Sequence record: NC_054915.1
Length of the DNA stretch: 64,000 bases
Source: Escherichia phage vB_EcoM_G8
Reading direction: 5' to 3' (one strand)
This document shows, piece after piece, positions 1 through 64,000 of this stretch. The notes beneath the pieces are model-generated. The model did no database searches. It was given only the letters and a program-made list of their open reading frames with translations, and was not told where the DNA came from. Both the position numbers and the translations under genes were made by a program. Every line of letters starts with the position of its first letter. Position 1 is the stretch's first letter.

Positions 1-1412
<1,412 letters not shown>

Positions 1413-1440
1413 TATTAAAGCATATTAAAGAGGATTAAAA

Positions 1441-3420
1441 ATGACTTTATTATCTCCGGGCATTGAGCTCAAAGAAACTACGGTTCAAAGCACCGTGGTT
1501 AATAACTCTACTGGTACAGCAGCTTTGGCCGGTAAATTCCAGTGGGGTCCTGCTTTTCAGATTAAACAGGTTACAAACGAAGTAGATTTAGTTAATACTT
1601 TTGGTCAACCAACCGCTGAAACTGCTGACTATTTTATGTCTGCGATGAATTTCTTGCAGTACGGAAATGACTTACGAGTAGTTCGTGCTGTCGATAGAGA
1701 TACCGCTAAAAACTCATCTCCGATTGCCGGTAATATTGAATACACTATTTCTACCCCAGGTAGTAACTACGCGGTTGGAGATAAAATCACTGTCAAATAT
1801 GTTTCAGATGATATTGAAACTGAAGGTAAAATTACTGAAGTAGACGCAGATGGAAAAATTAAGAAAATTAATATTCCTACTGCAAAAATTATCGCTAAAG
1901 CGAAAGAAGTCGGTGAATATCCAACACTAGGTTCTAACTGGACTGCAGAAATTTCTTCCTCTTCCTCTGGTTTAGCTGCAGTAATAACTCTTGGAAAAAT
2001 TATTACTGATTCTGGTATTTTATTAGCTGAAATTGAAAATGCTGAAGCTGCTATGACAGCTGTTGACTTTCAAGCAAGTCTCGAAAAATATGGAATTCCA
2101 GGAGTAGTAGCTCTTTATCCAGGCGAATTAGGCGATAAAATTGAAATTGAAATCGTATCTAAAGCTGACTACGCAAAAGGAGCTTCTGCATTACTCCCAA
2201 TTTATCCGGGCGGTGGTACTCGTGCATCTACTGCTAAAGCAGTGTTTGGATATGGACCGCAAACTGATTCGCAGTACGCTATTATAGTTCGTCGTAATGA
2301 TGCTATTGTTCAAAGCGTTGTTCTTTCAACTAAGCGTGGTGAAAAAGATATTTACGATAGTAACATCTATATCGATGACTTTTTCGCAAAAGGCGGCTCA
2401 GAATATATTTTCGCAACTGCACAAAACTGGCCAGAAGGCTTCTCTGGAATTTTAACTCTGTCTGGTGGATTATCATCAAATGCTGAAGTAACAGCAGGAG
2501 ATTTGATGGAAGCTTGGGACTTCTTTGCTGACCGTGAATCTGTTGACGTTCAACTGTTTATTGCGGGTTCTTGTGCCGGTGAATCTTTAGAAACAGCATC
2601 TACTGTCCAAAAACACGTCGTTTCAATCGGGGATGCTCGCCAAGATTGCTTAGTATTGTGCTCTCCTCCGCGTGAAACTGTAGTTGGAATTCCTGTAACT
2701 CGTGCAGTAGATAATTTAGTTAACTGGAGAACTGCAGCAGGTTCATACACTGATAATAACTTTAATATCAGTTCAACCTACGCAGCAATCGACGGCAACT
2801 ACAAATATCAGTATGACAAATATAATGATGTGAATCGTTGGGTTCCATTAGCAGCTGATATTGCTGGTTTATGCGCAAGAACTGATAACGTATCTCAGAC
2901 TTGGATGTCTCCAGCTGGTTATAATCGTGGTCAGATTCTTAACGTTATTAAACTGGCTATTGAAACTCGCCAGGCTCAGCGCGACCGTTTATACCAAGAA
3001 GCTATCAACCCAGTAACTGGTACAGGTGGTGATGGTTACGTATTGTATGGTGATAAAACAGCTACTTCTGTTCCTTCTCCATTTGATCGTATTAACGTTC
3101 GTCGTCTGTTTAATATGTTGAAAACGAATATCGGACGTAGTTCAAAATATCGTTTGTTCGAATTAAACAACGCGTTTACTCGTTCATCATTCCGCACAGA
3201 AACTGCCCAGTACTTACAGGGAATTAAAGCTCTCGGTGGAATTTATGAATATCGTGTAGTTTGCGATACAACAAATAACACTCCGTCAGTAATTGATAGA
3301 AATGAGTTTGTTGCAACATTCTACATCCAACCTGCACGCAGTATAAATTATATCCAACTTAACTTCGTTGCGACTGCTACTGGTGCAGATTTCGATGAGT
3401 TGACTGGTCTTGCAGGTTAA
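1441..3420 (+). CDS. 18: tail sheath protein gp18
   Basis: 659 aa ORF, ATG after AAAGAGG; length and sequence T4 gp18-like; follows gene 17 as in T4. Confidence 0.93.
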   Translation: MTLLSPGIELKETTVQSTVVNNSTGTAALAGKFQWGPAFQIKQVTNEVDLVNTFGQPTAETADYFMSAMNFLQYGNDLRVVRAVDRDTAKNSSPIAGNIEYTISTPGSNYAVGDKITVKYVSDDIETEGKITEVDADGKIKKINIPTAKIIAKAKEVGEYPTLGSNWTAEISSSSSGLAAVITLGKIITDSGILLAEIENAEAAMTAVDFQASLEKYGIPGVVALYPGELGDKIEIEIVSKADYAKGASALLPIYPGGGTRASTAKAVFGYGPQTDSQYAIIVRRNDAIVQSVVLSTKRGEKDIYDSNIYIDDFFAKGGSEYIFATAQNWPEGFSGILTLSGGLSSNAEVTAGDLMEAWDFFADRESVDVQLFIAGSCAGESLETASTVQKHVVSIGDARQDCLVLCSPPRETVVGIPVTRAVDNLVNWRTAAGSYTDNNFNISSTYAAIDGNYKYQYDKYNDVNRWVPLAADIAGLCARTDNVSQTWMSPAGYNRGQILNVIKLAIETRQAQRDRLYQEAINPVTGTGGDGYVLYGDKTATSVPSPFDRINVRRLFNMLKTNIGRSSKYRLFELNNAFTRSSFRTETAQYLQGIKALGGIYEYRVVCDTTNNTPSVIDRNEFVATFYIQPARSINYIQLNFVATATGADFDELTGLAG

Positions 3421-3436
3421 TACGGTGCATTCTAAA

Positions 3437-3454
3437 GGCCTGTTTCGGCAGGCC
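3437..3454 (+). terminator. stem-loop after gene 18 (no U-tract)
   Basis: GGCCTG-TTTCGG-CAGGCC. Confidence 0.4.
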
Positions 3455-3455
3455 A

Positions 3456-3463
3456 TATAAATA
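3456..3463 (+). promoter_or_regulatory. late promoter TATAAATA (gene 19, distal)
   Basis: Exact TATAAATA in 18-19 intergenic region. Confidence 0.6.
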
Positions 3464-3514
3464 CACTATATCCTTAATTCTTTAATTCTATATGCCCTAG
3501 GTTAAACATAGGGA

Positions 3515-3522
3515 TATAAATA
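3515..3522 (+). promoter_or_regulatory. late promoter TATAAATA (gene 19, proximal)
   Basis: Exact TATAAATA 15 nt upstream of gene 19 ATG. Confidence 0.7.
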
Positions 3523-3536
3523 CTACAGAGGCTAAT

Positions 3537-4028
3537 ATGTTTGTAGATGATGTAACACGCGCGTTTGAATCGGGTGATTTTGCGCGACCTAACTTATTCC
3601 AAGTAGAAATTTCTTATCTTGGACAAAATTTTACGTTTCAATGTAAAGCCACTGCTTTACCAGCTGGTATTGTAGAAAAAATTCCAGTCGGATTTATGAA
3701 CCGTAAAATTAACGTAGCAGGCGATCGTACATTCGATGACTGGACCGTTACAGTAATGAACGATGAGGCACATGATGCTCGCCAGAAGTTCGTTGATTGG
3801 CAAAGCATTGCTGCGGGGCAAGGAAACGAAATTACTGGTGGAAAACCTGCAGAGTATAAAAAGAGCGCTATCGTTCGTCAATATGCTCGTGACGCTAAAA
3901 CAGTAACAAAAGAAATTGAAATTAAAGGTCTGTGGCCTACTAACGTGGGTGAACTTCAATTAGATTGGGATTCAAACAATGAAATCCAAACCTTTGAAGT
4001 AACTCTTGCTCTCGATTATTGGGAATAA
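3537..4028 (+). CDS. 19: tail tube protein gp19
   Basis: 163 aa ORF MFVDDVTRAFESGDF…; T4 gp19 length and position. Confidence 0.93.
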   Translation: MFVDDVTRAFESGDFARPNLFQVEISYLGQNFTFQCKATALPAGIVEKIPVGFMNRKINVAGDRTFDDWTVTVMNDEAHDARQKFVDWQSIAAGQGNEITGGKPAEYKKSAIVRQYARDAKTVTKEIEIKGLWPTNVGELQLDWDSNNEIQTFEVTLALDYWE

Positions 4029-4035
4029 AATGAAT

Positions 4036-4049
4036 GGGGAGAAATCCCC
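4036..4049 (+). terminator. GNRA-tetraloop hairpin after gene 19
   Basis: GGGGA-GAAA-TCCCC. Confidence 0.4.
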
Positions 4050-4060
4050 ATCCTGCTTAA

Positions 4061-5685
<1,625 letters not shown>

Positions 5686-5686
<1 letters not shown>

Positions 5687-5925
5687 TGGAAGGTTTAATT
5701 GAAGCTATTAAATCAAACGACCTCGTAGCCGCTCGTAAATTATTTGCTGAAGCCATGGCTGCAAGAACGATTGATTTAATTAAAGAAGAAAAAATCGCTA
5801 TCGCTCGTAATTTCTTAATCGAAGGTGAAGAACCTGAAGACGAGGATGATGACGAAGACGAAGATAGTGATGATAAAGACGACAAAAAAGACGAAGACTC
5901 TGACGAAGACGAGGATGATGAATAA
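5686..5925 (+). CDS. 67: prohead core protein gp67 with acidic C-terminal tail
   Basis: 79 aa; ATGA overlap with gene 20 stop; C-terminus is an Asp/Glu run ([29 protein letters not shown]). Confidence 0.85.
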
Positions 5926-6350
5926 TGCTTCTGATCCCTGAAACTCATGAATTAGTTCTCGAGAATGTCGAAGCACTTATTCCTGAAGCACAGGGTCGCT
6001 TTGACGAATTGTCTTCTGCTTTAAATAAAGACGATATAAATACAATTGTCGAGAATATGCTTGATGATGAAACTGATTTAGCGGTTGCATTAGCTTCTAT
6101 TAATGAAAATATGCCGTTAAATGAATTCATCGTTAAACATGTTTCTGCCCGTGGTGAAATTACTCGCACTAAAGATCGCAAAACCCGCGAACGTAATGCA
6201 TTTCAAACTACCGGGTTGTCTAAAGCAAAACGTAGACAAATTGCTCGTAAAGCTACCAAAACGAAGATTGCCAATCCAGCAGGTCAATCTCGTGCTCAGC
6301 GTAAGCGTAAAAAAGCTCTTAAACGCCGTAAAGCATTAGGATTAAGCTAA
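5925..6350 (+). CDS. 68: prohead core protein gp68
   Basis: 141 aa, overlapping starts/stops with 67 and 21; basic C-terminus. Confidence 0.85.
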
Positions 6351-6988
6351 TGAATGAACCCCAATTACTAATTGAAACTTGGGGTCAACCTGGCGAAATT
6401 ATTGATGGCGTACCAATGCTTGAATCTCATGATGGAAAAGACTTAGGTTTAAAACCTGGTTTATACATCGAAGGAATATTCATGCAAGCGGAAGTCGTCA
6501 ATAGAAATAAACGTCTTTATCCAAAACGTATATTAGAAAAAGCGGTAAAAGACTATATTAATGAGCAAGTTTTAACTAAACAAGCTCTCGGAGAATTAAA
6601 TCATCCTCCACGCGCTAATGTTGACCCGATGCAAGCCGCTATCATTATAGAAGATATGTGGTGGAAAGGAAATGACGTATACGGACGAGCTCGTGTTATT
6701 GAAGGTGACCACGGTCCTGGAGATAAATTAGCAGCTAATATTCGTGCCGGATGGATTCCAGGAGTTTCTTCTCGTGGATTAGGTTCATTGACTGACACAA
6801 ATAAAGGTTATCGTATCGTAAACGAAGGATTCAAATTAACTGTAGGTGTTGATGCAGTATGGGGTCCAAGTGCTCCAGATGCATGGGTAACTCCTAAGGA
6901 AATTACCGAATCACAGACGGCGGAAGCCGATACAAGTGCCGATGACGCCTATATGGCTCTCGCAGAGGCCATGAAAAAAGCGTTATAA
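6350..6988 (+). CDS. 21: prohead core scaffold protease gp21
   Basis: 212 aa ORF in T4 gp21 position between 68 and 22. Confidence 0.9.
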   Translation: MNEPQLLIETWGQPGEIIDGVPMLESHDGKDLGLKPGLYIEGIFMQAEVVNRNKRLYPKRILEKAVKDYINEQVLTKQALGELNHPPRANVDPMQAAIIIEDMWWKGNDVYGRARVIEGDHGPGDKLAANIRAGWIPGVSSRGLGSLTDTNKGYRIVNEGFKLTVGVDAVWGPSAPDAWVTPKEITESQTAEADTSADDAYMALAEAMKKAL

Positions 6989-6991
6989 ATA
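6984..6991 (+). promoter_or_regulatory. late promoter TATAAATA (gene 22)
   Basis: Exact motif overlapping gene 21 stop. Confidence 0.65.
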
Positions 6992-7018
6992 TTATTATCT
7001 AAACAACAGGACTACAAA

Positions 7019-7828
7019 ATGCTTAAAGAACAACTGATTGCTGAAGCGCAGAAAATTGATGCTTCCGTTGCTCTTGATAGTATTTTCGAATCAGTTAATA
7101 TTTCTCCGGAAGCAAAAGAAACTTTCGGCACTGTATTCGAAGCTACCGTCAAGCAGCACGCCGTTAAATTAGCTGAATCTCATATCGCTAAAATTGCTGA
7201 AAAAGCAGAAGAAGAAGTAGAAAAAAATAAAGAAGAAGCAGAAGAAAAAGCTGAGAAGAAAATCGCTGAGCAAGCTTCTAAATTCCTTGACCATCTTGCA
7301 AAAGAATGGCTCACTGAAAATAAATTAGCAGTAGATAAAGGCATCAAAGCCGAACTGTTTGAATCCATGCTTGGTGGATTGAAAGAGCTCTTCGTTGAAC
7401 ACAACGTTGTTGTTCCAGAAGAATCAGTTGATGTTGTAGCTGAAATGGAAGAAGAACTGCAAGAACATAAAGAAGAATCAGCTCGTCTGTTCGAAGAACT
7501 CAATAAGCGTGACGCATATATCAATTATGTGCAGCGTGAAGTGGCATTGAGCGAAAGTACTAAAGATCTGACTGAGTCTCAAAAAGAAAAAGTCTCTGCT
7601 CTGGTCGAAGGTATGGATTATTCAGATGCATTCTCAAGTAAATTGAGTGCAATCGTAGAAATGGTGAAGAAATCTAATAAAGATGAAAGCACTATTACTG
7701 AGAGTATAAATACTCCTGATACTGAAGCAGCCGGACTAAATTTCGTCACTGAAGCTGTAGAAGATAAAGCTGCACAGGGTGCAGAAGATATTGTAAGTGT
7801 ATATGCGAAAGTCGCATCTCGTTTCTAA
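7019..7828 (+). CDS. 22: prohead core scaffold protein gp22
   Basis: 269 aa, Glu/Lys-rich predicted coiled coil, directly upstream of major capsid gene. Confidence 0.9.
   Translation: MLKEQLIAEAQKIDASVALDSIFESVNISPEAKETFGTVFEATVKQHAVKLAESHIAKIAEKAEEEVEKNKEEAEEKAEKKIAEQASKFLDHLAKEWLTENKLAVDKGIKAELFESMLGGLKELFVEHNVVVPEESVDVVAEMEEELQEHKEESARLFEELNKRDAYINYVQREVALSESTKDLTESQKEKVSALVEGMDYSDAFSSKLSAIVEMVKKSNKDESTITESINTPDTEAAGLNFVTEAVEDKAAQGAEDIVSVYAKVASRF
7705..7712 (+). promoter_or_regulatory. late promoter TATAAATA inside 3' end of gene 22 (gene 23)
   Basis: Exact motif 135 nt upstream of gene 23 ATG. Confidence 0.6.
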
Positions 7829-7846
7829 TTTTAAAGGTTAACACAA

Positions 7847-9412
7847 ATGACTATCAAAACTAAAGCTGAACTTTTGAACAAATGGAAGCCATTACTGGAA
7901 GGTGAAGGTTTACCGGAAATTGCTAATAGCAAACAAGCGATTATCGCTAAAATCTTTGAAAACCAGGAAAAAGATTTCCAGACAGCTCCGGAATATAAAG
8001 ACGAAAAAATTGCTCAGGCATTCGGTCCTTTCTTAACAGAAGCTGAAATCGGTGGTGACCACGGTTACAATGCTACCAACATCGCTGCAGGTCAGACTTC
8101 TGGCGCAGTAACTCAGATTGGCCCAGCTGTTATGGGTATGGTACGTCGTGCTATTCCTAACCTGATTGCTTTCGATATTTGTGGTGTTCAGCCGATAAAC
8201 AGCCCGACTGGCCAGGTATTCGCAATGCGTGCAGTATACGGTAAAGACCCAATCGCTTCCGGTGCTAAAGAAGCATTCCACCCAATGTATGGTCCAGATG
8301 CAATGTTCTCTGGTCAAGGTGCTGCTAAGAAATTCCCGGCTCTGGCTGCTAGCACACAAACCGTTGTAGGTGATATCTATACTCACTTCTTCCAGGAAAC
8401 TGGTACTGTATATCTGCAAGCTTCCGCTGTAGTAACAATCGATGCTAGTGCTAGTGATGCAGCTAAATTAGATGCTGAAATTAAGAAACAAATGGAAGCT
8501 GGTGTACTGGTAGAAATCGCTGAAGGTATGGCTACTTCTATCGCTGAACTCCAGGAAGGTTTCAATGGTTCTACCGATAACCCATGGAATGAAATGGGCT
8601 TCCGTATCGATAAACAAGTTATCGAAGCTAAATCTCGCCAGCTGAAAGCTGCTTACTCTATCGAATTAGCACAAGACCTCCGCGCTGTTCACGGTATGGA
8701 TGCTGACGCTGAACTGTCTGGTATTCTGGCTACAGAAATTATGCTGGAAATCAACCGTGAAGTAGTTGATTGGATTAACTACTCCGCTCAGGTTGGTAAA
8801 TCTGGTATGACCCTGACTCCGGGTTCTAAAGCTGGTGTATTTGACTTCCAGGACCCAATCGATATTCGTGGTGCTCGCTGGGCAGGTGAATCCTTTAAAG
8901 CTCTGTTGTTCCAGATTGACAAAGAAGCAGTTGAAATTGCTCGTCAGACCGGTCGTGGTGAAGGTAACTTCATTATCGCTTCCCGTAACGTAGTTAACGT
9001 TCTGGCTTCAGTTGATACCGGCATTTCTTATGCTGCACAAGGTCTGGCAACCAGCTTTAACACTGATACTACCAAGTCAGTATTTGCTGGTGTTCTGGGT
9101 GGTAAATACCGTGTATATATCGACCAGTATGCTAAACAGGATTATTTCACTGTAGGTTATAAAGGTCCGAACGAAATGGATGCTGGTATTTACTATGCTC
9201 CATATGTAGCTCTGACTCCGCTGCGTGGTTCCGATCCGAAGAACTTCCAACCGGTAATGGGATTCAAAACTCGTTACGGTATCGGTATCAACCCATTTGC
9301 AGAATCCGCTGCTCAGGCTCCGGCTTCTCGCATCCAGAGCGGTATGCCTTCTATTCTGAATAGCCTTGGTAAAAACGCTTACTTCCGCCGTGTATATGTT
9401 AAAGGTATCTAA
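7847..9412 (+). CDS. 23: major capsid protein gp23
   Basis: 521 aa MTIKTKAELLNKWKPLLEGEG…RRVYVKGI; T4 gp23 length and hallmark N-terminus. Confidence 0.95.
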   Translation: MTIKTKAELLNKWKPLLEGEGLPEIANSKQAIIAKIFENQEKDFQTAPEYKDEKIAQAFGPFLTEAEIGGDHGYNATNIAAGQTSGAVTQIGPAVMGMVRRAIPNLIAFDICGVQPINSPTGQVFAMRAVYGKDPIASGAKEAFHPMYGPDAMFSGQGAAKKFPALAASTQTVVGDIYTHFFQETGTVYLQASAVVTIDASASDAAKLDAEIKKQMEAGVLVEIAEGMATSIAELQEGFNGSTDNPWNEMGFRIDKQVIEAKSRQLKAAYSIELAQDLRAVHGMDADAELSGILATEIMLEINREVVDWINYSAQVGKSGMTLTPGSKAGVFDFQDPIDIRGARWAGESFKALLFQIDKEAVEIARQTGRGEGNFIIASRNVVNVLASVDTGISYAAQGLATSFNTDTTKSVFAGVLGGKYRVYIDQYAKQDYFTVGYKGPNEMDAGIYYAPYVALTPLRGSDPKNFQPVMGFKTRYGIGINPFAESAAQAPASRIQSGMPSILNSLGKNAYFRRVYVKGI

Positions 9413-9427
9413 TCTTTGACGATTTAA

Positions 9428-9456
9428 GGGACCTTCGGGTCCCTTTAGTTGTTTTT
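9428..9456 (+). terminator. intrinsic terminator after gene 23
   Basis: GGGACC-TTCG-GGTCCC followed by TTTAGTTGTTTTT. Confidence 0.7.
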
Positions 9457-9460
9457 ATGG

Positions 9461-9468
9461 TATAAATA
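9461..9468 (+). promoter_or_regulatory. late promoter TATAAATA (gene 24)
   Basis: Exact motif between gene 23 terminator and gene 24. Confidence 0.7.
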
Positions 9469-9495
9469 AATCATATAAACCAAAAGGAAAGCGCA

Positions 9496-10779
9496 ATGGC
9501 TAAAATCAACGAACTTCTGCGCGAATCAACCACAACGAATAGCAACTCAATCGGTCGCCCAAATCTCGTTGCTTTGACTCGCGCTACCACTAAATTAATA
9601 TATTCTGACATTGTAGCAACGCAAAGAACTAATCAACCTGTTGCTGCTTTTTATGGTATCAAATACCTTAATCCAGACAATGAATTTACATTTAAAACTG
9701 GTGCTACTTATGCTGGCGAAGCTGGATATGTAGACCGAGAACAAATCACAGAATTAACAGAAGAGTCTAAATTAACTCTCAATAAAGGCGATTTATTCAA
9801 ATATAATAATATCGTTTATAAAGTATTAGAAGATACACCATTTGCTGATATTGAAGAAAGCGATTTAGAATTGGCTCTTCAGATTGCAATTGTTCTTTTA
9901 AAGGTTCGTCTATTTTCTGACGCAGCGTCAACAAGCAAATTTGAAAGCTCTGATAGTGAAATTGCGGATGCTAGATTCCAGATTAATAAATGGCAAACCG
10001 CAGTTAAATCTCGCAAACTTAAAACTGGTATCACAGTTGAATTAGCACAAGATTTAGAAGCAAATGGATTCGATGCTCCTAATTTCTTGGAAGATTTGCT
10101 TGCAACTGAAATGGCAGATGAAATCAATAAAGATATTCTGCAGTCTTTGATTACAGTATCAAAACGTTATAAAGTTACAGGAATTACTGATACTGGATTC
10201 ATTGATTTGAGTTATGCATCTGCACCTGAAGCTGGTCGTTCATTATACCGAATGGTATGTGAAATGGTTTCGCATATCCAAAAAGAATCAACTTATACAG
10301 CAACGTTCTGTGTTGCTTCTGCTCGTGCCGCCGCGATTCTTGCTGCATCAGGTTGGTTAAAACATAAACCAGAAGATGATAAATATCTTTCACAAAATGC
10401 CTATGGGTTTTTAGCTAATGGATTACCTCTTTACTGCGATACCAACAGTCCGTTAGATTATGTTATTGTGGGTGTTGTAGAAAATATCGGCGAAAAAGAA
10501 ATTGTAGGGTCCATCTTTTATGCTCCATACACTGAAGGAGTAGATTTAGATGACCCGGAACATGTCGGTGCATTTAAAGTTGTAGTTGATCCGGAAAGTT
10601 TGCAACCGTCTATCGGTTTATTAGTTAGATATGCTTTATCAGCAAATCCTTATACCGTAGCAAAAGATGAAAAAGAAGCAAGAGTAATTGACGGTGGAGA
10701 CATGGATAAAATGGCGGGTCGTTCAGATTTGTCTGTTTTATTAGGTGTTAAACTACCAAAAATTATCGTTGATGAATAA
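9496..10779 (+). CDS. 24: capsid vertex protein gp24 (gp23 paralog)
   Basis: 427 aa following gene 23 and a late promoter. Confidence 0.9.
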   Translation: MAKINELLRESTTTNSNSIGRPNLVALTRATTKLIYSDIVATQRTNQPVAAFYGIKYLNPDNEFTFKTGATYAGEAGYVDREQITELTEESKLTLNKGDLFKYNNIVYKVLEDTPFADIEESDLELALQIAIVLLKVRLFSDAASTSKFESSDSEIADARFQINKWQTAVKSRKLKTGITVELAQDLEANGFDAPNFLEDLLATEMADEINKDILQSLITVSKRYKVTGITDTGFIDLSYASAPEAGRSLYRMVCEMVSHIQKESTYTATFCVASARAAAILAASGWLKHKPEDDKYLSQNAYGFLANGLPLYCDTNSPLDYVIVGVVENIGEKEIVGSIFYAPYTEGVDLDDPEHVGAFKVVVDPESLQPSIGLLVRYALSANPYTVAKDEKEARVIDGGDMDKMAGRSDLSVLLGVKLPKIIVDE

Positions 10780-10785
10780 AACAAA

Positions 10786-10810
10786 GGGACCAAAAGGTCC
10801 CTTTTTATTT
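10786..10810. terminator. bidirectional terminator between gene 24 and rnlB
   Basis: GGGACC-AAAA-GGTCCC with T-run on plus and A-run upstream. Confidence 0.7.
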
Positions 10811-11813
10811 AACTTACCAACTCAATCCAAGCTGGACGAAGTACATCTTGTACCATTTTAACTAATTCCTTCTTAATCAAAGAAGGATTATCTGCTTGAG
10901 TTAGAGTAATACCTTCACGAGAAGTTTCTTCCAAAATATCTTGAACAGTTAGTCCCATCACCTTTCCAAAATCTTTTGGACCAATTTCGCCAATTTTAGA
11001 AATAACGTTATTTACTCGGTTTAGTGTAACGTAACAAGCTAAAATCCCCACCAATTTGTTATCAGCTTCTGACAGTTCAACTTTAGCTTTAATAGGCTTA
11101 TCAGACTTTTTCTTTTCACTAAATTTAGAATTCTTGCATTTAATTGCTACACGATTGCGATTAGGCAGCCAAGAAGGATAACAAGGTTTCAATACATATC
11201 CTTCAGCGGTAAATACTTCGCCTTTTGCTTCGGCATTCCAAACGCATTTATTTGCATCAACTAATCCAGCATGGTCTACTGTAAAATTATAATCTTGGAC
11301 GACAGAATCTAAATCATTTGGCAATTTAATAAGCTCTTCAAATTTACCGCGACCTAAAAGTGGAGCCATTTTAAATTTAAATGTATTGCAGAATGATTCC
11401 ATCATATAATCGTCGACATAAGTCACATCGCCACTTTCTGTAGTGACAATAATGTCAAATACATAAAAATCTTTATCACCATAATCGACATTCTTCTGAA
11501 TGCCAGGTCCAGCGAATTCGCCAAAGACTTGATAAGATACAACCGCTGAGGTTTCCATAATATCTTGTACTGCTTTAATGGAATCAGCGTAATTCTTTAA
11601 AATAATTTCATACCCAAAGAAATCTTCAGCAGGAAGAATAGGACCAGTACGTTTAGCGCAAGTTACTTTATCACGCTCAATAATCAATGAGAAATTTGTG
11701 CCGTGAATCTTTTCACGAGCTACCCATTCGCCGCCAGTCAATCCCAAGCTATAAAGTTTTTCAATAAATTTAGAGTTGTAATGATTTTCAAGACTGCTAT
11801 ACTTTTTAAACAT
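10809..11813 (-). CDS. rnlB: RNA ligase 2 (Rnl2)
   Basis: 334 aa [20 protein letters not shown]…EKIHGTNFS; nucleotidyltransferase lysine motif KxHG; T4 Rnl2 length. Confidence 0.9.
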
Positions 11814-11822
11814 AATTAATCC

Positions 11823-12101
11823 TCAAAATGTAATTTCTAACCAATCACCATCACGCTGATCACTATTAACTTTAAAGCTGAATCCTTCTTTTCTCAGCCA
11901 ATCACCAATTTCTTCAGTAATCAATTTATCGCGAGCAGTACAATAATAACTAAAATATGTTTTACCTTGTTCAGCTGCTTTATTAGCAAGTTCCGAAAAA
12001 TCTTTAATAAAACACTCTAGCTTAAACTGTTTACTTTTGAATGCTTTTTCGCGTAATTGATTAGCAAAAGATTCATTTTCATAAAGATCATACTGTTCCA
12101 T
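11823..12101 (-). CDS. 24.2: hypothetical protein (T4 24.2 position)
   Basis: 92 aa ORF; symbol assigned by synteny only. Confidence 0.6.
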   Translation of the reverse strand: MEQYDLYENESFANQLREKAFKSKQFKLECFIKDFSELANKAAEQGKTYFSYYCTARDKLITEEIGDWLRKEGFSFKVNSDQRDGDWLEITF

Positions 12102-12303
12102 TTTTCACCTTTTTATTAATATGTCTTTTTCTATAGACAACTTTTTCTCGAGTTTCAAATTTATTTTTAGCAGTCATAGCTCGAGCCCATAATACAGCCA
12201 CTTCTTTCGCCTGTAAATTTAATTCACGAGCAATTTCAATGAATGACTTTCCAGACTCATGGAGAGTAAACACCACAACCTCAGTTCTCATAATCAATCT
12301 CAT
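12088..12303 (-). CDS. 24.3: small protein with helix-turn-helix-like segment (T4 24.3 position)
   Basis: 71 aa; segment SGKSFIEIARELNLQAKEVAVLWARA resembles an HTH; alternative ATG at 12291. Confidence 0.55.
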   Translation of the reverse strand: MRLIMRTEVVVFTLHESGKSFIEIARELNLQAKEVAVLWARAMTAKNKFETREKVVYRKRHINKKVKNGTV

Positions 12304-12360
12304 GTTATCGGGTTGGTGCCATTATATACATCATTTTCTGATTGTGTTTTGTGTGCTTTC

Positions 12361-12386
12361 AAAATGAAGAAAGGGGCCGAAGCCCC
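12361..12386 (-). terminator. terminator after hoc
   Basis: Minus strand GGGGC-TTCG-GCCCC then TTTCTTCATTTT. Confidence 0.65.
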
Positions 12387-12392
12387 TTATGA

Positions 12393-13529
12393 TTATGGAT
12401 AGGTATAGATGATACCAGTTTCTAAAGCAGTTTTATGAATGATGTATCCATTACGCGATTCTTGGACATCAACTTCTGGATAATCTTTCATCATCTTCTG
12501 GAGAGTGTAACGATGCAAGTAGTACTTACTATCTGGATCGTCAGTTTTCCAATCTTTACCTTCTTCAGTCATTTTTTGGATTTCATCCATAACCCACCAA
12601 CCGCACCAGATATAAGCTGAAGTACGATGTGGAAGAGGATGAACATAAGGTAATTCACCTTCTGGTTCTGGAGCAACTTTATCAGTTACCTGAACTTGAC
12701 CTGTTGCTGTAATAGTTTTGCTATCATAATCAGCAGCAGTAACAGTTGCAGTAACTTCAATAGTTTGACTTCCAATAGATGAGGTATCAACGGTATATAC
12801 ATTAGTTGACCCTTCTACAGGAGAAGAATCTTTCTTCCATGAATAAGCAATTTGTGCTTCTTCTGGTGCGCCAGTAACATTAGCAGTAAATGTAGCCGAA
12901 GCATCTTGTTGAACGTTAATAGAAGGAGGAGTCAATGTAACCTGTGGATTCATTGTCTTCTTATTAACCGTTAATGATACTTCATTAGAAGTAACTTCTT
13001 TTGCATCATAATCTGTCGCGGTTACTTGAGCTACACACTTGATTTTTTTAACTCCACTTATAGTTGGAGTATAGCTAAATGTAGAGTTAGTTTCTCCACC
13101 AACTTGTGAATCATCTACATACCACTGATACGTAGCAGACGCTCCAACGGGTTGAGAAGCTAAGGCAGCAGTAAATTCAACAGCTGTTCCGATTACGCCA
13201 GCATCAGGGCTACCAGGAGTTACGGCTAAAGTAGTTGTTTGTGTCTTATTTTGAACTGTGATAGTTGTAGTAGCTTCTGCTGTTTCAGCTTCAGCTTCAG
13301 CTTCTGGAACTGTATTTGTTGCAACTACTTTAATAGTCTTTTGACCGGCAGGTCCTTTTAATACATAATTAAAAGTTGCTGACGTTTCTTCCTGTTGAAC
13401 ATTATCTACGCTCCAAGCATAGGTAATAGTTCCACCTCCAGTTTCACCACTGGGTGTAGCAGTAAACTGCTGAGTCTGATCTATAACTCCAGTAGGTGTT
13501 TTAGGAGTTATATCAACTGTAAAAGTCAT
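12393..13529 (-). CDS. hoc: highly immunogenic outer capsid protein Hoc
   Basis: 378 aa, Thr/Val-rich tandem Ig-like segments and C-terminal capsid-binding region; T4 hoc position. Confidence 0.88.
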   Translation of the reverse strand: MTFTVDITPKTPTGVIDQTQQFTATPSGETGGGTITYAWSVDNVQQEETSATFNYVLKGPAGQKTIKVVATNTVPEAEAEAETAEATTTITVQNKTQTTTLAVTPGSPDAGVIGTAVEFTAALASQPVGASATYQWYVDDSQVGGETNSTFSYTPTISGVKKIKCVAQVTATDYDAKEVTSNEVSLTVNKKTMNPQVTLTPPSINVQQDASATFTANVTGAPEEAQIAYSWKKDSSPVEGSTNVYTVDTSSIGSQTIEVTATVTAADYDSKTITATGQVQVTDKVAPEPEGELPYVHPLPHRTSAYIWCGWWVMDEIQKMTEEGKDWKTDDPDSKYYLHRYTLQKMMKDYPEVDVQESRNGYIIHKTALETGIIYTYP

Positions 13530-13538
13530 AAGTTATCC

Positions 13539-14219
13539 TTATTTTAATGTTACGAAAGAAGAGTTGCGTGTTTCACGAATTAAAACTGATCCATCACGAT
13601 TAATGTAATAAATTAAGCTAAATAAAGTTTGGTGTGCTGACGCATGCTCAAAACTAGTTGGGTGAGATTTCCAATCCGGAGTTTCAGCTATCCATTGATA
13701 AATCCACCAAGGAACAGTGCAGAATCCTGGATTTTTTCCAATCAGCTGAAGATTCGGACTAAAGTTTTCCGGAAGAGTAAATACAGACGGCTTTTCAGAT
13801 TCAATAATCTCAGCTACAGCCTGTTCAAATTTTTCTTCAACAAAAGGAGTATCTTCAATCAAAACTGAGGTATTTTCAGGAATTTTATCCGTTTCTACTA
13901 CTTCAATTTTAATGTCAGATTTAACCGGAGAATCAATCAGAAGTGCTGCTTCTGGATTGACTTCTTCATCGTCATATTTTAATCCCTCTGCGGCATCAGC
14001 AGCATCAATTAAGTCTTTAATAGATAACCCATCAGTCTCTGGCATAGGTTCACTAGCGAGCTTCTGGAGGGCTTCTTCAATATCATTAACGATATTATCA
14101 AAAGATTTATTCTTTTTGACCTTTATACCAAACTGTTCAGCATATTCAGCTAATTTAGCTTTAGCTTCTTTGTTATCATCAAGAGCCTTCAGCTCTGCAA
14201 TATAATCTTTATCTATCAT
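13539..14219 (-). CDS. inh: inhibitor of prohead protease Inh
   Basis: 226 aa ORF immediately upstream of hoc on the same strand, as in T4. Confidence 0.8.
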   Translation of the reverse strand: MIDKDYIAELKALDDNKEAKAKLAEYAEQFGIKVKKNKSFDNIVNDIEEALQKLASEPMPETDGLSIKDLIDAADAAEGLKYDDEEVNPEAALLIDSPVKSDIKIEVVETDKIPENTSVLIEDTPFVEEKFEQAVAEIIESEKPSVFTLPENFSPNLQLIGKNPGFCTVPWWIYQWIAETPDWKSHPTSFEHASAHQTLFSLIYYINRDGSVLIRETRNSSFVTLK

Positions 14220-14232
14220 AATATTTCCTCAG

Positions 14233-14240
14233 TATAAATA
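14233..14240 (+). promoter_or_regulatory. late promoter TATAAATA (uvsW)
   Basis: Exact motif 30 nt upstream of uvsW ATG. Confidence 0.65.
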
Positions 14241-14269
14241 TAGATATATTTATTACATGGTATTTAGAC

Positions 14270-15781
14270 ATGACTGACATTAAAGTACATTTTTATGATT
14301 TTAGTCACGTGAGAATTGATTGTGAAGAAAGTACATTTCATGAACTCCGTGATTTCTTTAGCTTTGAAGCTGATGGGTATCGTTTTAATCCGAAGTACAG
14401 ATATGGCCACTGGGATGGACGAATCCGTCTTTTAGATTATAATCGACTTCTTCCATTCGGCTTAGTCGGGCAAATTAAAAAGTTCTGTGATAACTTTGGC
14501 TATAAAGCCTGGATTGACCCACAAATTAACGAAAAAGAAGAATTATCAAGAAAAGATTTTGATGAATGGCTTTCTAAATTAGAAATCTATTCAGGAAATA
14601 AAAGAATTGAACCACATTGGTATCAAAAAGATGCAGTGTTCGAAGGATTAGTTAATCGTCGTAGAATTCTTAATCTTCCAACATCCGCTGGTAAATCGTT
14701 AATTCAAGCTTTGCTTGCGCGATATTATTTGGAAAATTATGAAGGTAAAATTCTTATCATTGTTCCAACAACTGCTCTGACAACTCAGATGGCTGATGAC
14801 TTCGTCGACTATCGTTTATTCAGCCATGCAATGATAAAGAAAATTGGTGGCGGAGCATCAAAAGATGATAAATATAAAAATGATGCACCAGTCGTTGTTG
14901 GTACATGGCAAACTGTAGTAAAACAACCGAAAGAATGGTTCTCACAGTTTGGAATGATGATGAATGATGAATGCCATCTTGCTACAGGAAAAAGTATTTC
15001 ATCTATCATATCAGGTTTAAATAACTGCATGTTCAAATTCGGTTTGTCTGGTTCATTACGTGATGGCAAAGCCAATATCATGCAGTATGTTGGAATGTTT
15101 GGTGAAATATTTAAGCCAGTAACGACTTCTAAGTTAATGGAAGATGGACAAGTAACTGAGCTAAAAATTAATAGTATTTTTCTTCGCTATCCCGATGAGT
15201 TCACTACTAAATTAAAGGGAAAAACTTATCAAGAAGAAATAAAAATTATTACTGGGCTTAGTAAAAGAAATAAATGGATCGCTAAATTAGCTATTAAGCT
15301 TGCACAAAAAGATGAAAACGCTTTTGTCATGTTTAAACATGTATCGCATGGTAAAGCTATTTTCGATTTAATTAAAAATGAATACGATAAAGTTTATTAC
15401 GTATCAGGGGAAGTTGATACCGAAACCCGCAACGTAATGAAAACTTTAGCTGAAAACGGTAAAGGAATAATTATAGTAGCGAGTTATGGTGTATTTTCTA
15501 CTGGTATTTCAGTTAAAAATCTGCATCACGTTGTTTTAGCGCATGGTGTTAAATCAAAAATCATTGTATTACAAACAATCGGTCGTGTATTACGTAAGCA
15601 TGGTTCTAAGACAATAGCAACGGTCTGGGACCTCATAGATGACGCGGGCGTAGTTTCTAAATCAAAAACATCTTCTAAAAAATACTCGCATTTAAACTAT
15701 CTTTTAAAACATGGACTTGATCGTATTCAGCGTTATGCTGATGAAAAGTTTAATTATGTGATGAAAGAGGTTAAACTTTGA
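14270..15781 (+). CDS. uvsW: UvsW DNA/RNA helicase (SF2)
   Basis: 503 aa; Walker A-like PTSAGKS, DEAH-like MNDECH; late promoter upstream. Confidence 0.9.
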   Translation: MTDIKVHFYDFSHVRIDCEESTFHELRDFFSFEADGYRFNPKYRYGHWDGRIRLLDYNRLLPFGLVGQIKKFCDNFGYKAWIDPQINEKEELSRKDFDEWLSKLEIYSGNKRIEPHWYQKDAVFEGLVNRRRILNLPTSAGKSLIQALLARYYLENYEGKILIIVPTTALTTQMADDFVDYRLFSHAMIKKIGGGASKDDKYKNDAPVVVGTWQTVVKQPKEWFSQFGMMMNDECHLATGKSISSIISGLNNCMFKFGLSGSLRDGKANIMQYVGMFGEIFKPVTTSKLMEDGQVTELKINSIFLRYPDEFTTKLKGKTYQEEIKIITGLSKRNKWIAKLAIKLAQKDENAFVMFKHVSHGKAIFDLIKNEYDKVYYVSGEVDTETRNVMKTLAENGKGIIIVASYGVFSTGISVKNLHHVVLAHGVKSKIIVLQTIGRVLRKHGSKTIATVWDLIDDAGVVSKSKTSSKKYSHLNYLLKHGLDRIQRYADEKFNYVMKEVKL

Positions 15782-16470
15782 ATTATAAATTAATATATGA
15801 TAATTTAATTAATAGAGCCCAGAATCGGGCTCGCCTTAATGGATACACTGAAACACATCATATAATTCCTAGATGTATGGGTGGTACAAATGATAAGTGT
15901 AATTTAGTAGAACTAACGGCTGAAGAACATTTTATAGCCCATAAACTTTTAGCTAAAATTCATCCAAACCATTACGGTATAATTAAAGCTGTTATATGTA
16001 TGGGGATGAATTCAAATACTCATGAAAGACACGTCAATAAATCTTACGCATGGGAACGTCGTAAAATGGCAGAACTTCAATCCGGCGAAGGTAATCCATT
16101 TTACGGAAAACACCATACGGAAGAACATAAACAATATATGTCAAAACTCATGAAAAGTCGTCCAATTACATGGGGAAATAAAATTAGTAAAACTAAAAGA
16201 ATGAACCCAACGAAATGGACTGAAGAAGCTAAAAGATTACATTCAATCAATCAATCGGGTAAAAATAACGGCATGTATGGAAGGAAACATTCCGCTAAAT
16301 CTATTCAGAAAATTAAAGATAACATGCCAGATAATTCAGGAGCTAATAACCCAGCTGCTAAACCTATAGAAGTAAATGGTGTTAAGTATAAATGTATGAA
16401 AGATGCTTCTAAAGCTACTGGATTATCAATGTACAAACTAAGAATACTTAGAAAAACAGTCAATTTATAA
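15778..16470 (+). CDS. HNH-family homing endonuclease-like protein with NUMOD-like repeats
   Basis: 230 aa; no in-frame ATG near N-terminus, TTG at 15778 overlaps uvsW TGA; HNH motif ETHHIIPRCMGGTNDKCNLVELTAEEHFIAH; repeats GEGNPFYGKHHTEEHKQYMS and GKNNGMYGRKHSAKSIQKI. Confidence 0.75.
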   Translation: MNYKLIYDNLINRAQNRARLNGYTETHHIIPRCMGGTNDKCNLVELTAEEHFIAHKLLAKIHPNHYGIIKAVICMGMNSNTHERHVNKSYAWERRKMAELQSGEGNPFYGKHHTEEHKQYMSKLMKSRPITWGNKISKTKRMNPTKWTEEAKRLHSINQSGKNNGMYGRKHSAKSIQKIKDNMPDNSGANNPAAKPIEVNGVKYKCMKDASKATGLSMYKLRILRKTVNL

Positions 16471-16482
16471 GGGCTTCGGCCC
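16471..16482 (+). terminator. UUCG hairpin between HNH gene and uvsW.1
   Basis: GGGC-TTCG-GCCC followed by TTTGGAG. Confidence 0.4.
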
Positions 16483-16495
16483 TTTGGAGAAAAAG

Positions 16496-16726
16496 ATGTT
16501 ACTAAAATTTAAACAATTTCTTTATGAAGCTTCTATTGATGAATTTATGGGTAAAATTGCCTCTTGTCAAACATTAGAAGGTTTAGAAGAACTTGAAGCT
16601 TATTACAAGAAAAGAGTCAAAGAAACTGAATTAAAAGATACTGATGACATCTCTGTGAGAGATGCTTTGGCAGGAAAAAGAGCTGAATTAGAAGATTCAG
16701 ACGATGAAGTAGAAGAAAGCTTTTAA
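16496..16726 (+). CDS. uvsW.1: UvsW.1 small acidic protein
   Basis: ATG 16496 after GGAGAAAAAG gives 76 aa (track ORF 16484 is longer); acidic C-terminus. Confidence 0.75.
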   Translation: MLLKFKQFLYEASIDEFMGKIASCQTLEGLEELEAYYKKRVKETELKDTDDISVRDALAGKRAELEDSDDEVEESF

Positions 16727-16736
16727 ATTAAAAAAA

Positions 16737-16759
16737 GGCCCAACCAAAAAGGAAGGGCC
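16737..16759. terminator. hairpin between convergent uvsW.1 and uvsY.-2
   Basis: GGCCC-13 nt-GGGCC, A/T-rich flanks. Confidence 0.4.
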
Positions 16760-16782
16760 AAAACTATAGACTAAAGGTCACA

Positions 16783-16950
16783 CTATAGCAAAAGTTGTGT
16801 TTCATTTAATTGTTCTTCCGAACTTTCTGAAACTGGTAGTTCTTTAATGTAATTATAGCAAGGCCCAGGATGTACAGGACCTTTGTCTGTTTCAACAACC
16901 AATGCAGAATCGATTGGAGTTTTACAGACAACACAAATCTTATCTGACAT
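16783..16950 (-). CDS. uvsY.-2: small Cys-containing protein (uvsY.-2 position)
   Basis: 55 aa ORF not in track (<60 aa): MSDKICVVCKTPIDSALVVETDKGPVHPGPCYNYIKELPVSESSEEQLNETQLLL; SD GAGGAGACAATC upstream. Confidence 0.6.
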   Translation of the reverse strand: MSDKICVVCKTPIDSALVVETDKGPVHPGPCYNYIKELPVSESSEEQLNETQLLL

Positions 16951-16978
16951 GATTGTCTCCTCTGAATTATATATCTAT

Positions 16979-17203
16979 TTATACAACTCTCATATGCATA
17001 TCAATGCCCATATCTTTAGAATAAAAATATTCATCAAGATATCCGGCAAATTTTCCTTTAATATAAAGGACATCTTCACCACACGGGTGGTCGGCCAGGA
17101 TACGAATATCCTGACGCTTAAGATTATGCTTTTTCATTAAGAATTGAATTTCCGTTTCAAATTCTTCTTCATAATTAAAAGCATCATCAATGCTATATTT
17201 CAT
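16979..17203 (-). CDS. uvsY.-1: hypothetical protein (uvsY.-1 position)
   Basis: 74 aa, start overlaps uvsY stop. Confidence 0.7.
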   Translation of the reverse strand: MKYSIDDAFNYEEEFETEIQFLMKKHNLKRQDIRILADHPCGEDVLYIKGKFAGYLDEYFYSKDMGIDMHMRVV

Positions 17204-17616
17204 TATTTTCCAGCCTCAAATGCTCGCATGTCTTGAATATGCTTAATAGCAAATCCACGTGATTTAATAGCATCAAGAGCTCCGCTACAGAAATCTAATA
17301 AAATTCCCCAATATTGTAATGAAGTATCAACCTTTAAAACATCCTTATCAGCTGATAAAACTGTCTTCATTTCTGATTTCTCGTAACGATCCATACTAAA
17401 TTCATCACCATCTCCTCGTCCCGAGTAGTAGTCTAATCTAGCTTTAAGAGCAACTTTTTTCTGTGCGTCAATTCTAAGCATTTCCTTTTTAATACTTGAA
17501 TGCTTATTAAGCCATTTACTATATAACATCACATTATTAGCTGCTTCATACTGTAATTTAGTCGAATCTATAAACACATCTTTCTTCAATTCTTCTTGAA
17601 GATCTTCTAATCTCAT
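17203..17616 (-). CDS. uvsY: recombination mediator UvsY
   Basis: 137 aa MRLEDLQEELKKDVFIDSTKLQYEAANNVMLYSKW…; MotA-type promoter upstream. Confidence 0.9.
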   Translation of the reverse strand: MRLEDLQEELKKDVFIDSTKLQYEAANNVMLYSKWLNKHSSIKKEMLRIDAQKKVALKARLDYYSGRGDGDEFSMDRYEKSEMKTVLSADKDVLKVDTSLQYWGILLDFCSGALDAIKSRGFAIKHIQDMRAFEAGK

Positions 17617-17656
17617 ATTGTTCTCTATTCAATTGTTATTGGATGGACTTAGATTC

Positions 17657-17684
17657 ATTATACCACGTTTTAACGTGAAGCATT
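17657..17684 (-). promoter_or_regulatory. MotA-type middle promoter upstream of uvsY
   Basis: Minus strand AATGCTTCA (MotA-box-like) - 13 nt - TATAAT; spacer has palindrome CACGTTAAAACGTG. Confidence 0.55.
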
Positions 17685-18081
17685 ATACCCTATTACTCGA
17701 AGCCAGTTGCAGTTTTATCTGCTCAATATCATCAGGGTTATCGATGACCGAAAAGCGTATTTCTACTATCAGAGTATAATCATCATAAACTGGTATTACA
17801 TTAACTGATAATTTATCAATACGTGGCTCATAGTTTCTTACTGCGCTTTCGATATTGCGCTCAACTGTGTCAGCAGTAAGAGGAGTCATATTCTCAAAAA
17901 GCTGGTCTGATAAATCACATCCAAATTCAGGGTCAAACGGTCTTGAACCTTTTCTTGTTGTAATAATTCCCAAAAGACTGTTTTTAATTGACCTTAATCC
18001 AAGTGATCTGGAAACATCTTTGTTCCAATCCATTTTCATTTCCGGGTCAATGTCAGAATAAAGCTTATTAATATTTGCCAT
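17683..18081 (-). CDS. 25: baseplate wedge protein gp25
   Basis: 132 aa, T4 gp25 length and position. Confidence 0.9.
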   Translation of the reverse strand: MANINKLYSDIDPEMKMDWNKDVSRSLGLRSIKNSLLGIITTRKGSRPFDPEFGCDLSDQLFENMTPLTADTVERNIESAVRNYEPRIDKLSVNVIPVYDDYTLIVEIRFSVIDNPDDIEQIKLQLASSNRV

Positions 18082-18707
18082 TATAGTAACTCAAAGAACT
18101 CTTTGAGGCCTCTTATTACGTGAGCATGGGTTTTTCCACACTCTGGACACTTAATTGGAACAGCCAAATAAACGGTAGGTTTTAAAAGCATATCTTTTAT
18201 AGCTACAATATCTGACTCTGTGATGATAGAATATAAATCTTCTAGTTCCTTTTCATTTAAGTCTTCAACTGGAATGCTTTCCCCGTTAGCATGAATCGTT
18301 TCTATACATGATACTATCATGTGGGCTATATTTTTATCATCAAAAATTTTAGGGTATCGTAATTTAATTTTAATGTCACCCAGTGTATACCAGAGGTCTT
18401 CTGGTGCATCTATTTGTGTGTGTAATAGATTTATATGGGTTGGTATTTCAGTTCCACAGGTGCACTTCCAGGAGTTTTCGTGATTAACTTCGCCGAGAGA
18501 ATGTGCCCATAAATGAATCAACAATAGTTCTGATTCTTGGCGGTTTAAATCTTTTGCATTTGTGCAGTCTTTGATTAGCTTTTTAACAACTACTTCTACT
18601 GAACCATTATTTTTGGCAGTAATAAGTTCTAGATATTCTTTAAGCGTGAATGCGCGACAATTGATTATTTTAGAACCAACTCTCACATCAAATTTGTATT
18701 CATACAT
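18081..18707 (-). CDS. 26: baseplate hub protein gp26
   Basis: 208 aa, divergent from gene 51. Confidence 0.85.
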
Positions 18708-18729
18708 ATTTTAGCTCCTTTATTTATCA

Positions 18730-18737
18730 TATTTATA
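18730..18737 (-). promoter_or_regulatory. late promoter TATAAATA (gene 26), overlapping the gene 51 promoter
   Basis: Plus-strand tatttata, i.e. TATAAATA on minus strand. Confidence 0.55.
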
Positions 18738-18741
18738 AATA
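18734..18741 (+). promoter_or_regulatory. late promoter TATAAATA (gene 51)
   Basis: Exact motif; overlaps opposite-strand TATAAATA. Confidence 0.65.
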
Positions 18742-18758
18742 GAATAAAAGGAGCATCT

Positions 18759-19508
18759 ATGGCAAACATTATTCGTTGTAAATTACCAGATGGTGTTCAT
18801 CGTTTTAAACCATTTACGGTAGAAGATTATCGAGATTTTTTGTTAGTTCGAAACGATATAGAACATCGGTCACCACAAGAACAAAAAGAAATAATTACTG
18901 ATTTAATTGATGATTATTTTGGAGACTATCCGAAGACTTGGCAACCATTTATATTTTTGCAGGTATTTGTAGGGTCAATAGGTAAAACTAAAGTACCGGT
19001 CACATTTGTATGTCCAAAATGTAAAAAAGAAAAGACAGTTCCATTTGAAATATATCAAAAAGAATTAAAGGAACCTGTTTTTGATGTAGCTAATGTTAAA
19101 ATTAAATTAAAGTTTCCTTCTGAGTTTTATGAAAATAAAGCAAAGATGATTACTGAAAATATTCATTCTGTTCAAGTAGATGAAACTTGGTATGATTGGA
19201 AGGAAATTAGCGAATCAAGTCAAATAGAACTCGTTGACGCCATCGAGATAGAAACATTAGAACAAATTCTCGATGCAATGAATCCTATTAATTTAACTCT
19301 ACATATGTCATGCTGTAATAAGTACATTAAAAAATACACTGATATAGTAGACGTGTTTAAGCTATTAGTTAACCCAGATGAGATATTTACTTTTTATCAA
19401 ATTAATCACACACTCGTAAAAAGTAATTATAGCTTAAATTCAATAATGAAAATGATTCCTGCTGAGCGCGGATTCGTATTAAAACTGATTGAGAAGGATA
19501 AACAATAA
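18759..19508 (+). CDS. 51: baseplate hub assembly protein gp51
   Basis: 249 aa after late promoter and AAAGGAG. Confidence 0.85.
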
Positions 19509-20683
19509 TGAGTATGTTGCAACGCCCCGGATATCCAAATCTCAGCGTTAAATTATTTGATAGCTACGACGCTTGGAGTAATAATAGATTTGTTGAATTA
19601 GCTGCTACTATTACCACATTAACTATGCGGGATTCTCTTTATGGCCGAAATGAAGGAATGCTGCAGTTTTATGATTCTAAAAACATCCATACAAAAATGG
19701 ATGGAAATGAAATAATTCAGATTTCTGTAGCTAATGCAAATGATATTAATAATGTTAAAACACGAATTTATGGATGTAAGCATTTTTCCGTGTCAGTAGA
19801 TTCAAAAGGCGATAACATCATTGCTATTGAATTGGGAACTATTCATTCTATAGAAAATCTTAAATTTGGTAGACCATTTTTCCCTGATGCAGGTGAATCT
19901 ATAAAAGAAATGCTTGGTGTCATTTATCAGGATCGCACATTATTAACTCCAGCGATAAATGCTATAAATGCTTATGTTCCTGATATTCCATGGACTAGCA
20001 CATTTGAAAACTATTTGTCATATGTAAGAGAAGTTGGTCTAGCTGTAGGAAGTGACAAATTTGTATTTGTGTGGCAAGACATCATGGGAGTTAACATGAT
20101 GGACTATGATATGATGATAAATCAAGAACCATATCCAATGATTGTCGGTGAGCCATCTTTAATAGGTCAATTCATCCAAGAATTAAAATACCCATTAGCA
20201 TATGATTTCGTTTGGTTGACTAAATCGAATCCTCACAAACGTGACCCAATGAAAAATGCTACTATCTATGCGCATTCATTTTTAGATTCTTCATTACCAA
20301 TGATTACTACAGGAAAGGGTGAAAACTCTATTGTAGTGTCAAGGTCAGGTGCTTATTCTGAAATGACTTATAGGAATGGATATGAAGAAGCTATTCGTCT
20401 TCAAACTATGGCACAATATGACGGTTATGCTAAATGTTCTACTGTCGGTAATTTTAACTTGACTCCTGGTGTTAAAATTATTTTTAATGATAGTAAAAAT
20501 CAATTTAAAACCGAATTTTACGTTGATGAAGTCATCCATGAATTATCCAATAATAATTCAGTAACTCATCTATATATGTTCACTAATGCAACGAAACTGG
20601 AAACAATAGACCCAGTTAAGGTTAAAAATGAATTTAAATCTGATACTACCACTGAAGAAAGTAGTTCTTCCAATAAGCAATAA
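19508..20683 (+). CDS. 27: baseplate hub protein gp27
   Basis: 391 aa, ATGA overlap with gene 51. Confidence 0.9.
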
Positions 20684-21216
20684 AGAAGTTTCTATTCCTA
20701 AAATGGGTCTTAAACACTATAACATTTTAAAAGATGTTAAAGGTCCTGATGAAAATTTAAAACTTCTTATTGATTCTATTTGTCCGAATTTATCACCGGC
20801 AGAAGTTGATTTCGTTTCTATTCATTTATTGGAATTTAATGGAAAGATTAAATCTCGTAAAGAAATAGATGGCTATACTTATGACATTAATGATGTTTAT
20901 GTATGCCAAAGATTAGAATTTCAATGGCTATACTTATGACATTAATGATGTTTATGTATGCCAAAGATTAGAATTTCAATACCAAGGAAACACATTTTAT
21001 TTTAGACCTCCTGGAAAATTTGAACAATTTTTAACGGTGAGCGATATGTTATCTAAATGCTTACTTAAGGTCAATGATGAAGTTAAAGAAATTAATTTTC
21101 TTGAGATGCCAGCATTCGTTTTAAAATGGGCAAATGATATTTTTACAACTTTAGCAATTCCTGGCCCTAATGGTCCAATAACTGGAATTGGCAATATTAT
21201 TGGATTATTTGAATGA
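20628..21216 (+). pseudogene. 28: baseplate hub gene 28 interrupted by a frameshift (55-bp tandem duplication)
   Basis: ATG 20628; frame 0 ends WLYL-stop at 20937-20939; remainder in +1 frame to TGA 21214-21216 overlapping gene 29 ATG; removing one 55-nt unit restores a 177-aa ORF. Confidence 0.8.
20871..20980 (+). repeat. perfect 55-bp tandem duplication (2 units) inside gene 28
   Basis: 20871-20925 and 20926-20980 both ggctatacttatgacattaatgatgtttatgtatgccaaagattagaatttcaat. Confidence 0.95.
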
Positions 21217-22985
21217 AAAAGCCACAAGAAATGCAAACGATGCGTAGAAAAGTTATTTCAGATAATAAACCAACACAGGAAGCGGCTAAATCCGCTTCCA
21301 ACACTTTATCTGGACTTAACGATATATCTACGAAATTGGATGATGCTCAAGCTGCTTCTGAATTAATTGCTCAAACTGTCGAAGAAAAATCGAATGAAAT
21401 AATTGGAGCAATTGACAATGTAGAAAGCGCAGTGAGTGATACTACTGCCGGTTCTGAGTTAATTGCTGAAACTGTCGAAATTGGCAACAATATTAATAAA
21501 GAAATCGGTGAATCACTCGGGAGCAAATTAGATAAATTAACAAGTTTACTAGAGCAAAAAATTCAGACAGCTGGAATTCAACAGACGGGAACTAGTTTAG
21601 CCACGGTTGAAAGCGCTATTCCTGTTAAAGTCGTTGAGGATGATACTGCCGAATCTGTGGGTCCTTTATTACCAGCTCCTGAAGCAGTTAATAATGATCC
21701 TGACGCTGATTTTTTCCCTACCCCTCAACCAGTTGAACCCAAACAAGAATCACCAGAAGAAAAACAGAAAAAAGAAGCATTTAACTTAAAATTATCACAA
21801 GCTTTAGATAAATTAACAAAGACAGTTGATTTTGGATTTAAGAAATCCATTTCAATTACTGATAAAATATCAAGCATGCTATTTAAGTACACCGTCAGTG
21901 CTGCTATTGAAGCCGCTAAAATGACTGCAATGATATTGGCTGTTGTTGTTGGAATAGATCTGTTGATGGTTCATTTTAAATACTGGTCAGATAAATTTTC
22001 AAAAGCCTGGGATTTATTTAATACTGACTTTACTAAATTCTCTAGCGAAACCGGAACGTGGGGTCCTTTATTACAGAGCATCTTTGGTTCTATTGATAAA
22101 ATTAAGAAGCTGTGGGAAGCTGGAGACTGGGGCGGATTGACAACAGCTATTGTCGAAGGACTTGGAAAGGTTCTTTTTAATTTAGGAGAGCTTATTCAAC
22201 TTGGAATGGCTAAATTATCTGCGGCAATTCTTCGAGTTATTCCTGGTATGAAGGATACTGCTGATGAAGTAGAAGGAAGAGCACTAGAAAATTTCCAAAA
22301 TACTACAAATGCTTCTCTTAGCAAAGAAGACCAAGAAAAAGTTGCAAATTATCAATATAAAAGAATGAATGGCGATCTTGGTCCAATAGCAAAAGGGCTA
22401 GACAAAATTGCGAACTGGAAAACTCGTGCATCTAACTGGATTCGTGGTGTTGATAATAAAGAAGCACTAACGACTGATGAAGAGAGAGCAGAGGAAGAAG
22501 AAAAATTAAAGCAACTTTCTCCGGAGGAAGCTAAAATTGCTTTAATGAAAGCTAATGAAGCTCGTGCTGCTATGAATCGTTTTGATGAATACGCTAATTC
22601 AGCTGATATGAGTAAAGACTCAACGGTTAAATCAGTTGAAGCTGCTTATGAAGATCTTAAAAAACGGATGGATGACCCGGATTTAAATAATTCACCGGCA
22701 GTTAAAAAAGAACTTGCTGCTAGATTTTCTAAAATTGATGCTACTTATCAAGAGCTCAAGAAAAATCAGCCTAATGCCAAACCTCAAACTTCTGCTAAAT
22801 CGCCAGAAGCGAAACAGGTCCAGGTTATTGAAAAGAACAAAGCACAGCAAGCTCCTGTTCAGCAAGCATCTCCTTCAATCAATAATACTAATAATGTTAT
22901 TAAGAAAAATACTGTCGTTCATAATATGACACCTGTCACAAGCACAACTGCTCCTGGTGTATTTGATGCGACTGGAGTTAATTAA
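21213..22985 (+). CDS. 29: baseplate hub / tail length determinator gp29
   Basis: 590 aa. Confidence 0.9.
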   Translation: MKKPQEMQTMRRKVISDNKPTQEAAKSASNTLSGLNDISTKLDDAQAASELIAQTVEEKSNEIIGAIDNVESAVSDTTAGSELIAETVEIGNNINKEIGESLGSKLDKLTSLLEQKIQTAGIQQTGTSLATVESAIPVKVVEDDTAESVGPLLPAPEAVNNDPDADFFPTPQPVEPKQESPEEKQKKEAFNLKLSQALDKLTKTVDFGFKKSISITDKISSMLFKYTVSAAIEAAKMTAMILAVVVGIDLLMVHFKYWSDKFSKAWDLFNTDFTKFSSETGTWGPLLQSIFGSIDKIKKLWEAGDWGGLTTAIVEGLGKVLFNLGELIQLGMAKLSAAILRVIPGMKDTADEVEGRALENFQNTTNASLSKEDQEKVANYQYKRMNGDLGPIAKGLDKIANWKTRASNWIRGVDNKEALTTDEERAEEEEKLKQLSPEEAKIALMKANEARAAMNRFDEYANSADMSKDSTVKSVEAAYEDLKKRMDDPDLNNSPAVKKELAARFSKIDATYQELKKNQPNAKPQTSAKSPEAKQVQVIEKNKAQQAPVQQASPSINNTNNVIKKNTVVHNMTPVTSTTAPGVFDATGVN

Positions 22986-22993
22986 GGAATAAT

Positions 22994-24088
22994 ATGGCAA
23001 TTGTTAAAGAAATAACTACTGATTTAATTAAAAAGTCCGGTGAGAAAATTTCAGCCGGACAGAGCACTAAATCAGAAGTAGTAACTAAAACATACACTGC
23101 CCAGTTTCCAACTGGGCGTGCTAGTGGTAATGACACTACAGGGGACTTCCAGGTAACAGATCTGTATAAGAATGGATTATTATTTACTGCATACAATATG
23201 TCATCTAGGGATTCTGGAAGTCTTAGATCGATGAGATCTAACTACTCTTCTTCATCTTCGAGTATTTTAAGTACAGCTAGAAACACTATTAGTAGTACAG
23301 TATCAAAACTATCAAATGGATTAATATCAAATAATAATTCAGGAACAATAAGTAAAGCTCCTGTCGCAAACATTCTTTTACCGAGATCTAAATCTGATGT
23401 TGACACATCATCACATAGATTTAATGATGTTCAAGAAAGCCTTATTAGTAGAGGCGGAGGTACTGCTACTGGTGTGCTAAGTAATATTGCTTCAACCGCA
23501 GTATTTGGGGCACTGGAAAGTATAACACAAGGTATAATGGCTGATAATAATGAGCAGATTTATACGACAGCCAGAAGTATGTACGGTGGCGCTGAAAATA
23601 GAACTAAAGTGTTTACATGGGATTTGACTCCACGTTCAACAGAAGATTTAATGGCTATTATTAATATCTATCAATATTTTAACTATTTTTCTTATGGTGA
23701 AACAGGTAAATCTCAATACGCTGCTGAAATAAAGGGGTATTTAGATGATTGGTATCGTTCTACGTTAATTGAACCTTTATCTCCGGAAGACGCAGCTAAA
23801 AATAAAACACTATTTGAGAAAATGACAGCAAGTTTAACGAACGTTCTTGTAGTTTCAAACCCGACAGTTTGGATGGTGAAAAACTTTGGTGCAACATCTA
23901 AGTTTGATGGAAAAACGGAAATATTTGGTCCATGCCAAATACAGAGCATTAGATTTGATAAAACACCTAATGGTAACTTTAACGGATTAGCTATTGCTCC
24001 AAACCTCCCTAGTACATTTACTCTCGAGATTACTATGAGAGAAATTATCACGTTAAACCGTGCTTCTTTATATGCGGGGACTTTTTAA
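22994..24088 (+). CDS. 48: baseplate tail tube cap gp48
   Basis: 364 aa. Confidence 0.88.
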   Translation: MAIVKEITTDLIKKSGEKISAGQSTKSEVVTKTYTAQFPTGRASGNDTTGDFQVTDLYKNGLLFTAYNMSSRDSGSLRSMRSNYSSSSSSILSTARNTISSTVSKLSNGLISNNNSGTISKAPVANILLPRSKSDVDTSSHRFNDVQESLISRGGGTATGVLSNIASTAVFGALESITQGIMADNNEQIYTTARSMYGGAENRTKVFTWDLTPRSTEDLMAIINIYQYFNYFSYGETGKSQYAAEIKGYLDDWYRSTLIEPLSPEDAAKNKTLFEKMTASLTNVLVVSNPTVWMVKNFGATSKFDGKTEIFGPCQIQSIRFDKTPNGNFNGLAIAPNLPSTFTLEITMREIITLNRASLYAGTF

Positions 24089-25011
24089 TGTATTCTTTAG
24101 AGGAATTTAATAATCAAGCAATAAACGCAGATTTCCAACGTAATAATATGTTTAGCTGCGTTTTTGCAACAACTCCATCAACTAAAAGCTCTTCGTTGAT
24201 AAGTTCAATTAGCAACTTTTCTTATAATAACTTGGGCCTAAATTCAAATTGGTTAGGATTAACTCAAGGTGATATTAATCAGGGAATTACCACGCTAATT
24301 ACAGCTGGCACACAAAAACTAATAAGAAAATCAGGAGTCAGTAAATATCTTATTGGTGCCATGAGTCAACGTACTGTCCAGAGTTTATTAGGATCATTTA
24401 CAGTCGGTACATATTTAATCGATTTCTTTAATATGGCGTATAATTCATCTGGATTGATGATATATTCTGTAAAAATGCCAGAGAATAGATTATCCTATGA
24501 AACTGACTGGAACTATAATTCTCCTAATATTCGTATAACTGGGAGAGAATTAGACCCTTTGGTTATTTCATTTAGAATGGATTCAGAAGCTTGTAACTAT
24601 CGTGCAATGCAAGACTGGGTTAACTCCGTTCAAGACCCAGTAACTGGACTACGTGCTTTGCCGCAAGATGTCGAGGCAGATATTCAGGTTAATCTTCATT
24701 CTCGTAATGGATTGCCTCATACTGCGGTGATGTTCACCGGATGCATTCCAATATCAGTGAGCGCTCCTGAGTTATCATATGATGGAGATAACCAAATAAC
24801 TACATTTGATGTTACTTTTGCGTATAGAGTGATGCAGGCTGGAGCAGTTGATAGGCAAGCTGCGCTTGAATGGCTTGAATCTGCTGCTATAAATGGTATT
24901 CAAAGCGTTCTCGGAAATAGTGGAGGTGTTACTGGACTATCTAATTCGCTTTCACGACTCAGTAGACTAGGAGGAACCTCAGGAAGCATTTCAAATATTA
25001 GTATACTATGA
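24088..25011 (+). CDS. 54: baseplate tail tube initiator gp54
   Basis: 307 aa, TAATG overlap with gene 48. Confidence 0.85.
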   Translation: MYSLEEFNNQAINADFQRNNMFSCVFATTPSTKSSSLISSISNFSYNNLGLNSNWLGLTQGDINQGITTLITAGTQKLIRKSGVSKYLIGAMSQRTVQSLLGSFTVGTYLIDFFNMAYNSSGLMIYSVKMPENRLSYETDWNYNSPNIRITGRELDPLVISFRMDSEACNYRAMQDWVNSVQDPVTGLRALPQDVEADIQVNLHSRNGLPHTAVMFTGCIPISVSAPELSYDGDNQITTFDVTFAYRVMQAGAVDRQAALEWLESAAINGIQSVLGNSGGVTGLSNSLSRLSRLGGTSGSISNISIL

Positions 25012-25059
25012 CAGGGATTGTCAATTCGCAGAGTAAAATATTAGGAGCAATATAACAAC

Positions 25060-25090
25060 GGGGACCTTTCGGTCCCCATATTTTTATTTG
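25060..25090. terminator. bidirectional terminator between gene 54 and alt.-3
   Basis: GGGGACC-TTTC-GGTCCCC then ATATTTTTATTT. Confidence 0.7.
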
Positions 25091-25374
25091 CGGAATGAAA
25101 TGAAAGCAGAAACTGAAGCAACTAAACTGTCTTCAATATAAACTTCAATTTTTACCGGAGCTTCTGACTCAAATTTACCTGTTACTACACCCTGAAAAAT
25201 ACTTTCAGTCTGTTCTGGCTTTGAAAAATTTTCAGAAGGAAAAATTCCAAACTTTTTATCTGTTCCGAAAATTTTGATAAATTCATCATAAACTGCTTCA
25301 TTAAAAGCATTATCAGCAGGAATAACGCCTTCAACTACAAGTTCTTGACCTAAAAAGCGTAAAGAAGATTTCAT
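25084..25374 (-). CDS. alt.-3: hypothetical protein (alt.-3 position)
   Basis: 96 aa; preceded by promoter/stem-loop cassette and SD GAGGA. Confidence 0.7.
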   Translation of the reverse strand: MKSSLRFLGQELVVEGVIPADNAFNEAVYDEFIKIFGTDKKFGIFPSENFSKPEQTESIFQGVVTGKFESEAPVKIEVYIEDSLVASVSAFISFRK

Positions 25375-25381
25375 TTTGTGT

Positions 25382-25435
25382 TCCTCATGTTATGTCAGTA
25401 AGACTACTATAACACAACACGAGGGACTTGTAAAC
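25382..25435 (-). repeat. 54-bp promoter/stem-loop cassette, copy 1 (upstream of alt.-3)
   Basis: 53/54 identical to 37822..37875; minus strand GTTTAC-N18-TATAGT, arms CCTCGTGTTGT / ATAACATGAGG, SD GAGGA. Confidence 0.9.
25406..25435 (-). promoter_or_regulatory. sigma70-type early promoter (GTTTAC -35, 18-nt spacer, TATAGT -10)
   Basis: Minus strand GTTTACAAGTCCCTCGTGTTGTGTTATAGT. Confidence 0.6.
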
Positions 25436-25610
25436 TACATTTTGAACTTTTTAGTACGCGTAATAGGCATGCGTCGATTTTATACTGTTTCATTGTTTGA
25501 AGAGCAGTATCAAAAACAGCATTAATGACACCAATTGGATTTCCACCCAAGTTTTTAAGCTTAACTAATGATAGTTTCTCATTAACACCTATCATTACGA
25601 TATGCATCAT
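25407..25610 (-). CDS. alt.-2: Alt N-terminal fragment paralog (matches Alt residues ~64-120)
   Basis: 67 aa MMHIVMIGVNEKLSLVKLKNLGGNPIGVINAVFDTALQTMKQYKIDACLLRVLKS aligns with Alt MMHIVPFTLTAKGSIAKLKGLGPSPINYINSVFTVAMQTMRQYKIDACMLRILKS. Confidence 0.7.
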   Translation of the reverse strand: MMHIVMIGVNEKLSLVKLKNLGGNPIGVINAVFDTALQTMKQYKIDACLLRVLKSSKCSLQVPRVVL

Positions 25611-25792
25611 TTTATCGCCCGGCTTAACGTTTTATTCGTATCACCGCCAGAGGTGTATGTACAAAATCTAAATCCAGGAAGCACGCTTTCTTCGCCGGCT
25701 TGAATAGCAAAAATTTGTGGTATTTTATGCTTAGGATTTAAGTTAACAGCCGGCGCCGAAGCGCCGTCAAATAATTCTGTAATAAGTTCCAT
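25607..25792 (-). CDS. alt.-1: Alt N-terminal fragment paralog (matches Alt residues ~2-58)
   Basis: 61 aa MELITELFDGASAPAVNLNPKHKIPQIFAIQ…FRFCTYTSGGDTN aligns with Alt N-terminus MELITELFDEDTTLPITNLNPKKKIPQIFSV…FRLCTYTSGGDTN. Confidence 0.7.
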   Translation of the reverse strand: MELITELFDGASAPAVNLNPKHKIPQIFAIQAGEESVLPGFRFCTYTSGGDTNKTLSRAIK

Positions 25793-25795
25793 GAT

Positions 25796-27844
25796 TTATC
25801 CTTGAACGAACTTGTAAGGCATGTTTGCAATATCTATGCAAGACGCAATAATTCCAAGAGATGATTCTACTTTCTGTTTAACATTTGATGAAACAAATGA
25901 TGCAAAGTCAACTCTATCTTCTATATCACCTGTCATTGTAACCAATTCACCAGTTTCCATTAAACGGTCACCGTCATAAATTACCGATTCGGTGAGTTCT
26001 TCTGTGGTCATAACTTCAGCTTGAATAAGCTTGTTGTTAGTTCTAACTGTTCCATCGTTGTAAGATGCATCGGTTATTTTATTAACTTTGACCATTAATC
26101 CACGTGGCAAAATGACTTCCATTTCATTTGAAGGCGCTAAACTTCCACCGGGTAAAACAACATTGACCTTATCAGCCCCAGTAATAACCCATCCAATTCC
26201 AACTAAATTATCACTAGAATTTACAAGTCCTTCATCAGTTTTATCAATAGAAACACTTAAACGCTTTTCGTCTGGTAAAACACCCACAGATGAATCAGTC
26301 ATCCAAGTACCAAAAATATTTGGATATAATGATGTTGACACAAAGTTTCTAAAATAAAAAACTCGATTTTTTACCATTGCTTCATATATTGAAGGTAACA
26401 TTCGTTGTGAACGATACAAAGTAATACCTTTTGGTAATCGTTCACCATTTTTAAAGGCTGAATCTAAATTATCAATGGCTTGTTCTATTTCAGGTGCTGT
26501 TAAAATACTTGTACGCTCATCTGGATTATATAATCCCAAAAGAGCATTATTCATGTCTACATATCCTGAACCTACATATTCACGAATTCCGCGTTTTTGC
26601 GCTGGTGTGTATTTAGATGAATCTTTATTTTCGACTATAGGATGTAATGACCATCCAGCGGTAAGAGCATATCCACGTAATTCTCTTCGAATAATCTTTG
26701 TTTTTATTGCATTCCAAGAATTTTGTACTAACTCATTTGCAGCATCTTGGTTTAAATGCGAATGTCTGTTAATATTTCTTTCAAACCAAGCACCTTTATA
26801 TTTTTCTAAAGTATCATCAACTATAGAAGCAATAGTTTCTAAAGTTTTTATTGAAGTAATAGATTCTTTTCGTAATCTTTCTAAAGCTTTATTTTTTATT
26901 TCTGCATTAATAATGGATTCTTTATCTTCAGGAATTATAGAAGCTTCTCTGAATGCCATTCCAGCTGTAACACTACTAAGAGCATTCTCTAATGCAAATC
27001 CTGAAGTAGAAATAACAGTTAATTCATTAGCGTCAGAAATTAAAGGAGCGTCCGCTGGTTTATTTAATTCTGCCGCTGAAGCCTCAAATTTTTGAAACAT
27101 CGGTGTTTCAAATCTAGAAGATTCCAATGACTGACTTTGTGCAATTGCTCTACGGGAAATTTTAACTTTAACGATTACAGCTTGGTCAGAACGTTTATCA
27201 TTTTCTTGTGCAATAGATGCTGCAATTGCCTCATTTTTAGTTACTTGAGCTCCAGTATCTTTATTGATATAAACATCACCGACCTTCGATTCAACTTTAG
27301 TAAAGAGCTCGGTACTAATTTCCGGAACCCCTGGAATGTCTTCTAGTGATACATTTTTGCGATGTATAAGAATATATGCATACTTTTTATCATAATCCCA
27401 GAGTTCCTTAAGAAGGACGTATCTGCCACCTGAACGACTACGGATAAGTCTATCAGCAATAACTTGAATTTGTCGAGCTTGACCGGCGGTTTTAGACTTA
27501 AGAATACGAAGCATACAAGCATCAATTTTATACTGACGCATTGTTTGCATTGCAACAGTAAAAACCGAATTGATATAATTAATTGGGCTTGGACCAAGAC
27601 CTTTCAATTTAGCAATTGAACCTTTAGCGGTTAATGTAAAAGGAACAATATGCATCATTTTATCGCCCATCTTTAAATCACGATTAGTATCACCTCCAGA
27701 TGTATAGGTACATAAACGAAAGCCTGGTTGTTCAATTGCGTCATCAACATGAACTGAAAAAATTTGCGGTATTTTCTTCTTTGGATTTAAGTTTGTAATC
27801 GGAAGAGTAGTATCTTCGTCAAATAATTCTGTAATTAGTTCCAT
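25796..27844 (-). CDS. alt: ADP-ribosyltransferase Alt (capsid-packaged)
   Basis: Track ORF is 683 aa; second Met gives 682 aa starting MELITELFDE; late promoter TATAAATA upstream. Confidence 0.9.
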   Translation of the reverse strand: MELITELFDEDTTLPITNLNPKKKIPQIFSVHVDDAIEQPGFRLCTYTSGGDTNRDLKMGDKMMHIVPFTLTAKGSIAKLKGLGPSPINYINSVFTVAMQTMRQYKIDACMLRILKSKTAGQARQIQVIADRLIRSRSGGRYVLLKELWDYDKKYAYILIHRKNVSLEDIPGVPEISTELFTKVESKVGDVYINKDTGAQVTKNEAIAASIAQENDKRSDQAVIVKVKISRRAIAQSQSLESSRFETPMFQKFEASAAELNKPADAPLISDANELTVISTSGFALENALSSVTAGMAFREASIIPEDKESIINAEIKNKALERLRKESITSIKTLETIASIVDDTLEKYKGAWFERNINRHSHLNQDAANELVQNSWNAIKTKIIRRELRGYALTAGWSLHPIVENKDSSKYTPAQKRGIREYVGSGYVDMNNALLGLYNPDERTSILTAPEIEQAIDNLDSAFKNGERLPKGITLYRSQRMLPSIYEAMVKNRVFYFRNFVSTSLYPNIFGTWMTDSSVGVLPDEKRLSVSIDKTDEGLVNSSDNLVGIGWVITGADKVNVVLPGGSLAPSNEMEVILPRGLMVKVNKITDASYNDGTVRTNNKLIQAEVMTTEELTESVIYDGDRLMETGELVTMTGDIEDRVDFASFVSSNVKQKVESSLGIIASCIDIANMPYKFVQG

Positions 27845-27867
27845 CATATCCTCTCTAGTGTTTATTC

Positions 27868-27875
27868 TATTTATA
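27868..27875 (-). promoter_or_regulatory. late promoter TATAAATA (alt)
   Basis: Minus-strand TATAAATA ~20 nt upstream of alt start. Confidence 0.7.
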
Positions 27876-27880
27876 AAATT

Positions 27881-27898
27881 AAAGGCCCGAAGGCCTTT
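27881..27898 (-). terminator. hairpin at end of 62-aa ORF, before alt late promoter
   Basis: AAAGGCC-CGAA-GGCCTTT. Confidence 0.5.
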
Positions 27899-28085
27899 AG
27901 TAATCTAGTGGTAAGAGAGTACGATATATTTCAAACTTTGGTCCTTTTTCATAGGCATCAAATGTTTCTGTGAATTTATTATAAGCGTATGCATCTACAA
28001 ATTCGAGAATGACTTGTGATACAGAAGTAGAAACATCTCCACCTTCTTTTTGAGCAATGACAATTGTTTCTAAGTAAGCTTTCAT
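27897..28085 (-). CDS. hypothetical 62-aa protein translationally coupled to DNA ligase
   Basis: ATGA overlap with gene 30 stop; N-terminus MKAYLETIVIAQKE. Confidence 0.6.
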   Translation of the reverse strand: MKAYLETIVIAQKEGGDVSTSVSQVILEFVDAYAYNKFTETFDAYEKGPKFEIYRTLLPLDY

Positions 28086-29545
28086 AGACCAGTTACCTCA
28101 TGAAAATCGCCAAATACATCTTCGAACGTATTAGCTTTAGTTTTATCTTCACGTAAACGAATCGCAATCGGAAGAAATAATTTAACGTAATCAGTGCGGC
28201 CATCAGATTTTAACCAACCGTTGCATTCGCACTCTAGAATTTTTCCAATATAATAATTTTGGTTTTCCATAATGCGAGTACGGTCAAGTTCATGCGATTT
28301 TACACCGGCTTTATCTTTTAAGCCTGAACCAGCATTTACCTTAATTTTTCCACACTCTGACTCAAGAATAAATCCACCTGCTTTAGTAGGGTCTTTACGG
28401 TGAGGATAAATTCCTACAATTTTTAAATCAACATCAATTACTTCTTTAAATTTATAGATATTTTTTGAACGAGCATTTTCCCATAATCCATCGATATTTT
28501 TGAGAATAATACCTTCAAGACCTTGGTCAATATACTTTTTATAAATTACCTTAGCTTCATCTAGGTTATTTACTACCTGGTTTTCAATTAAAATTACTTT
28601 ATCATAGCCTGATGTCATTTGTTCTAGTTTAGAAAAACGTACATCATATTTCAAACGAAATGCAGGAAGACCGTATATTTCTACCAACGGGACATAATCC
28701 CAGACCTGAAACTTCATGCATTGAGCTTCTTTTTCAGAAATGGTTCCCTTTAAAGATTTATTGGCGATTCCATTAGAAGTAGTACGTGATTCAGCTACTT
28801 CGGCGAATTCTTTGGCTTTACTAATTTCAGGATAAGCATCAAAAAGAAAATCTAGGCCTTCTGGCTCCTTTTTAACTTGCTCATGGTATACCAATTCGCC
28901 ATCAATTAACACGCCTTCTGGATGAATCTGGCGGGCTTCAGCGGTCATTTTGATTAATTCTTCCTTAAGAAGATCTAATCCTAGATATTCATTACCGGCT
29001 CGTGATAAAAGACGAACATCATCTAATTCATCACCTCTGACTTCGGCAAAGCACCGAGCCCCATCAGCTTTTAACTGGGCAAAGGCTGGAAATTTGATAT
29101 TCTTATTAATGCCTTTTTCATCATAAGAACTTGCAAGCATTTGAGGTTGTTCAGGAATTAAACCTGGCCAAACTTTGTTTGCAATAGATACTGAAGCACC
29201 ACATTCAAGGTCTCGCATCATCACTCGACGCAAAACTTCAACATCATCTTTTTTACCATCGGTGATATATCCAGTTAATTCCTCAATTGCTGCATTTCCA
29301 GTCAATTTCCGAGTAGCTAATGTGAATTCAATGAAGTCAAGCATATCGGTAAGAGTCAACATTCCAAAACTCTGGGTAGCAATACCAGGTTTAGGCCATT
29401 TCTTGATATAATACTGCAACCCACGAGAATAAGTCAGACGATATACTCGTTTAAGCAATTCATTATCTTCATTCTTTTCAAGAATTGCTTGCTTCTGCTT
29501 AGTTGAACCAATAGATGCTATTTCGTTCAGAATTTTAAGAATCAT
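28082..29545 (-). CDS. 30: ATP-dependent DNA ligase gp30
   Basis: 487 aa; adenylation lysine context AQLKADGARC (KxDG). Confidence 0.93.
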   Translation of the reverse strand: MILKILNEIASIGSTKQKQAILEKNEDNELLKRVYRLTYSRGLQYYIKKWPKPGIATQSFGMLTLTDMLDFIEFTLATRKLTGNAAIEELTGYITDGKKDDVEVLRRVMMRDLECGASVSIANKVWPGLIPEQPQMLASSYDEKGINKNIKFPAFAQLKADGARCFAEVRGDELDDVRLLSRAGNEYLGLDLLKEELIKMTAEARQIHPEGVLIDGELVYHEQVKKEPEGLDFLFDAYPEISKAKEFAEVAESRTTSNGIANKSLKGTISEKEAQCMKFQVWDYVPLVEIYGLPAFRLKYDVRFSKLEQMTSGYDKVILIENQVVNNLDEAKVIYKKYIDQGLEGIILKNIDGLWENARSKNIYKFKEVIDVDLKIVGIYPHRKDPTKAGGFILESECGKIKVNAGSGLKDKAGVKSHELDRTRIMENQNYYIGKILECECNGWLKSDGRTDYVKLFLPIAIRLREDKTKANTFEDVFGDFHEVTGL

Positions 29546-29811
29546 TATTCATCCTTCAGAGTTTGGTTTACAGCTCTATTATAAATCAATTCATCATTAA
29601 GCTCAGTCAAAGACTTATGATATGTGGTTCTAACTTTATTTCCTTGCATCCAGTGCTTGATATAAATGAAACCTTGCTCTACACATTTTTTAAAAATTCG
29701 TTCGTCTTTTTGAGCTCGGAATTCTGGATTGCATCTAAAAAATTGATTTACGTGACCGTAATCACGTGTAGTATTACCTTCATTTTCATAAATAGTGTGA
29801 ACAACAAACAT
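29545..29811 (-). CDS. 30.1: hypothetical protein (30.1 position)
   Basis: 88 aa, overlapping stop/start with neighbours. Confidence 0.65.
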   Translation of the reverse strand: MFVVHTIYENEGNTTRDYGHVNQFFRCNPEFRAQKDERIFKKCVEQGFIYIKHWMQGNKVRTTYHKSLTELNDELIYNRAVNQTLKDE

Positions 29812-30659
29812 TAGAATGCTCCTTGGAAAATATTATCACCACTAGTAAGTCTATTAAAATACCCTGCGTCGCCAGGCTTAATATAACTCCACGTATGGAA
29901 TGGATGCATCTGGTGTGAGTGCGTATAATATGGATGATATGGATTATAAGGATTAAATCCAGGAGTTCTCCAGGTAGTGTTCCAGCGAAAAGAATCGTTT
30001 TTAATCATCTTCTCAATTACATCTTTTATAGCTTTTTCACTATCAAAACTTTCTTTATTTTCCTTTGATGGAAAAAGCTTATTCTCTACATCATTCCATG
30101 TATAAACTCGCTGTGCAGTTTTTGGAATACTGTCACGCTCTCCTCGAGCCATCCAATAAACTGGAACATTTAATATTTCACTCGCATGATCGCAGTGGTG
30201 AGCGAGATCGTCAATATAACAAATTACGTTATATTTCTCTTTTGCCTTTTTGAACAACTCTTCTTTTGAAGAATCATGACCACACATCAATACTTCTGAG
30301 AAGGCACCAGGAAAAAGAGCATTCAAATTAAATTGACGATTCAGCAGAGCGTCAATAGAATCACCCAATGCTGTAACAGCTACAAAATTATAATCTTCTT
30401 TTAATTTGTTAATTACACACAGGGCATCTTTATATGGCGACAAGTAACGAATAAAATCTGAACGATTGTATTTTTCAATTAGCTTAACGCCAAGTTCTTC
30501 ATCACAATTAAAAAGTTTACCAGGAGAAATAAATTTCTCATCTTGGATCATTTTTAAAATATGTTCCAATGGAAGATTATATTTCTGAGCAAAATAAGGA
30601 AGGCCTGATTGCCAGCTTAAACATACTCCATCAATATCAGTTAAAATAGTAGGCTTCAT
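29811..30659 (-). CDS. 30.2: HAD-superfamily hydrolase-like protein (30.2 position)
   Basis: 282 aa; N-terminal LTDIDGV matches HAD motif I DxDG; His/Tyr/Pro-rich tail NPYNPYHPYYTHSHQMHPFH. Confidence 0.7.
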   Translation of the reverse strand: MKPTILTDIDGVCLSWQSGLPYFAQKYNLPLEHILKMIQDEKFISPGKLFNCDEELGVKLIEKYNRSDFIRYLSPYKDALCVINKLKEDYNFVAVTALGDSIDALLNRQFNLNALFPGAFSEVLMCGHDSSKEELFKKAKEKYNVICYIDDLAHHCDHASEILNVPVYWMARGERDSIPKTAQRVYTWNDVENKLFPSKENKESFDSEKAIKDVIEKMIKNDSFRWNTTWRTPGFNPYNPYHPYYTHSHQMHPFHTWSYIKPGDAGYFNRLTSGDNIFQGAF

Positions 30660-31114
30660 AGAGAGTCTCTTAATAGGTTTAACACATCAATAAATTCAGC
30701 TTCGGTTAGTATTGTATCATCTTTTGTTAGACCACTAGCCATGCTGTGCTTCAAAACTTTTCCTTTCGAGACTTGTAATGCATCACGAAAGCCCTTGTTT
30801 TGGATCGCTGCTTCAAAATATGCATTTGTGTATAATTCTTTCCACGCCGGGGAGTATCTTGAAAACGGAACTCCGAGCCAGAAGAGGGTCCCACGGTCCT
30901 GAGCTCTTGCATAAGACCTTCCAGCTTGCTGTGCGGCCAATCCAGACAACCCAAATATACGACGTTGTTGTTCAACATTTTTCACCTTGCACTCTTGGAG
31001 GAATCCTTCAAGACCTCCAAATTGAATACCATCCATAACGAAAGGCCATTGGGCGAAATTACTTAATGCGCATGATGGCCATCTAAAACTACTTCTAATC
31101 TCTAACTCAGACAT
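30656..31114 (-). CDS. 30.3: NADAR/YbiA-family protein (30.3 position)
   Basis: ATG 31114 (track ORF starts at TTG 31120); 152 aa; LSNFAQWPFVMDGIQFGGLEGFLQECK resembles E. coli YbiA FSNFAAWPIKVDG…. Confidence 0.7.
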   Translation of the reverse strand: MSELEIRSSFRWPSCALSNFAQWPFVMDGIQFGGLEGFLQECKVKNVEQQRRIFGLSGLAAQQAGRSYARAQDRGTLFWLGVPFSRYSPAWKELYTNAYFEAAIQNKGFRDALQVSKGKVLKHSMASGLTKDDTILTEAEFIDVLNLLRDSL

Positions 31115-31312
31115 TTTCAATACTTATAATTTCAACATCAGCCCAATGACCATAGCAAGGAAGACGAAATTCAACTGGCCAGTTAGGGTCCTTTCTAATA
31201 TAATAGACTCAACTCGTGGTTCTTCATGTTCATCAGTATATGGATTTTTATCTGTTACTTTATATGTGACCTTAATGTACTGAATTCCAAAAATCTTATT
31301 AATTAATTATAT

Positions 31313-31510
31313 TCATACTAATTCCTTTAATCCGTAAATAGGAGATAATTCATCACCCATGCGAAGGTCTTCATTTCCATCTACCCAGGAAACAATATAA
31401 GCCTCTTTTATTTGAATACCACTCCATTTAAATGGAGGTAGAACCTTAGAAATTAATCCAGGTATACCAACTCCCTTTAATTCAACAGTTTGACCTAAAA
31501 AGAATTTCAT
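31313..31510 (-). CDS. hypothetical protein
   Basis: 65 aa ORF in the 30.x small-ORF cluster. Confidence 0.5.
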   Translation of the reverse strand: MKFFLGQTVELKGVGIPGLISKVLPPFKWSGIQIKEAYIVSWVDGNEDLRMGDELSPIYGLKELV

Positions 31511-31797
31511 TAGAACCTCATCTGAAAACCATGCGATTTAACATTACCGCCACCAATATCAGAGATATTAATTTCGCGCGCAATTGAAGGGTCAATGTCA
31601 ATTTCGCGATTGAGTTTAGTGATAGCTAAAGTATCGCGCCCATTTACAGTACGAAACTCTAAAGGACAAACCACATCAACGTAGTTTTTAATCGATTCGC
31701 TAGTAGGTTGCAAATGTGCAGGAAGGTCTTTAGGCGCCTTTGAGAAAACAACTTCACAGAAATTTTTGCGGGTATCAAAATAAGTAGTCATAAACAT
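31510..31797 (-). CDS. hypothetical protein
   Basis: Track ORF 189 aa extends through a hairpin; ATG 31797 after GAGGAAA gives 95 aa (MFMTTYFDTRKNF…). Confidence 0.55.
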   Translation of the reverse strand: MFMTTYFDTRKNFCEVVFSKAPKDLPAHLQPTSESIKNYVDVVCPLEFRTVNGRDTLAITKLNREIDIDPSIAREINISDIGGGNVKSHGFQMRF

Positions 31798-31933
31798 AAC
31801 ATTTTCCTCAATAGGGGCCGAAGCCCTTTTCTTTTGTTTGTATAAGATAATACTATCACAAAGGAACCGTACTGTAAACAACTTTGTGCAATCTTTGGAA
31901 AATAAAAAAAGGACTCCCGAAGGAGTCCTCAAC

Positions 31934-32110
31934 TTATGCTTTCTGCTTACCAAAACGAGAAGCATCATCTCGAAGAACCGCACGTGCTCGGCGCATGATC
32001 TTCTCAACAGTTTGATTGATACGAGAGTTCGACCCACGCTTGTAGCCAGCGCGTTTAGAATCACCAACTTTCTTTTCAACTGATTTCTTTGCTTTAGCTT
32101 GTTTTGCCAT
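31934..32110 (-). CDS. small basic hypothetical protein
   Basis: ATG 32110 gives 58 aa MAKQAKAKKSVEKKVGDSKRAGYKRGS…; Lys/Arg-rich. Confidence 0.5.
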   Translation of the reverse strand: MAKQAKAKKSVEKKVGDSKRAGYKRGSNSRINQTVEKIMRRARAVLRDDASRFGKQKA

Positions 32111-32355
32111 TATAAATTCTCTTTTAAATGAAAATGCAGGACTTATTGGCATTGCCTGCGCAAGCCCTCAAGGGGAACATAGGTTTTTGGATATTTAACG
32201 ACCAGGATAACCATAAACCCGTCATCATTCACATTCAAGAGGTACACCATAAAACTGCCGGGGTCTTAAAACTATAATGATTCGCAAATCATTAATCAGA
32301 CAGTTCGATGGCTCCTCGATTTTAGATCACACTAAGGCAGTGAATCTCCAATAAA

Positions 32356-32604
32356 TTACTTCAGTGTTACCACAAAGTGACGAACTGCTTTTCGTGCAGC
32401 AGAAGCCAGAGGCTTAGCATACTTAAGTTCATCTTTTTCCTGAAGCTCAGCAGCTAATGCAGTTTGAGCAGGATTTAGATGTTTGAAATAACGCAGGATT
32501 TCAAGAGCTTCGGCTTCAACATCAATAGATGCGCCATAGTTTTCGTGACCATTATTCCATGCGTTTCGTTGCAGTTCAAGAGCGTGTTGTAATTGTTTAA
32601 TCAT
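32356..32604 (-). CDS. rIII: lysis inhibition accessory protein RIII
   Basis: 82 aa ORF immediately downstream of gene 31 in transcription direction, T4 rIII length and position. Confidence 0.75.
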   Translation of the reverse strand: MIKQLQHALELQRNAWNNGHENYGASIDVEAEALEILRYFKHLNPAQTALAAELQEKDELKYAKPLASAARKAVRHFVVTLK

Positions 32605-32743
32605 TTAAAAATTCTCGTTAGAGATTAAAACTCGGTAGTCACGTTCTTCTGAATTTCATCTTCTTTCGACAGATCTCTCAGTTGTAGACTACCACATAGA
32701 ATTGTTCGGTTAACTTATTATTCCGACACCCAATTCATATTAT

Positions 32744-32751
32744 TATTTATA
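32744..32751 (-). promoter_or_regulatory. late promoter TATAAATA directly after gene 31 stop (rIII)
   Basis: Minus-strand TATAAATA. Confidence 0.55.
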
Positions 32752-33087
32752 TCACTTATAAAGACACGGAATAGCTTTATAGTGACAGGTAACAAATTTT
32801 TGTTTAATTTCTTTTGGCTGCTTAAGACCCAGAGCTACAAAAGGATGCGGAACGTTTCGAATTTGACCAACTGGAAGAGAAGTCAAATCACCAACTTCAC
32901 AAAAACCTTCAGGAACATCAGGACCGACAGAGTGAATTACACACAGTTCAGGAACTTCACCTTGAACACGTTTACCGATAATAAGTCCTGATTCTGTAAC
33001 TTCTTCATCACCGGCTTGTGCAGGTTCAGAAACTAAAATAACATATTCACCTACAGCACGAATTGGTAGCTGTTGTACTTCAGACAT
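32752..33087 (-). CDS. 31: co-chaperonin gp31 (GroES analogue)
   Basis: 111 aa [39 protein letters not shown]…. Confidence 0.9.
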
Positions 33088-33143
33088 CGTTTTTCCTTTT
33101 TGTTAACAGATGAATTAATAATAACAAATAATTCTTAAAGCAT

Positions 33144-33452
33144 TTATTTACCAATAAATTGAAGCAAATGCTCAACTTTCATACCATTAACGGAAATCAA
33201 TTTGTCAATAGAAAAACCTCGCCATGCACCAAGCTCAACATCAAATACCGGAATCATGTCAGTAGATTCTTTCCGAGTAGATTCAGTCAATTTACCAGTT
33301 TGCATGGTTGGCATAAAGTCTGCATCACGAGTACCTTTCATAGTACGAATAGTACCATCAGACTTTTCAAAAACTACGTTTGAAATACCCATGGACAATT
33401 TAGTTTTTAAAATTTCGCGAATTGCTACTTTCTGCTCAGTTGTTAGTTTCAT
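33144..33452 (-). CDS. 31.1: hypothetical protein (31.1 position)
   Basis: 102 aa. Confidence 0.65.
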   Translation of the reverse strand: MKLTTEQKVAIREILKTKLSMGISNVVFEKSDGTIRTMKGTRDADFMPTMQTGKLTESTRKESTDMIPVFDVELGAWRGFSIDKLISVNGMKVEHLLQFIGK

Positions 33453-33689
33453 TTATTTACCTATCACAGTTTTAATATGAGTTGTTCCACGTTCTTTAAG
33501 GGTGGAAAGTAATTTTTGGCATTTTTCTAAATCAGATTTCCAACTATATGGTTTATCAATACAAACCCAATTTGTCTTATAATACTGTTTCCATTTAGAG
33601 AAAAAATATTTCTTATACTCTACAGCAAACGAGATGTTCTCATTAGAATAAGAACTAATTGCTGTGAGCTTTACCAAACGAAATTTCAT
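33453..33689 (-). CDS. 31.2: hypothetical protein (31.2 position)
   Basis: 78 aa. Confidence 0.6.
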   Translation of the reverse strand: MKFRLVKLTAISSYSNENISFAVEYKKYFFSKWKQYYKTNWVCIDKPYSWKSDLEKCQKLLSTLKERGTTHIKTVIGK

Positions 33690-34270
33690 TATTCACCGCA
33701 GAATTCGTTGATATTTTCCCAGTTTAACTTATTCAAGTTTTTCTTAGGAACATTAAACACTTCAATACCTGCATTTCGCAGAATATCATCCCAGCCAGGT
33801 TTATTTTTATCATATGTTTCGCAATAAACCAGCTTTTTAATACCAGATTGAGCTATCGCTTTTGCGCAATCTGGACAAGGAGAAAGTGTTACATACATAG
33901 TAGCACCTTCAATAGAAGAACCATTTCGTGCAGCAAACAAAATTGCATTTAGTTCAGCATGAATTTCATTTTTAGATGACCATTCCGAGTGAGCACTACG
34001 ATATTCTTTCGCCAAGACAAAACGATCAGTTGAACCAAATGATACGCATTCAGGCTTATGACCTTGAATGATAGTATGTTTAGGCTTATTCAACAACCAA
34101 CCTTGCTCAGCAGCATAATCACAACAGTTCACACCCCCTGCGGGTGAACCATTATACCCAGTAGAAATAATACGTCCATTCTTTTCAATTACTGCTCCTA
34201 CCTTCCAGGAGCAACATTTTGATTCCTGCGATACTAAATATGCAATTTGAAGTACTGTACTCGCTTTCAT
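33689..34270 (-). CDS. cd: dCMP deaminase
   Basis: 193 aa; deaminase zinc motifs HAELNAILFAA and SPCPDCAKAI. Confidence 0.92.
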   Translation of the reverse strand: MKASTVLQIAYLVSQESKCCSWKVGAVIEKNGRIISTGYNGSPAGGVNCCDYAAEQGWLLNKPKHTIIQGHKPECVSFGSTDRFVLAKEYRSAHSEWSSKNEIHAELNAILFAARNGSSIEGATMYVTLSPCPDCAKAIAQSGIKKLVYCETYDKNKPGWDDILRNAGIEVFNVPKKNLNKLNWENINEFCGE

Positions 34271-34605
34271 TTCATAATCACCAGATAAGCAGATTTAGCA
34301 GTTTCAACCCGATAAATTTCGTGACGAAGTTTAGTTATACTTTTAATAACAGAACTAATTATATTCTGCCCATCTTTAAAGCGGTTTTTCTTATCAATAA
34401 AAACTGCGCCAGTCATCTTTTTGTGAAGCTCAACCGGATACTTCGTCACAATAATAGCATCATACACAGAAGGATGAATACTATTCACTAGAGTGTCATT
34501 CATTAAAGTTATTCTAATGAACTGTGCTGTTTCAGAATCAAGCGCTCTATGATCACCAGTATCGTTTTCAAGACAATTATCAATTATATCAGTTAAATTC
34601 ATCAT
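34267..34605 (-). CDS. cd.1: hypothetical protein (cd.1 position)
   Basis: 112 aa. Confidence 0.6.
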   Translation of the reverse strand: MMNLTDIIDNCLENDTGDHRALDSETAQFIRITLMNDTLVNSIHPSVYDAIIVTKYPVELHKKMTGAVFIDKKNRFKDGQNIISSVIKSITKLRHEIYRVETAKSAYLVIMK

Positions 34606-34841
34606 AGTACGCCATACACCCTTTGTGCTTCAACTAATCCATCAAAATCCAGTTTAAGATGCGATATTTGATCGCCATCACCTGGATTCACAATTACTAA
34701 TACTGAACGAGGAGTTTCGGTAATAACACGAACCGATGTTTCAGGAAATCGTTCAGAAACCTTATTTACTAATTCCTGTGCAAATAGTTTAACTTTTTCT
34801 TGGAATTCTTTAACAGTAATCGGTTTTTCACTTAGCAGCAT
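34602..34841 (-). CDS. cd.2: hypothetical protein (cd.2 position)
   Basis: 79 aa. Confidence 0.6.
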   Translation of the reverse strand: MLLSEKPITVKEFQEKVKLFAQELVNKVSERFPETSVRVITETPRSVLVIVNPGDGDQISHLKLDFDGLVEAQRVYGVL

Positions 34842-34902
34842 TTTGTTTTCCTCATTTGTTTGGTAGAGCTATAATATCACAACTCTACCGTAAAGTAAAC
34901 TA

Positions 34903-35208
34903 TTAAATTGCTTTGAATTCCGCAGTTTGAGATTCAAAGCGAATGTCGCCTTGAATAACTAGTTCAGCATCAAGACCAAATACGACAATGATATGCGCTG
35001 ACCCAGGATACAGTTGAATAACAACAGAATCTACTTGACCAGGAAGCAAAGTATTCAAAACATGAGTCACTTGAGCATGGATTCGAAGCTCAGCTGCGTT
35101 ATCAAGTTTTTCAAACATATTATTAGCGATAATTTGGCTAAACACTACTTCTACGATTTTAGAGTAAGTCGGAAATATATTTACCTCACATAATTTTCTT
35201 CGAGCCAA
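34903..35208 (-). CDS. hypothetical protein
   Basis: 101 aa ORF between cd.2 and pseT. Confidence 0.55.
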   Translation of the reverse strand: MARRKLCEVNIFPTYSKIVEVVFSQIIANNMFEKLDNAAELRIHAQVTHVLNTLLPGQVDSVVIQLYPGSAHIIVVFGLDAELVIQGDIRFESQTAEFKAI

Positions 35209-35242
35209 TTAATAATAGTCCAAGTTTCATGGTGCCAAGCCA

Positions 35243-36443
<1,201 letters not shown>

Positions 36444-36447
<4 letters not shown>

Positions 36448-36674
36448 TTATTTTTCTCAACCAATGATTGAATATAATCATGCAGGTCTTTAGATGCTTT
36501 ACCCCATTTATTTTGATATTCATTTTTGAGATTAGCACGTGATTGAGCTAATAAAACATCATTAGTTGGAGGTAAAGATTCTAACCGCTGAATCTGGCGT
36601 CCATAAATCATTGCAGCCATCTCGGATTCATAAATCAATCCTTTGAGATGTTCAAATTGATGCCATGAAATCAT
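36444..36674 (-). CDS. pseT.2: hypothetical protein (pseT.2 position)
   Basis: 76 aa. Confidence 0.6.
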
Positions 36675-36970
36675 TTACATTTATCCTCTTTTAACTCTTG
36701 ACGATAATAACATATCATAGTTTTCTGGTCATGTACATATCGTTTTACATCATTAAGCCAAATACGAAATTCCTGGGAATCTTCAAATGGCATACCGACC
36801 CAAGCTTTACCATCGATAACTTTAACTTGCCAAGATAGTTTAGCTTCATCATATGACTTTATTTGTACAGGCCAATTAGGATGAACTGTTTCTTTCTTTA
36901 CTTCTAGAGGCTTTGTAGAACAACCAACTAGAAGACCAATAGATAATATTACTGCTGATAGTTTAATCAT
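36671..36970 (-). CDS. predicted small lipoprotein
   Basis: 99 aa; N-terminus MIKLSAVILSIGLLVGCSTK has signal peptide with lipobox LVGC. Confidence 0.65.
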   Translation of the reverse strand: MIKLSAVILSIGLLVGCSTKPLEVKKETVHPNWPVQIKSYDEAKLSWQVKVIDGKAWVGMPFEDSQEFRIWLNDVKRYVHDQKTMICYYRQELKEDKCK

Positions 36971-37320
36971 TTAGAAAGGTCCTGGATGTCTTCTGCGAAC
37001 TTGTTGAAGGAGTTGTTGATTTGTTTTTCAACCAATCCTGGCTTATGAGCCACCACATCCGCCTTCTTTGCGTCTTTGCGCAGTTTTTCATTTTCACGCT
37101 CAATAGCAGCAATTGCCTCACGATTTTTATTATTCATCGCATCAATATAATTATACTGAATTCGCAAATTATTTAATGCTAAGGCGTTTTCATTGGCCGT
37201 TTTTGTAATTTCTACAACAGACGTTTCTAATCTTTCAATTTTATTTTTTAAAATTAAAGAAGTTCCGCCTAATGCAATTACAATTAATAGCAAACCTGTT
37301 GTCGTATTACTTAATTGCAT
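36967..37320 (-). CDS. predicted single-pass membrane coiled-coil protein
   Basis: 117 aa; hydrophobic segment GLLLIVIALGGTSLIL then heptad-rich region; overlaps alc stop. Confidence 0.6.
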   Translation of the reverse strand: MQLSNTTTGLLLIVIALGGTSLILKNKIERLETSVVEITKTANENALALNNLRIQYNYIDAMNNKNREAIAAIERENEKLRKDAKKADVVAHKPGLVEKQINNSFNKFAEDIQDLSK

Positions 37321-37814
37321 AAAGTTTTAATAACCTCTATAATATCGTCTTGAGAAAGACCGTTAATTAAAATATGATGTTCAGCCGGAGATTTAGAAAT
37401 TTTAAAGCATGCCTCAACATCTTCTGCCATATCCGATGCACTACGATTTGGATTACTAATTCCAAGGCGGTGTTTTCCCGTTAAAGGATTAACGATAATA
37501 TAGCATTTACAGCTATTGATATGAACATTAGGTTGAGTCTGATTAATGAACACTTCACAATCATACTTAGCGAGTTGATTTTCTAAAAAGACTTTCATCT
37601 CCTCAACCGCATCAGGAAGCATATCACGGGCTTTCTCAAGACGACGATTTCGATATTCTTTAACGGTCGTTTTCCGCTTAACTTGCTTAGCTAAATCTTT
37701 CTTAAGATCAGTGATATATCCAACTCGACGATTTCCTTTGAATACAGAAATCCCATCTGTAGTATCACCGTATGCTTCAACGACCATTTCAGTAGTAATA
37801 AGCTGCAAATCCAT
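37311..37814 (-). CDS. alc: Alc transcription termination factor
   Basis: Second Met gives 167 aa (MDLQLITTEMV…); preceded by SD GAGGA. Confidence 0.85.
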   Translation of the reverse strand: MDLQLITTEMVVEAYGDTTDGISVFKGNRRVGYITDLKKDLAKQVKRKTTVKEYRNRRLEKARDMLPDAVEEMKVFLENQLAKYDCEVFINQTQPNVHINSCKCYIIVNPLTGKHRLGISNPNRSASDMAEDVEACFKISKSPAEHHILINGLSQDDIIEVIKTLCN

Positions 37815-37821
37815 CATAAAG

Positions 37822-37875
37822 TCCTCATGTTATGTCAGTAAGACTACTGTAACACAACACGAGGGACTTGTAAAC
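37822..37875 (-). repeat. 54-bp promoter/stem-loop cassette, copy 2 (upstream of alc)
   Basis: 53/54 identical to 25382..25435; single A/G difference at 37849. Confidence 0.9.
37846..37875 (-). promoter_or_regulatory. sigma70-type early promoter (GTTTAC -35, 18-nt spacer, TACAGT -10)
   Basis: Same cassette as 25406..25435 with weaker -10. Confidence 0.5.
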
Positions 37876-37878
37876 AGC

Positions 37879-39466
<1,588 letters not shown>

Positions 39467-39474
39467 AATAAAAT

Positions 39475-39488
39475 GGGCCTTGCGGCCC
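39475..39488 (-). terminator. hairpin between nrdB and denA
   Basis: Minus strand GGGCC-GCAA-GGCCC then ATTTTATT. Confidence 0.45.
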
Positions 39489-39493
39489 ACTCC

Positions 39494-39997
39494 TTAAAAG
39501 TATTTTTTAAAACTCATCATAACTTTATCATCAACATCATTATCAATCTGTGCAACAAGATAGGATGACAGTTCTACTTCTTGTGGCGCGGATTGAACAT
39601 TATCAGAATTAAGATATTCACGAATCCAAGGATATGGATGTTTAACCGGAGCATCGGTAATTGGGCATGGAAGACCACACTGTTTCATACGAGATACAGT
39701 TAAGTAATCAATAAAGCTCCACATGCTATTTGTATTTAATCCAGGAACATCGCCATCTTTAAATAAATGAACTGCCCAATCTTTTTCTTGGCGGTTAACT
39801 TCCATGAAAATATCAACTGCTTCTTGTTCACACTCTTGAGCAATTTTAACCCATTCATCACCATCAGTACCGGATTGAAGTTGACGAATAATATATTGAG
39901 TGCCTTTAAGGTGAAGCTGCTCATCACGTGCAATGAACTTCATAATCTTGGCATTACCTTCCATAATTTCCATGTTCTTATGGAAGTTAAAGGTACC
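39494..39997 (-). CDS. nrdB: ribonucleotide reductase small subunit NrdB, exon 2 (5' boundary approximate)
   Basis: Translation …NMEIMEGNAKIMKFIARDEQLHL… matches NrdB C-terminal half; boundary by alignment to E. coli NrdB spacing, +/- few nt. Confidence 0.8.
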   Translation of the reverse strand, partial: GTFNFHKNMEIMEGNAKIMKFIARDEQLHLKGTQYIIRQLQSGTDGDEWVKIAQECEQEAVDIFMEVNRQEKDWAVHLFKDGDVPGLNTNSMWSFIDYLTVSRMKQCGLPCPITDAPVKHPYPWIREYLNSDNVQSAPQEVELSSYLVAQIDNDVDDKVMMSFKKYF

Positions 39998-40592
39998 GTT
40001 ATGTTCGATTGAGCTCGCTAATTCTCAACCCGTTCTCTTATGAACTGCTACATATTACTATGCAGACCAGACTATATCACAATCCCAGAGGGATTCTCCC
40101 CATTTCGAGTCGCTTGACTCTACGTCCGAAGACTAGTCGTTGAACCTTGCTTTGCAATTGTCGCCGTGCCATCGTTTATATGTTGATGGTGATAAATCTT
40201 TCTTATCACAATATGGACAATTCAATTGAATTCTATTTGGATTTAATTTACATCTGTCATTATGTTTTAGATAAAATCCAGGACCTTTACCAATGTGACC
40301 ACAGAAATCACATGTGATTTCTTTTTGTGCAGGATGGGTCCCGTTCTTAACCATTTCTAATGTTTTTGCTGATGTTCTTTTCTTATGGTCTTCCATCAGA
40401 ATCTTTAGGTAGGTCCGTCAGCATCTATCCAAATTTTTCTATAGTTCAATTGTGCATCCTCTTAAAAGTATAATCATATTATACCAATTAAAGGTGCAAG
40501 CAAAACCTTGGCTGCTAGTTTTCCTATAAAGGACTTTCCAGCAATTAAAGGAGTTTTCGATAAACGTTACCGTTTAAAGGCGCATTTTACGC
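39998..40592 (-). mobile_element. group I intron in nrdB with truncated endonuclease ORF (boundaries approximate)
   Basis: nrdB frame interrupted after RFYVSF and resumes ~595 nt downstream; contains 87-aa Cys-rich ORF. Confidence 0.75.
40133..40396 (-). CDS. truncated intron-encoded endonuclease remnant (I-TevIII-like)
   Basis: 87 aa ORF inside nrdB intron; Cys-rich ITCDFCGHIGKG…NCPYCDKK, no complete catalytic domain. Confidence 0.6.
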   Translation of the reverse strand: MEDHKKRTSAKTLEMVKNGTHPAQKEITCDFCGHIGKGPGFYLKHNDRCKLNPNRIQLNCPYCDKKDLSPSTYKRWHGDNCKARFND

Positions 40593-41264
40593 AAAAGATA
40601 CATAAAAACGAATAGCTTCTAAGGCATTAATAACGTGCAAACAGAGGTAAAGAGATTTCATTAAAGCACGTTTAGCTTCGGCTTCTTGCTTAATAGCCCG
40701 GTTTAAACGAAAGTCGGCATCAGGAGATTCTTTAGCTAGTTCTACAAATTCTTTAGCATTTTCCCATTCACGGGTTTTAGTTAAAACATCATCATAATAG
40801 CGACCGATAGATTCAGCACGTTTCATAATAGCTTCATCTAATACAATCTCATCAAATACCTTTGACGGATCAGTATAAAGATTTCGCATGATATGAGTAT
40901 ATGAACGACTGTGAATAGTTTCACTAAAAGTCCATGTAGCAACCCATGTATCAAGGCTTGGGTCTGAAAGCAATGGCATAAGTACAGCAGACGGCGCACG
41001 ACCTTGAATACTATCAAGTAATGATTGATACTTCAGATTATTAGTAAAAATATTTTGTTGATACTGAGGAAGCTTATTAAACTGTGCAGCATCCATCATC
41101 AAGTTTACTTCTTCCGGACGCCAGAAAAACGAGAGCGAACGTTCAATAAGTTCTTCAAATACTCGATGCCGTTGAATATCATAACGCGCAATACCAAGAC
41201 CTGAACCAAAAAACATAGGTTCTTTTAAAACATCGACCTGTTTAGTATTAAAAACTGTACTCAT
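40593..41264 (-). CDS. nrdB: ribonucleotide reductase small subunit NrdB, exon 1 (3' boundary approximate)
   Basis: MSTVFNTKQVDVLKEPMFFGS…EAIRFYVSF then in-frame stop inside intron. Confidence 0.8.
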
Positions 41265-42856
41265 TATTTTGTCCTGTAAACTAAATTTCCACAGTCCCAG
41301 ATTCTTCTAAGACCATTTGCATAACAATTTTCTACTTCAGTTATTGTATCATCATAATTTTTAAGCTTGTTTTTAAGCTTATGTTTCATATAGCTTGAGC
41401 GGTGAAATACCTCTCCTTTATCGACGTACCAATAACATGGCTCAGAGATATGACTAAATTCCATGACAGAGTCATAAACATTTGATAATGTACTGCACCA
41501 TCTTCGATTGCCATAAGATAGACAATTAATTCCTTTTAATAATTTTGAGGCTCCTCCTACAACGCAAACCCCTAATTTTGAACACATCCTTAAAAGTTCA
41601 TCACCCGAGCTATATCTAGATTTACCGATAGAAATAATTTGAACTAACTCATTATTGTAATAAAGTCCTTTATACGTATGAGCTCCTGAGCAAAATCCTT
41701 GAAGATGATTCTTATTAATAAATTCTTTTGCCTCATCCTTATTAACAAAACGCGCTTTGCATTTTCGGGCTGGTATTCTTTCTGATAATCCTAATTTATG
41801 CTTTATAATGGATTTCCAGATCTCTCTTTTTGTATCATCAATCCATTCATTTTCGAAGATGTGAAGTAATTGAATTCCTTGTGCTTCACACATCTCTGTC
41901 TTCATCAAATGATAAGTTTCTTTAATTTTATCTGTTTCCTTTGACCCGCTAGAATGCCAATAAATTCCATCGTATTCTATAGCCAATTTTTTCTCAGGAA
42001 TGTAAATATCTAATTCATACGGAGGAATAATTTTTCTAGTTTCTACGCAATCAAATCCTAGATCTAAAATGAATTGCTCTATAGAACTTTGAGTATAATG
42101 AACGTCAATTAGTCCTTTGGATGAAAGAGCTCTATAAGCCGTCATCCGAGAACAATTTGCTAATTGTTGTAGTTCTTCTATAGAAATTTTGTAATTGATT
42201 TTATCTAGTATATCATGATTAATATGACCGTTATTTTTAATAGATTTTCCTATAGATGAATATAACGATGCCTTATATTCTTCAGTCCAATTTAATTTAG
42301 TCTTCTTAGATTTTTCGCGAGATTTTCTAGAATTCAGAATATCAACTGATTTACCGTTTTCTATAACTTTTCTCGCTTCTTTCACGCTTTCTAATTGTGA
42401 ATTATGCGTTACCCCATATCGTTCAATTAAAGTTTTTCTATTTTTATTTCTTGAAATTTTTTGATGAGTTGTTCCATATTTTTCTAAATAATTTTTGCGT
42501 TGAAGTTCAGACAAATATTTTTTATATTTTTCTTTTCCGCCAAAATTTGTATCACGGCTTTGAATTCTCTTATCCGCGAAAAATATCCCTGCGCAGGATT
42601 TACTACATGTTGCTGGAAATACACGTTTCTTTGCTGTTTTCAGAGAAATGAAATTTCCACAAACTGCACATTTTAGATCGTTAATGTCAATGCCTTCCAT
42701 AATTTGGAACACATTGAGCTTAAAATCTATTCCATCAGTTAGAAGAGCTTTATCTTCTTCTGTTAGTCTAGATTTAAGTTTTTCTTCTCCAAATGGAAGA
42801 AACTTTCCGTTTTTGTATATATTATCAAACATAGCGTTATTCTTAGTTAACCACAT
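41264..42856 (-). CDS. large multidomain nuclease-like protein (Cys cluster, NUMOD3-like repeats, HTH, Vsr/DUF559-like core, unknown C-terminal domain)
   Basis: 530 aa uninterrupted ORF, ATG 42856; stop overlaps nrdB ATG (TAATG); motifs CAVCG…CSKSC, KYGTTHQKIS / ERYGVTHNSQ, YELDIYIPEKKLAIEYDGIYWH. Confidence 0.8.
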   Translation of the reverse strand: MWLTKNNAMFDNIYKNGKFLPFGEEKLKSRLTEEDKALLTDGIDFKLNVFQIMEGIDINDLKCAVCGNFISLKTAKKRVFPATCSKSCAGIFFADKRIQSRDTNFGGKEKYKKYLSELQRKNYLEKYGTTHQKISRNKNRKTLIERYGVTHNSQLESVKEARKVIENGKSVDILNSRKSREKSKKTKLNWTEEYKASLYSSIGKSIKNNGHINHDILDKINYKISIEELQQLANCSRMTAYRALSSKGLIDVHYTQSSIEQFILDLGFDCVETRKIIPPYELDIYIPEKKLAIEYDGIYWHSSGSKETDKIKETYHLMKTEMCEAQGIQLLHIFENEWIDDTKREIWKSIIKHKLGLSERIPARKCKARFVNKDEAKEFINKNHLQGFCSGAHTYKGLYYNNELVQIISIGKSRYSSGDELLRMCSKLGVCVVGGASKLLKGINCLSYGNRRWCSTLSNVYDSVMEFSHISEPCYWYVDKGEVFHRSSYMKHKLKNKLKNYDDTITEVENCYANGLRRIWDCGNLVYRTK

Positions 42857-42872
42857 CCTTGTGGTAATTATA

Positions 42873-45137
42873 TCATAATTTACAGGATGAACAATCTTCA
42901 GCTTTTGGAGTTTCTATTTCATAATCATCAGTACCAGAACCATCGCGGGTATTATGATAATAGAAATTTTTTCCGCCAAAATACCAAAAATACAAAAGGT
43001 CATCAATCATTATTGACATTGGAACCTTTCCTTTTGGAAAAATCTGTGGGTCATAATATGTATTTGCTGAAGCTGATTGACATACCCATTTCAGCATAAT
43101 AGCTACCTGCGTAAGATAAGGTTTATTGCCTTTCTTAGCTAATTTCCACGTATAATCATATAGGTCTATGTTATGCTCAATATTGGGCACGACTTGATTA
43201 AAGGAGCCCTCTTTTGATTCTTTAACAGAGACTGGTCCACGTGGAGGCTCGATACCGTTTGTACTGTTAGAAACTTGGGAAGATGACTCACATGGCATAA
43301 GTGCTGATAATGTGCTATTACGGATGCCAAAGAGCTTAAGGTCTTCCCGCAGCGACGACCAGTCACAAACGTATTTTGGAGCTGCGATTTGGTCAATCTT
43401 TTTATTGTACCAGTCGATAGGTAATTCGCCTCGAGACCAACGAGTGTCTGAATAATATTCGCAAGGTCCTTTTTCTTTGGCGAGCTTAATGGATGCTTTA
43501 ATGAGTCCATACTGTAATCTCTCAAATAGTTCATGTGTTAAATCGTTAGCATCTTCATAAGAAGCAAAGTTACTTGCCAGCCAAGCCGCATAGTTGGTAA
43601 CACCTACACCGAGGTTACGACGCTTTTTAGCTTTTTCTGCTTCAGGAACTGGATATCCTTGATAATCCAAAAGATTATCAAGAGCGCGAACTTGAACTTC
43701 TGCCAATTCATTAATTTTATCTTGGTCTTGCCAATCGAAGTTATCCAACACAAATGCAGATAACGTGCACAAGCCAATTTCCGCATCAGGACTATTCACA
43801 TCATTTGTTGGAATAGCAATTTCACAGCACAAGTTACTCTGACGAATGGGTGCCTTTTCACGAATAAACGGAGTATAGTTATTCGTATTATCAATGAACT
43901 GTACATAAATCCTTGCTGTTCCTGAACGTTCAGTCATGAGCAATTCAAATAGTTCACGGGCTTTAATACGCTTTTTACGAATATTAGGGTCTTTTTCTGC
44001 TGCTTCATATAATTCACGGAAACGGTCTTGGTCTTTAAAATAAGAATAATAAAGCTCGCCACCCATTTCATGCGGACTGAACAAAGTAATGTAATCGTTC
44101 TTTCCGAATCGTTCCATCATTAGATCATTCAGTTGAACACCATAATCCATATGACGAATGCGGTTTTCTTCTACACCTTTGTTATTTTTCAAAACAAGAA
44201 GATTTTCAACTTCCAAATGCCAAATAGGATAATAAGCAGTAGCAGCGCCGCCACGAATTCCACCTTGTGAGCATGATTTAACAGCAGTCTGAAAATGTTT
44301 CCAAAAAGGAATAACACCAGTATGGCGTACTTCACCCATGCCAATCTTAGAACCTTCGGCACGAATCATACCAACGTTAATACCAATTCCAGCACGTTTG
44401 GAGATATATTCAACAATTGAAGCGGAAGCCTTATTGATAGACTTTAATGAATCACCTGCCTCAATAACAACACATGAACTAAACTGTCGAGTCGGAGTAC
44501 GACAACCAGCCATAATAGGAGTTGGTAATGAAATCTGTCGAGTAGATACTGCTTCATAAAAACGGATAACGTGTTTTAATCTATCAACAGGTTCATCTTG
44601 ATGCAGTGCCATTCCAATAGTCATAAATGCAAACTGTGGAGTTTCATAAATTTGACCAGTGGTTTTATCTTTAACTAAATATTTTTCTTTTAATTGCATC
44701 GCCCCGGAATAAGTAAATTCCATATCCCGCTCGTGCTTAATTTTTGATTCTAAAAATGTAATTTCTTCTGCTGAATATTTTGACAATAATTCAGGGTCAT
44801 ATTTACCTGCATTTACACAATAAGAAATATGGTCAATAAATGAACGTGGTTCATACTGCCCATAAACATGCTTACGAAGAGCGAACATTAAACAACGTGC
44901 AGCTACATATTGGTAATCAGGCTCTTCAACCGAAATAGAATTCGCAGCGGCCTTAATGACAATAGTCTGAATATCATCAGTTGTCATTCCATCACGGAGA
45001 TAAGATTTAATATTTTCATATAATTCATAAGGATCTACTGATGTTCCTTCAGCTGCCCAAGATAAAACTTTAATAATTTTTTGTGGGTCAAAGCTCTGAG
45101 AAACACCACTACTTTTGATAACATTAATTAATTGCAT
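42873..45137 (-). CDS. nrdA: ribonucleotide reductase large subunit NrdA
   Basis: 754 aa; N-terminal ATP-cone, catalytic Cys motifs, C-terminal CSSCKL. Confidence 0.93.
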   Translation of the reverse strand: MQLINVIKSSGVSQSFDPQKIIKVLSWAAEGTSVDPYELYENIKSYLRDGMTTDDIQTIVIKAAANSISVEEPDYQYVAARCLMFALRKHVYGQYEPRSFIDHISYCVNAGKYDPELLSKYSAEEITFLESKIKHERDMEFTYSGAMQLKEKYLVKDKTTGQIYETPQFAFMTIGMALHQDEPVDRLKHVIRFYEAVSTRQISLPTPIMAGCRTPTRQFSSCVVIEAGDSLKSINKASASIVEYISKRAGIGINVGMIRAEGSKIGMGEVRHTGVIPFWKHFQTAVKSCSQGGIRGGAATAYYPIWHLEVENLLVLKNNKGVEENRIRHMDYGVQLNDLMMERFGKNDYITLFSPHEMGGELYYSYFKDQDRFRELYEAAEKDPNIRKKRIKARELFELLMTERSGTARIYVQFIDNTNNYTPFIREKAPIRQSNLCCEIAIPTNDVNSPDAEIGLCTLSAFVLDNFDWQDQDKINELAEVQVRALDNLLDYQGYPVPEAEKAKKRRNLGVGVTNYAAWLASNFASYEDANDLTHELFERLQYGLIKASIKLAKEKGPCEYYSDTRWSRGELPIDWYNKKIDQIAAPKYVCDWSSLREDLKLFGIRNSTLSALMPCESSSQVSNSTNGIEPPRGPVSVKESKEGSFNQVVPNIEHNIDLYDYTWKLAKKGNKPYLTQVAIMLKWVCQSASANTYYDPQIFPKGKVPMSIMIDDLLYFWYFGGKNFYYHNTRDGSGTDDYEIETPKAEDCSSCKL

Positions 45138-45454
45138 AAGTCCTCAACTTGAAAATCGTCTTTAAACAATCGGTTAACTATATGAGCTATTATATCACCA
45201 TGACACGGCTTTGGTTTACATGTGCATCCTAGCCTCATTCCACGTAAAGGCTCTAAATGTGCTTTAGTTATTTCTCCAGATTTAATTCGACGTATAAAAT
45301 CTTTTTTGAATAATTCAATGGCAGCCTCCCGGCTGCCAGCATCTTTACCGACGTAATTTCCCCAAAATGTACCGCGATGAATATTAACATCAAAGTCGGA
45401 TTTGTATTTATTCACTACCCGGCATAGACGGCCCACGCTGGAATAATTCGTCAT
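45128..45454 (-). CDS. hypothetical Cys/His-motif protein
   Basis: 108 aa; motif [17 protein letters not shown]; stop overlaps nrdA start. Confidence 0.6.
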
Positions 45455-45671
45455 ATTGTTTTTCCGTTAAAACAGTAATATCATAGTAACAATCAGAAGA
45501 AGTTTTAACTGTAGAAATTTTATTATCAAAATACTCACGAGTCATTTTATGAGTATAATATTTTTTGCCATAAATGATAATAGGCTGTTCTGGTCCTGGA
45601 ACTTCTAACTCGCTTGGATTAGGAAGTGTAAAAAGAACAACACCAGAAGTATCTTTAAATCGTAAAATCAT
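45408..45671 (-). CDS. hypothetical protein
   Basis: 87 aa, start overlaps td stop. Confidence 0.55.
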
Positions 45672-45979
45672 ATTGCCATTTTCCCTTTAATTGCTGGATG
45701 CGATTCATAATTTTCAAGGATAAAATCTTTCGGTTTCATGTATTCAGTTAACCAGTAAAGCTGTGTTTCGGTGTCACAATTTCCAAACTCTATAGGCCAA
45801 TCAATTTTAAGTTCACACAGTTCTTTAGGCTCACGACGTAAAATTTCTTTACATTGCTCAGTATGATTCATATAGATATGAGTATTACCACCGGAAAATA
45901 TCAAATCTCCCGGAATAAGATTACACATCTTAGCCACAATATGCGTCAAGGCAGCGTACGAGGCAATGTTGAATGGTAG
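45668..45979 (-). CDS. td: thymidylate synthase, exon 2
   Basis: [39 protein letters not shown]… (ThyA C-terminal); exon1+exon2 = 286 aa. Confidence 0.9.
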
Positions 45980-46995
45980 CATTATGTTCAGATAAGGTCG
46001 TTAATCTTACCCCGGAATTATATCCAGCTGCATGTCACCATGCAGATCAGACTATATCTCCAACTTGTTAAAGCAAGTTGTCTATCGTTTCGAGTCACTT
46101 GACCCTACTCCCCAAAGGGATAGTCGTTAGGCATTTATGTGGAACCAATTCCATTTATCAGATTTTACACGATAAGTAACTAATCCAGACGAAATTTTAA
46201 AATGTCTAGCTGCATCTGCTGCACAATCAAAAATAACCCCATCACATGAAATCTTTTTAATATTACTAGGCTTTTTACCTTTCATCTTTTCTGATATTTT
46301 AGATTTAGTTATGTCTGAATGCTTATGATTAAAGAATGAATTATTTTCACCTGAACGATTTCTGCATTTACTACAAGTATAAGCAGAAGTTTGTATGCGA
46401 ACACCGCACTTACAAAACTTATGGGTTTCTGGATTCCAACGCCCGTTTTTACTTCCGGGTTTACTGTAAAGAGCTTTCCGACCATCAGGTCCAAGTTTAA
46501 GCATCTTAGCTTTAACAGTTTCAGAACGTTTCTTAATAATTTCTTCTTTTAATGGATGCGTAGAACATGTATCACCAAACGTTGCATCAGCAATATTGTA
46601 TCCATTAATTTTAGAATTAAGCTCTTTAATCCAAAAATTTTCTCGTTCAATAATCAAATCTTTCTCATATGGAATTTCTTCCAAAATAGAACATTCAAAC
46701 ACATTACCATGTTTGTTAAAAGACCTCTGAAGTTTTATAGAAGAATGGCATCCTTTTTCTAAATCTTTAAAATGCCTCTTCCATCTCTTTTCAAAATCTT
46801 TAGCACTTCCTACATATACTTTATTGTTTAAAGTATTTTTAATCTGATAAATTCCGCTTTTCATAAATACCTCTTTAAATATAGAAGTATTTATTAAAGG
46901 GCAGTCCTACAATTTAGCACGGGATTGTCTACTAGAGAGGTTCCCCGTTTAGATAGATTACAAGTATAAGTCACCTTATACTCAGGCCTCAATTA
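45980..46995 (-). mobile_element. group I intron in td carrying I-TevI
   Basis: td reading frame interrupted between …VFLG and LPFNIASY…; 1016-nt intervening segment contains I-TevI ORF. Confidence 0.85.
46127..46864 (-). CDS. intron-encoded GIY-YIG homing endonuclease I-TevI
   Basis: 245 aa MKSGIYQIKNTLNNKVYVGSAKDFEKRWKRH…; lies inside td intron. Confidence 0.93.
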   Translation of the reverse strand: MKSGIYQIKNTLNNKVYVGSAKDFEKRWKRHFKDLEKGCHSSIKLQRSFNKHGNVFECSILEEIPYEKDLIIERENFWIKELNSKINGYNIADATFGDTCSTHPLKEEIIKKRSETVKAKMLKLGPDGRKALYSKPGSKNGRWNPETHKFCKCGVRIQTSAYTCSKCRNRSGENNSFFNHKHSDITKSKISEKMKGKKPSNIKKISCDGVIFDCAADAARHFKISSGLVTYRVKSDKWNWFHINA

Positions 46996-47544
46996 ACCCA
47001 AGAAAACATCTACTGATCGTTGATACCACTGCAAATCCAAATAACCATTACGCACATTAAACTGATAGAACATATGACAGGGCGGTAATGCCATTTGATT
47101 GATTTCAGCTGGATTCCATGCTGAAACGATTTGACGTCGATCAGTTGGTAATTTTTTAATACGATCAATAGTTTCAACTAATTGATCCACACCACCGAAA
47201 TCACGCCATTGTTTACCGTATATAGGACCAAGTTCACCACTATGATATCCTAGGTCTTTAGCCTGGTTTTCATAGTTATCGTCCCAAATAGTTTTACCTT
47301 GAATAAGACTACCATGAGTGCGAAGACGTAAATCATTAACATTGGTAGAACCGGAAATAAACCATAAAAGCTCAGCAACGCATGCATTCCAGGCGAGCTT
47401 CTTAGTTGTTACTGCAGGAAAACCTTTGGTTAAATCCCAACGCAATTTAGTACCGAACAGAGCAATTGTTCCTGTGCCCGTTCGGTCATCGGTTTCATAG
47501 CCATTTTCAAAAATGTCTTTAATTAAATCTTGGTATTGTTTCAT
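46996..47544 (-). CDS. td: thymidylate synthase, exon 1
   Basis: MKQYQDLIKDIFENGYETDDRTGTGT…QWYQRSVDVFLG; in-frame stop follows inside intron. Confidence 0.9.
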
Positions 47545-47589
47545 TTAGTACCTTATATAAATTATAATACATTTTATGAAGCTAAATAA

Positions 47590-47937
47590 TCAATACGGTT
47601 TAGCATCAAATTTTCTCTCAATTTCAGGCGTGAAATATAATTCTTTACCGCGTTTGGAAAAGCGACCAATAATATGATAATTATTCTCATCAAACGTGAT
47701 ATTACCAATATCCATAGCTTTCAACCAAATATCGATATTTCTATCCAGCTTTATGTCAAAATTCCAATACGGAGAACTATTACCGAAAATACTGCAAGCG
47801 GATTCAGTGAAACAACTGCTATAAATCTTGTCTTTAGGAACTACTAATTGATAGACACCTTTAATAAACTGAGGACCCTGCCACTTTGGCTGTTTCGCGT
47901 CTTTTTCTAATAAAATAGGGTAATAATTAAAATTCAT
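47590..47937 (-). CDS. hypothetical protein in frd-td insertion cassette
   Basis: ATG 47937 gives 115 aa MNFNYYPILLEKDAKQPKWQGPQFIKG…; no recognisable motif. Confidence 0.6.
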   Translation of the reverse strand: MNFNYYPILLEKDAKQPKWQGPQFIKGVYQLVVPKDKIYSSCFTESACSIFGNSSPYWNFDIKLDRNIDIWLKAMDIGNITFDENNYHIIGRFSKRGKELYFTPEIERKFDAKPY

Positions 47938-47957
47938 ATTTTCCGCCACGCGTTATT

Positions 47958-48778
<821 letters not shown>

Positions 48779-48787
48779 TATATTTCC

Positions 48788-49030
48788 TCAAACAGACTTT
48801 TTCACAATTTTCCAATCAGCTTTAAACTGTTCAACGTCAGAATGGTAAATCCAGAATCCTGCGCTTTCTCCATCCTCATAAAGAGGGCATCCATCACATT
48901 CATCTTCCCATCCCATATCACGCAAAAGACGTTCAGCTTTTTCAACAAGTTCAGAATCTTTACCAATAATATTAAAATACCATTTACCTCTAACTTCTGA
49001 ATCTTTGATACTCTGGCGTTGTAATCTCAT
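48788..49030 (-). CDS. hypothetical protein
   Basis: ATG 49030 after AAGGAGAATAAA gives 80 aa MRLQRQSIKDSEV…; track N-terminal extension covers a promoter/stem-loop. Confidence 0.55.
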   Translation of the reverse strand: MRLQRQSIKDSEVRGKWYFNIIGKDSELVEKAERLLRDMGWEDECDGCPLYEDGESAGFWIYHSDVEQFKADWKIVKKSV

Positions 49031-49055
49031 TTTATTCTCCTTAGTTGATAAGGCT

Positions 49056-49085
49056 ATAGTATCACTACCATAGCCTGTTGTAAAC
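49056..49085 (-). promoter_or_regulatory. early promoter with embedded palindromic stem-loop
   Basis: Minus strand GTTTAC-N18-TACTAT; palindrome GGCTATGGTAGTGATACTATAGCC (49052-49075) spans spacer and -10. Confidence 0.55.
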
Positions 49086-49087
49086 AA

Positions 49088-49348
49088 TTATTTTTGAATT
49101 TTATCGAGCCACTTACCAAGCTTAATCATTTCTTTAGTAGCCTTTTCCATACTTCTGAACTTAACCAATAGAGGATAGGTATCGACACCCATAACTAAAC
49201 TGGTTACAAGACTGTGTTCACCCACAAGCCATAACGAATACGTTTGAATATCGAGCCCGTAATTTCTGTCTTTATGGACCCGTACACCCATCACTTCAAA
49301 TTTCTCACTAGCTTTTTCTACCGCATCCAGGAAATCATCTTTAGTCAT
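49088..49348 (-). CDS. hypothetical protein
   Basis: ATG 49348 (after TAAGG) gives 86 aa MTKDDFLDAVEK…; track start 49390 lacks SD. Confidence 0.5.
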   Translation of the reverse strand: MTKDDFLDAVEKASEKFEVMGVRVHKDRNYGLDIQTYSLWLVGEHSLVTSLVMGVDTYPLLVKFRSMEKATKEMIKLGKWLDKIQK

Positions 49349-49349
49349 A

Positions 49350-49730
49350 TTAGGCCTTAAAAGTTTTTCGCAAAAGTTCAATGATTTCATCTACATTATT
49401 TTCGTCAACAATGCAGTGAATTTTTGTTACGCCATAAACCTTGTCTTTGACTTCATCTTCTTCAGAAGTCGGTTCTTTATACTCACGAAAACAATGAAAT
49501 TCGTCTTCGCAAATTTCTAAAAGTCTATCTTTGAGGTAAAAATGCTTTCCATTTGCACATTCAATGTGTTTTACTGCTTTATATCCATTAGCGACGGAAA
49601 CTTCTTTAACTTCAAACCATCCTCCATTCTCTCGAATGGCTTTAACTATTGATGAATTAGAACGTGGGCTATAATTAATAAATGTATCAATAAGTCTTGG
49701 AACAAGTTCATACTTTTTACCGGTATACAT
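49350..49730 (-). CDS. hypothetical protein
   Basis: 126 aa, SD GAGGAAA, preceded by stem-loop. Confidence 0.6.
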   Translation of the reverse strand: MYTGKKYELVPRLIDTFINYSPRSNSSIVKAIRENGGWFEVKEVSVANGYKAVKHIECANGKHFYLKDRLLEICEDEFHCFREYKEPTSEEDEVKDKVYGVTKIHCIVDENNVDEIIELLRKTFKA

Positions 49731-49774
49731 TACGGTTTCCTCATTTTAATAGGGGCTTGATAGCCCCTTGATAA

Positions 49775-50002
49775 TTATTGTTCAATCAATCCCATGTAAA
49801 ATTCTGCGTCTTCAGAATCCATGCCATCACAATATTCATTAGCCATAAAGCGGGTGAGGTCTTCAAGAGGACCTTCAATAACAATTTGAATACTCCAAAA
49901 CTTAGAATCTTGCACGCTTGTGATACTAAGTTCAGGATAACGATTACGAATAATCTCTTCAATATATTCAAAATCAACGATGTCAATATCAACTTTAGCC
50001 AT
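49775..50002 (-). CDS. hypothetical acidic protein
   Basis: ATG 50002 after AAAGAGGAAAATAAT gives 75 aa [16 protein letters not shown]…. Confidence 0.55.
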
Positions 50003-50045
50003 ATTATTTTCCTCTTTAATTATTAGCAGTATTGCCGATAGTTGT

Positions 50046-50075
50046 ATAGTACCATGGAAGGACAAGAATGTAAAC
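50046..50075 (-). promoter_or_regulatory. early promoter (GTTTAC-N18-TACTAT) just after gene 32 terminator
   Basis: Minus strand GTTTACATTCTTGTCCTTCCATGGTACTAT. Confidence 0.5.
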
Positions 50076-50094
50076 CGTTTTGTGAAAAAATTTT

Positions 50095-50125
50095 TGAAAT
50101 AAAAAAGGGGACCTCTAGGGTCCCC
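50095..50125 (-). terminator. intrinsic terminator after gene 32
   Basis: Minus strand GGGGACC-CTAGAG-GTCCCC then TTTTTTATTTCA. Confidence 0.7.
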
Positions 50126-50147
50126 AATTAATTAGTAATATAATCTA

Positions 50148-51053
50148 TTAAAGGTCATTCAAAAGGTCATCTAGGTCCGTGTCATCAGCACTAGATGAAC
50201 TGCCAGAGCTTGAGCTCATAAAATCATCTTCAGTTTTTGTATTGAAGTCATCAACATTGAATGCATCCAAATCATCAGCAACTTTATCAGCTTTCTTAGC
50301 AGCAGTCGCTGCGGCACCACCCATAGCAGCAGTTCCCATAACTTGACTGAACTTAGTGCTCAGTTCTTCAAACGATTTGAATTTATCTTTAGAAGTCATT
50401 TCAGAAAGGTCAACCATTTGTTCGAACAGTTCTTTCTGGAAAGATTCATCATCAATGTTTGGAATCGCAGATTGATTCAGGAATTTAGATTCGTCGTAGT
50501 TACTAAAACCAGAAACTTGTTTAACTTTCAGTACAAAGTTAGCACCTTCCCACGGACAAGTTACATCAACTGGAGTTTCACCCATTTCAACATCAACCGC
50601 AATCATTGCATTGATTTTATCCCAGATTTTCTTACCGAAGCGGTATTTAAATACTTTACCTTCGTTTTCTGGAGCAGCTGGGTCTTTTACTACAAGAATA
50701 TTAGCCCAGTAAGAAGTTTTACGTTTAACAAGACTGTACTCTTTATTGTCAGTGTTGTACAGATCATTTTTACTGATGTACTGACATACTGGGCAAGAAT
50801 CGTAATCACCATGGGTAGATGAACATGTTTCAATATACCATTTACCATTTTTCTTGAAACCGTGATTTACAAGAATTGCGAATGGTGCTTGTTCATCATT
50901 TTTAGACGGAAGAAAACGAATTACTGCTTGACCGTTACCCGCATTATCGAGTTTCAGTTTCCACTCGCCTTTATCTTCAGAAGAAAAACCTTTATTGCCA
51001 TTCAGTTTAGCCATTTGTGCAGCAAGTTCAGCAGTAGATTTACGTTTAAACAT
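50148..51053 (-). CDS. 32: single-stranded DNA-binding protein gp32
   Basis: 301 aa [36 protein letters not shown]…; acidic C-terminal tail; operator and terminator flank it. Confidence 0.95.
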
Positions 51054-51107
51054 TTTATTTCCTTTTTAATTTAATTTAATTAACAGTTGGTGCTATGACA
51101 CTTTACC
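51054..51107 (-). promoter_or_regulatory. gene 32 translational operator (pseudoknot-like element plus AU-rich leader)
   Basis: Minus strand GCTATGAGGTAAAGTGTCATAGCACC then TTAATTAAATTAAATTAAAAAGGAAATAAAATG; overlaps segG stop. Confidence 0.65.
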
Positions 51108-51740
51108 TCATAGCTGGCATAATTCGCAATACTCTGGGTCTTCGAGAGGTATCCAACCTGAGTTGAAATACTTTACCATCGATTTAGCAGTTGTATCAGT
51201 TATATTTATATTACCTTTAACTCTTCGCCATCCAGGAGTTTTACCGTACAGATTAGAGGATAATAATAACACATAATTCTCGTAAGCAATATGAGATAAT
51301 TTCCAAGACTCTATATTAGCTCGTGATGTTTTCCAAGGTCTAAAATCGTCACGGTTCATATAATTAGCCAATCTCATATGCTCTCTAACTTCCGGGTCTT
51401 TGGCTGGATGAGTTTCACCACTCACACCAAATCCACCACCAGCATATACCAGATTAAAATAGTCTGGATTATCTCTGGCATTTACTTCAAGTTGGTATTT
51501 TCGTTCTGCTTCAATAACATCCAAGTCATCATCAATTTGAATTATTTTAACGCTCGGTTTTTGAAGCATTAGCGCATTCAAAAATCTTTTTTGTTTACAT
51601 GAGCTCCAGTATTCCTTTCCGGAAGAGTCATATATTATTCCGTTCTCAAATGAGCAATTTAATTTACTACCGATATAGTAGTATGGCGGAGTCTTATTTT
51701 TGACACGGTCTTCAAATGTAAACCAATATACTATATTCAT
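51108..51740 (-). CDS. segG: GIY-YIG homing endonuclease SegG-like
   Basis: 210 aa; N-terminal MNIVYWFTFEDRVKNKTPPYYYIGSK is GIY-x10-YIG-like; sits between 32 and 59. Confidence 0.75.
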   Translation of the reverse strand: MNIVYWFTFEDRVKNKTPPYYYIGSKLNCSFENGIIYDSSGKEYWSSCKQKRFLNALMLQKPSVKIIQIDDDLDVIEAERKYQLEVNARDNPDYFNLVYAGGGFGVSGETHPAKDPEVREHMRLANYMNRDDFRPWKTSRANIESWKLSHIAYENYVLLLSSNLYGKTPGWRRVKGNINITDTTAKSMVKYFNSGWIPLEDPEYCELCQL

Positions 51741-51741
51741 A

Positions 51742-52395
51742 TCAATACTTACAAGATTTCACAGTTTCAATGAAAACACTTTTAGCTTTCTGTGAATCAA
51801 TATTTAAAATTTTTCTATAAGCCTTTAACTTTATAGAATAATTATTCCAGACTAAATTATCAGTCTGTTCATCATGTTTATCAATTATATTTAAAAACGA
51901 ATCAAGCAAGATAAACGTCTCAAACGAAATTATGTTCGATTGCAGAAGTTTAAAAATATAACTTGATTGAACTTTTGGATTATACTCAAAGATTTCTTTA
52001 AAAGCAGAAACTTCAACTTTTTTACTAAAATAGTAAATATTGCGAATATCTTCTTCAAACTTAAATTTAATTTGCTTTAAGCGTCCGATATATTCACGAT
52101 AAAACACAAGTGCATCAGCGTCAGAGATGTCACCAATCCAAGCATCTTGGTTAGCAACCAAATTACTTATAAAAATTAAAGCAAGTTCCTTTAATTTATA
52201 TTTTTCTGATAACTTCTGGAAAAAATACTTATCCCTTCGCTTTTGATAAGCGGCATCAGACACCCGCATGCACCAATTATACTTAATTACATCATACTTT
52301 CCATTCATATGTTGTTTTATCATTAAGTATAATTTATAAACTGATTTACCATCAATGTATCTTTCACCACCAGCAGGCATGCGGAGTTTAATCAT
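51742..52395 (-). CDS. 59: helicase loader gp59
   Basis: 217 aa. Confidence 0.9.
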   Translation of the reverse strand: MIKLRMPAGGERYIDGKSVYKLYLMIKQHMNGKYDVIKYNWCMRVSDAAYQKRRDKYFFQKLSEKYKLKELALIFISNLVANQDAWIGDISDADALVFYREYIGRLKQIKFKFEEDIRNIYYFSKKVEVSAFKEIFEYNPKVQSSYIFKLLQSNIISFETFILLDSFLNIIDKHDEQTDNLVWNNYSIKLKAYRKILNIDSQKAKSVFIETVKSCKY

Positions 52396-52730
52396 AGTAG
52401 AAAATCTAATGTATTAGTTTTTTCACAACGAACAACAGAAGGACGTAAAAGATTTTCGTCAATAGCTTCTGACTGAATTTTTTCAATTATACCCGAAGGA
52501 ATAAATTTAGCAAATTGAGTTTCAGGAATAGAATTTTCTTCTAAGAATGCTGTTGTAGCTTCAAGATAACTCATTCCAAACTTTTCTACCATTTTTTCAA
52601 TAATAAATCCGTTTTCTTGACGATCAAGAAGCTTTGCTATTTCATCCTTTTCTTTCTTGATTGAAAGTTCTTTTTCTGAAAGACCGGTCTCATCGACCGG
52701 ACGAATATCATTTAGAGAAAACTGTGTCAT
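52392..52730 (-). CDS. 33: late transcription co-activator gp33
   Basis: ATG 52730 gives 112 aa MTQFSLNDIRPVDETG… (track starts at TTG 52739). Confidence 0.85.
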   Translation of the reverse strand: MTQFSLNDIRPVDETGLSEKELSIKKEKDEIAKLLDRQENGFIIEKMVEKFGMSYLEATTAFLEENSIPETQFAKFIPSGIIEKIQSEAIDENLLRPSVVRCEKTNTLDFLL

Positions 52731-52977
52731 AAAGTTCAACTACCTCTTCAGTTTCAGCTTCAAACACATCACGATTATCTTTATGATACAAAGCTAATAG
52801 ACGATTAAACATCTTACCATCAACGCCAAGTTCATCTTTGGCACGAATTCGAATGTCTTTAATCAATTCATTATAACCGGAAATTTTCAGTTTATGATCA
52901 GATGCTTCTTTAATAAATTTAGCCAAGTCTTCGCCATGGATAGCTTCATCAAATTCAACCATTTCTTTTTTAGCCAT
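52708..52977 (-). CDS. dsbA: dsDNA-binding protein DsbA
   Basis: 89 aa. Confidence 0.8.
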   Translation of the reverse strand: MAKKEMVEFDEAIHGEDLAKFIKEASDHKLKISGYNELIKDIRIRAKDELGVDGKMFNRLLALYHKDNRDVFEAETEEVVELYDTVFSK

Positions 52978-52985
52978 TATTCACC

Positions 52986-53903
52986 TCAAAATTCATTAAT
53001 GCTATTAGTTAATTTAGAAAGACCCGCTTTTACAAAATATGAATAAATTTTGCCACGCGGTGGTAATTTATATGAATTATAGTAATTCACAATGTTTGAA
53101 GCAATATTATCAGGAATATAATCAAAATCAATTAGAACTAAATTTTCTTTATAACGATTATATTCAGATTCTGTGAGAAGCACCTTAGCTTGCTCACGGT
53201 CATTAGCAATAGCTTCAACGATTGAAGTTTTCATTGAAGGAGTTCGTTCACCTTCAACTTTGGTAAACCAAAAGTCAGATCGTACTTTAACTGAAGCAAC
53301 GTTATCCTTTTTGTCGCCTTTAAGGATTTTAGTCATACAGTCAATTTCAGCAGAACCGCTTTTAATTTTAACCCATTTCTTGTGCATCGGTGACCATTGC
53401 TTAACATTTGGATATTTGTGAAGCTGTGTAAAGTCACCATCCGATGAAATGATTAAAATCTTGTGTCCTTCTAAAGAGAACTTTTTAACAAGAACAGCAA
53501 TGTGGTCATCTGCTTCATACTTATCAATATCCATAACAATGTATGGCATATAAGCTTTCAATTCATCTATAACTTTATGGCTGGATTCAAAATAACCTTC
53601 CCAGTCCCAAGTAGATTCTTCTCGTGCTTTTCCACGGTTTTTCTTGTAATAGTAAGCAAAATCACGACGCCAATATCCAGATTTCGCGTTATCAATACAC
53701 AGTACAATTTTAGTGTATCCAAGCGTTTTTGCTTTTTTGACATTAAACTTAATTGAGTTCAATATCAAATGACGAACCATTGATAAATTAATTTTTTCTT
53801 TATCTGGAAAGTTTACCAAAGCAGTTGAAAGCGCAATTTGACTAAAGTCAATTAAGCAGATTCCTTCTTTGTAATCTTCATCCAACATCATTTCTAAATC
53901 CAT
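52986..53903 (-). CDS. rnh: RNase H / FEN-type 5'-3' exonuclease
   Basis: ATG 53903 gives 305 aa MDLEMMLDEDYKEGICLIDFSQIA…; early promoter upstream. Confidence 0.88.
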   Translation of the reverse strand: MDLEMMLDEDYKEGICLIDFSQIALSTALVNFPDKEKINLSMVRHLILNSIKFNVKKAKTLGYTKIVLCIDNAKSGYWRRDFAYYYKKNRGKAREESTWDWEGYFESSHKVIDELKAYMPYIVMDIDKYEADDHIAVLVKKFSLEGHKILIISSDGDFTQLHKYPNVKQWSPMHKKWVKIKSGSAEIDCMTKILKGDKKDNVASVKVRSDFWFTKVEGERTPSMKTSIVEAIANDREQAKVLLTESEYNRYKENLVLIDFDYIPDNIASNIVNYYNSYKLPPRGKIYSYFVKAGLSKLTNSINEF

Positions 53904-53932
53904 ATGAACCTCGTTCAATTAGTGAGATTTCT

Positions 53933-53962
53933 ATTATATACCATCCAAATCTTAAAGTAAAC
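53933..53962 (-). promoter_or_regulatory. early promoter for rnh (GTTTAC-N18-TATAAT)
   Basis: Minus strand GTTTACTTTAAGATTTGGATGGTATATAAT, about 30 nt upstream of rnh ATG. Confidence 0.65.
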
Positions 53963-53965
53963 AAG

Positions 53966-53973
53966 TATAAATA
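53966..53973 (+). promoter_or_regulatory. late promoter TATAAATA (gene 34)
   Basis: Exact motif 35 nt upstream of gene 34 ATG; adjacent to divergent rnh early promoter. Confidence 0.7.
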
Positions 53974-54007
53974 CTTATTATTGAAAACACAATAGGAGCC
54001 CGGGAGA

Positions 54008-57000
54008 ATGGCCGAGATTAAAAGAAAGTTCAGAGCAGAAGATGGTCTGGACGCAGGTGGTGATAAAATAATCAACGTAGCTTTAGCTGATCGTACCGTA
54101 GGAACTGACGGTGTTAACGTTGATTACTTAATTCAAGAAAACACAGTTCAACAATATGATCCAACTCGTGGATATTTAAAAGATTTTGTAATCATTTATG
54201 ATAACCGCTTTTGGGCTGCTATAAATGATATTCCAAAACCAGCAGGAGCTTTTAATAGCGGACGCTGGAGAGCATTACGTACCGATGCTAACTGGATTAC
54301 AGTCTCATCTGGTTCATATCAATTAAAATCTGGTGAAGCTATTTCGGTTAACACTGCAGCTGGTAATGACATCACGTTTACTTTACCATCTTCTCCAATT
54401 GATGGTGATACTATCGTTCTCCAAGATATTGGAGGAAAACCTGGAGTTAACCAAGTTTTAATTGTAGCTCCAGTGCAAAGTATTGTAAACTTTAGAGGTG
54501 AACAGGTACGTTCAGTACTAATGACTCATCCAAAGTCACAGCTAGTTTTAATTTTTAGTAATCGTCTGTGGCAAATGTATGTTGCTGATTATAGTAGAGA
54601 AGCTATAGTTGTAACACCAGCGAATACTTATCAAGCGCAATCCAACGATTTTATCGTACGTAGATTTACTTCTGCTGCACCAATTAATGTTAAACTTCCA
54701 AGATTTGCTAATCATGGCGATATTATTAATTTCGTCGATTTAGATAAACTAAATCCGCTTTATCATACAATTGTTACTACATACGATGAAACGACTTCAA
54801 TACAAGAAGTTGGAACTCATTCCATTGAAGGCCGTACAACAATTGACGGTTTCTTGATGTTTGATGATAATGAGAAATTGTGGAGATTGTTTGACGGGGA
54901 TAGTAAAGCACGTTTACGTATTATAACAACTAATTCTAATATTCGTCCAAATGAAGAAGTTATGGTATTTGGTGCGAATAACGGAACAACCCAAACAATT
55001 GAGCTTCAGCTTCCTACTGATATCTCTGTTGGTGATACTGTTAAAATTTCCATGAATTACATGAGAAAAGGACAAACAGTTAAAATCAAAGCTGCCGGTG
55101 AAGATAAAATTGCTTCTTCAGTTCAATTGCTGCAATTCCCAAAACGTTCAGAATATCCGCCTGAAACTAAATGGGTAACTGTTCAAGAATTAGTTTTTAA
55201 TGGCGAAACTAATTATGTTCCAGTTTTACAACTTGCTTATATAGAAGATTCTGATGGAAAATACTGGGTTGTACAGCAAAACGTTCCAACTGTCGAAAGA
55301 GTAGATTCTTTAAATGATTCTACTAGAGCAAGATTAGGCGTAATTGCTTTAGCTACACAAGCTCAAGCTAATGTCGATTTAGAAAATTCTCCACAAAAAG
55401 AATTAGCAATTACTCCAGAAACGTTAGCTAATCGTACTGCTACAGAAACTCGTAGAGGTATCGCAAGAATAGCAACTACTGCTCAAGTGAATCAGAACAC
55501 CACATTCTCTTTTGCAGATGACCTTATCATTACTCCTAAAAAGCTGAATGAAAGAACTGCTACAGAAACTCGCAGAGGTGTCGCAGAAATTGCTACGCAG
55601 CAAGAAACTAATACAGGTACTGATGATACTACAATCATTACTCCTAAAAAGCTTCAAGCTCGTCAAGGTTCTGAATCATTATCTGGTATTGTAACTTTTG
55701 TATCTACTGCAGGTGCTACTCCAGCTTCTAGCCGTGAATTAAATGGTACAAATGTTTATAATAAAAACACTAATAATTTAGTTGTTTCACCTAAAGCTTT
55801 GGATCAGTATAAAGCTACTCCAACACAGCAAGGTGCAGTAATTTTAGCAGTTGAAAGTGAAGTAATTGCTGGACAAAGTCAGCAAGGATGGGCAAATGCT
55901 GTTGTAACGCCAGAAACGTTACATAAAAAGACATCAACTGATGGAAGAATTGGTTTAATTGAAATTGCTACGCAAAGTGAAGTTAATACAGGAACTGATT
56001 ATACTCGTGCAGTCACTCCTAAAACTTTAAATGACCGTAGAGCAACTGAAAGTTTAAGTGGTATAGCTGAAATTGCTACACAAGTTGAATTCGACGCAGG
56101 CGTCGACGATACTCGTATCTCTACACCATTAAAAATTAAAACTAGATTTAATAGTACTGATCGTACTTCTGTTGTTGCTCTATCTGGATTAGTTGAATCA
56201 GGAACTCTCTGGGACCATTATACACTTAATATTCTTGAAGCAAATGAGACACAGCGTGGTACACTTCGTGTAGCTACACAGGTCGAAGCTGCTGCAGGAA
56301 CATTAGATAATGTTTTAATAACTCCTAAAAAGCTTTTAGGTATTAAATCTACTGAATCGCAAGAAGGTGTTATTAAAGTTGCAACTCAGTCTGAAACTGT
56401 GACTGGAACATCAGCAAATACTGCTGTATCTCCAAAAAATTTAAAATGGATTGTGCAGAGTGAACCTACCTGGGCAGCTACTACTGCGATAAGAGGTTTT
56501 GTTAAAACTTCATCTGGTTCAATTACGTTCGTTGGTAATGATACGGTAGGTTCAACACAGCCATTAGAATCATATGAGAAAAATAGCTATGCAGTATCAC
56601 CATATGAATTAAACCGTGTATTAGCAAATTATCTGCCGTTAAAAGCAAAAGCTGTAGATAGTAATTTATTGGATGGTCTAGATTCATCTCAGTTCATTCG
56701 TAGGGACATTGCGCAGACAGTTAATGGTTCACTAACCTTAACCCAACAAACGAATCTGAGTGCCCCTCTTGTATCATCTAGTACCGGTGAATTTGGTGGT
56801 TCATTGGCCGCTAATAGAACATTTACCATCCGTAATACAGGAGCCCCGACCAGTATCGTTTTCGAAAAAGGTCCTGCATCTGGGGCAAATCCTGCACAGT
56901 CAATGAGTATTCGTGTATGGGGTAACCAATTTGGCGGCGGTAGTGATACGACTCGTTCGACAGTGTTTGAAGTTGGCGATGAAACATCTCATCACTTTTA

Positions 57001-57877
57001 TTCTCAACGTAATAAAGACGGTAATATAGCGTTTAGCATTAATGGTACTGTAATGCCAATAAATGTTAATGCTTCCGGTTTGATGAATGTGAATGGCACT
57101 GCAACATTCGGTCGTTCAGTTACAGCCAATGGTGAATTCATCAGCAAGTCTGCAAATGCTTTTAGAGCAATAAACGGTGATTACGGATTCTTTATTCGTA
57201 ATGATGCCTCTAATACCTATTTTTTGCTCACTGCAGCCGGTGATCAGACTGGTGGTTTTAATAGATTACGCCCATTATTAATTAATAATCAATCCGGTCA
57301 GATTACAATTGGTGAAGGCTTAATCATTGCCAAAGGTGTTACTATAAATTCAGGCGGTTTAACTGTTAACTCGAGAATTCGTTCTCAGGGTACTAAAACA
57401 TCTGATTTATATACTCGTGCGCCAACATCTGATACTGTAGGATTCTGGTCAATCGATATTAACGATTCAGCCACTTATAACCAGTTCCCAGGTTATTTTA
57501 AAATGGTTGAAAAAACTAATGAAGTGACTGGGCTTCCATACTTAGAACGTGGCGAAGAAGTTAAATCTCCTGGTACATTGACTCAGTTTGGTAACACACT
57601 TGATTCGCTTTACCAAGATTGGATTACTTATCCAACGACGCCAGAAGCGCGTACCACTCGCTGGACACGTACATGGCAGAAAACCAAAAACTCTTGGTCA
57701 AGTTTTGTTCAGGTATTTGATGGAGGTAACCCTCCTCAACCATCTGATATTGGTGCTTTACCATCTGATAATGCTACAATGGGCAATCTTACTATTCGTG
57801 ATTTCTTGCGAATTGGTAATGTTCGCATTGTTCCTGACCCAGTGAATAAAACAGTTAAATTTGAATGGGTTGAATAA
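54008..57877 (+). CDS. 34: long tail fibre proximal subunit gp34
   Basis: 1289 aa; internal ~40-aa repeats (TATETRRG.A.IAT…TPKKL); late promoter upstream. Confidence 0.93.
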   Translation: MAEIKRKFRAEDGLDAGGDKIINVALADRTVGTDGVNVDYLIQENTVQQYDPTRGYLKDFVIIYDNRFWAAINDIPKPAGAFNSGRWRALRTDANWITVSSGSYQLKSGEAISVNTAAGNDITFTLPSSPIDGDTIVLQDIGGKPGVNQVLIVAPVQSIVNFRGEQVRSVLMTHPKSQLVLIFSNRLWQMYVADYSREAIVVTPANTYQAQSNDFIVRRFTSAAPINVKLPRFANHGDIINFVDLDKLNPLYHTIVTTYDETTSIQEVGTHSIEGRTTIDGFLMFDDNEKLWRLFDGDSKARLRIITTNSNIRPNEEVMVFGANNGTTQTIELQLPTDISVGDTVKISMNYMRKGQTVKIKAAGEDKIASSVQLLQFPKRSEYPPETKWVTVQELVFNGETNYVPVLQLAYIEDSDGKYWVVQQNVPTVERVDSLNDSTRARLGVIALATQAQANVDLENSPQKELAITPETLANRTATETRRGIARIATTAQVNQNTTFSFADDLIITPKKLNERTATETRRGVAEIATQQETNTGTDDTTIITPKKLQARQGSESLSGIVTFVSTAGATPASSRELNGTNVYNKNTNNLVVSPKALDQYKATPTQQGAVILAVESEVIAGQSQQGWANAVVTPETLHKKTSTDGRIGLIEIATQSEVNTGTDYTRAVTPKTLNDRRATESLSGIAEIATQVEFDAGVDDTRISTPLKIKTRFNSTDRTSVVALSGLVESGTLWDHYTLNILEANETQRGTLRVATQVEAAAGTLDNVLITPKKLLGIKSTESQEGVIKVATQSETVTGTSANTAVSPKNLKWIVQSEPTWAATTAIRGFVKTSSGSITFVGNDTVGSTQPLESYEKNSYAVSPYELNRVLANYLPLKAKAVDSNLLDGLDSSQFIRRDIAQTVNGSLTLTQQTNLSAPLVSSSTGEFGGSLAANRTFTIRNTGAPTSIVFEKGPASGANPAQSMSIRVWGNQFGGGSDTTRSTVFEVGDETSHHFYSQRNKDGNIAFSINGTVMPINVNASGLMNVNGTATFGRSVTANGEFISKSANAFRAINGDYGFFIRNDASNTYFLLTAAGDQTGGFNRLRPLLINNQSGQITIGEGLIIAKGVTINSGGLTVNSRIRSQGTKTSDLYTRAPTSDTVGFWSIDINDSATYNQFPGYFKMVEKTNEVTGLPYLERGEEVKSPGTLTQFGNTLDSLYQDWITYPTTPEARTTRWTRTWQKTKNSWSSFVQVFDGGNPPQPSDIGALPSDNATMGNLTIRDFLRIGNVRIVPDPVNKTVKFEWVE

Positions 57878-57885
57878 GAGGTATT

Positions 57886-59001
57886 ATGGAAAAATTTATG
57901 GCAGAGTTTGGACAAGGATATGTCCAAACGCCATTTTTATCGGAAAGTAATTCAGTAAGATACAAAATAAGTATAGCGGGTTCTTGCCCGCTTTCTACAG
58001 CAGGACCATACGTTAAATTTCAGGATAATCCTGTAGGAAGTCAAACATTTAGCGCAGGCCTTCATTTAAGAGTTTTTGACCCTTCCACGGGAGCATTAGT
58101 TGATAGTAAGTCATATGCTTTTTCGACTTCAAATGACACTACATCAGCTGCCTTTGTTAGTTTCATGAATTCTTTGATGAATAATCGAATTGTTGCTATA
58201 TTAACTAACGGAAAGGTTAATTTTCCTCCTGAAGTAGTATCTTGGTTAAGAACCGCCGGAACGTCTGCTTTTCCATCTGACTCTATATTGTCAAGATTTG
58301 ACGTATCATACGCTGCTTTTTATACTTCTTCTAAAAGAGCTATTGCATTAGAGCATGTTAAATTAAGTAATAGAAAAAGCACAGATGATTATCAAACTAT
58401 TTTAGATGTTGTATTTGACAGTTTAGAAGACGTCGGAGCTACCGGGTTTCCAAGAAGAACGTATGAAAGTGTTGAGCAATTCATGTCAGCGGTTGGTGGA
58501 ACTAATAACGAAATTGCGCGTTTACCAACTTCAGCTGCTATAAGTAAATTATCTGATTATAATTTAATTCCTGGAGATGTTCTTTATCTTAAAACACAGC
58601 TATACGCCGATGCCGATTTACTTGCTCTTGGAACTACAAATATATCTATCCGTTTTTATAATGCATCAAATGGATATATTTCTTCAACACAGGCTGAATT
58701 TACTGGACAAGCTGGGTCTTGGGAATTAAAGGAAGATTATGTAGTTGTTCCAGAAAATGCTGTGGGATTTACGATATACGCGCAAAGAACTGCTCAAGCG
58801 GGACAAGGCGGTATGCGAAATTTAAGCTTTTCTGAAGTATCAAGAAATGGCGGAATTTCAAAACCCGCTGAATTTGGCATCAATGGTATTCGTGTTAATT
58901 ATATCTGTGAATCTGCTTCACCTCCGGATATAATGGTACTTCCTACGCAAGCATCGTCTAAAGCTGGTAAGGTGTTTGGACAAGAATTTAGAGAAGTTTA
59001 A
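57886..59001 (+). CDS. 35: long tail fibre hinge protein gp35
   Basis: 371 aa. Confidence 0.88.
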   Translation: MEKFMAEFGQGYVQTPFLSESNSVRYKISIAGSCPLSTAGPYVKFQDNPVGSQTFSAGLHLRVFDPSTGALVDSKSYAFSTSNDTTSAAFVSFMNSLMNNRIVAILTNGKVNFPPEVVSWLRTAGTSAFPSDSILSRFDVSYAAFYTSSKRAIALEHVKLSNRKSTDDYQTILDVVFDSLEDVGATGFPRRTYESVEQFMSAVGGTNNEIARLPTSAAISKLSDYNLIPGDVLYLKTQLYADADLLALGTTNISIRFYNASNGYISSTQAEFTGQAGSWELKEDYVVVPENAVGFTIYAQRTAQAGQGGMRNLSFSEVSRNGGISKPAEFGINGIRVNYICESASPPDIMVLPTQASSKAGKVFGQEFREV

Positions 59002-59006
59002 ATTGA

Positions 59007-59029
59007 GGGAGCCTTCGGGTTCCCTTTTT
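59007..59029 (+). terminator. intrinsic terminator after gene 35
   Basis: GGGAGCC-TTCG-GGTTCCC then TTTTT. Confidence 0.7.
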
Positions 59030-59032
59030 CTT

Positions 59033-59040
59033 TATAAATA
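59033..59040 (+). promoter_or_regulatory. late promoter TATAAATA (gene 36)
   Basis: Exact motif between gene 35 terminator and gene 36. Confidence 0.7.
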
Positions 59041-59063
59041 CTAATAAAATAAAGGGGCATACA

Positions 59064-59729
59064 ATGGCTGATTTAAAAGTAGGTTCAACAACCGGAGGCT
59101 CTGTCATTTGGCATCAAGGAAATTTTCCATTGAATCCAGCCGGTGACGATGTACTCTATAAATCATTTAAAATATATTCAGAATATAATAAACCACAAGC
59201 TGCTGATAACGATTTCGTTTCTAAAGCTAATGGTGGTACTTATGCATCAAAGGTAACATTTAACGGCGGTGTTCAAATACCATATGCTATAAACAATACA
59301 AATCAATCTGGTATTTATCCTGGTAATGGAGATGCAGCTACTTTTGTTACAGCAAATATTGATATTGTTTCATGGTATGGTATTGGTTTTAAATCATCAC
59401 AGGGTTCAGCAGCCAGAACTGTAGTAATCAATACACGTAATGGTGATATTAGTACAAAAGGTGTTGTATCCGCTGCAGGTCAAGTAAGAAGTGATGCGGC
59501 TGCTCCTATAGCAGCGAATGACCTTACTAGAAAGGACTATGTTGATGGAGCAATAAATACTGTTACTGCAAATGCGAACTCTAGGGTGCTACGGTCTGGT
59601 GACACCATGACAGGTAATTTAACGGCGCCAAACTTTTTCTCGCAGAATCCTGCATCTCAACCTTCACACGTTCCACGATTTGACCAAATCGTAATTAAGG
59701 ATTCTGTTCAAGATTTCGGCTATTATTAA
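59064..59729 (+). CDS. 36: long tail fibre distal connector gp36
   Basis: 221 aa, late promoter and terminator upstream. Confidence 0.88.
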   Translation: MADLKVGSTTGGSVIWHQGNFPLNPAGDDVLYKSFKIYSEYNKPQAADNDFVSKANGGTYASKVTFNGGVQIPYAINNTNQSGIYPGNGDAATFVTANIDIVSWYGIGFKSSQGSAARTVVINTRNGDISTKGVVSAAGQVRSDAAAPIAANDLTRKDYVDGAINTVTANANSRVLRSGDTMTGNLTAPNFFSQNPASQPSHVPRFDQIVIKDSVQDFGYY

Positions 59730-59737
59730 GAGGACTT

Positions 59738-62700
59738 ATGGCTACTTTAAAACAAATACAATTTAAAAGAAGCAAAATCGCAGGTGCACGTCCTGCTGAT
59801 TCAGTATTAGCCGAAGGTGAATTGGCTATAAACTTAAAAGATAGAACACTTTTTACTAAAGATGATTCAGGAAATATCATCGATTTGAGCATTTCTGCTG
59901 GTGGTAATATCAGTGGAAATATCACTCAAACTGGTAATTATTTACAAAATGGAACATATAATCTTAATGGAAACCAGTTTGTTTATGCAGGAAGATATAT
60001 TGAATTTTTACCTAAAACAGCTGGTAATGGCGCTTGGGCAAATCAACACCTAAATAAAGCTCCTATCTTTACAGATTTAAGTTCAGCTACTTCTGTTTCA
60101 GAATACCATCCGTTGATTAAACAACGCTATAAAGATGGAACTTTTTCATTAGGTACTTTAGTTTCTGAAGGTTCATTAAAATTCCATTACATTAATGAGG
60201 CAGGTGAATCTAAATATTGGACGTTTGCGCGCTCAGGTAATTTTCAAGTTGATTCTGGTAATTTATTAGTATCTGGTGGGTATTTAGTCGCTCATAGTAA
60301 TATTGAAACAAGAACAGGTTCTTTGATTGGTCCATCTGTTATAACTAAAAATATTTCATTTGATACAAAAGCATTCGGACAGTATGATTCACAGTCATTA
60401 GTTCAATATGTTTATCCTGGAACAGGTGAAGAAAATGGTATAAACTATCTTCGTAAAGTTCGAGCTAAATCAGGTGGAACCATTTACCATGAAATCGCTT
60501 CAGCTCAAACTGGTAAGAATGATGAAATTTCTTGGTGGACAGGAAATATACCTACTACTAAATTAATGGGTCTTCGTAATGATGGAGCAATGGTATTACG
60601 TCGTTCGCTTGCTATTGGCACAATTACCACTGACGAAAATACTAACAACTATGGCTCTCCTACTCCAATGGGAGAAAGATATATTGCTTTGGGCGATGCT
60701 GCCACTGGTTTAAAATACATTAAGCAGGGTGTTTATGATTTAGTAGGTAATTGGAATTCTGTTGCTTCTATTACTCCTGACAGTTTCCGTAGTACTCGTA
60801 AAGCATTATTTGGACGTTCAGAAGACCAAGGCGGAACCTGGACAATGCCTGGAACGAACGCTGCTCTCTTGTCTGTTCAAACTCAGGCAGATGTGAATAA
60901 CGCAGGCGATGGTCAAACCCACATTGGATATAATTCTGGCGGTAAATTTTCCCATTATTTCCGCGGTAAAGGCCAAACCAACATTAATACACAAGAAGGT
61001 ATGGAAGTTAACCCTGGTATTTTGAAATTGGTAACTGGTTCTAATAATGTACAGTTTTATGCTAACGGAACAGTATCTTCAATACAAAGAATTAAATTTG
61101 ATAATGGATTAGTTCTTACTGGTGCTAGACCCGATGGTATTCAACTTGACGCTCCTACAACAACAGATGGCACTAAAACTATACTGTGGGCTGGTGGTAC
61201 TCGCCCAGGTCAGAATAAAAGTTATGTATCTATCAAAGCATGGGGTAATGCCTTTAACGCATCTGGCGATCGTTCCCGTGAAACAGTTTTTGAGGTAGGT
61301 GATGGGCAAGGTTACCATTTTTATTCTCAACGTGTAGCTCCTGCGCCTGGTTCGACTGTCGGGCCTATTCAACTTCGAGTTAATGGTGGTTTATTGACTT
61401 CAGGTAGTATTGTTGCTTCTGGTTCTATTACAACCGAATCTTCTTTGAGTGTTAATAACGGCATGTCAGTAAACGGCCAAGTTAAAATCGGCGGAACGGC
61501 AGATAATTTCCGTATCTGGAACTCTCGTTATGGTGCCATTTTCCGTCGCTCCGAAACATCATTATATATTATCCCAACTAATGAAAATGAAGGGGAAAAC
61601 GGTGCAATAAGCAACCTTCGTCCGTTTAGTATTGAGTTAGGCACCGGCTCTGTTGTAATGGGAAACCATACTCAAGCGGGTAAAAACCTTTTCACGGTTG
61701 ATAACGTTTCTAAATTAGTACAAACTGATGTTCGTTTCCGTGTTAACATGGATTCCGACGGTATTGTTTTGAATGCTTCTTCTCAAGCAGCGTCTAACTT
61801 TATCCAAGGACGTAAAGCGGATGTTACAAAATGGTATCTCGGTATTGGCGACGGTGGTAACGTTGTTCGTTTACATAACTATACTTATTCCCACGGTATT
61901 GCATTAAACTCTGATACTGTAGATATTACTAAGCCTCTTAAAATTAATAATATTCGAATTGGTACAGATGGCAACATCACAGGTGGTACTGATAATTTTG
62001 CCAATTTAAATACAACGTTAAACAATAAAGTCAATGTTGGTGGTTGGTCAGGCGGAGCTACAACTGGGTGGTATAAGTTTGCGACAGTTAATATTCCTCA
62101 ATCTACTGGAACAGTATCATTTAAAATATATGGTGGTTCAGGATTTAATTTTAAAAGATATGGGCAAGCTTCTGTCGCAGAAATAATTCTTAGAACTGGA
62201 AATAATCCTAAAGGACTTAATGCCACACTATGGAACAGAACTTCTGAAGCATTTTCACAAATTGCCACAGTTAACACGAGCAATGATACATATGACGTTT
62301 ATGTTTATGTGGGAGGATATTCAAATGCTTTAGTCATCGAATATTCATGCACCAGTAATAGTACAGTAACCGTAGTCGGTCTTAACGGAGGAATTCAACC
62401 TATTGTTGAAACACTTCCAGAAGGTCATGTAGTAGGTAAAACTGTAAGATTATTGAATAACATCGATGGAATGTTTGCTGCTGGCGAATCTGATGTTGTT
62501 ACTCGTGGTGAATTTGTTACCAATAACCAAAAAGGTTTACGTATTAAATCTAGAGGTAATGATATTGATTCGAATGCTGCTATCATTCGAAATGATGGTG
62601 GAAGTTTTTATATTTTAGCTACAGACAAGAATACGTCAGAAAAACCCAATGCGGCTAGTGGTGATTGGAATAATTTAAGACCTTTCTCCATTAATATGGC

Positions 62701-63628
62701 TGATGGTCGCGTTGGTATGAACCATGGTCTAAATATTACCGGCGGTGGCTTGAATGTTACTGGTGGCTTGAATGTTACTAGTGGTAATACTAGTTTAGGT
62801 AATATCTCGTCTCGTGTAGTAGCAGGTTGGCGAGGAGCGTCTGGTTGGGCTGATAACTCGGATACAATGAAATCTAAAATCACCTTTATGGCAGACCATG
62901 GGGATTTATCTAATTCAGGCAGTTATTATCCTATTGTAGGTGCATACAGTAACTACGGCTCGGCGGGTTATCGTCAAACCTTTGAGTTCGGATGGGTCGG
63001 TTCCGGCACTACAGCGGGTTGGCGCGATGGTATTATTCGTATTCGCGGAGATAATGCTAATGGCCAGCAAGCAAGATGGCGCTTTACAATGGACGGTACT
63101 TTAGATTGCCCTGGTAAAGTACTGCTACCACAAACAGGTGCCTTTGGTGTCAATACATCAAATGGTCTCGGTGGAAATAGTATAACATTTGGTGATAGCG
63201 ATACCGGTATTAAGCAAAATGGCGATGGATTATTAGACATATATGCGAACAATGTGCAAGTGTTCCGTTTCCAAAATGGTGATTTGTACTCATATAAAAA
63301 TATAAATGCTCCAAACGTTTATATTCGTTCTGATATTCGTTTAAAATCCAACTTTAAGCCTATCGAAAATGCACTTGATAAAGTTGAAAAACTTAACGGT
63401 GTCATTTACGATAAAGCTGAATACATCGGTGGAGAGGCAATTGAAACTGAAGCGGGTATTGTGGCCCAAACGTTACAAGACGTTTTACCAGAAGCTGTCC
63501 GTGAAACAGAAGACAGCAAGGGTAATAAAATACTCACTGTTTCTTCTCAAGCCCAGATTGCTCTTCTGGTTGAAGCTGTGAAAACACTTTCTGCTCGTGT
63601 AAAAGAACTTGAATCTAAACTTATGTAA
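59738..63628 (+). CDS. 37: long tail fibre distal subunit gp37 with C-terminal intramolecular chaperone domain
   Basis: 1296 aa; N-terminus MATLKQIQFKRSKIAGARPAD; C-terminus …YIRSDIRLKSNFKPIENALDKVEKLNGVIYDKAEYIGG… resembles S74-type autoproteolytic chaperone. Confidence 0.9.
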   Translation: MATLKQIQFKRSKIAGARPADSVLAEGELAINLKDRTLFTKDDSGNIIDLSISAGGNISGNITQTGNYLQNGTYNLNGNQFVYAGRYIEFLPKTAGNGAWANQHLNKAPIFTDLSSATSVSEYHPLIKQRYKDGTFSLGTLVSEGSLKFHYINEAGESKYWTFARSGNFQVDSGNLLVSGGYLVAHSNIETRTGSLIGPSVITKNISFDTKAFGQYDSQSLVQYVYPGTGEENGINYLRKVRAKSGGTIYHEIASAQTGKNDEISWWTGNIPTTKLMGLRNDGAMVLRRSLAIGTITTDENTNNYGSPTPMGERYIALGDAATGLKYIKQGVYDLVGNWNSVASITPDSFRSTRKALFGRSEDQGGTWTMPGTNAALLSVQTQADVNNAGDGQTHIGYNSGGKFSHYFRGKGQTNINTQEGMEVNPGILKLVTGSNNVQFYANGTVSSIQRIKFDNGLVLTGARPDGIQLDAPTTTDGTKTILWAGGTRPGQNKSYVSIKAWGNAFNASGDRSRETVFEVGDGQGYHFYSQRVAPAPGSTVGPIQLRVNGGLLTSGSIVASGSITTESSLSVNNGMSVNGQVKIGGTADNFRIWNSRYGAIFRRSETSLYIIPTNENEGENGAISNLRPFSIELGTGSVVMGNHTQAGKNLFTVDNVSKLVQTDVRFRVNMDSDGIVLNASSQAASNFIQGRKADVTKWYLGIGDGGNVVRLHNYTYSHGIALNSDTVDITKPLKINNIRIGTDGNITGGTDNFANLNTTLNNKVNVGGWSGGATTGWYKFATVNIPQSTGTVSFKIYGGSGFNFKRYGQASVAEIILRTGNNPKGLNATLWNRTSEAFSQIATVNTSNDTYDVYVYVGGYSNALVIEYSCTSNSTVTVVGLNGGIQPIVETLPEGHVVGKTVRLLNNIDGMFAAGESDVVTRGEFVTNNQKGLRIKSRGNDIDSNAAIIRNDGGSFYILATDKNTSEKPNAASGDWNNLRPFSINMADGRVGMNHGLNITGGGLNVTGGLNVTSGNTSLGNISSRVVAGWRGASGWADNSDTMKSKITFMADHGDLSNSGSYYPIVGAYSNYGSAGYRQTFEFGWVGSGTTAGWRDGIIRIRGDNANGQQARWRFTMDGTLDCPGKVLLPQTGAFGVNTSNGLGGNSITFGDSDTGIKQNGDGLLDIYANNVQVFRFQNGDLYSYKNINAPNVYIRSDIRLKSNFKPIENALDKVEKLNGVIYDKAEYIGGEAIETEAGIVAQTLQDVLPEAVRETEDSKGNKILTVSSQAQIALLVEAVKTLSARVKELESKLM

Positions 63629-63630
63629 AA

Positions 63631-63646
63631 GAGGGCTTCGGCCCTC
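63631..63646 (+). terminator. UUCG hairpin between genes 37 and 38
   Basis: GAGGGC-TTCG-GCCCTC. Confidence 0.5.
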
Positions 63647-63658
63647 TAAGGATTTTTA

Positions 63659-64000
63659 ATGGCAATTGTAGGTGTTCCTGGCTGGATTGGTGAATCTGCC
63701 GTGAATGAAACTGGACAACGTTGGATGGATGCTGCGATGAGAGCTGTTCGTGTTTCAGTTCCCGGTTGGATGAGTTCAATGGCAGGAAAGTCAGTTGAAA
63801 AAGCTTATTCAATTGGCTCAAATCATTCATATAATAAAGATACTTTAATTAATTGGCTTAAATCAATTGGAACAGCTCCTGCTGTTGTAACAATAACAGG
63901 AGATATTGTTTCTAGTTCTTCAACTATTCCGTGCTTAGATTTTCCTAGTTCATTAACCAATGAATATGTGACATTGATTATTAACTCTGGCGTTACTGTT
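63659..64000 (+). CDS. 38: receptor-recognising adhesin gp38, N-terminal portion (runs off window)
   Basis: MAIVGVPGWIGESAVNETGQRWMDAAMRAV… resembles T2-type gp38 N-terminus; open to window end. Confidence 0.75.
   Translation, partial: MAIVGVPGWIGESAVNETGQRWMDAAMRAVRVSVPGWMSSMAGKSVEKAYSIGSNHSYNKDTLINWLKSIGTAPAVVTITGDIVSSSSTIPCLDFPSSLTNEYVTLIINSGVTV

Follow-up and report, generated by a model that had tools for sequence, protein, structure and literature searches.

The nrdB group I intron of Escherichia phage vB_EcoM_G8, its I-TevIII remnant and the adjoining hef gene

The nrdB gene of bacteriophage T4 contains a group I intron, which was reportedly described by Sjöberg et al. 1986. Its I-TevIII endonuclease gene is said to have been recognised as a deletion mutant by Eddy & Gold 1991, and the hef-nrdB locus of phage U5 is reportedly the subject of a study by Sandegren, Nord & Sjöberg 2005. 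The T4 record (NC_000866) annotates a 'defective DNA endonuclease… deletion in proximal half'. Phage RB3 has the same intron at the same site, in a form of 1091 nt with a functional I-TevIII nuclease, which is self-mobile; in RB3, mobE lies upstream of nrdB. RB3 I-TevIII is a protein of 269 aa with an H-N-H motif in its N-terminal part and two zinc fingers (Robbins et al. 2007, PMC1865063). The zinc fingers follow the motif CX2CX12-13HX3C and involve C211/C214 and C242/C245, the minimum DNA-binding domain begins at residue 166, and residues 194-241 form the dimerisation region (PMC1865063). A late promoter of I-TevIII exists (PMC2988022).

An intron with a defunct endonuclease can still be inherited with the help of a neighbour. 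MobE of T4, encoded in the intergenic slot between nrdA and nrdB, nicks the nrdB gene of T2, and inheritance of the defunct T4 intron is MobE-dependent, with a maximum co-conversion distance of about 2 kb (Wilson & Edgell 2009, PMC2790892). For Hef of U5, a review states that the enzyme cleaves nrdB (PMC2988022). Hef-type enzymes have been assigned to the 'EDxHD' family (PMC3239194).

In this study, we analysed a 64,000-nt stretch of the genome of Escherichia phage vB_EcoM_G8 (NC_054915.1), here called the window; all coordinates are window positions, and all features described lie on the minus strand. With high probability, the locus is explained by a T-even nrdB group I intron with a dead I-TevIII gene and with adjoining hef as the candidate mobiliser. 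The nrdB intron, the deleted I-TevIII, Hef and the concept of trans-homing have each been published, so that the feature in G8 is already known. An earlier sequence-only reading of this DNA had framed it as a fresh finding; it is a textbook T4 feature.

Structure of the interrupted nrdB gene and the intron core

The window derives from a Tequatrovirus (T4-like coliphage). Genes on its minus strand come in the order pseT, rnlA, denA, nrdB, a 530-aa ORF, nrdA, nrdA.1/.2 and td, and comparison of synteny with T4 and RB3 showed the pseT-to-td region to be ordered as in T4. Over 24 kb, vB_Eco_F26 has the closest genome (97.4% identity). Dozens of Tequatrovirus genomes match the 1.9-kb nrdB region at 94-99% identity, and the interruption of nrdB is therefore no chance pattern.

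Without splicing, the nrdB exon 1 ORF extends from 41264 down to 40587, where …RFYVSFA is followed by TAA; the frame is re-entered in exon 2, some 600 nt downstream, with …TFNFHKNMEIMEGNAK…. Exon and intron boundaries were set by in-silico splicing and by aligning the locus to the nrdB genes of T4, RB3 and U5, whose two exons are annotated. Exon 1 (40589..41264, 676 nt) ends with …TTT GCG T, its last base being U in the RNA. The intron (39997..40588, 592 nt; group I, IA-type) runs from AAAATGCGCC to GAACATAACG and ends with G. Exon 2 (39494..39996, 503 nt including the stop codon) starts with GT ACC TTT AAC…. In-silico splicing gives an NrdB of 392 aa with zero stops, which is collinear with the NrdB proteins of T4 (388 aa), RB3 (392 aa) and U5. 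The codon at the junction is Cys, split T|GT, and the junction …FYVSFA-C-TFNFHK… is identical in T4, RB3 and U5. The sequence-only reading had rightly noticed that the nrdB frame stops and resumes, but its coordinates (39998..40592) miss the true ends by 1 nt and 4 nt, respectively, and in the junction that it proposed, 'GTFNFHK', intron bases were taken as exon.

By site and sequence, the insert is identified as the T4/RB3-type nrdB group I intron; the sequence-only reading had rightly called it an nrdB group I intron. The insertion site is the same as in T4, RB3 and U5 (alignments also took in 12 further phages), and the boundary shows the group I hallmarks …GCGU|AAAAUGCG…AUAACG|GUACC, with U ending the 5' exon and G ending the intron. 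The G8 intron aligns end to end with the introns of T4 (598 nt), RB3 (1091 nt) and U5 (1083 nt), with otherwise few substitutions and indels. T4 and G8 have in common the gene, the insertion site, the splice junction, the boundaries of a 491-nt deletion and the zinc-finger C-terminus of the intron ORF, and between their introns only scattered differences are seen.

A covariance-model search for group I core elements, which the sequence-only reading had suggested as a check, gave a divided answer. At the Rfam gathering threshold, a scan of positions 30000-64000 returned zero RF00028 matches, so that neither the nrdB intron nor the td intron was picked up; we regard this as a false negative caused by ORF inserts. 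In an E-value scan, the G8 nrdB intron scored 33.8 bits (E = 8.8e-7) and did not reach the gathering score of 50 bits. The experimentally proven T4 nrdB intron, run as a control under the same conditions, scored 35.7 bits. The natural ORF-less allele of Shigella phage SP21535, which is 300 nt long, scored 69.1 bits (E = 1.8e-17) over the full model (1-253), and after removal of a 292-nt insert the G8 intron differs from this allele at 2 of 300 nt. The low score of the G8 intron is therefore due to the ORF-holding insert in the P6 loop (40162..40453) and not to a core defect. This insert has ACAATTG repeats on both sides, and since it is missing in the natural SP21535 mini-intron it is dispensable for the core.

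The elements of the core could be placed one by one. Its 5' half (40510..40575), mapped to the window through the RF00028 alignment of SP21535, comprises the P2 hairpin with a GUAA loop (40562-40575), the 5' strand of P3 (40547-40556) and P4-P5 (40510-40546). The 3' half of the catalytic core (40048..40142) was aligned to RF00028 for both the window and SP21535. It begins with J6/7 and the 5' strand of P7, CAACGACUA (40131-40142), which matches the consensus, and continues with the P7.1 UUCG hairpin (40124-40133), P7.2 (40107-40120), P3' (40096-40103), P8 (40081-40095), J8/7 with the 3' strand of P7, GUGAUAUAGUCU (40069-40080), and the P9 GUAA hairpin (40048-40065). All of the core strands J6/7-P7, P7.1/P7.2, P3', P8, J8/7-P7' and P9 are found in the G8 intron, and the J8/7-P7' segment GAUAUAGUCU fits the RF00028 consensus. 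Among the differences between the T4-type and the RB3/G8-type P9 is one fully compensatory change from G-C to A-U. A G-to-A change specific to G8 converts a G•U pair of P7.2 into A-U.

The T4 nrdB intron is reported to be self-splicing (cited in PMC2790892 and PMC2988022). Because it is near-identical to this experimentally self-splicing intron, the G8 intron, with its core intact, is almost certainly splicing-competent. The intron RNA would fold into P1-P9 with the P7.1/P7.2 extension of the IA type and would splice itself out with guanosine as cofactor, joining …GCG U to GU ACC… in the message for the 392-aa NrdB. That the insert is instead a sequencing or assembly error, or that nrdB has been inactivated, is so improbable that it can be set aside: the same insert occupies the same site in more than 100 independent phage records, it has the boundary hallmarks of a group I intron, its splicing restores full NrdB and its catalytic core is intact. 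Sequence comparisons yielded no support for an artefact or a pseudogene, and this explanation is in effect refuted.

Decay of the I-TevIII gene

The sole substantial ORF inside the G8 intron encodes a Cys-rich product of 87 aa (40133..40396). A Pfam search of this ORF found no HNH domain and gave sub-threshold zinc-ribbon noise only; its identity was decided by PHROGs and by direct comparison with RB3 I-TevIII. The ORF matches phrog_12324, a full-length I-TevIII profile, over positions 184-269 of 269 only, and it is identical to the 269-aa RB3 protein at 86/86 residues over the same segment. The alignment to full-length I-TevIII proposed in the sequence-only reading thus bears out its description of a decayed endonuclease ORF without a complete nuclease domain: residues 184-269 are left and the H-N-H part is absent. 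Two CX2CX12-13HX3C zinc fingers are present, CDFCGHIGKGPGFYLKHNDRC and CPYCDKKDLSPSTYKRWHGDNC. Judged against the domain map of the RB3 enzyme, the remnant is the C-terminal third of I-TevIII, in which the two zinc fingers survive along with the dimerisation region; it lacks the H-N-H nuclease as well as part of the DNA-binding domain.

Compared with RB3, the G8 intron misses 491 nt, corresponding to RB3 intron positions ~204/208 to 694/698. The deletion is bordered by the 8-nt direct repeats GAAGAaCA and GAAGAcCA. A single copy, GAAGACCA, is left at the junction in G8 (40386..40393), whereas T4 keeps the other variant, GAAGAACA, so that the junction base is C in G8 and A in T4. The start ATG of the 87-aa ORF is a chance product of this junction. 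What remains of the native I-TevIII start (40405..40449), located by sequence and alignments, reads TTG AAC TAT…, that is MNYRKIWIDADGPT followed by a stop. Through a 2-nt deletion (RB3 positions 184-185) together with the 491-nt deletion, the native start and the zinc-finger ORF no longer share a reading frame. A further 6 nt (AATATA, RB3 109-114) are missing at 40478..40483, with the deletion point between 40480 and 40481; this loss takes away the late-promoter motif TATAAATA upstream of I-TevIII, recognised by means of the T4 late-promoter consensus, and is common to U5 and most hef-linked alleles. G8 has therefore gone beyond T4 by the 6-nt and the 2-nt deletion, its late-promoter motif is gone, and its ORF is 87 aa long where that of T4 has 97 aa. 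The 3' half of the G8 intron carries markers of the RB3/U5 type, not of the T4 type.

A deletion between 8-nt direct repeats, as in T4, has stripped the gene of its H-N-H domain, the 2-nt deletion has uncoupled the start, and the 6-nt deletion has removed the late-promoter motif. From its sequence we judge G8 I-TevIII to be defunct. Loss of the H-N-H domain, of the coupled start and of the promoter motif would leave the intron unable to home by itself. We consider both the identity and self-splicing of the intron and the death of its I-TevIII essentially certain, as far as sequence can establish them.

It might be asked whether the 87-aa zinc-finger and dimerisation module has been kept as a trans-acting factor, either as a dominant-negative heterodimer partner that poisons the full-length I-TevIII, a dimer-dependent enzyme, of a co-infecting phage or as a DNA-binding regulator. 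The module preserves its two zinc fingers and the dimerisation region (residues 194-241), with 100% identity to RB3 over 86 aa, and at least 69 aa of C-terminal ORF persist in all alleles with a deletion of the 491-nt class. Conservation of the whole region is 96-99%, however, and hence identity carries no signal of selection. The ORF has lost its connection to the native start and the ribosome-binding site, the late-promoter motif has disappeared, and the minimum DNA-binding domain is short of residues 166-183. Among sister alleles, some have A-run frameshifts, that of SG1 is left with a 42-aa stump, and those of SP21535 and CJY920 contain no ORF. Moreover, intron-containing alleles are without a homing site and would gain nothing from a block of I-TevIII. 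A function of the remnant in trans is therefore very improbable.

The neighbouring hef gene and trans-homing

Between nrdA and nrdB lies an intact ORF of 530 aa (41264..42856), in which the sequence-only reading had seen a large intact nuclease-like gene. Its product is 98.9% identical over 530 aa to Hef of phage U5 (AY262133), which is encoded in the same slot, and it matches phrog_3339 'homing endonuclease' (E = 4.7e-152). By this similarity we identify it as Hef, a characterised free-standing homing endonuclease whose type has been assigned to the Vsr-like 'EDxHD' enzymes (PMC3239194). Matches of Hef to Vsr-type models are weak: PF18741 (E = 1.5e-4, below its cutoff), DUF559 (E = 0.0085) and 3r3p (E = 0.028). 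In the weak alignment with 3r3p (I-Bth0305I), the catalytic D196 and H213 are paired with D283 and H301 of Hef, and N208 is paired with D296. The hef stop codon and the nrdB ATG share 1 nt (TAATG). On the upstream flank of the hef insertion, nrdA (42873..45137, 754 aa) is uninterrupted.

Phage U5 agrees with G8 in the order nrdA, hef and intron-bearing nrdB and in the 6-nt promoter-region deletion. Unlike G8, its intron of 1083 nt includes the H-N-H region, and owing to a 2-nt gap in the deposited sequence its ORF falls into two pieces of 65 and 220 aa. In T4, the neighbour genes are nrdB.1 and mobE in place of hef. The pair of MobE and the T4 intron resembles the G8 locus in its defunct intron endonuclease, in a free-standing gene between nrdA and nrdB whose product targets nrdB, and in the co-conversion range. 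It differs in the helper, an H-N-H enzyme in T4 (MobE) and an enzyme assigned to the Vsr-like EDxHD fold in G8 (Hef), and dependence of the intron has been shown for MobE only.

By analogy with MobE, Hef would cut the nrdB gene of another phage in a mixed infection, and the break would be repaired from the G8-type genome. In this way hef would be copied and the intron often co-converted, an outcome termed 'trans-homing'. The distance from the 3' end of hef to the intron insertion site is 676 nt, within the range of up to 2 kb given for the MobE system (PMC2790892). Trans-homing by the neighbouring gene, as put forward in the sequence-only reading, is plausible for Hef as a fair, literature-backed analogy to the case of MobE and I-TevIII. 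To the narrower claim that Hef is the mobiliser of the G8 nrdB intron, for which geometry and the population association described below speak along with the analogy, we give an even chance.

Distribution and descent of hef-linked nrdB alleles

Public genomes contain 14 phages with a Hef at least 95% identical to that of G8 at the nrdA/nrdB locus, and these formed our survey set. The state of the intron was read from their sequences, except in FL44, where it was inferred from identity searches. The nrdB intron is present in 13 of the 14 phages, and an intact I-TevIII in none (0/14). U5 has the 1083-nt intron with the 2-nt frameshift as deposited. A deletion of the 491-nt class is found in nine phages (F26, FL23, FL44, LH2, Lv5cm, FL12, FL18, Manna and ESh36), every such allele retaining the C-terminal ORF of at least 69 aa. 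The SG1 intron is reduced to 420 nt, with the 42-aa ORF stump, and the introns of CJY920 (309 nt) and SP21535 (300 nt) are ORF-less. N2 has hef and an intronless nrdB. Hef-linked introns thus form a series of lengths from 1083 nt (frameshifted) through ~587-599, 420, 309 and 300 nt (ORF-less) to 0 nt. The arrangement of hef with a deleted intron recurs at 98-99% identity in F26, FL23, LH2 and others, and it is present in at least nine deposited phage genomes.

In the whole collection, the 3' core of the intron was found in 126 records and the intronless junction in 302. The intron occurs in 14/15 hef-positive records as against 112/413 others (Fisher odds ratio 37.6, p = 2.4e-7); the records are related and not independent, and because they share the locus by descent the odds ratio is descriptive only and no measure of mobilisation. 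Exon 1 of nrdB is nearly identical in many hef-positive phages. A hef-linked haplotype block extending to the intron was sought among the hef-carrying phages: between hef and the intron, exon 1 is mosaic, and only its first ~30 nt are uniformly hef-specific. This mosaicism implies frequent uncoupling of hef from the intron.

The same data can be read without any mobilisation by Hef. The intron would then be a decaying relic in nrdB, harmless through splicing and rarely lost with precision, and its co-occurrence with hef would reflect descent of a haplotype. We rate this passive persistence as a serious alternative with somewhat less than an even chance. It accords with the full degeneration series among hef-linked alleles, which is expected for loss after fixation, and with the near-same exon 1 haplotype in most hef-positive phages. 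N2 shows that hef occurs without the intron. Phage 215Ecol030PP shows the deleted intron without any helper gene, with 51 nt between nrdA and nrdB. These two phages, the mosaicism of exon 1 and the degeneration series weigh against a tight dependence of the intron on hef. Against a merely passive intron stand the MobE-dependent inheritance of the same defunct intron in T4 (PMC2790892), the report that Hef cuts nrdB (PMC2988022), the position of the intron well inside the co-conversion range and the occurrence of the 491-nt-deleted allele on differing flanking backgrounds, which suggests horizontal spread. As to mobilisation by Hef, it may be, with the scales about level, that in a wild Tequatrovirus lineage Hef took over as the engine of nrdB-intron mobility and so relaxed selection on I-TevIII.

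The G8 locus alone carries little weight, and its value is modest, that of a population snapshot. In the literature consulted on the nrdB intron, Hef and trans-homing we did not find the 'T4 deletion' described in wild recombinant backgrounds with linkage to hef and not to mobE; likewise, we did not find there that hef-linked alleles never have an intact I-TevIII, or an account of ORF-less mini-introns produced by a second deletion between repeats (ACAATTG). The '1991 T4 deletion' is no laboratory oddity, as it circulates in wild isolates and in several recombinant backgrounds. Hef-linked alleles span the life cycle of a homing element, with a frameshifted endonuclease gene, deleted and ORF-less introns and an intronless gene. 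This makes the nrdB/hef locus a convenient natural system for asking whether the unrelated Hef substitutes for MobE in trans-homing.

Concerning the origin of the 491-nt deletion, we considered that it might have arisen in G8 independently of T4, in view of C versus A at the junction and of the RB3/U5-like flanks. These features are not decisive, since with an 8-nt repeat the deletion could have arisen more than once or, equally, only once with recombination afterwards. In Manna, 3' markers of the T4 type occur together with the C junction, a combination that favours recombination. The deleted allele is found on differing flanking backgrounds, with T4-type and with RB3-type 3' markers, which implies that it has probably spread horizontally by recombination. 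Small indels are concentrated in the 57 nt that follow the junction. We considered selection for the 69 C-terminal residues as a reason and dropped it: of the three indels, two are losses of one base within A-runs, which are hot spots of slippage and of sequencing error, and in other alleles larger deletions take away the whole ORF. The ORF-less mini-introns, to judge from the repeats beside the P6-loop insert, arose by a second repeat-mediated deletion, between the copies of ACAATTG.

Deleted nrdB introns with and without a neighbouring endonuclease gene

In phage 215Ecol030PP, nrdA and nrdB are separated by a spacer of only 51 nt (3604..3656 of the compared locus L016) with no gene in between, and its nrdB intron is the 491-nt-deleted form. 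Thus, the defunct intron can occur without an adjacent helper endonuclease. Phage N2 carries an intronless, uninterrupted nrdB (5093..6271 of locus L006) adjoining hef, the free-standing homing endonuclease gene.

Three hef-linked phages possess even smaller nrdB introns. SP21535 (300 nt, 5605..5904 of locus L008) and CJY920 (309 nt) harbour introns devoid of any ORF, which arose through loss of the sequence between ACAATTG repeats, and the 420-nt intron of SG1 retains a 42-aa stump. The 300-nt form scores 69.1 bits, which is above the Rfam group I gathering score. Two phage records labelled Pseudoalteromonas share 80-90% identity with the 136-nt 3' core of the window nrdB intron, as taken from the match list only.

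As deposited, the 'full-length' I-TevIII of phage U5 (AY262133) shows a gap of 2 nt when compared with RB3, at intron positions of about 295-296 (301-302 in RB3 numbering). The gap breaks the ORF into a 65-aa part, which includes the H-N-H motif, and a 220-aa part. Either the U5 I-TevIII is defunct as well, or AY262133 contains a sequencing error.

Endonuclease genes in and near nrdA

Both N2 and LH2 encode a GIY-YIG endonuclease just upstream of nrdA on the opposite strand, a gene that the window lacks. In the close relatives F26, FL12, Manna and FL23, an inserted gene annotated as HNH or homing endonuclease splits nrdA into two ORFs, an arrangement similar to that published for nrdA in Aeromonas phage Aeh1. 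In the window, nrdA (42873..45137) is intact.

Junctions flanking nrdB in the window

The nrdB start codon and the hef stop codon overlap by one base (TAATG) at 41264, which suggests either translational coupling or a very tidy hef insertion. Immediately 3' of nrdB exon 2 lies denA, encoding the GIY-YIG protein endonuclease II (39056..39490, minus strand; 144 aa from a GTG start). Its annotated length is 144 aa (435 nt) in T4, as compared to 136 aa (411 nt) in related phages.

The td intron and the frd-td interval

Another split gene of the window, as in T4, is td (45668..47544, minus strand), consisting of exon 1 (46993..47544) and exon 2 (45668..45982). Its intron contains an intact 245-aa GIY-YIG ORF encoding I-TevI (46127..46864, same strand). 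Like the nrdB intron, the td intron gave no match in the Rfam scan at the gathering threshold. Between td and frd (47958..48539) lies a 119-aa ORF (47590..47949, minus strand) that matches, at E = 9.5e-36, the family phrog_1928, whose function is unknown. In T4, frd adjoins td directly.

Follow-up and report, generated by a model that had tools for sequence, protein, structure and literature searches.

What occupies the gap between nrdA and nrdB in Escherichia phage vB_EcoM_G8, and is it new? In the 64,000-nucleotide stretch of record NC_054915.1 analysed here (the window), this gap holds a single 530-codon gene, which an earlier note made from the bare sequence took for a multidomain, possibly undescribed, free-standing endonuclease of the homing type at a known hotspot.

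The hef gene at the nrdA-nrdB junction

The features of the locus are the following.

42873..45137, minus strand: nrdA (754 aa)
42857..42872, minus strand: 16-nt spacer from the nrdA stop to the hef ATG (alignment with phiD1)
41264..42856, minus strand: hef, the 530-codon gene of the Hef homing endonuclease, stop codon included (open reading frame and match to U5 Hef)
start at 41264, minus strand: nrdB exon 1
41233..41264, minus strand: the first ~10 codons of nrdB in a hef-linked variant (…ACT AAA CAG GTC…, T-K-Q-V; five hef+ against three hef- genomes)

As originally described, the reading frame fills the gap from the end of nrdA to the start of nrdB; it lies on the minus strand, which the earlier note had not stated. 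On the sense strand the hef/nrdB junction reads ...ACA AAA TAA TG AGT..., so that the stop of hef shares one base with the ATG of nrdB (TAATG). The motifs quoted from the frame, CAVCG...CSKSC, KYGTTHQKIS, ERYGVTHNSQ, ISIEELQQLANCSRMTAYRAL, YELDIYIPEKKLAIEYDGIYWH and GIQLLHIFENEW, are all found in the translation.

Judged by its sequence, the gene is hef, already described in the T-even phage U5 (2005), and not a new gene. A gapless, full-length pairwise alignment of the window protein with U5 Hef contains 524/530 identical residues, and the U5 record (AY262133.2), entitled "Bacteriophage U5 NrdA, Hef (hef) and NrdB genes", annotates its protein as "Hef, homing endonuclease" (ABI48935.1). Both phages have the order nrdA-hef-nrdB, the TAATG overlap with nrdB and the same domain content, and the six substitutions between the two proteins (A89S, R120H, Y123S, N174H, R176K and S417T) spare the conserved catalytic positions. 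The loci differ in that the window has AAG in place of an upstream ATG from which hef is annotated in U5, and in that the nrdB intron contains a long ORF in U5 but a T4-type truncated I-TevIII in the window. The window protein is matched by PHROG 3339, 'homing endonuclease' (E=4.7e-152), and returned no family in a search of NCBIfam; several GenBank records carry the annotation 'Hef-like homing endonuclease', and some relatives in GenBank are labelled "putative nuclease/acetyltransferase protein".

According to later papers, U5 Hef, whose name is spelled out as "homing endonuclease-like function", takes the place of mobE between nrdA and nrdB; they also report that it has endonuclease activity, cuts near its own locus and has nrdB as its target (PMC2988022; PMC3322345). 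These papers all cite the 2005 study for Hef. In 2011, Hef-type proteins were grouped with the Vsr-like homing endonucleases of the EDxHD family (PMC3239194). The description of the gene as possibly undescribed fails because a protein about 99% identical has been characterised at the same locus. A near-identical, characterised protein at this position, which the earlier note had thought of as a T4 protein, thus exists in substance, in the T4 relative U5 and not in T4 itself. What survives is the assignment to the free-standing homing-type endonucleases of the nrdA/nrdB hotspot. For the window copy, endonuclease activity and cleavage at its own locus may be inferred from this identity and from the intact catalytic residues. 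The 2005 study by Sandegren, Nord & Sjöberg (NAR 33:6203) reportedly found that Hef cut DNA both with and without the hef gene; homing of hef was reportedly judged 'most likely' and not demonstrated.

In T4 the same slot is taken, as the earlier note had it, by the much smaller HNH-type gene mobE (141 aa), and it also holds nrdB.1. Hef and T4 MobE are both reported to target nrdB (PMC2988022). In sequence the two showed no similarity when compared, and a search of the window Hef for an HNH motif gave no Pfam HNH match, in line with the earlier observation that the frame lacks one.

Could the frame have arisen artificially, through a sequencing error that joined two genes, or else be the decaying and inactive remnant of a gene? 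An ambiguous start codon is the sole oddity that would speak for such an origin. The full-length frame recurs with 98.7-99.6% identity over 530 residues in 15 independent phage records (tblastn, phage genomes), relatives at 50-65% identity are of similar length (519-535 aa), and the conserved catalytic positions are all intact, with the six differences from U5 lying elsewhere. The AlphaFold2 model of Hef, computed from an alignment of 60 relatives, is confident throughout (mean pLDDT 92.3, pTM 0.68). A fusion by sequencing error, which the earlier note had kept in view, was rejected on the uninterrupted frame in the 15 records and the equal length of the relatives at 50-65% identity, and an artefact or remnant of either kind is almost certainly not what the window contains.

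As to the start codon, translation may in truth begin at Met9 (42832). The alignment of more distant homologues begins only at residue 9, the model gives residues 1-6 a confidence below 50, and the hef annotation of vB_Eco_F26 begins at Met9 (522 aa). In U5, Lv5cm and ESh36 the annotated start lies 14 codons further upstream (544 aa), at the ATG that is replaced by AAG in the window.

A search of the window for a second Hef-like gene found none. Between 41.0 and 43.2 kb, promoter-like sites did not rise above those in shuffled sequence and no terminators were detected. The element TGATATAAT lies directly after the nrdA stop, and is not specific to hef because phiD1, which has no hef, carries it too. 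Searched with Rfam at gathering thresholds, the region from 36 to 50 kb gave no group I intron and no other RNA family; nrdB and td are visibly split in this region despite the lack of an Rfam intron match.

Occurrence and mobility of hef

The distribution of hef at this locus is that of an optional gene. A 7-kb query around hef matches 980 phage records, only 14 of which cover at least 80% of it, and hef is carried by about 15 of the 980. Among the matches listed, many of the remaining records cover 77% of the query, as would be expected if they lack the ~1.6-kb hef. An empty site is seen in the Yersinia phage phiD1, in which only 51 nt and no gene separate nrdA from nrdB; in the alignment with this phage, similarity extends through the nrdA stop and a further 7 nt, is then lost, and resumes exactly at the nrdB ATG. 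The G+C content of hef, 31.3%, is below that of nrdA (37.4%) and of nrdB exon 1 (36.6%).

The beginning of nrdB differs with the presence of hef. Codons 7-10 (window ~41235-41246) encode T-K-Q-V in all five hef+ genomes compared (the window, U5, F26, Lv5cm and ESh36) and in none of the three hef- genomes, in which they read T-N-P-V (T2 and phiD1) or T-Q-Q-V (PhAPEC2). In this small sample of eight genomes, the hef-linked variant fits either a co-conversion of the flank or a change of the target site, and the first nrdB codons are a flanking marker and possibly part of the target region.

Hef and its relatives are widespread. The family comprises 1040 copies in 419 phage records (tblastn, phage genomes) and more than 2,500 database relatives. 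Among 121 homologues the nuclease and Mom-like part together measure 265-293 aa, whereas the region ahead of them ranges from 12 to 550 aa; with a core so constant and a front so variable, the family can be described as a constant pair of domains to which exchangeable DNA-binding heads are joined.

The presumed DNA-binding and the nuclease parts

The protein encoded by hef is divided as follows.

42593..42670, minus strand: Cys4 zinc ribbon, FCS-type-like, residues ~63-88 (C63, C66, C84, C88; conservation and weak profile matches)
42377..42574, minus strand: helical repeat region with two 'xYG(T/V)TH' repeats, residues ~95-160, presumed DNA-binding (DUF7487 match and model)
42119..42181, minus strand: helix-turn-helix, residues ~226-246 (model and sub-threshold HTH_11)
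41795..42085, minus strand: Vsr-like (EDxHD / DUF559 / MTES_1575-type) nuclease, residues ~258-354 (conserved E281, D283, E294, H301, H316, K319)
41267..41794, minus strand: predicted Mom-like GNAT domain, residues ~355-530 (conserved H384, R423, S437, N450, R452, Y461)

The N-terminal half is presumed to bind DNA, on the basis of sub-threshold Pfam matches and the predicted model. The cysteine cluster that had been picked out by eye corresponds to the Cys4 zinc ribbon, of which C63, C66 and C88 are kept in 114-115 of the 121 homologues and C84 in 101; its profile matches, to the FCS zinc finger 2l8e (E=0.2) and to Zn_ribbon_TFIIB (E=0.22), are weak. The two repeats behind it had been taken for NUMOD3-like motifs, a reading that has to be given up: in Pfam, no NUMOD family matches the window Hef even at E<=10, and residues 95-160 weakly resemble DUF7487 (E=0.01, sub-threshold). 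DUF7487 is matched by 28/60 members of the Hef family, and in the model residues 94-147 form long helices. The suspected helix-turn-helix is seen in the model as helices 226-233 and 237-246, with HTH_11 matches that stay below threshold (E=0.05-0.12).

The nuclease itself was recognised correctly in the earlier note as a Vsr/DUF559-type PD-(D/E)xK core, with E281, D283 and H301 conserved. The resemblance of this core to DUF559 and MTES_1575 is real, though both scores fall below the Pfam gathering thresholds (MTES_1575: 22.2 bits, cutoff 38.2; DUF559: 16.4, cutoff 20.6). Of the two kinds of match that a profile search had been expected to give, the DUF559/Vsr-like one was thus obtained at sub-threshold level and the NUMOD one was not. 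Among the 121 homologues D283, H301, H316 and K319 never vary, and E281 and E294 hardly do. In the alignment with I-Bth0305I, D283 and H301 pair with D196 and H213, the equivalents of Vsr D51 and H69. The Hef nuclease is assigned to the Vsr-like "EDxHD" lineage of I-Bth0305I, within the PD-(D/E)xK superfamily, with a fold of the Vsr type. The name 'HNH endonuclease' attached to PHROG 559 is probably a mislabel.

I-Bth0305I (PDB 3r3p), the EDxHD prototype, is intron-encoded and has its nuclease domain last, together with NUMOD motifs. Hef, in contrast, is free-standing and has a zinc ribbon, DUF7487-like repeats and an extra Mom-like domain. A further difference concerns the position of I-Bth0305I D222, which is an invariant histidine (H316) in the Hef family, in a stretch where the alignment is weak.

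Taken on its sequence, the window Hef is very probably a free-standing homing endonuclease with the mode of action reported for its U5 counterpart. In a mixed infection, its N-terminal half would recognise DNA in or close to the nrdA-nrdB junction of a hef-less phage, and the Vsr-like (EDxHD) domain would cut the bound site. Recombinational repair of the T4 type would then use the hef+ genome as template, and the broken genome would acquire hef and the markers next to it.

The Mom-like domain

Named and tested twenty years ago, hef is a known gene with one modestly interesting question attached, the role of its Mom-like domain. The presence of this domain within a validated homing endonuclease is the sole new angle of the locus, and one that was partly anticipated in 2021. 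The earlier note had delimited a C-terminal region of ~170 aa that it could not place; the extent holds, and a place can now be given. As seen in profile-profile and fold comparisons only, the C-terminal third of Hef is a Mom-like GNAT domain. In a Foldseek search of the PDB with the whole Hef model, phage Mu Mom (8bv8) comes first (E=2e-6) and generic acetyltransferases follow lower down, and a profile of the Hef C-terminal domain matches a profile of 30 Mom homologues over 127 columns (E=3.2e-5, probability 73%). A BLASTP comparison of the Hef C-terminal domain with Mu Mom was not significant (E=2.8). The Pfam family Mom (PF25680) shows no match to the window Hef and is matched by 14/60 relatives, of which two exceed the curated cutoff.

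Mu Mom and the Hef domain share ~15-20% identity, and in both an insertion separates the last two strands. Whereas Mom is a stand-alone, dimeric, tRNA-dependent GNAT that modifies DNA at adenine N6, the Hef domain is fused behind a nuclease and its activity is putative. The chemistry of Mom has recently been established: glycine is transferred from a charged tRNA onto a DNA adenine. Mom residues essential or important for activity are H58, R111, S124, D149, R151 and Y159; an alanine mutant of D149 has greatly reduced activity, and W48 is required for dimerisation and activity (PMC13219725). Their counterparts in Hef were taken from the profile-profile alignment and their conservation was counted in 121 family members.

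Mom H58 pairs with Hef H384, conserved in 120/121
Mom R111 pairs with Hef R423, conserved in 120/121
Mom S124 pairs with Hef S437, conserved in 120/121
Mom R151 pairs with Hef R452, conserved in 121/121
Mom Y159 pairs with Hef Y461, conserved in 120/121
Mom D149 pairs with Hef N450, N in 93 and D in 28 of 121
Mom Y59 pairs with Hef L385, Leu in 115/121
Mom W48 (dimerisation) pairs with Hef D374, not conserved; variable, K in 62/121

In an alignment of 60 relatives, most of the invariant columns fall within the Mom-like domain and not within the nuclease. The near-invariance of the putative active-site residues marks the Mom-like domain as an obligatory partner of the nuclease, and raises the question of what it contributes. 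We consider it reasonably likely that the predicted domain engages DNA as part of target binding: it would probably grip a flipped-out adenine and thereby aid the binding or positioning of the target.

It has also to be considered that the domain is a catalytically dead structural module which serves the folding, dimerisation or positioning of the nuclease and neither binds nor modifies a base. GNAT folds often take on scaffold roles elsewhere, Asn prevails at the position of D149, and the window protein reaches no Pfam Mom score. Against this, the Mom active-site residues are almost invariant although the relatives are only 34-75% identical to the window Hef, and a pocket so nearly invariant argues against a mere scaffold, which makes a dead module distinctly unlikely. 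The near-invariance of the Mom-type catalytic residues also exceeds what a pure DNA-binding role would need.

At the other end of the range, the Mom-like domain could be enzymatically active and mark DNA as an adenine-N6 acyl (glycyl-tRNA-dependent) transferase, for example to shield the target site or the genome of its own phage, while the nuclease attacks unmarked DNA of the host or of a co-infecting phage. Such a bifunctional nuclease-modifier would extend homing and does not exclude it. The equivalents of Mom H58, R111, S124, R151 and Y159, present in 120-121 of 121 family members, are consistent with it, as is a D149 equivalent that is confined to N (93) or D (28). The same has been predicted for Mom-REase fusions of jumbo phages (Iyer et al. 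2021, PMC7824862), in which the combination of a Mom-family domain with a restriction-endonuclease fold is read as a modification-plus-restriction pair, one such phage (PA5oct) encoding five 'momylating enzymes'. Three Hef relatives with Pfam Mom matches lie on a single 305-kb contig.

Several observations weigh on the other side. The D149 equivalent is Asn here and in 77% of the relatives, W48, which Mom needs for its dimer and its activity, is not conserved (position 374), and Y59 is replaced by Leu; the change from Asp to Asn and the loss of the dimer residue argue against a simple Mom-like chemistry. In addition, a genome may carry many paralogues with distinct N-terminal DNA-binding regions at distinct intergenic sites, a pattern that fits site-specific homing better than genome-wide protection. 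Hef reportedly cuts the DNA of its own phage too (2005 study), and T-even DNA is not known to contain a modified adenine of this type. An actively modifying Mom-like domain is therefore possible but rather doubtful. Equally tentative is the extension of this idea to the Hef family at large, whose members would be two-enzyme proteins that combine Vsr-like cutting with a Mom-like H/R/S/R/Y pocket able to modify, or at least to flip and read, a target adenine.

If the domain were active, a widespread family of phage homing endonucleases would join DNA cutting to DNA modification, and this would have a bearing on how these elements escape or withstand cleavage of the genome that carries them. On the two-enzyme reading, cleavage would be coupled to a covalent mark on DNA, which might, for example, confer self-immunity on the hef+ allele or label the broken end. 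It would also unite on one family the literature on 'Hef-like homing endonucleases' and that on a 'Mom-REase restriction-modification-like system'. Within the literature searched, no publication that ties Mom or GNAT proteins to Hef or to homing endonucleases was found beyond the jumbo-phage remark. The jumbo-phage fusions have been interpreted as restriction-modification-like conflict systems and not as homing endonucleases; going by their description in words, they resemble Hef in joining a Mom-family domain to a nuclease of the restriction-endonuclease fold and in occurring in several copies per genome (PMC7824862). Hef relatives with Pfam Mom matches are found on contigs of 300 kb.

Flanks of hef

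The first codons of nrdB carry a variant linked to hef, and a promoter-like site lies at the other end of hef:

~41233..41264, nrdB codons 1-10, containing the hef-linked flank variant
42857..42885, extended -10-like TGATATAAT, across the nrdA stop codon and just upstream of hef

Codons 7-10 of nrdB read ACT AAA CAG GT(C/T) (T-K-Q-V) in all five of the hef-containing genomes compared; the same codons are ACA AAT CCA GTT (T-N-P-V) in T2 and the Yersinia phage phiD1 and ACA CAA CAA GTC in PhAPEC2, three phages that lack hef. The T-K-Q-V variant may reflect either co-conversion of a flanking marker or a change in the target site. Since the extended -10-like site is also found in hef-less phiD1, it is part of the conserved nrdA end and not of the insert, and a promoter scan of the hef region returned sites no more numerous than in shuffled sequence.

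Closest relative and family label

The hef region is closest to that of Escherichia phage vB_Eco_F26 (L004 3874..7042; 98.4% identity), in which an additional 'HNH endonuclease' gene splits nrdA in two, whereas the window lacks that gene and its nrdA is intact (754 aa). The phage protein family PHROG 559, named 'HNH endonuclease', aligns with Hef residues 61-528, nearly the whole protein (E=2.1e-77), yet Hef lacks an HNH motif. This label for the family is probably wrong and could propagate through annotations.

Split nrdB and td genes

Both genes are interrupted in the window:

39494..41264, minus strand, nrdB in two exons (40587..41264 and 39494..39973)
40133..40396, minus strand, 87-aa ORF inside the nrdB insert, 98% identical to the defective, truncated I-TevIII of T4
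45668..47544, minus strand, thymidylate synthase gene (td), split in two
46127..46864, minus strand, full-length I-TevI-like GIY-YIG ORF (245 aa) between the td parts

The nrdB exons are separated by ~600 nt, where Rfam at its gathering thresholds reported no group I intron. The intron ORF is long in U5, the source of the characterised Hef, and in phiD1, in contrast to the T4-type truncated ORF of the window. Together with hef, the ORFs in the split nrdB and td genes bring the homing-endonuclease-related genes to three within ~8 kb.

The frd-td interval

An additional small ORF lies upstream of td:

46993..47544, td exon 1
47590..47949, minus strand, 119-aa ORF with a GTG start
47958..48539, frd-like gene

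This ORF occupies the interval between the frd-like gene and td exon 1; in T4, frd and td abut.

Follow-up and report, generated by a model that had tools for sequence, protein, structure and literature searches.

The frd.1 locus and its early promoter

The window analyzed here, a 64,000-nucleotide stretch of Escherichia phage vB_EcoM_G8 (NC_054915.1), is that of a T-even (Tequatrovirus) phage, and the site under study lies in its td-frd-32 early region, on the minus strand. The 1.3 kb surrounding the site at 49085 matched 616 phage records at identities of up to 97%, nearly all of them T-even phages of Escherichia, Shigella or Yersinia, and the minus-strand gene order is that of T4: td, frd, frd.1, frd.2, frd.3, gene 32. 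Three open reading frames (ORFs) are additional relative to T4 (47590-47949, 48536-48778 and 49088-49390). The last of these (49088..49390, minus strand) encodes 100 aa, is absent from T4 and ends in a TAA stop codon at 49090-49088, 2 nt before the GTTTAC of the promoter under study. The first gene that this promoter serves is frd.1 (48788..49030, minus strand), which encodes an 80-aa DUF5417 protein (MRLQRQSIKD...).

Read on the minus strand, the promoter comprises GTTTAC at 49080..49085, which is the published T4 consensus and contains most of the canonical -35 hexamer TTTACA (49084-49079), the spacer AACAGGCTATGGTAGTGA (49062..49079) and the -10 hexamer TACTAT (49056..49061). The spacer holds both the 5' arm of the hairpin described below and a TGn extended -10, so that the GTGA at 49065-49062 is extended -10 and hairpin loop at once, and the -10 hexamer supplies six pairs of the 3' arm. 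The 25 nt upstream of the -35 element are 76% A+T. Transcription is predicted to start at an A at 49049, the seventh base after the -10, based on T4 numbering with the -10 at -12..-7 (PMC1524935); this would give a leader of 19 nt up to the frd.1 ATG, with a GGAG-ATG start in which GGAG (49037..49040) is the Shine-Dalgarno (SD) sequence. T4 itself carries GTTTAC-N18-TACTAT upstream of its frd.1, at 146143-146114 of AF158101. All of the features tested for T4 early promoters (Pe) were found here, namely the -35/17-bp/-10 architecture, a TGn and an A/T-rich upstream region, an orientation ahead of an early ORF and orthology with T4, and on these features we identify 49085-49056 as the T4-type early promoter of frd.1, presumably dependent on sigma-70.

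The same pattern, GTTTAC-N18-TAnnnT, has eight exact matches in the window, all on the minus strand, where 0.98 would be expected, and none of 100 shuffled windows contained eight or more. The original prediction had named five of these sites (25406, 37846, 49056, 50046 and 53933), all of which are present, and had overlooked those at 31850, 34871 and 54461. It had also stressed an exactly 18-nt spacer; the pattern does match, but in the canonical sigma-70 register (TTTACA, 17-bp spacer, TGn, TACTAT) this is the ordinary 17-bp spacer measured from a shifted hexamer. The extended -10 TG is present in six of the eight sites (those at 53962 and 54490 lack TGn), and all eight have an orthologue in T4. 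The published T4 early-promoter consensus consists of GTTTAC at -36..-31, TGn and the -10 (PMC1524935; PMC2988021), and an A/T-rich UP-like region has been described as well (PMC2988021). The reading of these sites as early promoters is upheld by the match to this consensus and by the T4 orthologue of every site; they belong to the already known family of T4-type early promoters, which as such offers nothing new. A generic sigma-70 scan of the window did not discriminate (48 hits vs 39.9 expected), and only the T4-specific pattern was informative.

The remaining seven members, likewise on the minus strand, differ in their surroundings. The alt.-3 early promoter (GTTTAC at 25435-25430), whose spacer pairs with the SD, has a T4 orthologue; orthologues are also found for the alc promoter (GTTTAC at 37875-37870) and the cd.2 promoter (GTTTAC at 34900-34895), the latter corresponding to Pe133295 in the T4 record. 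The promoter of the 30.8 region (31850..31879) was among those overlooked earlier; it is preceded by an intrinsic terminator and its spacer pairing is weak, unlike that of its T4 orthologue, which pairs the spacer with its SD. The frd.3 promoter (50046..50075) follows directly after the gene 32 terminator (50125-50107), is of the PeSL type discussed below and has no spacer hairpin, and neither a TGn nor a spacer hairpin is found at the promoter upstream of rnh (53933..53962). The consensus match at 54461..54490 lacks TGn and has no start codon nearby; it is the least certain promoter of the set because it lies antisense within gene 34, as it does in T4.

Pairing between promoter spacers and downstream sequence

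As RNA, the spacer and -10 region of the frd.1 promoter are predicted to fold into the hairpin AGGCUAUGGUA-GUGA-UACUAUAGCCU (49051..49076, minus strand), which has 11 bp, one G.U pair and a GNRA-type loop. The 10-bp palindromic stem that had been reported, GGCTATGGTA/TACTATAGCC at 49075-49052 with a GTGA loop, is thus present and is lengthened to 11 bp by one more A-U pair (49076-49051), but as a DNA palindrome it is imperfect, with 9 of 10 positions complementary and one G.T. For a 31-nt RNA the minimum free energy is -14.6 kcal/mol (z = -4.8, with none of 200 shuffles as good), for the 26-nt stem by itself it is -15.0 kcal/mol, and the hairpin is still formed in a 91-nt folding context. When only the 14 variable spacer bases were shuffled, the observed energy gain was reached in 0 of 200 trials. 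Minus-strand RNA of the window contains 31 local hairpins of like strength, three of which lie on the eight promoters, where about 0.3 would be expected. Searching the whole window with Rfam 15 covariance models at the gathering score gave no matches.

The whole hairpin lies 5' of the predicted +1 (49049), and the earlier expectation that the stem would form only in read-through RNA is borne out by this position. The frd.1 SD begins 10 nt and the ATG (49030) 20 nt past the stem, and the computed unpaired probability of the SD..AUG segment is 0.64 in read-through RNA and 0.69 in promoter-initiated RNA, so no masking by the hairpin was seen; because the 3' arm misses both SD and AUG, translation masking is not the frd.1 mechanism. 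An intrinsic terminator was also considered and rejected, as the hairpin has no U tract (its tail is UUAUCAAC) and was not called by a terminator scan that does recover the gene 32 terminator.

The original prediction had singled out one promoter with a palindrome, which is too narrow, since 34900, 25435 and 37875 also pair their spacers with downstream sequence. For each promoter we set the folding energy of read-through RNA, taken from the -35 as far as the start codon, against that of RNA starting at +1, and then shuffled the variable spacer bases alone. The real spacer was matched by none of 200 shuffles at four of the eight window promoters (49085, 34900, 37875 and 25435) and at 20 of 41 candidate early promoters of the complete T4 genome. 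When spacers were swapped among T4 promoters, 16 of the 39 scored better with their own spacer than with any foreign one (Wilcoxon p = 0.001). A dual-use design of promoter and hairpin is therefore present, genome-wide, in about half of T4 early promoters.

These promoters fall into two classes, for which the T4 gene names were assigned by promoter coordinates against annotation tables. In the close-stem class, to which 49085 and 34900 belong together with T4 frd.1, cd.2, 30.7, ipI, e.7, ipII, mobD.2, dmd and motB, the stem ends 5-13 nt past the -10. The cd.2 hairpin (34862..34889, minus strand) has 12 bp around the -10 and no masking of the ribosome site, the computed SD..AUG accessibility being near-constant (0.89 promoter-initiated, 0.78 read-through). 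In the SD-pairing class, comprising 25435 and 37875 together with T4 ndd.4, 30.8, denV, regB, nrdC.8 and dexA, the SD of the next gene is itself the 3' arm. The long alt.-3 hairpin (25380..25427, minus strand) joins the spacer to the downstream SD GAGG and is predicted to mask it only in read-through RNA, and the long alc hairpin (37819..37869, minus strand) joins the spacer to the alc SD, also GAGG; the computed accessibility at 25435 is 0.60 in promoter-initiated but 0.33 in read-through RNA, the corresponding values for 37875 being 0.75 and 0.35. Hairpin promoters mostly abut an upstream ORF: 13 of the 18 have its stop codon 2-15 nt ahead of GTTTAC, vs 9 of 23 others, a difference of borderline significance (OR 4.0, p = 0.058). 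The 5' arm most often starts 4 nt past GTTTAC, and it would thereby begin some 15 nt after the stop codon, roughly at the edge of a terminating ribosome.

Conservation of pairing and strand asymmetry

A search for Frd.1-related loci gave four, and a DNA-pattern scan of IMG/VR together with BLAST against phage records was used instead. Scanning for GTTTAC-N14-GTGATACTAT returned 110 stretches with 88 distinct 48-mers, a set that was chosen by a pattern containing GTGATACTAT and that includes some non-promoter matches. Among 193 distinct promoter-like segments, 27% have an uninterrupted spacer-downstream stem of at least 9 bp, vs 2.7% with shuffled spacers, and two pairing registers dominate. 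The register of the 49085 type has a GUGA loop, with the -10 as its 3' arm; in that of the 34900 type the 5' arm is followed by GUG, an AUAC loop, UAU and the 3' arm. Because there are at least two preferred registers, one consensus structure for all promoters was rejected and no single covariance model was built. Both-sided changes are found at 8 of 11 stem positions in a set of 21 promoters with the 34900 register; this set was selected for pairing, so that its percent-paired value is circular and only the diversity of pair types is informative.

True orthologues were obtained by grouping promoters on the protein they precede. Homologues of frd.1 have at least five versions of the arms (GGCTATGGTA/TACTATAGCC, GGGTTATGGT/ACTATAACCC, GTTGATAGGGTA/TACCCTATCAAC, GGAGCTATGCT/AGTATAGCTCC and, in T4, GGGTAGTAGT/ACTATTACCC), all of which pair, with 10-12 bp and -14 to -18 kcal/mol. 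In one version a change of the -10 from TACTAT to TAGTAT is compensated by a G to C change in the 5' arm. Orthologues of alc likewise show three unrelated spacer-to-SD pairings. As judged by these comparisons across homologues, the frd.1 hairpin is under selection.

The cassette of the window type was found by BLAST in 85 phage records, and a T4-type query was covered to at least 80% in 222 records, some of which may be matches to paralogous promoters. One Dhakavirus-like contig shares 72% identity with the window in its frd.1 coding DNA and has unrelated DNA upstream; between promoter and ATG it is 95% identical, with 100% identity over the 24-nt hairpin. Such identity of the cassette across genera could stem from recent transfer rather than from constraint.

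The two strands are not equivalent. Of 82 strong hairpins, 77 fold more stably on the sense strand than on the antisense strand (mean 4.25 kcal/mol), and G.U pairs number 103 in sense folds vs 29 in antisense folds. Watson-Crick cores of 6 bp or more are present in 74 stems; the core is lengthened in 48 of these if G.T pairs are allowed and in 23 if A.C pairs (the wobble of the antisense strand) are, the mean lengthening being 2.39 bp vs 0.53 bp. Single-sided differences between close relatives are wobble-compatible, turning A-U or G-C into G.U. Part of the energy gap between sense and antisense may be explained by the GNRA-loop bonus, of which the pair counts are independent. From this asymmetry, from the lack of a shared arm sequence and from the existence of the SD-pairing class, the frd.1 hairpin, as far as folding and comparison can establish, is a structure of mRNA-sense RNA; its position 5' of the predicted +1 restricts it to read-through transcripts.

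The original prediction had also raised a protein-binding site, and it is conceivable, if most improbable, that the inverted repeat works at the DNA level, whether as the operator of a dimeric protein that shuts the promoter off or by forming a cruciform or single-strand hairpin with an effect on open-complex formation. The repeat does bracket the -10, where a repressor would act, the shut-off mechanism of T4 early promoters is incompletely understood (PMC3014915; PMC2988021), and single-stranded DNA of the sense strand also folds, at -7.5 kcal/mol (z = -3.7). However, the antisense strand reaches only -5.9 kcal/mol, as the wobble becomes an A.C mismatch there, and such G.T positions would weaken a cruciform. 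Arm sequences differ wholly, both from promoter to promoter and among frd.1 orthologues, and yet they pair; as they have no motif in common, no sequence-specific protein can account for all of them, and the palindrome is unlikely to be a protein-binding site. In half of the related structures, moreover, the spacer pairs with an SD 25-30 nt past the start, which is sensible only in RNA.

The same observations bear on whether the complementarity has a function of its own. We regard it as unlikely that it has none and simply arose when cassettes were shuffled and converted between early promoters, or through mutation templated by a quasi-palindrome in T4 replication, to be carried along by a mobile cassette. 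The frd.1 cassette does sit at indel junctions, with frd.2, frd.3 or the 100-aa ORF upstream and a mini-ORF or frd.1 downstream, the upstream ORF of the window and the mini-ORF of T4 differing on either side; near-identical cassettes also occur within one genome (25435/37875, and 57990/20612 in T4), and PeSL-mediated recombination is documented. Templated correction, on the other hand, predicts DNA palindromes that are perfect on both strands, whereas a bias toward sense-strand G.U is seen. Pairing at one orthologous site is kept by many unrelated arm sequences, and the structural class, masking or not, is conserved for each downstream gene, both of which speak against a by-product.

Proposed role and relation to known systems

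We suggest that frd.1 has a promoter with a selected, read-through-only RNA hairpin, which probably acts as an intercistronic boundary element for RNA stability or insulation. The spacer, whose sequence polymerase leaves free to vary, would have evolved complementarity with the -10 hexamer and the next four bases, giving the same stretch two uses: a promoter as DNA and an 11-bp hairpin as RNA in transcripts that arrive from upstream, here from the frd.3 promoter (50075). Such read-through RNA would include the upstream 100-aa ORF, and the hairpin would sit between its stop codon and the frd.1 ribosome binding site. RNA made from the frd.1 promoter itself (+1 at about 49049) would have its 5' end immediately past the hairpin and so not include it. 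A boundary role is considered the most likely because the ribosome site is not masked and there is no U tract. In the sister promoters (alc and alt.-3; regB, denV and dexA in T4) the design would reach as far as the SD and so silence translation of read-through RNA.

The hairpin may shield the upstream cistron, as a 3' cap, after a cut further downstream, for example by RegB in the frd.1 GGAG or by RNase E. The strong RegB cleavage consensus is GG*AGRAYARAA (PMC3014915), and GGAGAATAAAA at the frd.1 SD matches it exactly; a cut here would put the end of the upstream cistron 13 nt beyond a stable hairpin. The A/U-rich UP region before the hairpin would also be a plausible RNase E target, and cleavage there would place the hairpin at the 5' terminus so created. 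It may alternatively act as a 5' cap or an insulator for the downstream segment. A role specific to RegB was rejected, as by inspection the strong consensus is absent downstream of other hairpins of the same class, and RegB is retained as one possible cutter, its consensus not being general to the class.

More tentatively, spacer hairpins may constitute a genome-wide control layer in T4-like phages, with the spacers of about half of the early promoters selected at the level of RNA, that structurally marks every transcript reading through an internal promoter, although we would put this broader proposal at somewhat less than even. If true, one class (alc, alt.-3, regB, denV, dexA) silences the ribosome site of the next gene, and a second, apparently uncharacterised class (frd.1, cd.2, ipI, ipII, dmd, motB) governs, through boundary hairpins, the processing or stability of polycistronic early RNA. 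Promoter DNA would then double systematically as an RNA element, and spacer sequence would not be neutral. The overlap matters in itself, as it shows that in so compact a phage genome promoter spacers are under constraint from their own RNA. It offers a simple means of treating the immediate-early (local) and delayed-early (read-through) RNA of one gene differently; in the masking class, translation of toxic or regulatory early genes, alc and regB among them, could in this way be limited to the short time for which their own promoter is active, and the frd.1 class points to an unstudied intercistronic element. T4 early-promoter spacers should not be taken as neutral in promoter engineering, and comparative promoter logos overlook a pairing constraint in the spacer.

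At the level of the promoter there is no difference from the T4 early promoters, the consensus, spacing, strand and position before early ORFs all being the same. Stem-loops before early ORFs were noted in sequence papers of the 1980s. The open T4 reviews (PMC3014915, PMC2988021, PMC1524935) mention no pairing of early-promoter spacers with the -10 or with downstream sequence; given that this survey covers open reviews, and given the stem-loops of the 1980s papers, we do not claim the general pattern as unreported.

In the PeSL (promoter-early stem-loop) cassettes of T4-like phages (Arbiol 2010, Comeau 2014), a GC-rich terminator stem-loop immediately precedes an early promoter. The frd.1 cassette resembles them in that an early promoter is joined to a stem-loop at indel junctions of hyperplastic regions, and differs in that its stem is made of the spacer and the -10 and lacks a U tract. 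Membership was rejected for 49085, as no terminator-like hairpin was found within 95 nt upstream or in the terminator scan; a terminator upstream of the promoter is found at 50075 and 31879. The claim that 49085 represents a second type of stem-loop promoter in the frd-32 interval is thus right in that the arrangement is unlike the PeSL at 50075, but the type is not special to this interval, being that of about half of T4 early promoters.

Related to this is the question of whether the hairpin could be a weak terminator or attenuator of frd.3-frd.2 transcription at the start of the frd.1 unit, like a PeSL within the promoter, for which we see little likelihood. It does lie at the boundary of two early transcription units, PeSL stem-loops are reported to terminate (PMC2839356), and promoters that follow a canonical terminator (50075; 163673, 58780 and 55384 in T4) mostly lack spacer pairing, but the table of terminators vs hairpins is not significant by inspection (2/16 vs 4/16). 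The missing U tract, with a tail of UUAUCAAC here and A-rich tails in other members, and the silence of the terminator scan speak against it. Overlap of promoter and terminator is reported to be common in bacteria, as described for promoter-coupled terminators (Fletcher et al., bioRxiv 10.64898/2026.08.19.745784), which share with frd.1 the use of one intergenic stretch between tandem genes as upstream RNA structure and downstream promoter. Their geometry is nevertheless another: the stem lies over the -35, a T tract is in the spacer just before the -10 and transcripts end about 10 bp short of the start, whereas at 49085 the stem lies over the spacer and -10 and there is no T tract, which led us to reject this assignment and argues further against attenuation.

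This leaves the preferred boundary role to be set beside systems in which only the longer of two RNAs folds. In the Bacillus subtilis sigma-B regulon, two promoters are reported to give two 5' ends, and only the longer mRNA isoform folds (PMC8208050); unlike frd.1, these are bacterial chromosomal genes with an alternative sigma factor and a masked ribosome site. A further parallel is found in T4 itself, where e, soc, 49 and I-TevI have a late promoter inside a hairpin that masks the ribosome site, and the locally initiated RNA is free of it (PMC3014915). The arrangement at 49085 shares with this device a 5' arm upstream of an internal start, so that only longer transcripts fold. Those genes, however, combine late promoters with SD masking, while the 3' arm at frd.1 ends before +1, away from SD and AUG. 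On paper, alt.-3 (25435) and alc (37875) fit the logic of the e, soc, 49 and I-TevI device, with an early promoter in place of the late one, and the non-masking hairpin embedded in the frd.1 promoter is a variant of this known T4 device.

Spacers that pair with downstream sequence

On the minus strand of the window, the alt.-3 promoter (25380-25435) has exactly the same 18-nt spacer as the alc promoter (37819-37875), and the near-identity between them extends over a cassette of about 45 nt, in which a downstream GAGG pairs with the spacer to form a long hairpin. In the alc orthologues of other phages the architecture is kept with arm sequences that are unrelated.

The promoter of the 30.8 region and its leader (window 31790-31879, minus strand) can be compared directly with the T4 equivalent at 130310, which has the same spacer, there paired with the Shine-Dalgarno sequence. 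The leader that follows the promoter in the window differs from that of T4, and a UUCG hairpin, GGGCTTCGGCCC, lies downstream of the window promoter. When the two are set side by side, it looks as if a recombination junction falls within the hairpin.

Palindromes and hairpins within the spacer, and an antisense match

In two T4 early promoters, 146875 (positions 4347-4376 of the T4 segment L002) and 55384, a perfect 14-bp palindrome, CATAAAGCTTTATG, lies entirely within the spacer; the window orthologue at 50075 has a different spacer that lacks this palindrome. A small hairpin, CCACAaggaTGTGG, which includes the extended -10 TGn, is likewise contained in the spacer of T4 early promoters 2458 and 50973 (on T4 segments L009 and L010), and in these two promoters the spacer does not pair with downstream sequence.

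Gene 34, a tail-fibre gene, contains an antisense match to the early-promoter consensus at 54461-54490 (minus strand). Only one base distinguishes this conserved match from T4 151291, and the match has neither a TGn nor a start codon nearby.

The frd.1 junction and translation start

The T4 td-frd-frd.1-frd.2 interval holds nothing equivalent to three minus-strand ORFs of the window, at 48536-48778, 49088-49390 and 47590-47949 (80, 100 and 119 aa), and one of these ORFs has its junction at the 49085 early-promoter cassette.

Between the frd.1 promoter and frd.1, T4 carries an unannotated, hydrophobic mini-ORF of 22 codons, MFAPYIMAAVMLVCLYLLIKAC (L002 3516-3584, about AF158101 146015-146083, minus strand). 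It has its own GGAG and accompanies the T4-type hairpin allele; the window lacks it.

The frd.1 translation initiation region of the window (49030-49040, minus strand), GGAGAATAAAA, agrees at every position with the consensus published for strong RegB cleavage, GG*AGRAYARAA (PMC3014915).

Follow-up and report, generated by a model that had tools for sequence, protein, structure and literature searches.

A mosaic distal tail-fiber module of T2 type in Escherichia phage vB_EcoM_G8

We conclude that the tail-fiber locus closing the stretch of Escherichia phage vB_EcoM_G8 (G8) analyzed here (64,000 nt of NC_054915.1; the window) is very probably, judged from its sequence, a T2-type distal long-tail-fiber module of Tequatrovirus, with a self-cleaving gp37 and a gp38 adhesin, and that it is a recombinational mosaic. 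It is composed of segments known from other T-even phages and is not a novel design. As a standard T2-type distal long tail fiber, the locus has the commonest arrangement in the phage genus and is already known. The pairing of a gp37 that carries an intramolecular chaperone (IMC) with a gp38 adhesin has been described since the 1980s and is textbook material, and a crystal structure exists (S16, PDB 6F45). The value of the locus is limited to its correct annotation and to a further case of fine-scale mosaicism in a host-range module.

The module adjoins genes of a T4-type backbone, and the following features mark its upstream side:

59033..59040, plus strand: T4 late-promoter motif TATAAATA, 24 nt 5' of gene 36 (exact motif search)
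59064..59729, plus strand: gene 36, distal hinge connector, 221 aa (Pfam Phage_T4_gp36, E 3.5e-43)
59738..63628, plus strand: gene 37, long tail fiber distal subunit of T2 type, 1296 aa plus stop (ORF, Pfam, alignment)
59738..59880, plus strand: conserved 5' end of gene 37 (~aa 1-48), common to T4-type phages (protein and DNA alignments)

ORF calls give 1289 aa for gp34, 371 aa for gp35, and 221 aa for gp36. The earlier note had assigned T4 lengths to all three, which holds for gp34 and gp36; gp35 is 371 aa versus 372 aa in T4. Its lengths for gp37, 1296 aa in G8 and 1026 aa (3081 nt) in T4, were both confirmed. gp34, gp35, and gp36 are identical to the vB_EcoM_G8 proteins, with gp36 an exact match to YP_010069542.1, and an exact look-up of gp36 among public contigs returned no match. 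By exact motif search, TATAAATA occurs at 18 sites in the 64-kb window versus 9.0 expected, with copies directly 5' of genes 34 and 36. Transcription from the late promoter at 59033 likely covers genes 36, 37, and 38, the promoter function being taken over from established T4 biology. A search of the whole 64-kb window against Rfam at gathering thresholds gave no match.

Aligned over its full length, gp37 is 79-80% identical to the gp37 proteins of T2, Lutter, and IsaacDaniel, and over aa 1-50 it shares 94% identity with each of T4, T2, Lutter, and IsaacDaniel. Two trimer-type regions precede the C-terminal chaperone:

61259..61633, plus strand: Gp34_trimer-like domain of gp37, aa 508-632 (Pfam PF21446, E 5.5e-15)
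61760..61984, plus strand: gp37_trimer region, aa 675-749 (Pfam PF20744, E 8.5e-11)
63329..63625, plus strand: Peptidase_S74 / IMC, aa 1198-1296, 99 aa (Pfam PF13884)
63329..63346, plus strand: codons of the putative catalytic dyad, S1198-D-I-R-L-K1203 (direct reading of the sequence)
63329-63331 and 63344-63346, plus strand: codons for Ser1198 and Lys1203, the putative catalytic Ser/Lys dyad

The first of these regions also matched gp34 in PDB entries 4UXE and 5NXF (E ~1e-14) and, by blastp, the phage's own gp34 (32% identity, E 6e-17); on these alignments, aa 508-632 are homologous to the C-terminal region of gp34. Self-blastp of gp37 found no internal repeats at E 0.01, and only the known gp34-like segments appeared.

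That gp37 ends in an S74-family chaperone segment, as the earlier note had proposed, was borne out by both Pfam and structural matches. PF13884 is matched at aa 1198-1255 over profile positions 1-58 of 58 (E 3.5e-15, 56.5 bits versus a cutoff of 22), and aa 1142-1294 match S16 gp37 (6F45_A) at E 1.3e-10 / 1.2e-12. The segment YIRSDIRLKSNFKPIENALDKVEKLNGVIYDKAEYIGG is found in the gp37 translation at aa 1195-1232, overlapping the Peptidase_S74 match, and the IMC starts 99 residues from the end of the protein, C-terminal of the gp37_trimer and Gp34_trimer domains. SDIRLK aligns column for column with SDRRIK of S16 gp37 (6F45_A) and with ADLRAK of MYRF (7DC3), the latter chain reading A at the aligned Ser position; the MYRF ICA domain (7DC3) aligns with the gp37 IMC at E 0.0016. 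For aa 1155-1296, the AlphaFold2 model built from the single sequence (mean pLDDT 56.6, pTM 0.39) was too poor to serve as evidence of fold.

Since Ser1198 and Lys1203 lie within SDIRLK, we predict that the IMC is released by autocleavage at R1197^S1198. Cleavage is expected because the C terminus of T2 gp37, which is 98-100% identical, is reported to be processed (Drexler et al. 1986, via PMC3157838), and because S16 provides a precedent, its gp37 IMC cleaving itself at the published site DLNVS^SDRRIKK (PMC7917993). The gp37 proteins of T2 and T6 are described as undergoing proteolytic cleavage and capping by gp38 (PMC3157838), and the aligned cleavage site of Yersinia fPS phages is DVYIR^SDGRLKI (PMC7917993). 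Alternatively, the S74-like tail could be an inactive relic, with gp37 left uncleaved and gp38 binding elsewhere or acting only as a chaperone. We consider this highly unlikely, as the profile is matched in full with both catalytic residues conserved, and as the last ~300 aa are nearly those of T2 gp37, for which processing is reported. The SDxRxK motif and the 99-aa tail also occur in T2, Lutter, and IsaacDaniel, and this constancy of length in four phages likewise argues against a relic and for an active IMC.

Immediately downstream, the junction with gene 38 is compact:

63630..63647, plus strand: hairpin AGAGGGC-UUCG-GCCCUCU in the 37/38 intergenic spacer (MFE fold and conservation)
63648..63652, plus strand: putative Shine-Dalgarno sequence AAGGA, 6 nt 5' of the gene 38 ATG (sequence)
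63659..64000, plus strand: 5' part of gene 38, 114 codons, cut at the window end (Pfam, PDB, alignments)

The spacer between the two genes is 30 nt long and contains both the hairpin and the Shine-Dalgarno sequence. The case for the hairpin is built on conservation, because its folding energy (MFE -13.4 kcal/mol) is not significant versus shuffles, with a z of only -1.6 for a 56-nt context. The junction is identical at 60/60 nt in T2, Lutter, and IsaacDaniel, and T2 record X04442 labels the hairpin "stem-loop structure; pot. transcription terminator."

The gene 38 ORF opens with the ATG at 63659, begins MAIVGVPGWIGESAVNETGQRW, and continues for 114 codons without a stop up to the window end. 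Its likeness to T2/T6-type gp38 adhesins, also claimed earlier, is well founded: Gp38_N (PF21721) matches aa 1-42 (profile 1-40/40, E 2.1e-19), GP38 (PF05268) matches aa 47-114 (profile positions 1-68 of 218, E 3.2e-22), and aa 8-109 match S16 gp38 (6F45_D) at E 4.6e-19. Over aa 1-114, identity is 100% to Lutter and FJ1, 96.5% to IsaacDaniel, and 73% to T2. W9, W22, and W37 align with tryptophans of S16 gp38 (6F45_D); the role of these tryptophan "prongs" of the gp38 attachment domain has been described (PMC7917993). By these alignments, the ORF from 63659 is assigned as the N-terminal part of the gp38 adhesin, with aa 1-42 as its attachment domain. The Pfam and pairwise matches to gp37 and gp38 are strong and not due to chance.

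The origin of the module is less uniform than its architecture. Backbone homology ends ~140 nt into gene 37, and the DNA alignment to T4, F26, Lv5cm, and RB3 stops in the 59,800-60,000 bin. Past the 5' end of the gene, T2-like and IsaacDaniel-like blocks alternate, so that G8 combines a T2-like proximal shaft and tip/IMC, an IsaacDaniel-like distal shaft, and a Lutter-type gp38. Mismatches to T2 number 0-1 per 40 nt up to ~63,700 and 16-20 thereafter, with Lutter showing the reverse; the switch from T2 to Lutter falls within gene 38 at about 63,700-63,760. A further crossover appears to lie in a conserved island formed by the IMC 3' end, the hairpin, and the gp38 N terminus (~63,500-63,760). 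Because identity to any one relative shifts abruptly and repeatedly, we propose several recombination events in the module, and the pattern suggests approximate breakpoints at ~59,900, 60,400, 61,400-61,800, 62,980, and 63,500-63,760. The alignments show an apparent patchwork of recombination blocks in gene 37 and across the 37/38 junction, not one clean cassette swap.

A candidate segment of gene 37 without relatives was rejected: 59,880-60,420 and 61,400-61,950 both have 85-88% identical DNA, in annotated distal-fiber genes of PhiZZ23, TB004, and SholemSchwarzbard. As even these least-conserved blocks have such relatives, we see nothing foreign in gene 37. A collection of 15 billion proteins has no entry identical to the 1296-aa gp37, the same mosaic was found in no record of the phage collection (vB_EcoM_G8 itself is not among the records), and neither a 40-mer nor a 22-mer probe from gene 37 (~61,640) had an exact match in IMG/VR. 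It is conceivable, though we hold the idea only tentatively, that the recombinant fiber confers a host range unlike that of any donor and that the conserved island is a crossover site at which gp38 is exchanged independently of gp37.

The earlier note had taken the locus to be a swapped host-range cassette. Exchange of cassettes is real, since two of the nearest backbones, F26 and Lv5cm, carry T4-type 37/38 genes (RB3, also close, is of T2 type), but such exchange between cassette types is well documented. The earlier reading needs qualifying on one point: the module is a patchwork, and its type is the majority state. Homologues of the gp38 adhesin occur in 763 phage records and the T4-type chaperone in 297, and the adhesin has been named the predominant form among T4-like phages (Trojet 2011, PMC3157838). 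With the T2-type arrangement being the majority state in the genus, T4 is the odd one out, and to meet this arrangement on a T4-like backbone should therefore not count as unusual. The excess of the adhesin type (>2.5 times as common), its published standing as the predominant form, and the T2-type module of RB3 would fit an ancestral T2-type module inherited vertically without recent swap, only the T4-type phages being recombinant. We give this possibility very little weight: the abrupt changes of identity within gene 37 and where genes 37 and 38 meet point to several recombinations, whichever type is ancestral.

For the mosaic T2-type module that we favor, and that no observation speaks against, we infer cleavage, gp38 docking, and receptor binding in G8 by homology. 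gp37 would trimerize to form the distal half-fiber, folding of the trimer being nucleated by the last 99 residues (the S74-type IMC), which would then cut themselves off between R1197 and S1198 via the Ser1198/Lys1203 dyad and so expose a flat tip ending in NVYIR. The conserved N-terminal domain of gp38 would dock on this tip through W9, W22, and W37, and gp38 would remain on the virion as the adhesin. Its C-terminal polyglycine/hypervariable-loop domain, encoded beyond the window end, is predicted to bind an outer-membrane receptor. Receptors of such adhesins are FadL/OmpF for T2, Tsx for T6, OmpA for Ox2 and K3, and OmpC for S16.

Among known systems, T2 (NC_054931 / X04442; gp37 of 1341 aa, gp38 of 262 aa) has the same order, 36-37-hairpin-38. 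Its gp37 is 79% identical to that of G8 end to end and 98-100% identical over aa 1001-1296, and shares with it the cleavage context YKNINAPNVYIR^SDIRLKSNFKPIEN and the 99-aa IMC; the N-terminal 30 aa of the two gp38 proteins are identical. In contrast, G8 gp37 is 45 aa shorter, and its aa 601-750, with only 16-56% identity to T2, resemble IsaacDaniel and Lutter. The gp37 of IsaacDaniel, a Hafnia phage, is 94-100% identical over aa 751-1296 but only 20-26% identical over aa 51-200, whereas that of Lutter (vB_EcoM_Lutter) aligns over the whole length at 80%, with identity down to 48-70% in several blocks.

T4 has the same locus and neighbors (34-35-36-37-38), and the gp37 N terminus is conserved. 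Its gp34 DNA is 94-100% identical to that of G8 over most of the gene, and this very T4-like backbone, the 94% identity of the first 50 aa of gp37, and the T4-type arrangement of the closest backbones, F26 and Lv5cm, would be in keeping with a T4-type arrangement in G8 as well, in which the gp37 needle tip binds the receptor and the downstream gene encodes an assembly chaperone absent from the virion. However, T4 gp37 (1026 aa) aligns only to aa 1-814 of G8 gp37 (47%), with nothing over the C-terminal ~300 aa, and T4 gp38 (183 aa) has no blastp match to the G8 gp38 fragment even at E 10, whereas the downstream ORF matches adhesin families and 6F45_D. Thus, collinearity with T4 gp37/gp38 is not seen, the probability of a T4-type arrangement is negligible, and the T2-type interpretation stands. 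In T4, gp37 itself supplies the tip that binds the receptor and lacks an S74 domain, and gp38, a chaperone of assembly, is unrelated to G8 gp38.

Both chains of the S16 complex (6F45) are matched in G8, and the SDxRxK dyad and three N-terminal tryptophans are kept. The cleavage residue differs, S16 being cut after Ser (DLNVS^S; PMC7917993) and G8 gp37 predicted to be cut after Arg (NVYIR^S). S16 gp37 is also distant in sequence and shorter, and it has a 113-aa IMC. S74/IMC domains are found elsewhere in the phage K1F endosialidase, the T5 L-shaped fiber protein pb1, and the MYRF ICA domain. Among the 60 matches listed at E up to 10, there was no endosialidase or T5 pb1 chain. With other S74 systems, G8 gp37 has the C-terminal position and the Ser/Lys dyad in common, and it matches PF13884 over the whole profile; the G8 IMC, however, sits on the shaft of a T-even long tail fiber, not on a tailspike or endosialidase.

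The distal tail-fiber module of vB_EcoM_G8, a member of Tequatrovirus, is of the T2 type. The genes involved and the elements beside them are as follows.

53966: late-promoter motif TATAAATA (motif search), just upstream of gene 34
54008 (start): gene 34, ORF of 1289 aa, upstream of gene 37
57886 (start): gene 35, ORF of 371 aa, upstream of gene 37
59033: late-promoter motif TATAAATA (motif search), just upstream of gene 36
59064 (start), plus strand: gene 36, ORF of 221 aa, upstream of gene 37
59738..63628, plus strand: gene 37, ORF of 1296 aa
63630-63647: conserved 7-bp UUCG hairpin; AAGGA and the ATG of gene 38 come next
63659 (ATG, not 63660) to window end, plus strand: gene 38 fragment of 114 open codons, beginning MAIVGVPGWIGESAVNETGQRW...

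In T4, gp34, gp35, gp36, and gp37 have 1289, 372, 221, and 1026 aa and are followed by a gp38 of 183 aa. The earlier note gave genes 34 to 36 T4 lengths, which is correct for gp34 and gp36 but not for gp35 (371 versus 372 aa). Its longer gp37 (1296 versus 1026 aa) is borne out by the ORF list and the T4 annotation, and the S74-type string it quoted is present in the translation (aa 1195-1232, ...YIRSDIRLKSNFKPIENALDKVEKLNGVIYDKAEYIGG...).

The C terminus of gp37, the distal fiber subunit, carries the proposed S74-family intramolecular chaperone (IMC). Peptidase_S74 ("chaperone of endosialidase") is matched over the whole Pfam profile at aa 1198-1255 (E 3.5e-15), and aa 1142-1294 match chain A of PDB 6F45, the gp37-gp38 complex of Salmonella phage S16, in a search against solved structures. 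Pfam also places Gp34_trimer (aa 508-632) and gp37_trimer (aa 675-749) domains in gp37, and Phage_T4_gp36 and gp34 C-terminal domains in the genes upstream. In the C-terminal alignment, SDRRIK of S16 gp37 and a MYRF autoproteolytic-domain motif align with SDIRLK. The published cut in S16 gp37 is at DLNVS^SDRRIKK, and the site in the Yersinia fPS phages reads DVYIR^SDGRLKI (PMC7917993). The window protein reads NVYIR^SDIRLKS, so we predict cleavage at R1197^S1198 (window 63328/63329); Ser1198 and Lys1203 would form the putative dyad, and a domain of 99 aa would be released. The same motif and 99-aa tail occur in gp37 of T2, Escherichia phage vB_EcoM_Lutter, and Hafnia phage IsaacDaniel. The AlphaFold2 model covering the last 142 residues had low confidence.

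The downstream gene encodes a T2/T6-type gp38 adhesin. Its first 114 residues, the part within the window (the specificity domain lies beyond position 64000), match Gp38_N (aa 1-42, E 2.1e-19), GP38 ("phage tail fibre adhesin"; aa 47-114, E 3.2e-22), and 6F45 chain D (E 4.6e-19, solved structures), and W9, W22, and W37 of the attachment domain align with S16 gp38 tryptophans. By analogy with published work on T2 and S16, the IMC would drive trimer folding of gp37 and then cleave itself off, and gp38 would dock on the exposed tip and stay there as the receptor-binding adhesin.

The outcome that the earlier note named as refuting, a gp37 C terminus collinear with that of T4 and a T4-type gp38 chaperone downstream, is not seen. 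T2 gp37 (1341 aa) aligns with the window gp37 end to end (79%), with 98-100% identity in 50-aa bins over aa 1001-1296, whereas the T4 alignment is limited to aa 1-814 (47%), T4 being gapped out of the binned comparison from about aa 1050. Likewise, T2 gp38 is 73% identical over all 114 residues of the fragment (Lutter, 100%; IsaacDaniel, 96.5%), whereas T4 gp38 gives no match even at E 10.

The octamer TATAAATA occurs at 18 sites in the window (9.0 expected; 0 of 100 shuffles reached 18), mostly on the plus strand, shortly before structural genes within 1,400-9,500 and ahead of genes 34 and 36. Between the unrelated genes 37 and 38 of T4 lies a GGGGC-TTCG-GCCC(C) hairpin as well (11623..11650 of T4 sequence L004). 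Together with the hairpin at 63630..63647, this places a similar stem-loop at the 37/38 junction in both fiber types; the stem-loop may serve as a conserved element for regulation or recombination.

The 19.7 kb preceding gene 37 share 94-97% identity with many Tequatrovirus genomes. Among the three such backbones inspected for fiber type, F26 and Lv5cm have T4-type pairs (gp37 of 1023 and 928 aa, respectively, each with a 183-aa gp38), whereas RB3 is of the T2 type (gp37 of 1030 aa and an adhesin of 260 aa). Sliding DNA identity divides the locus as follows.

As far as the 59,800-60,000 bin, some 140 nt inside gene 37: backbone homology; T4, F26, Lv5cm, and RB3 all align and lose their alignment there
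60,400-61,400: T2-like block, 92-96%
61,800-63,000: IsaacDaniel-like block, 92-100%
63,000-63,650: second T2-like block, 95-100%
Gene 38: Lutter/IsaacDaniel-like, 98%

Given this profile and backbones bearing both fiber types, the exchange proposed in the earlier note is real, but as a patchwork of several events and not as one cassette placed into a T4 backbone. The two least-conserved gene 37 blocks have 85-88% identical relatives in annotated distal-fiber genes. No phage record reproduces the whole mosaic (best full-length match, Lutter, 80.7%), and the exact gp37 is absent from a large protein collection. Per 40-nt bin, T2 has 0-3 mismatches over 62,980 to about 63,760 and then 16-20, and Lutter has 8-18 over 63,140 to 63,420 and 0-1 from 63,540 on; all four phages (ours, T2, Lutter, and IsaacDaniel) have the same 60 nt at the 37/38 junction. 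These profiles place the crossover within a nearly identical stretch comprising the IMC 3' end, the intergenic hairpin, and the gp38 attachment-domain coding sequence.

Mosaicism extends beyond gene 37. Gene 34 blocks 54200..54600 and 56800..57200 are 98-100% identical to T4 but just 64-89% to Lv5cm, RB3, T2, and Lutter, and the middle of gene 36 (59200..59500) does not align with F26 or RB3 and shares 70-79% identity with T2 and IsaacDaniel.

A 530-aa ORF (41264..42856, minus strand) lies in the interval from nrdB exon 1 to nrdA, in which RB3 has the 243-aa homing endonuclease mobE. Similar large ORFs occupy this position in F26 (522 aa, annotated as "endonuclease") and in Lv5cm (544 aa, annotated as "hypothetical protein"). 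The sole Pfam match of the window ORF, REase_MTES_1575, is subthreshold (22.2 bits versus a cutoff of 38.2; E 1.5e-4); possibly another mobile endonuclease fills the mobE slot here. The nrdB gene (39494..41264, minus strand) consists of two ORFs with Ribonuc_red_sm matches (39494..39973 and 40587..41264), about 610 bp apart. This gap holds a full-length, subthreshold Rfam group I intron match (about 40048..40288; 33.8 bits versus 50; E 7.9e-6) and no ORF of at least 100 aa, consistent with a degenerate I-TevIII like the one in the Lv5cm annotation. The thymidylate synthase gene td (45668..47544, minus strand) is apparently intron split, its putative exons being assigned by position and by F26, Lv5cm, and RB3 annotation. 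The putative intron carries I-TevI, a homing endonuclease that is intact here (46127..46864), with GIY-YIG, I-TevI zinc finger, and DNA-binding domains; the intron RNA gave no Rfam match at the gathering threshold or at E 0.1. Between genes 32 and 59, the position of segG (a homing endonuclease) in T4 and RB3, a 210-aa ORF (51108..51740, minus strand) has no Pfam match at E 0.001.

Overall, the earlier note's observation of a T2-type distal module in a T4-like backbone is confirmed and its interpretation supported, with the caveat that this arrangement is the norm of the genus and no exception. In tblastn searches the gp38 fragment matched 763 phage records and T4 gp38 matched 297, and the small gp38 of T2/T6, not the T4 version, is the predominant adhesin in T4-type phages (Trojet et al. 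2011, PMC3157838). The gp34, gp35, and gp36 encoded here match those of vB_EcoM_G8 at every residue, and the paper on that phage already notes that near-identical tequatroviruses differ in their gp37- and gp38-like genes (PMC6563267). The T2-type gp37/gp38 module is an already known system, and such shuffling is the established picture for the gene 37/38 locus.
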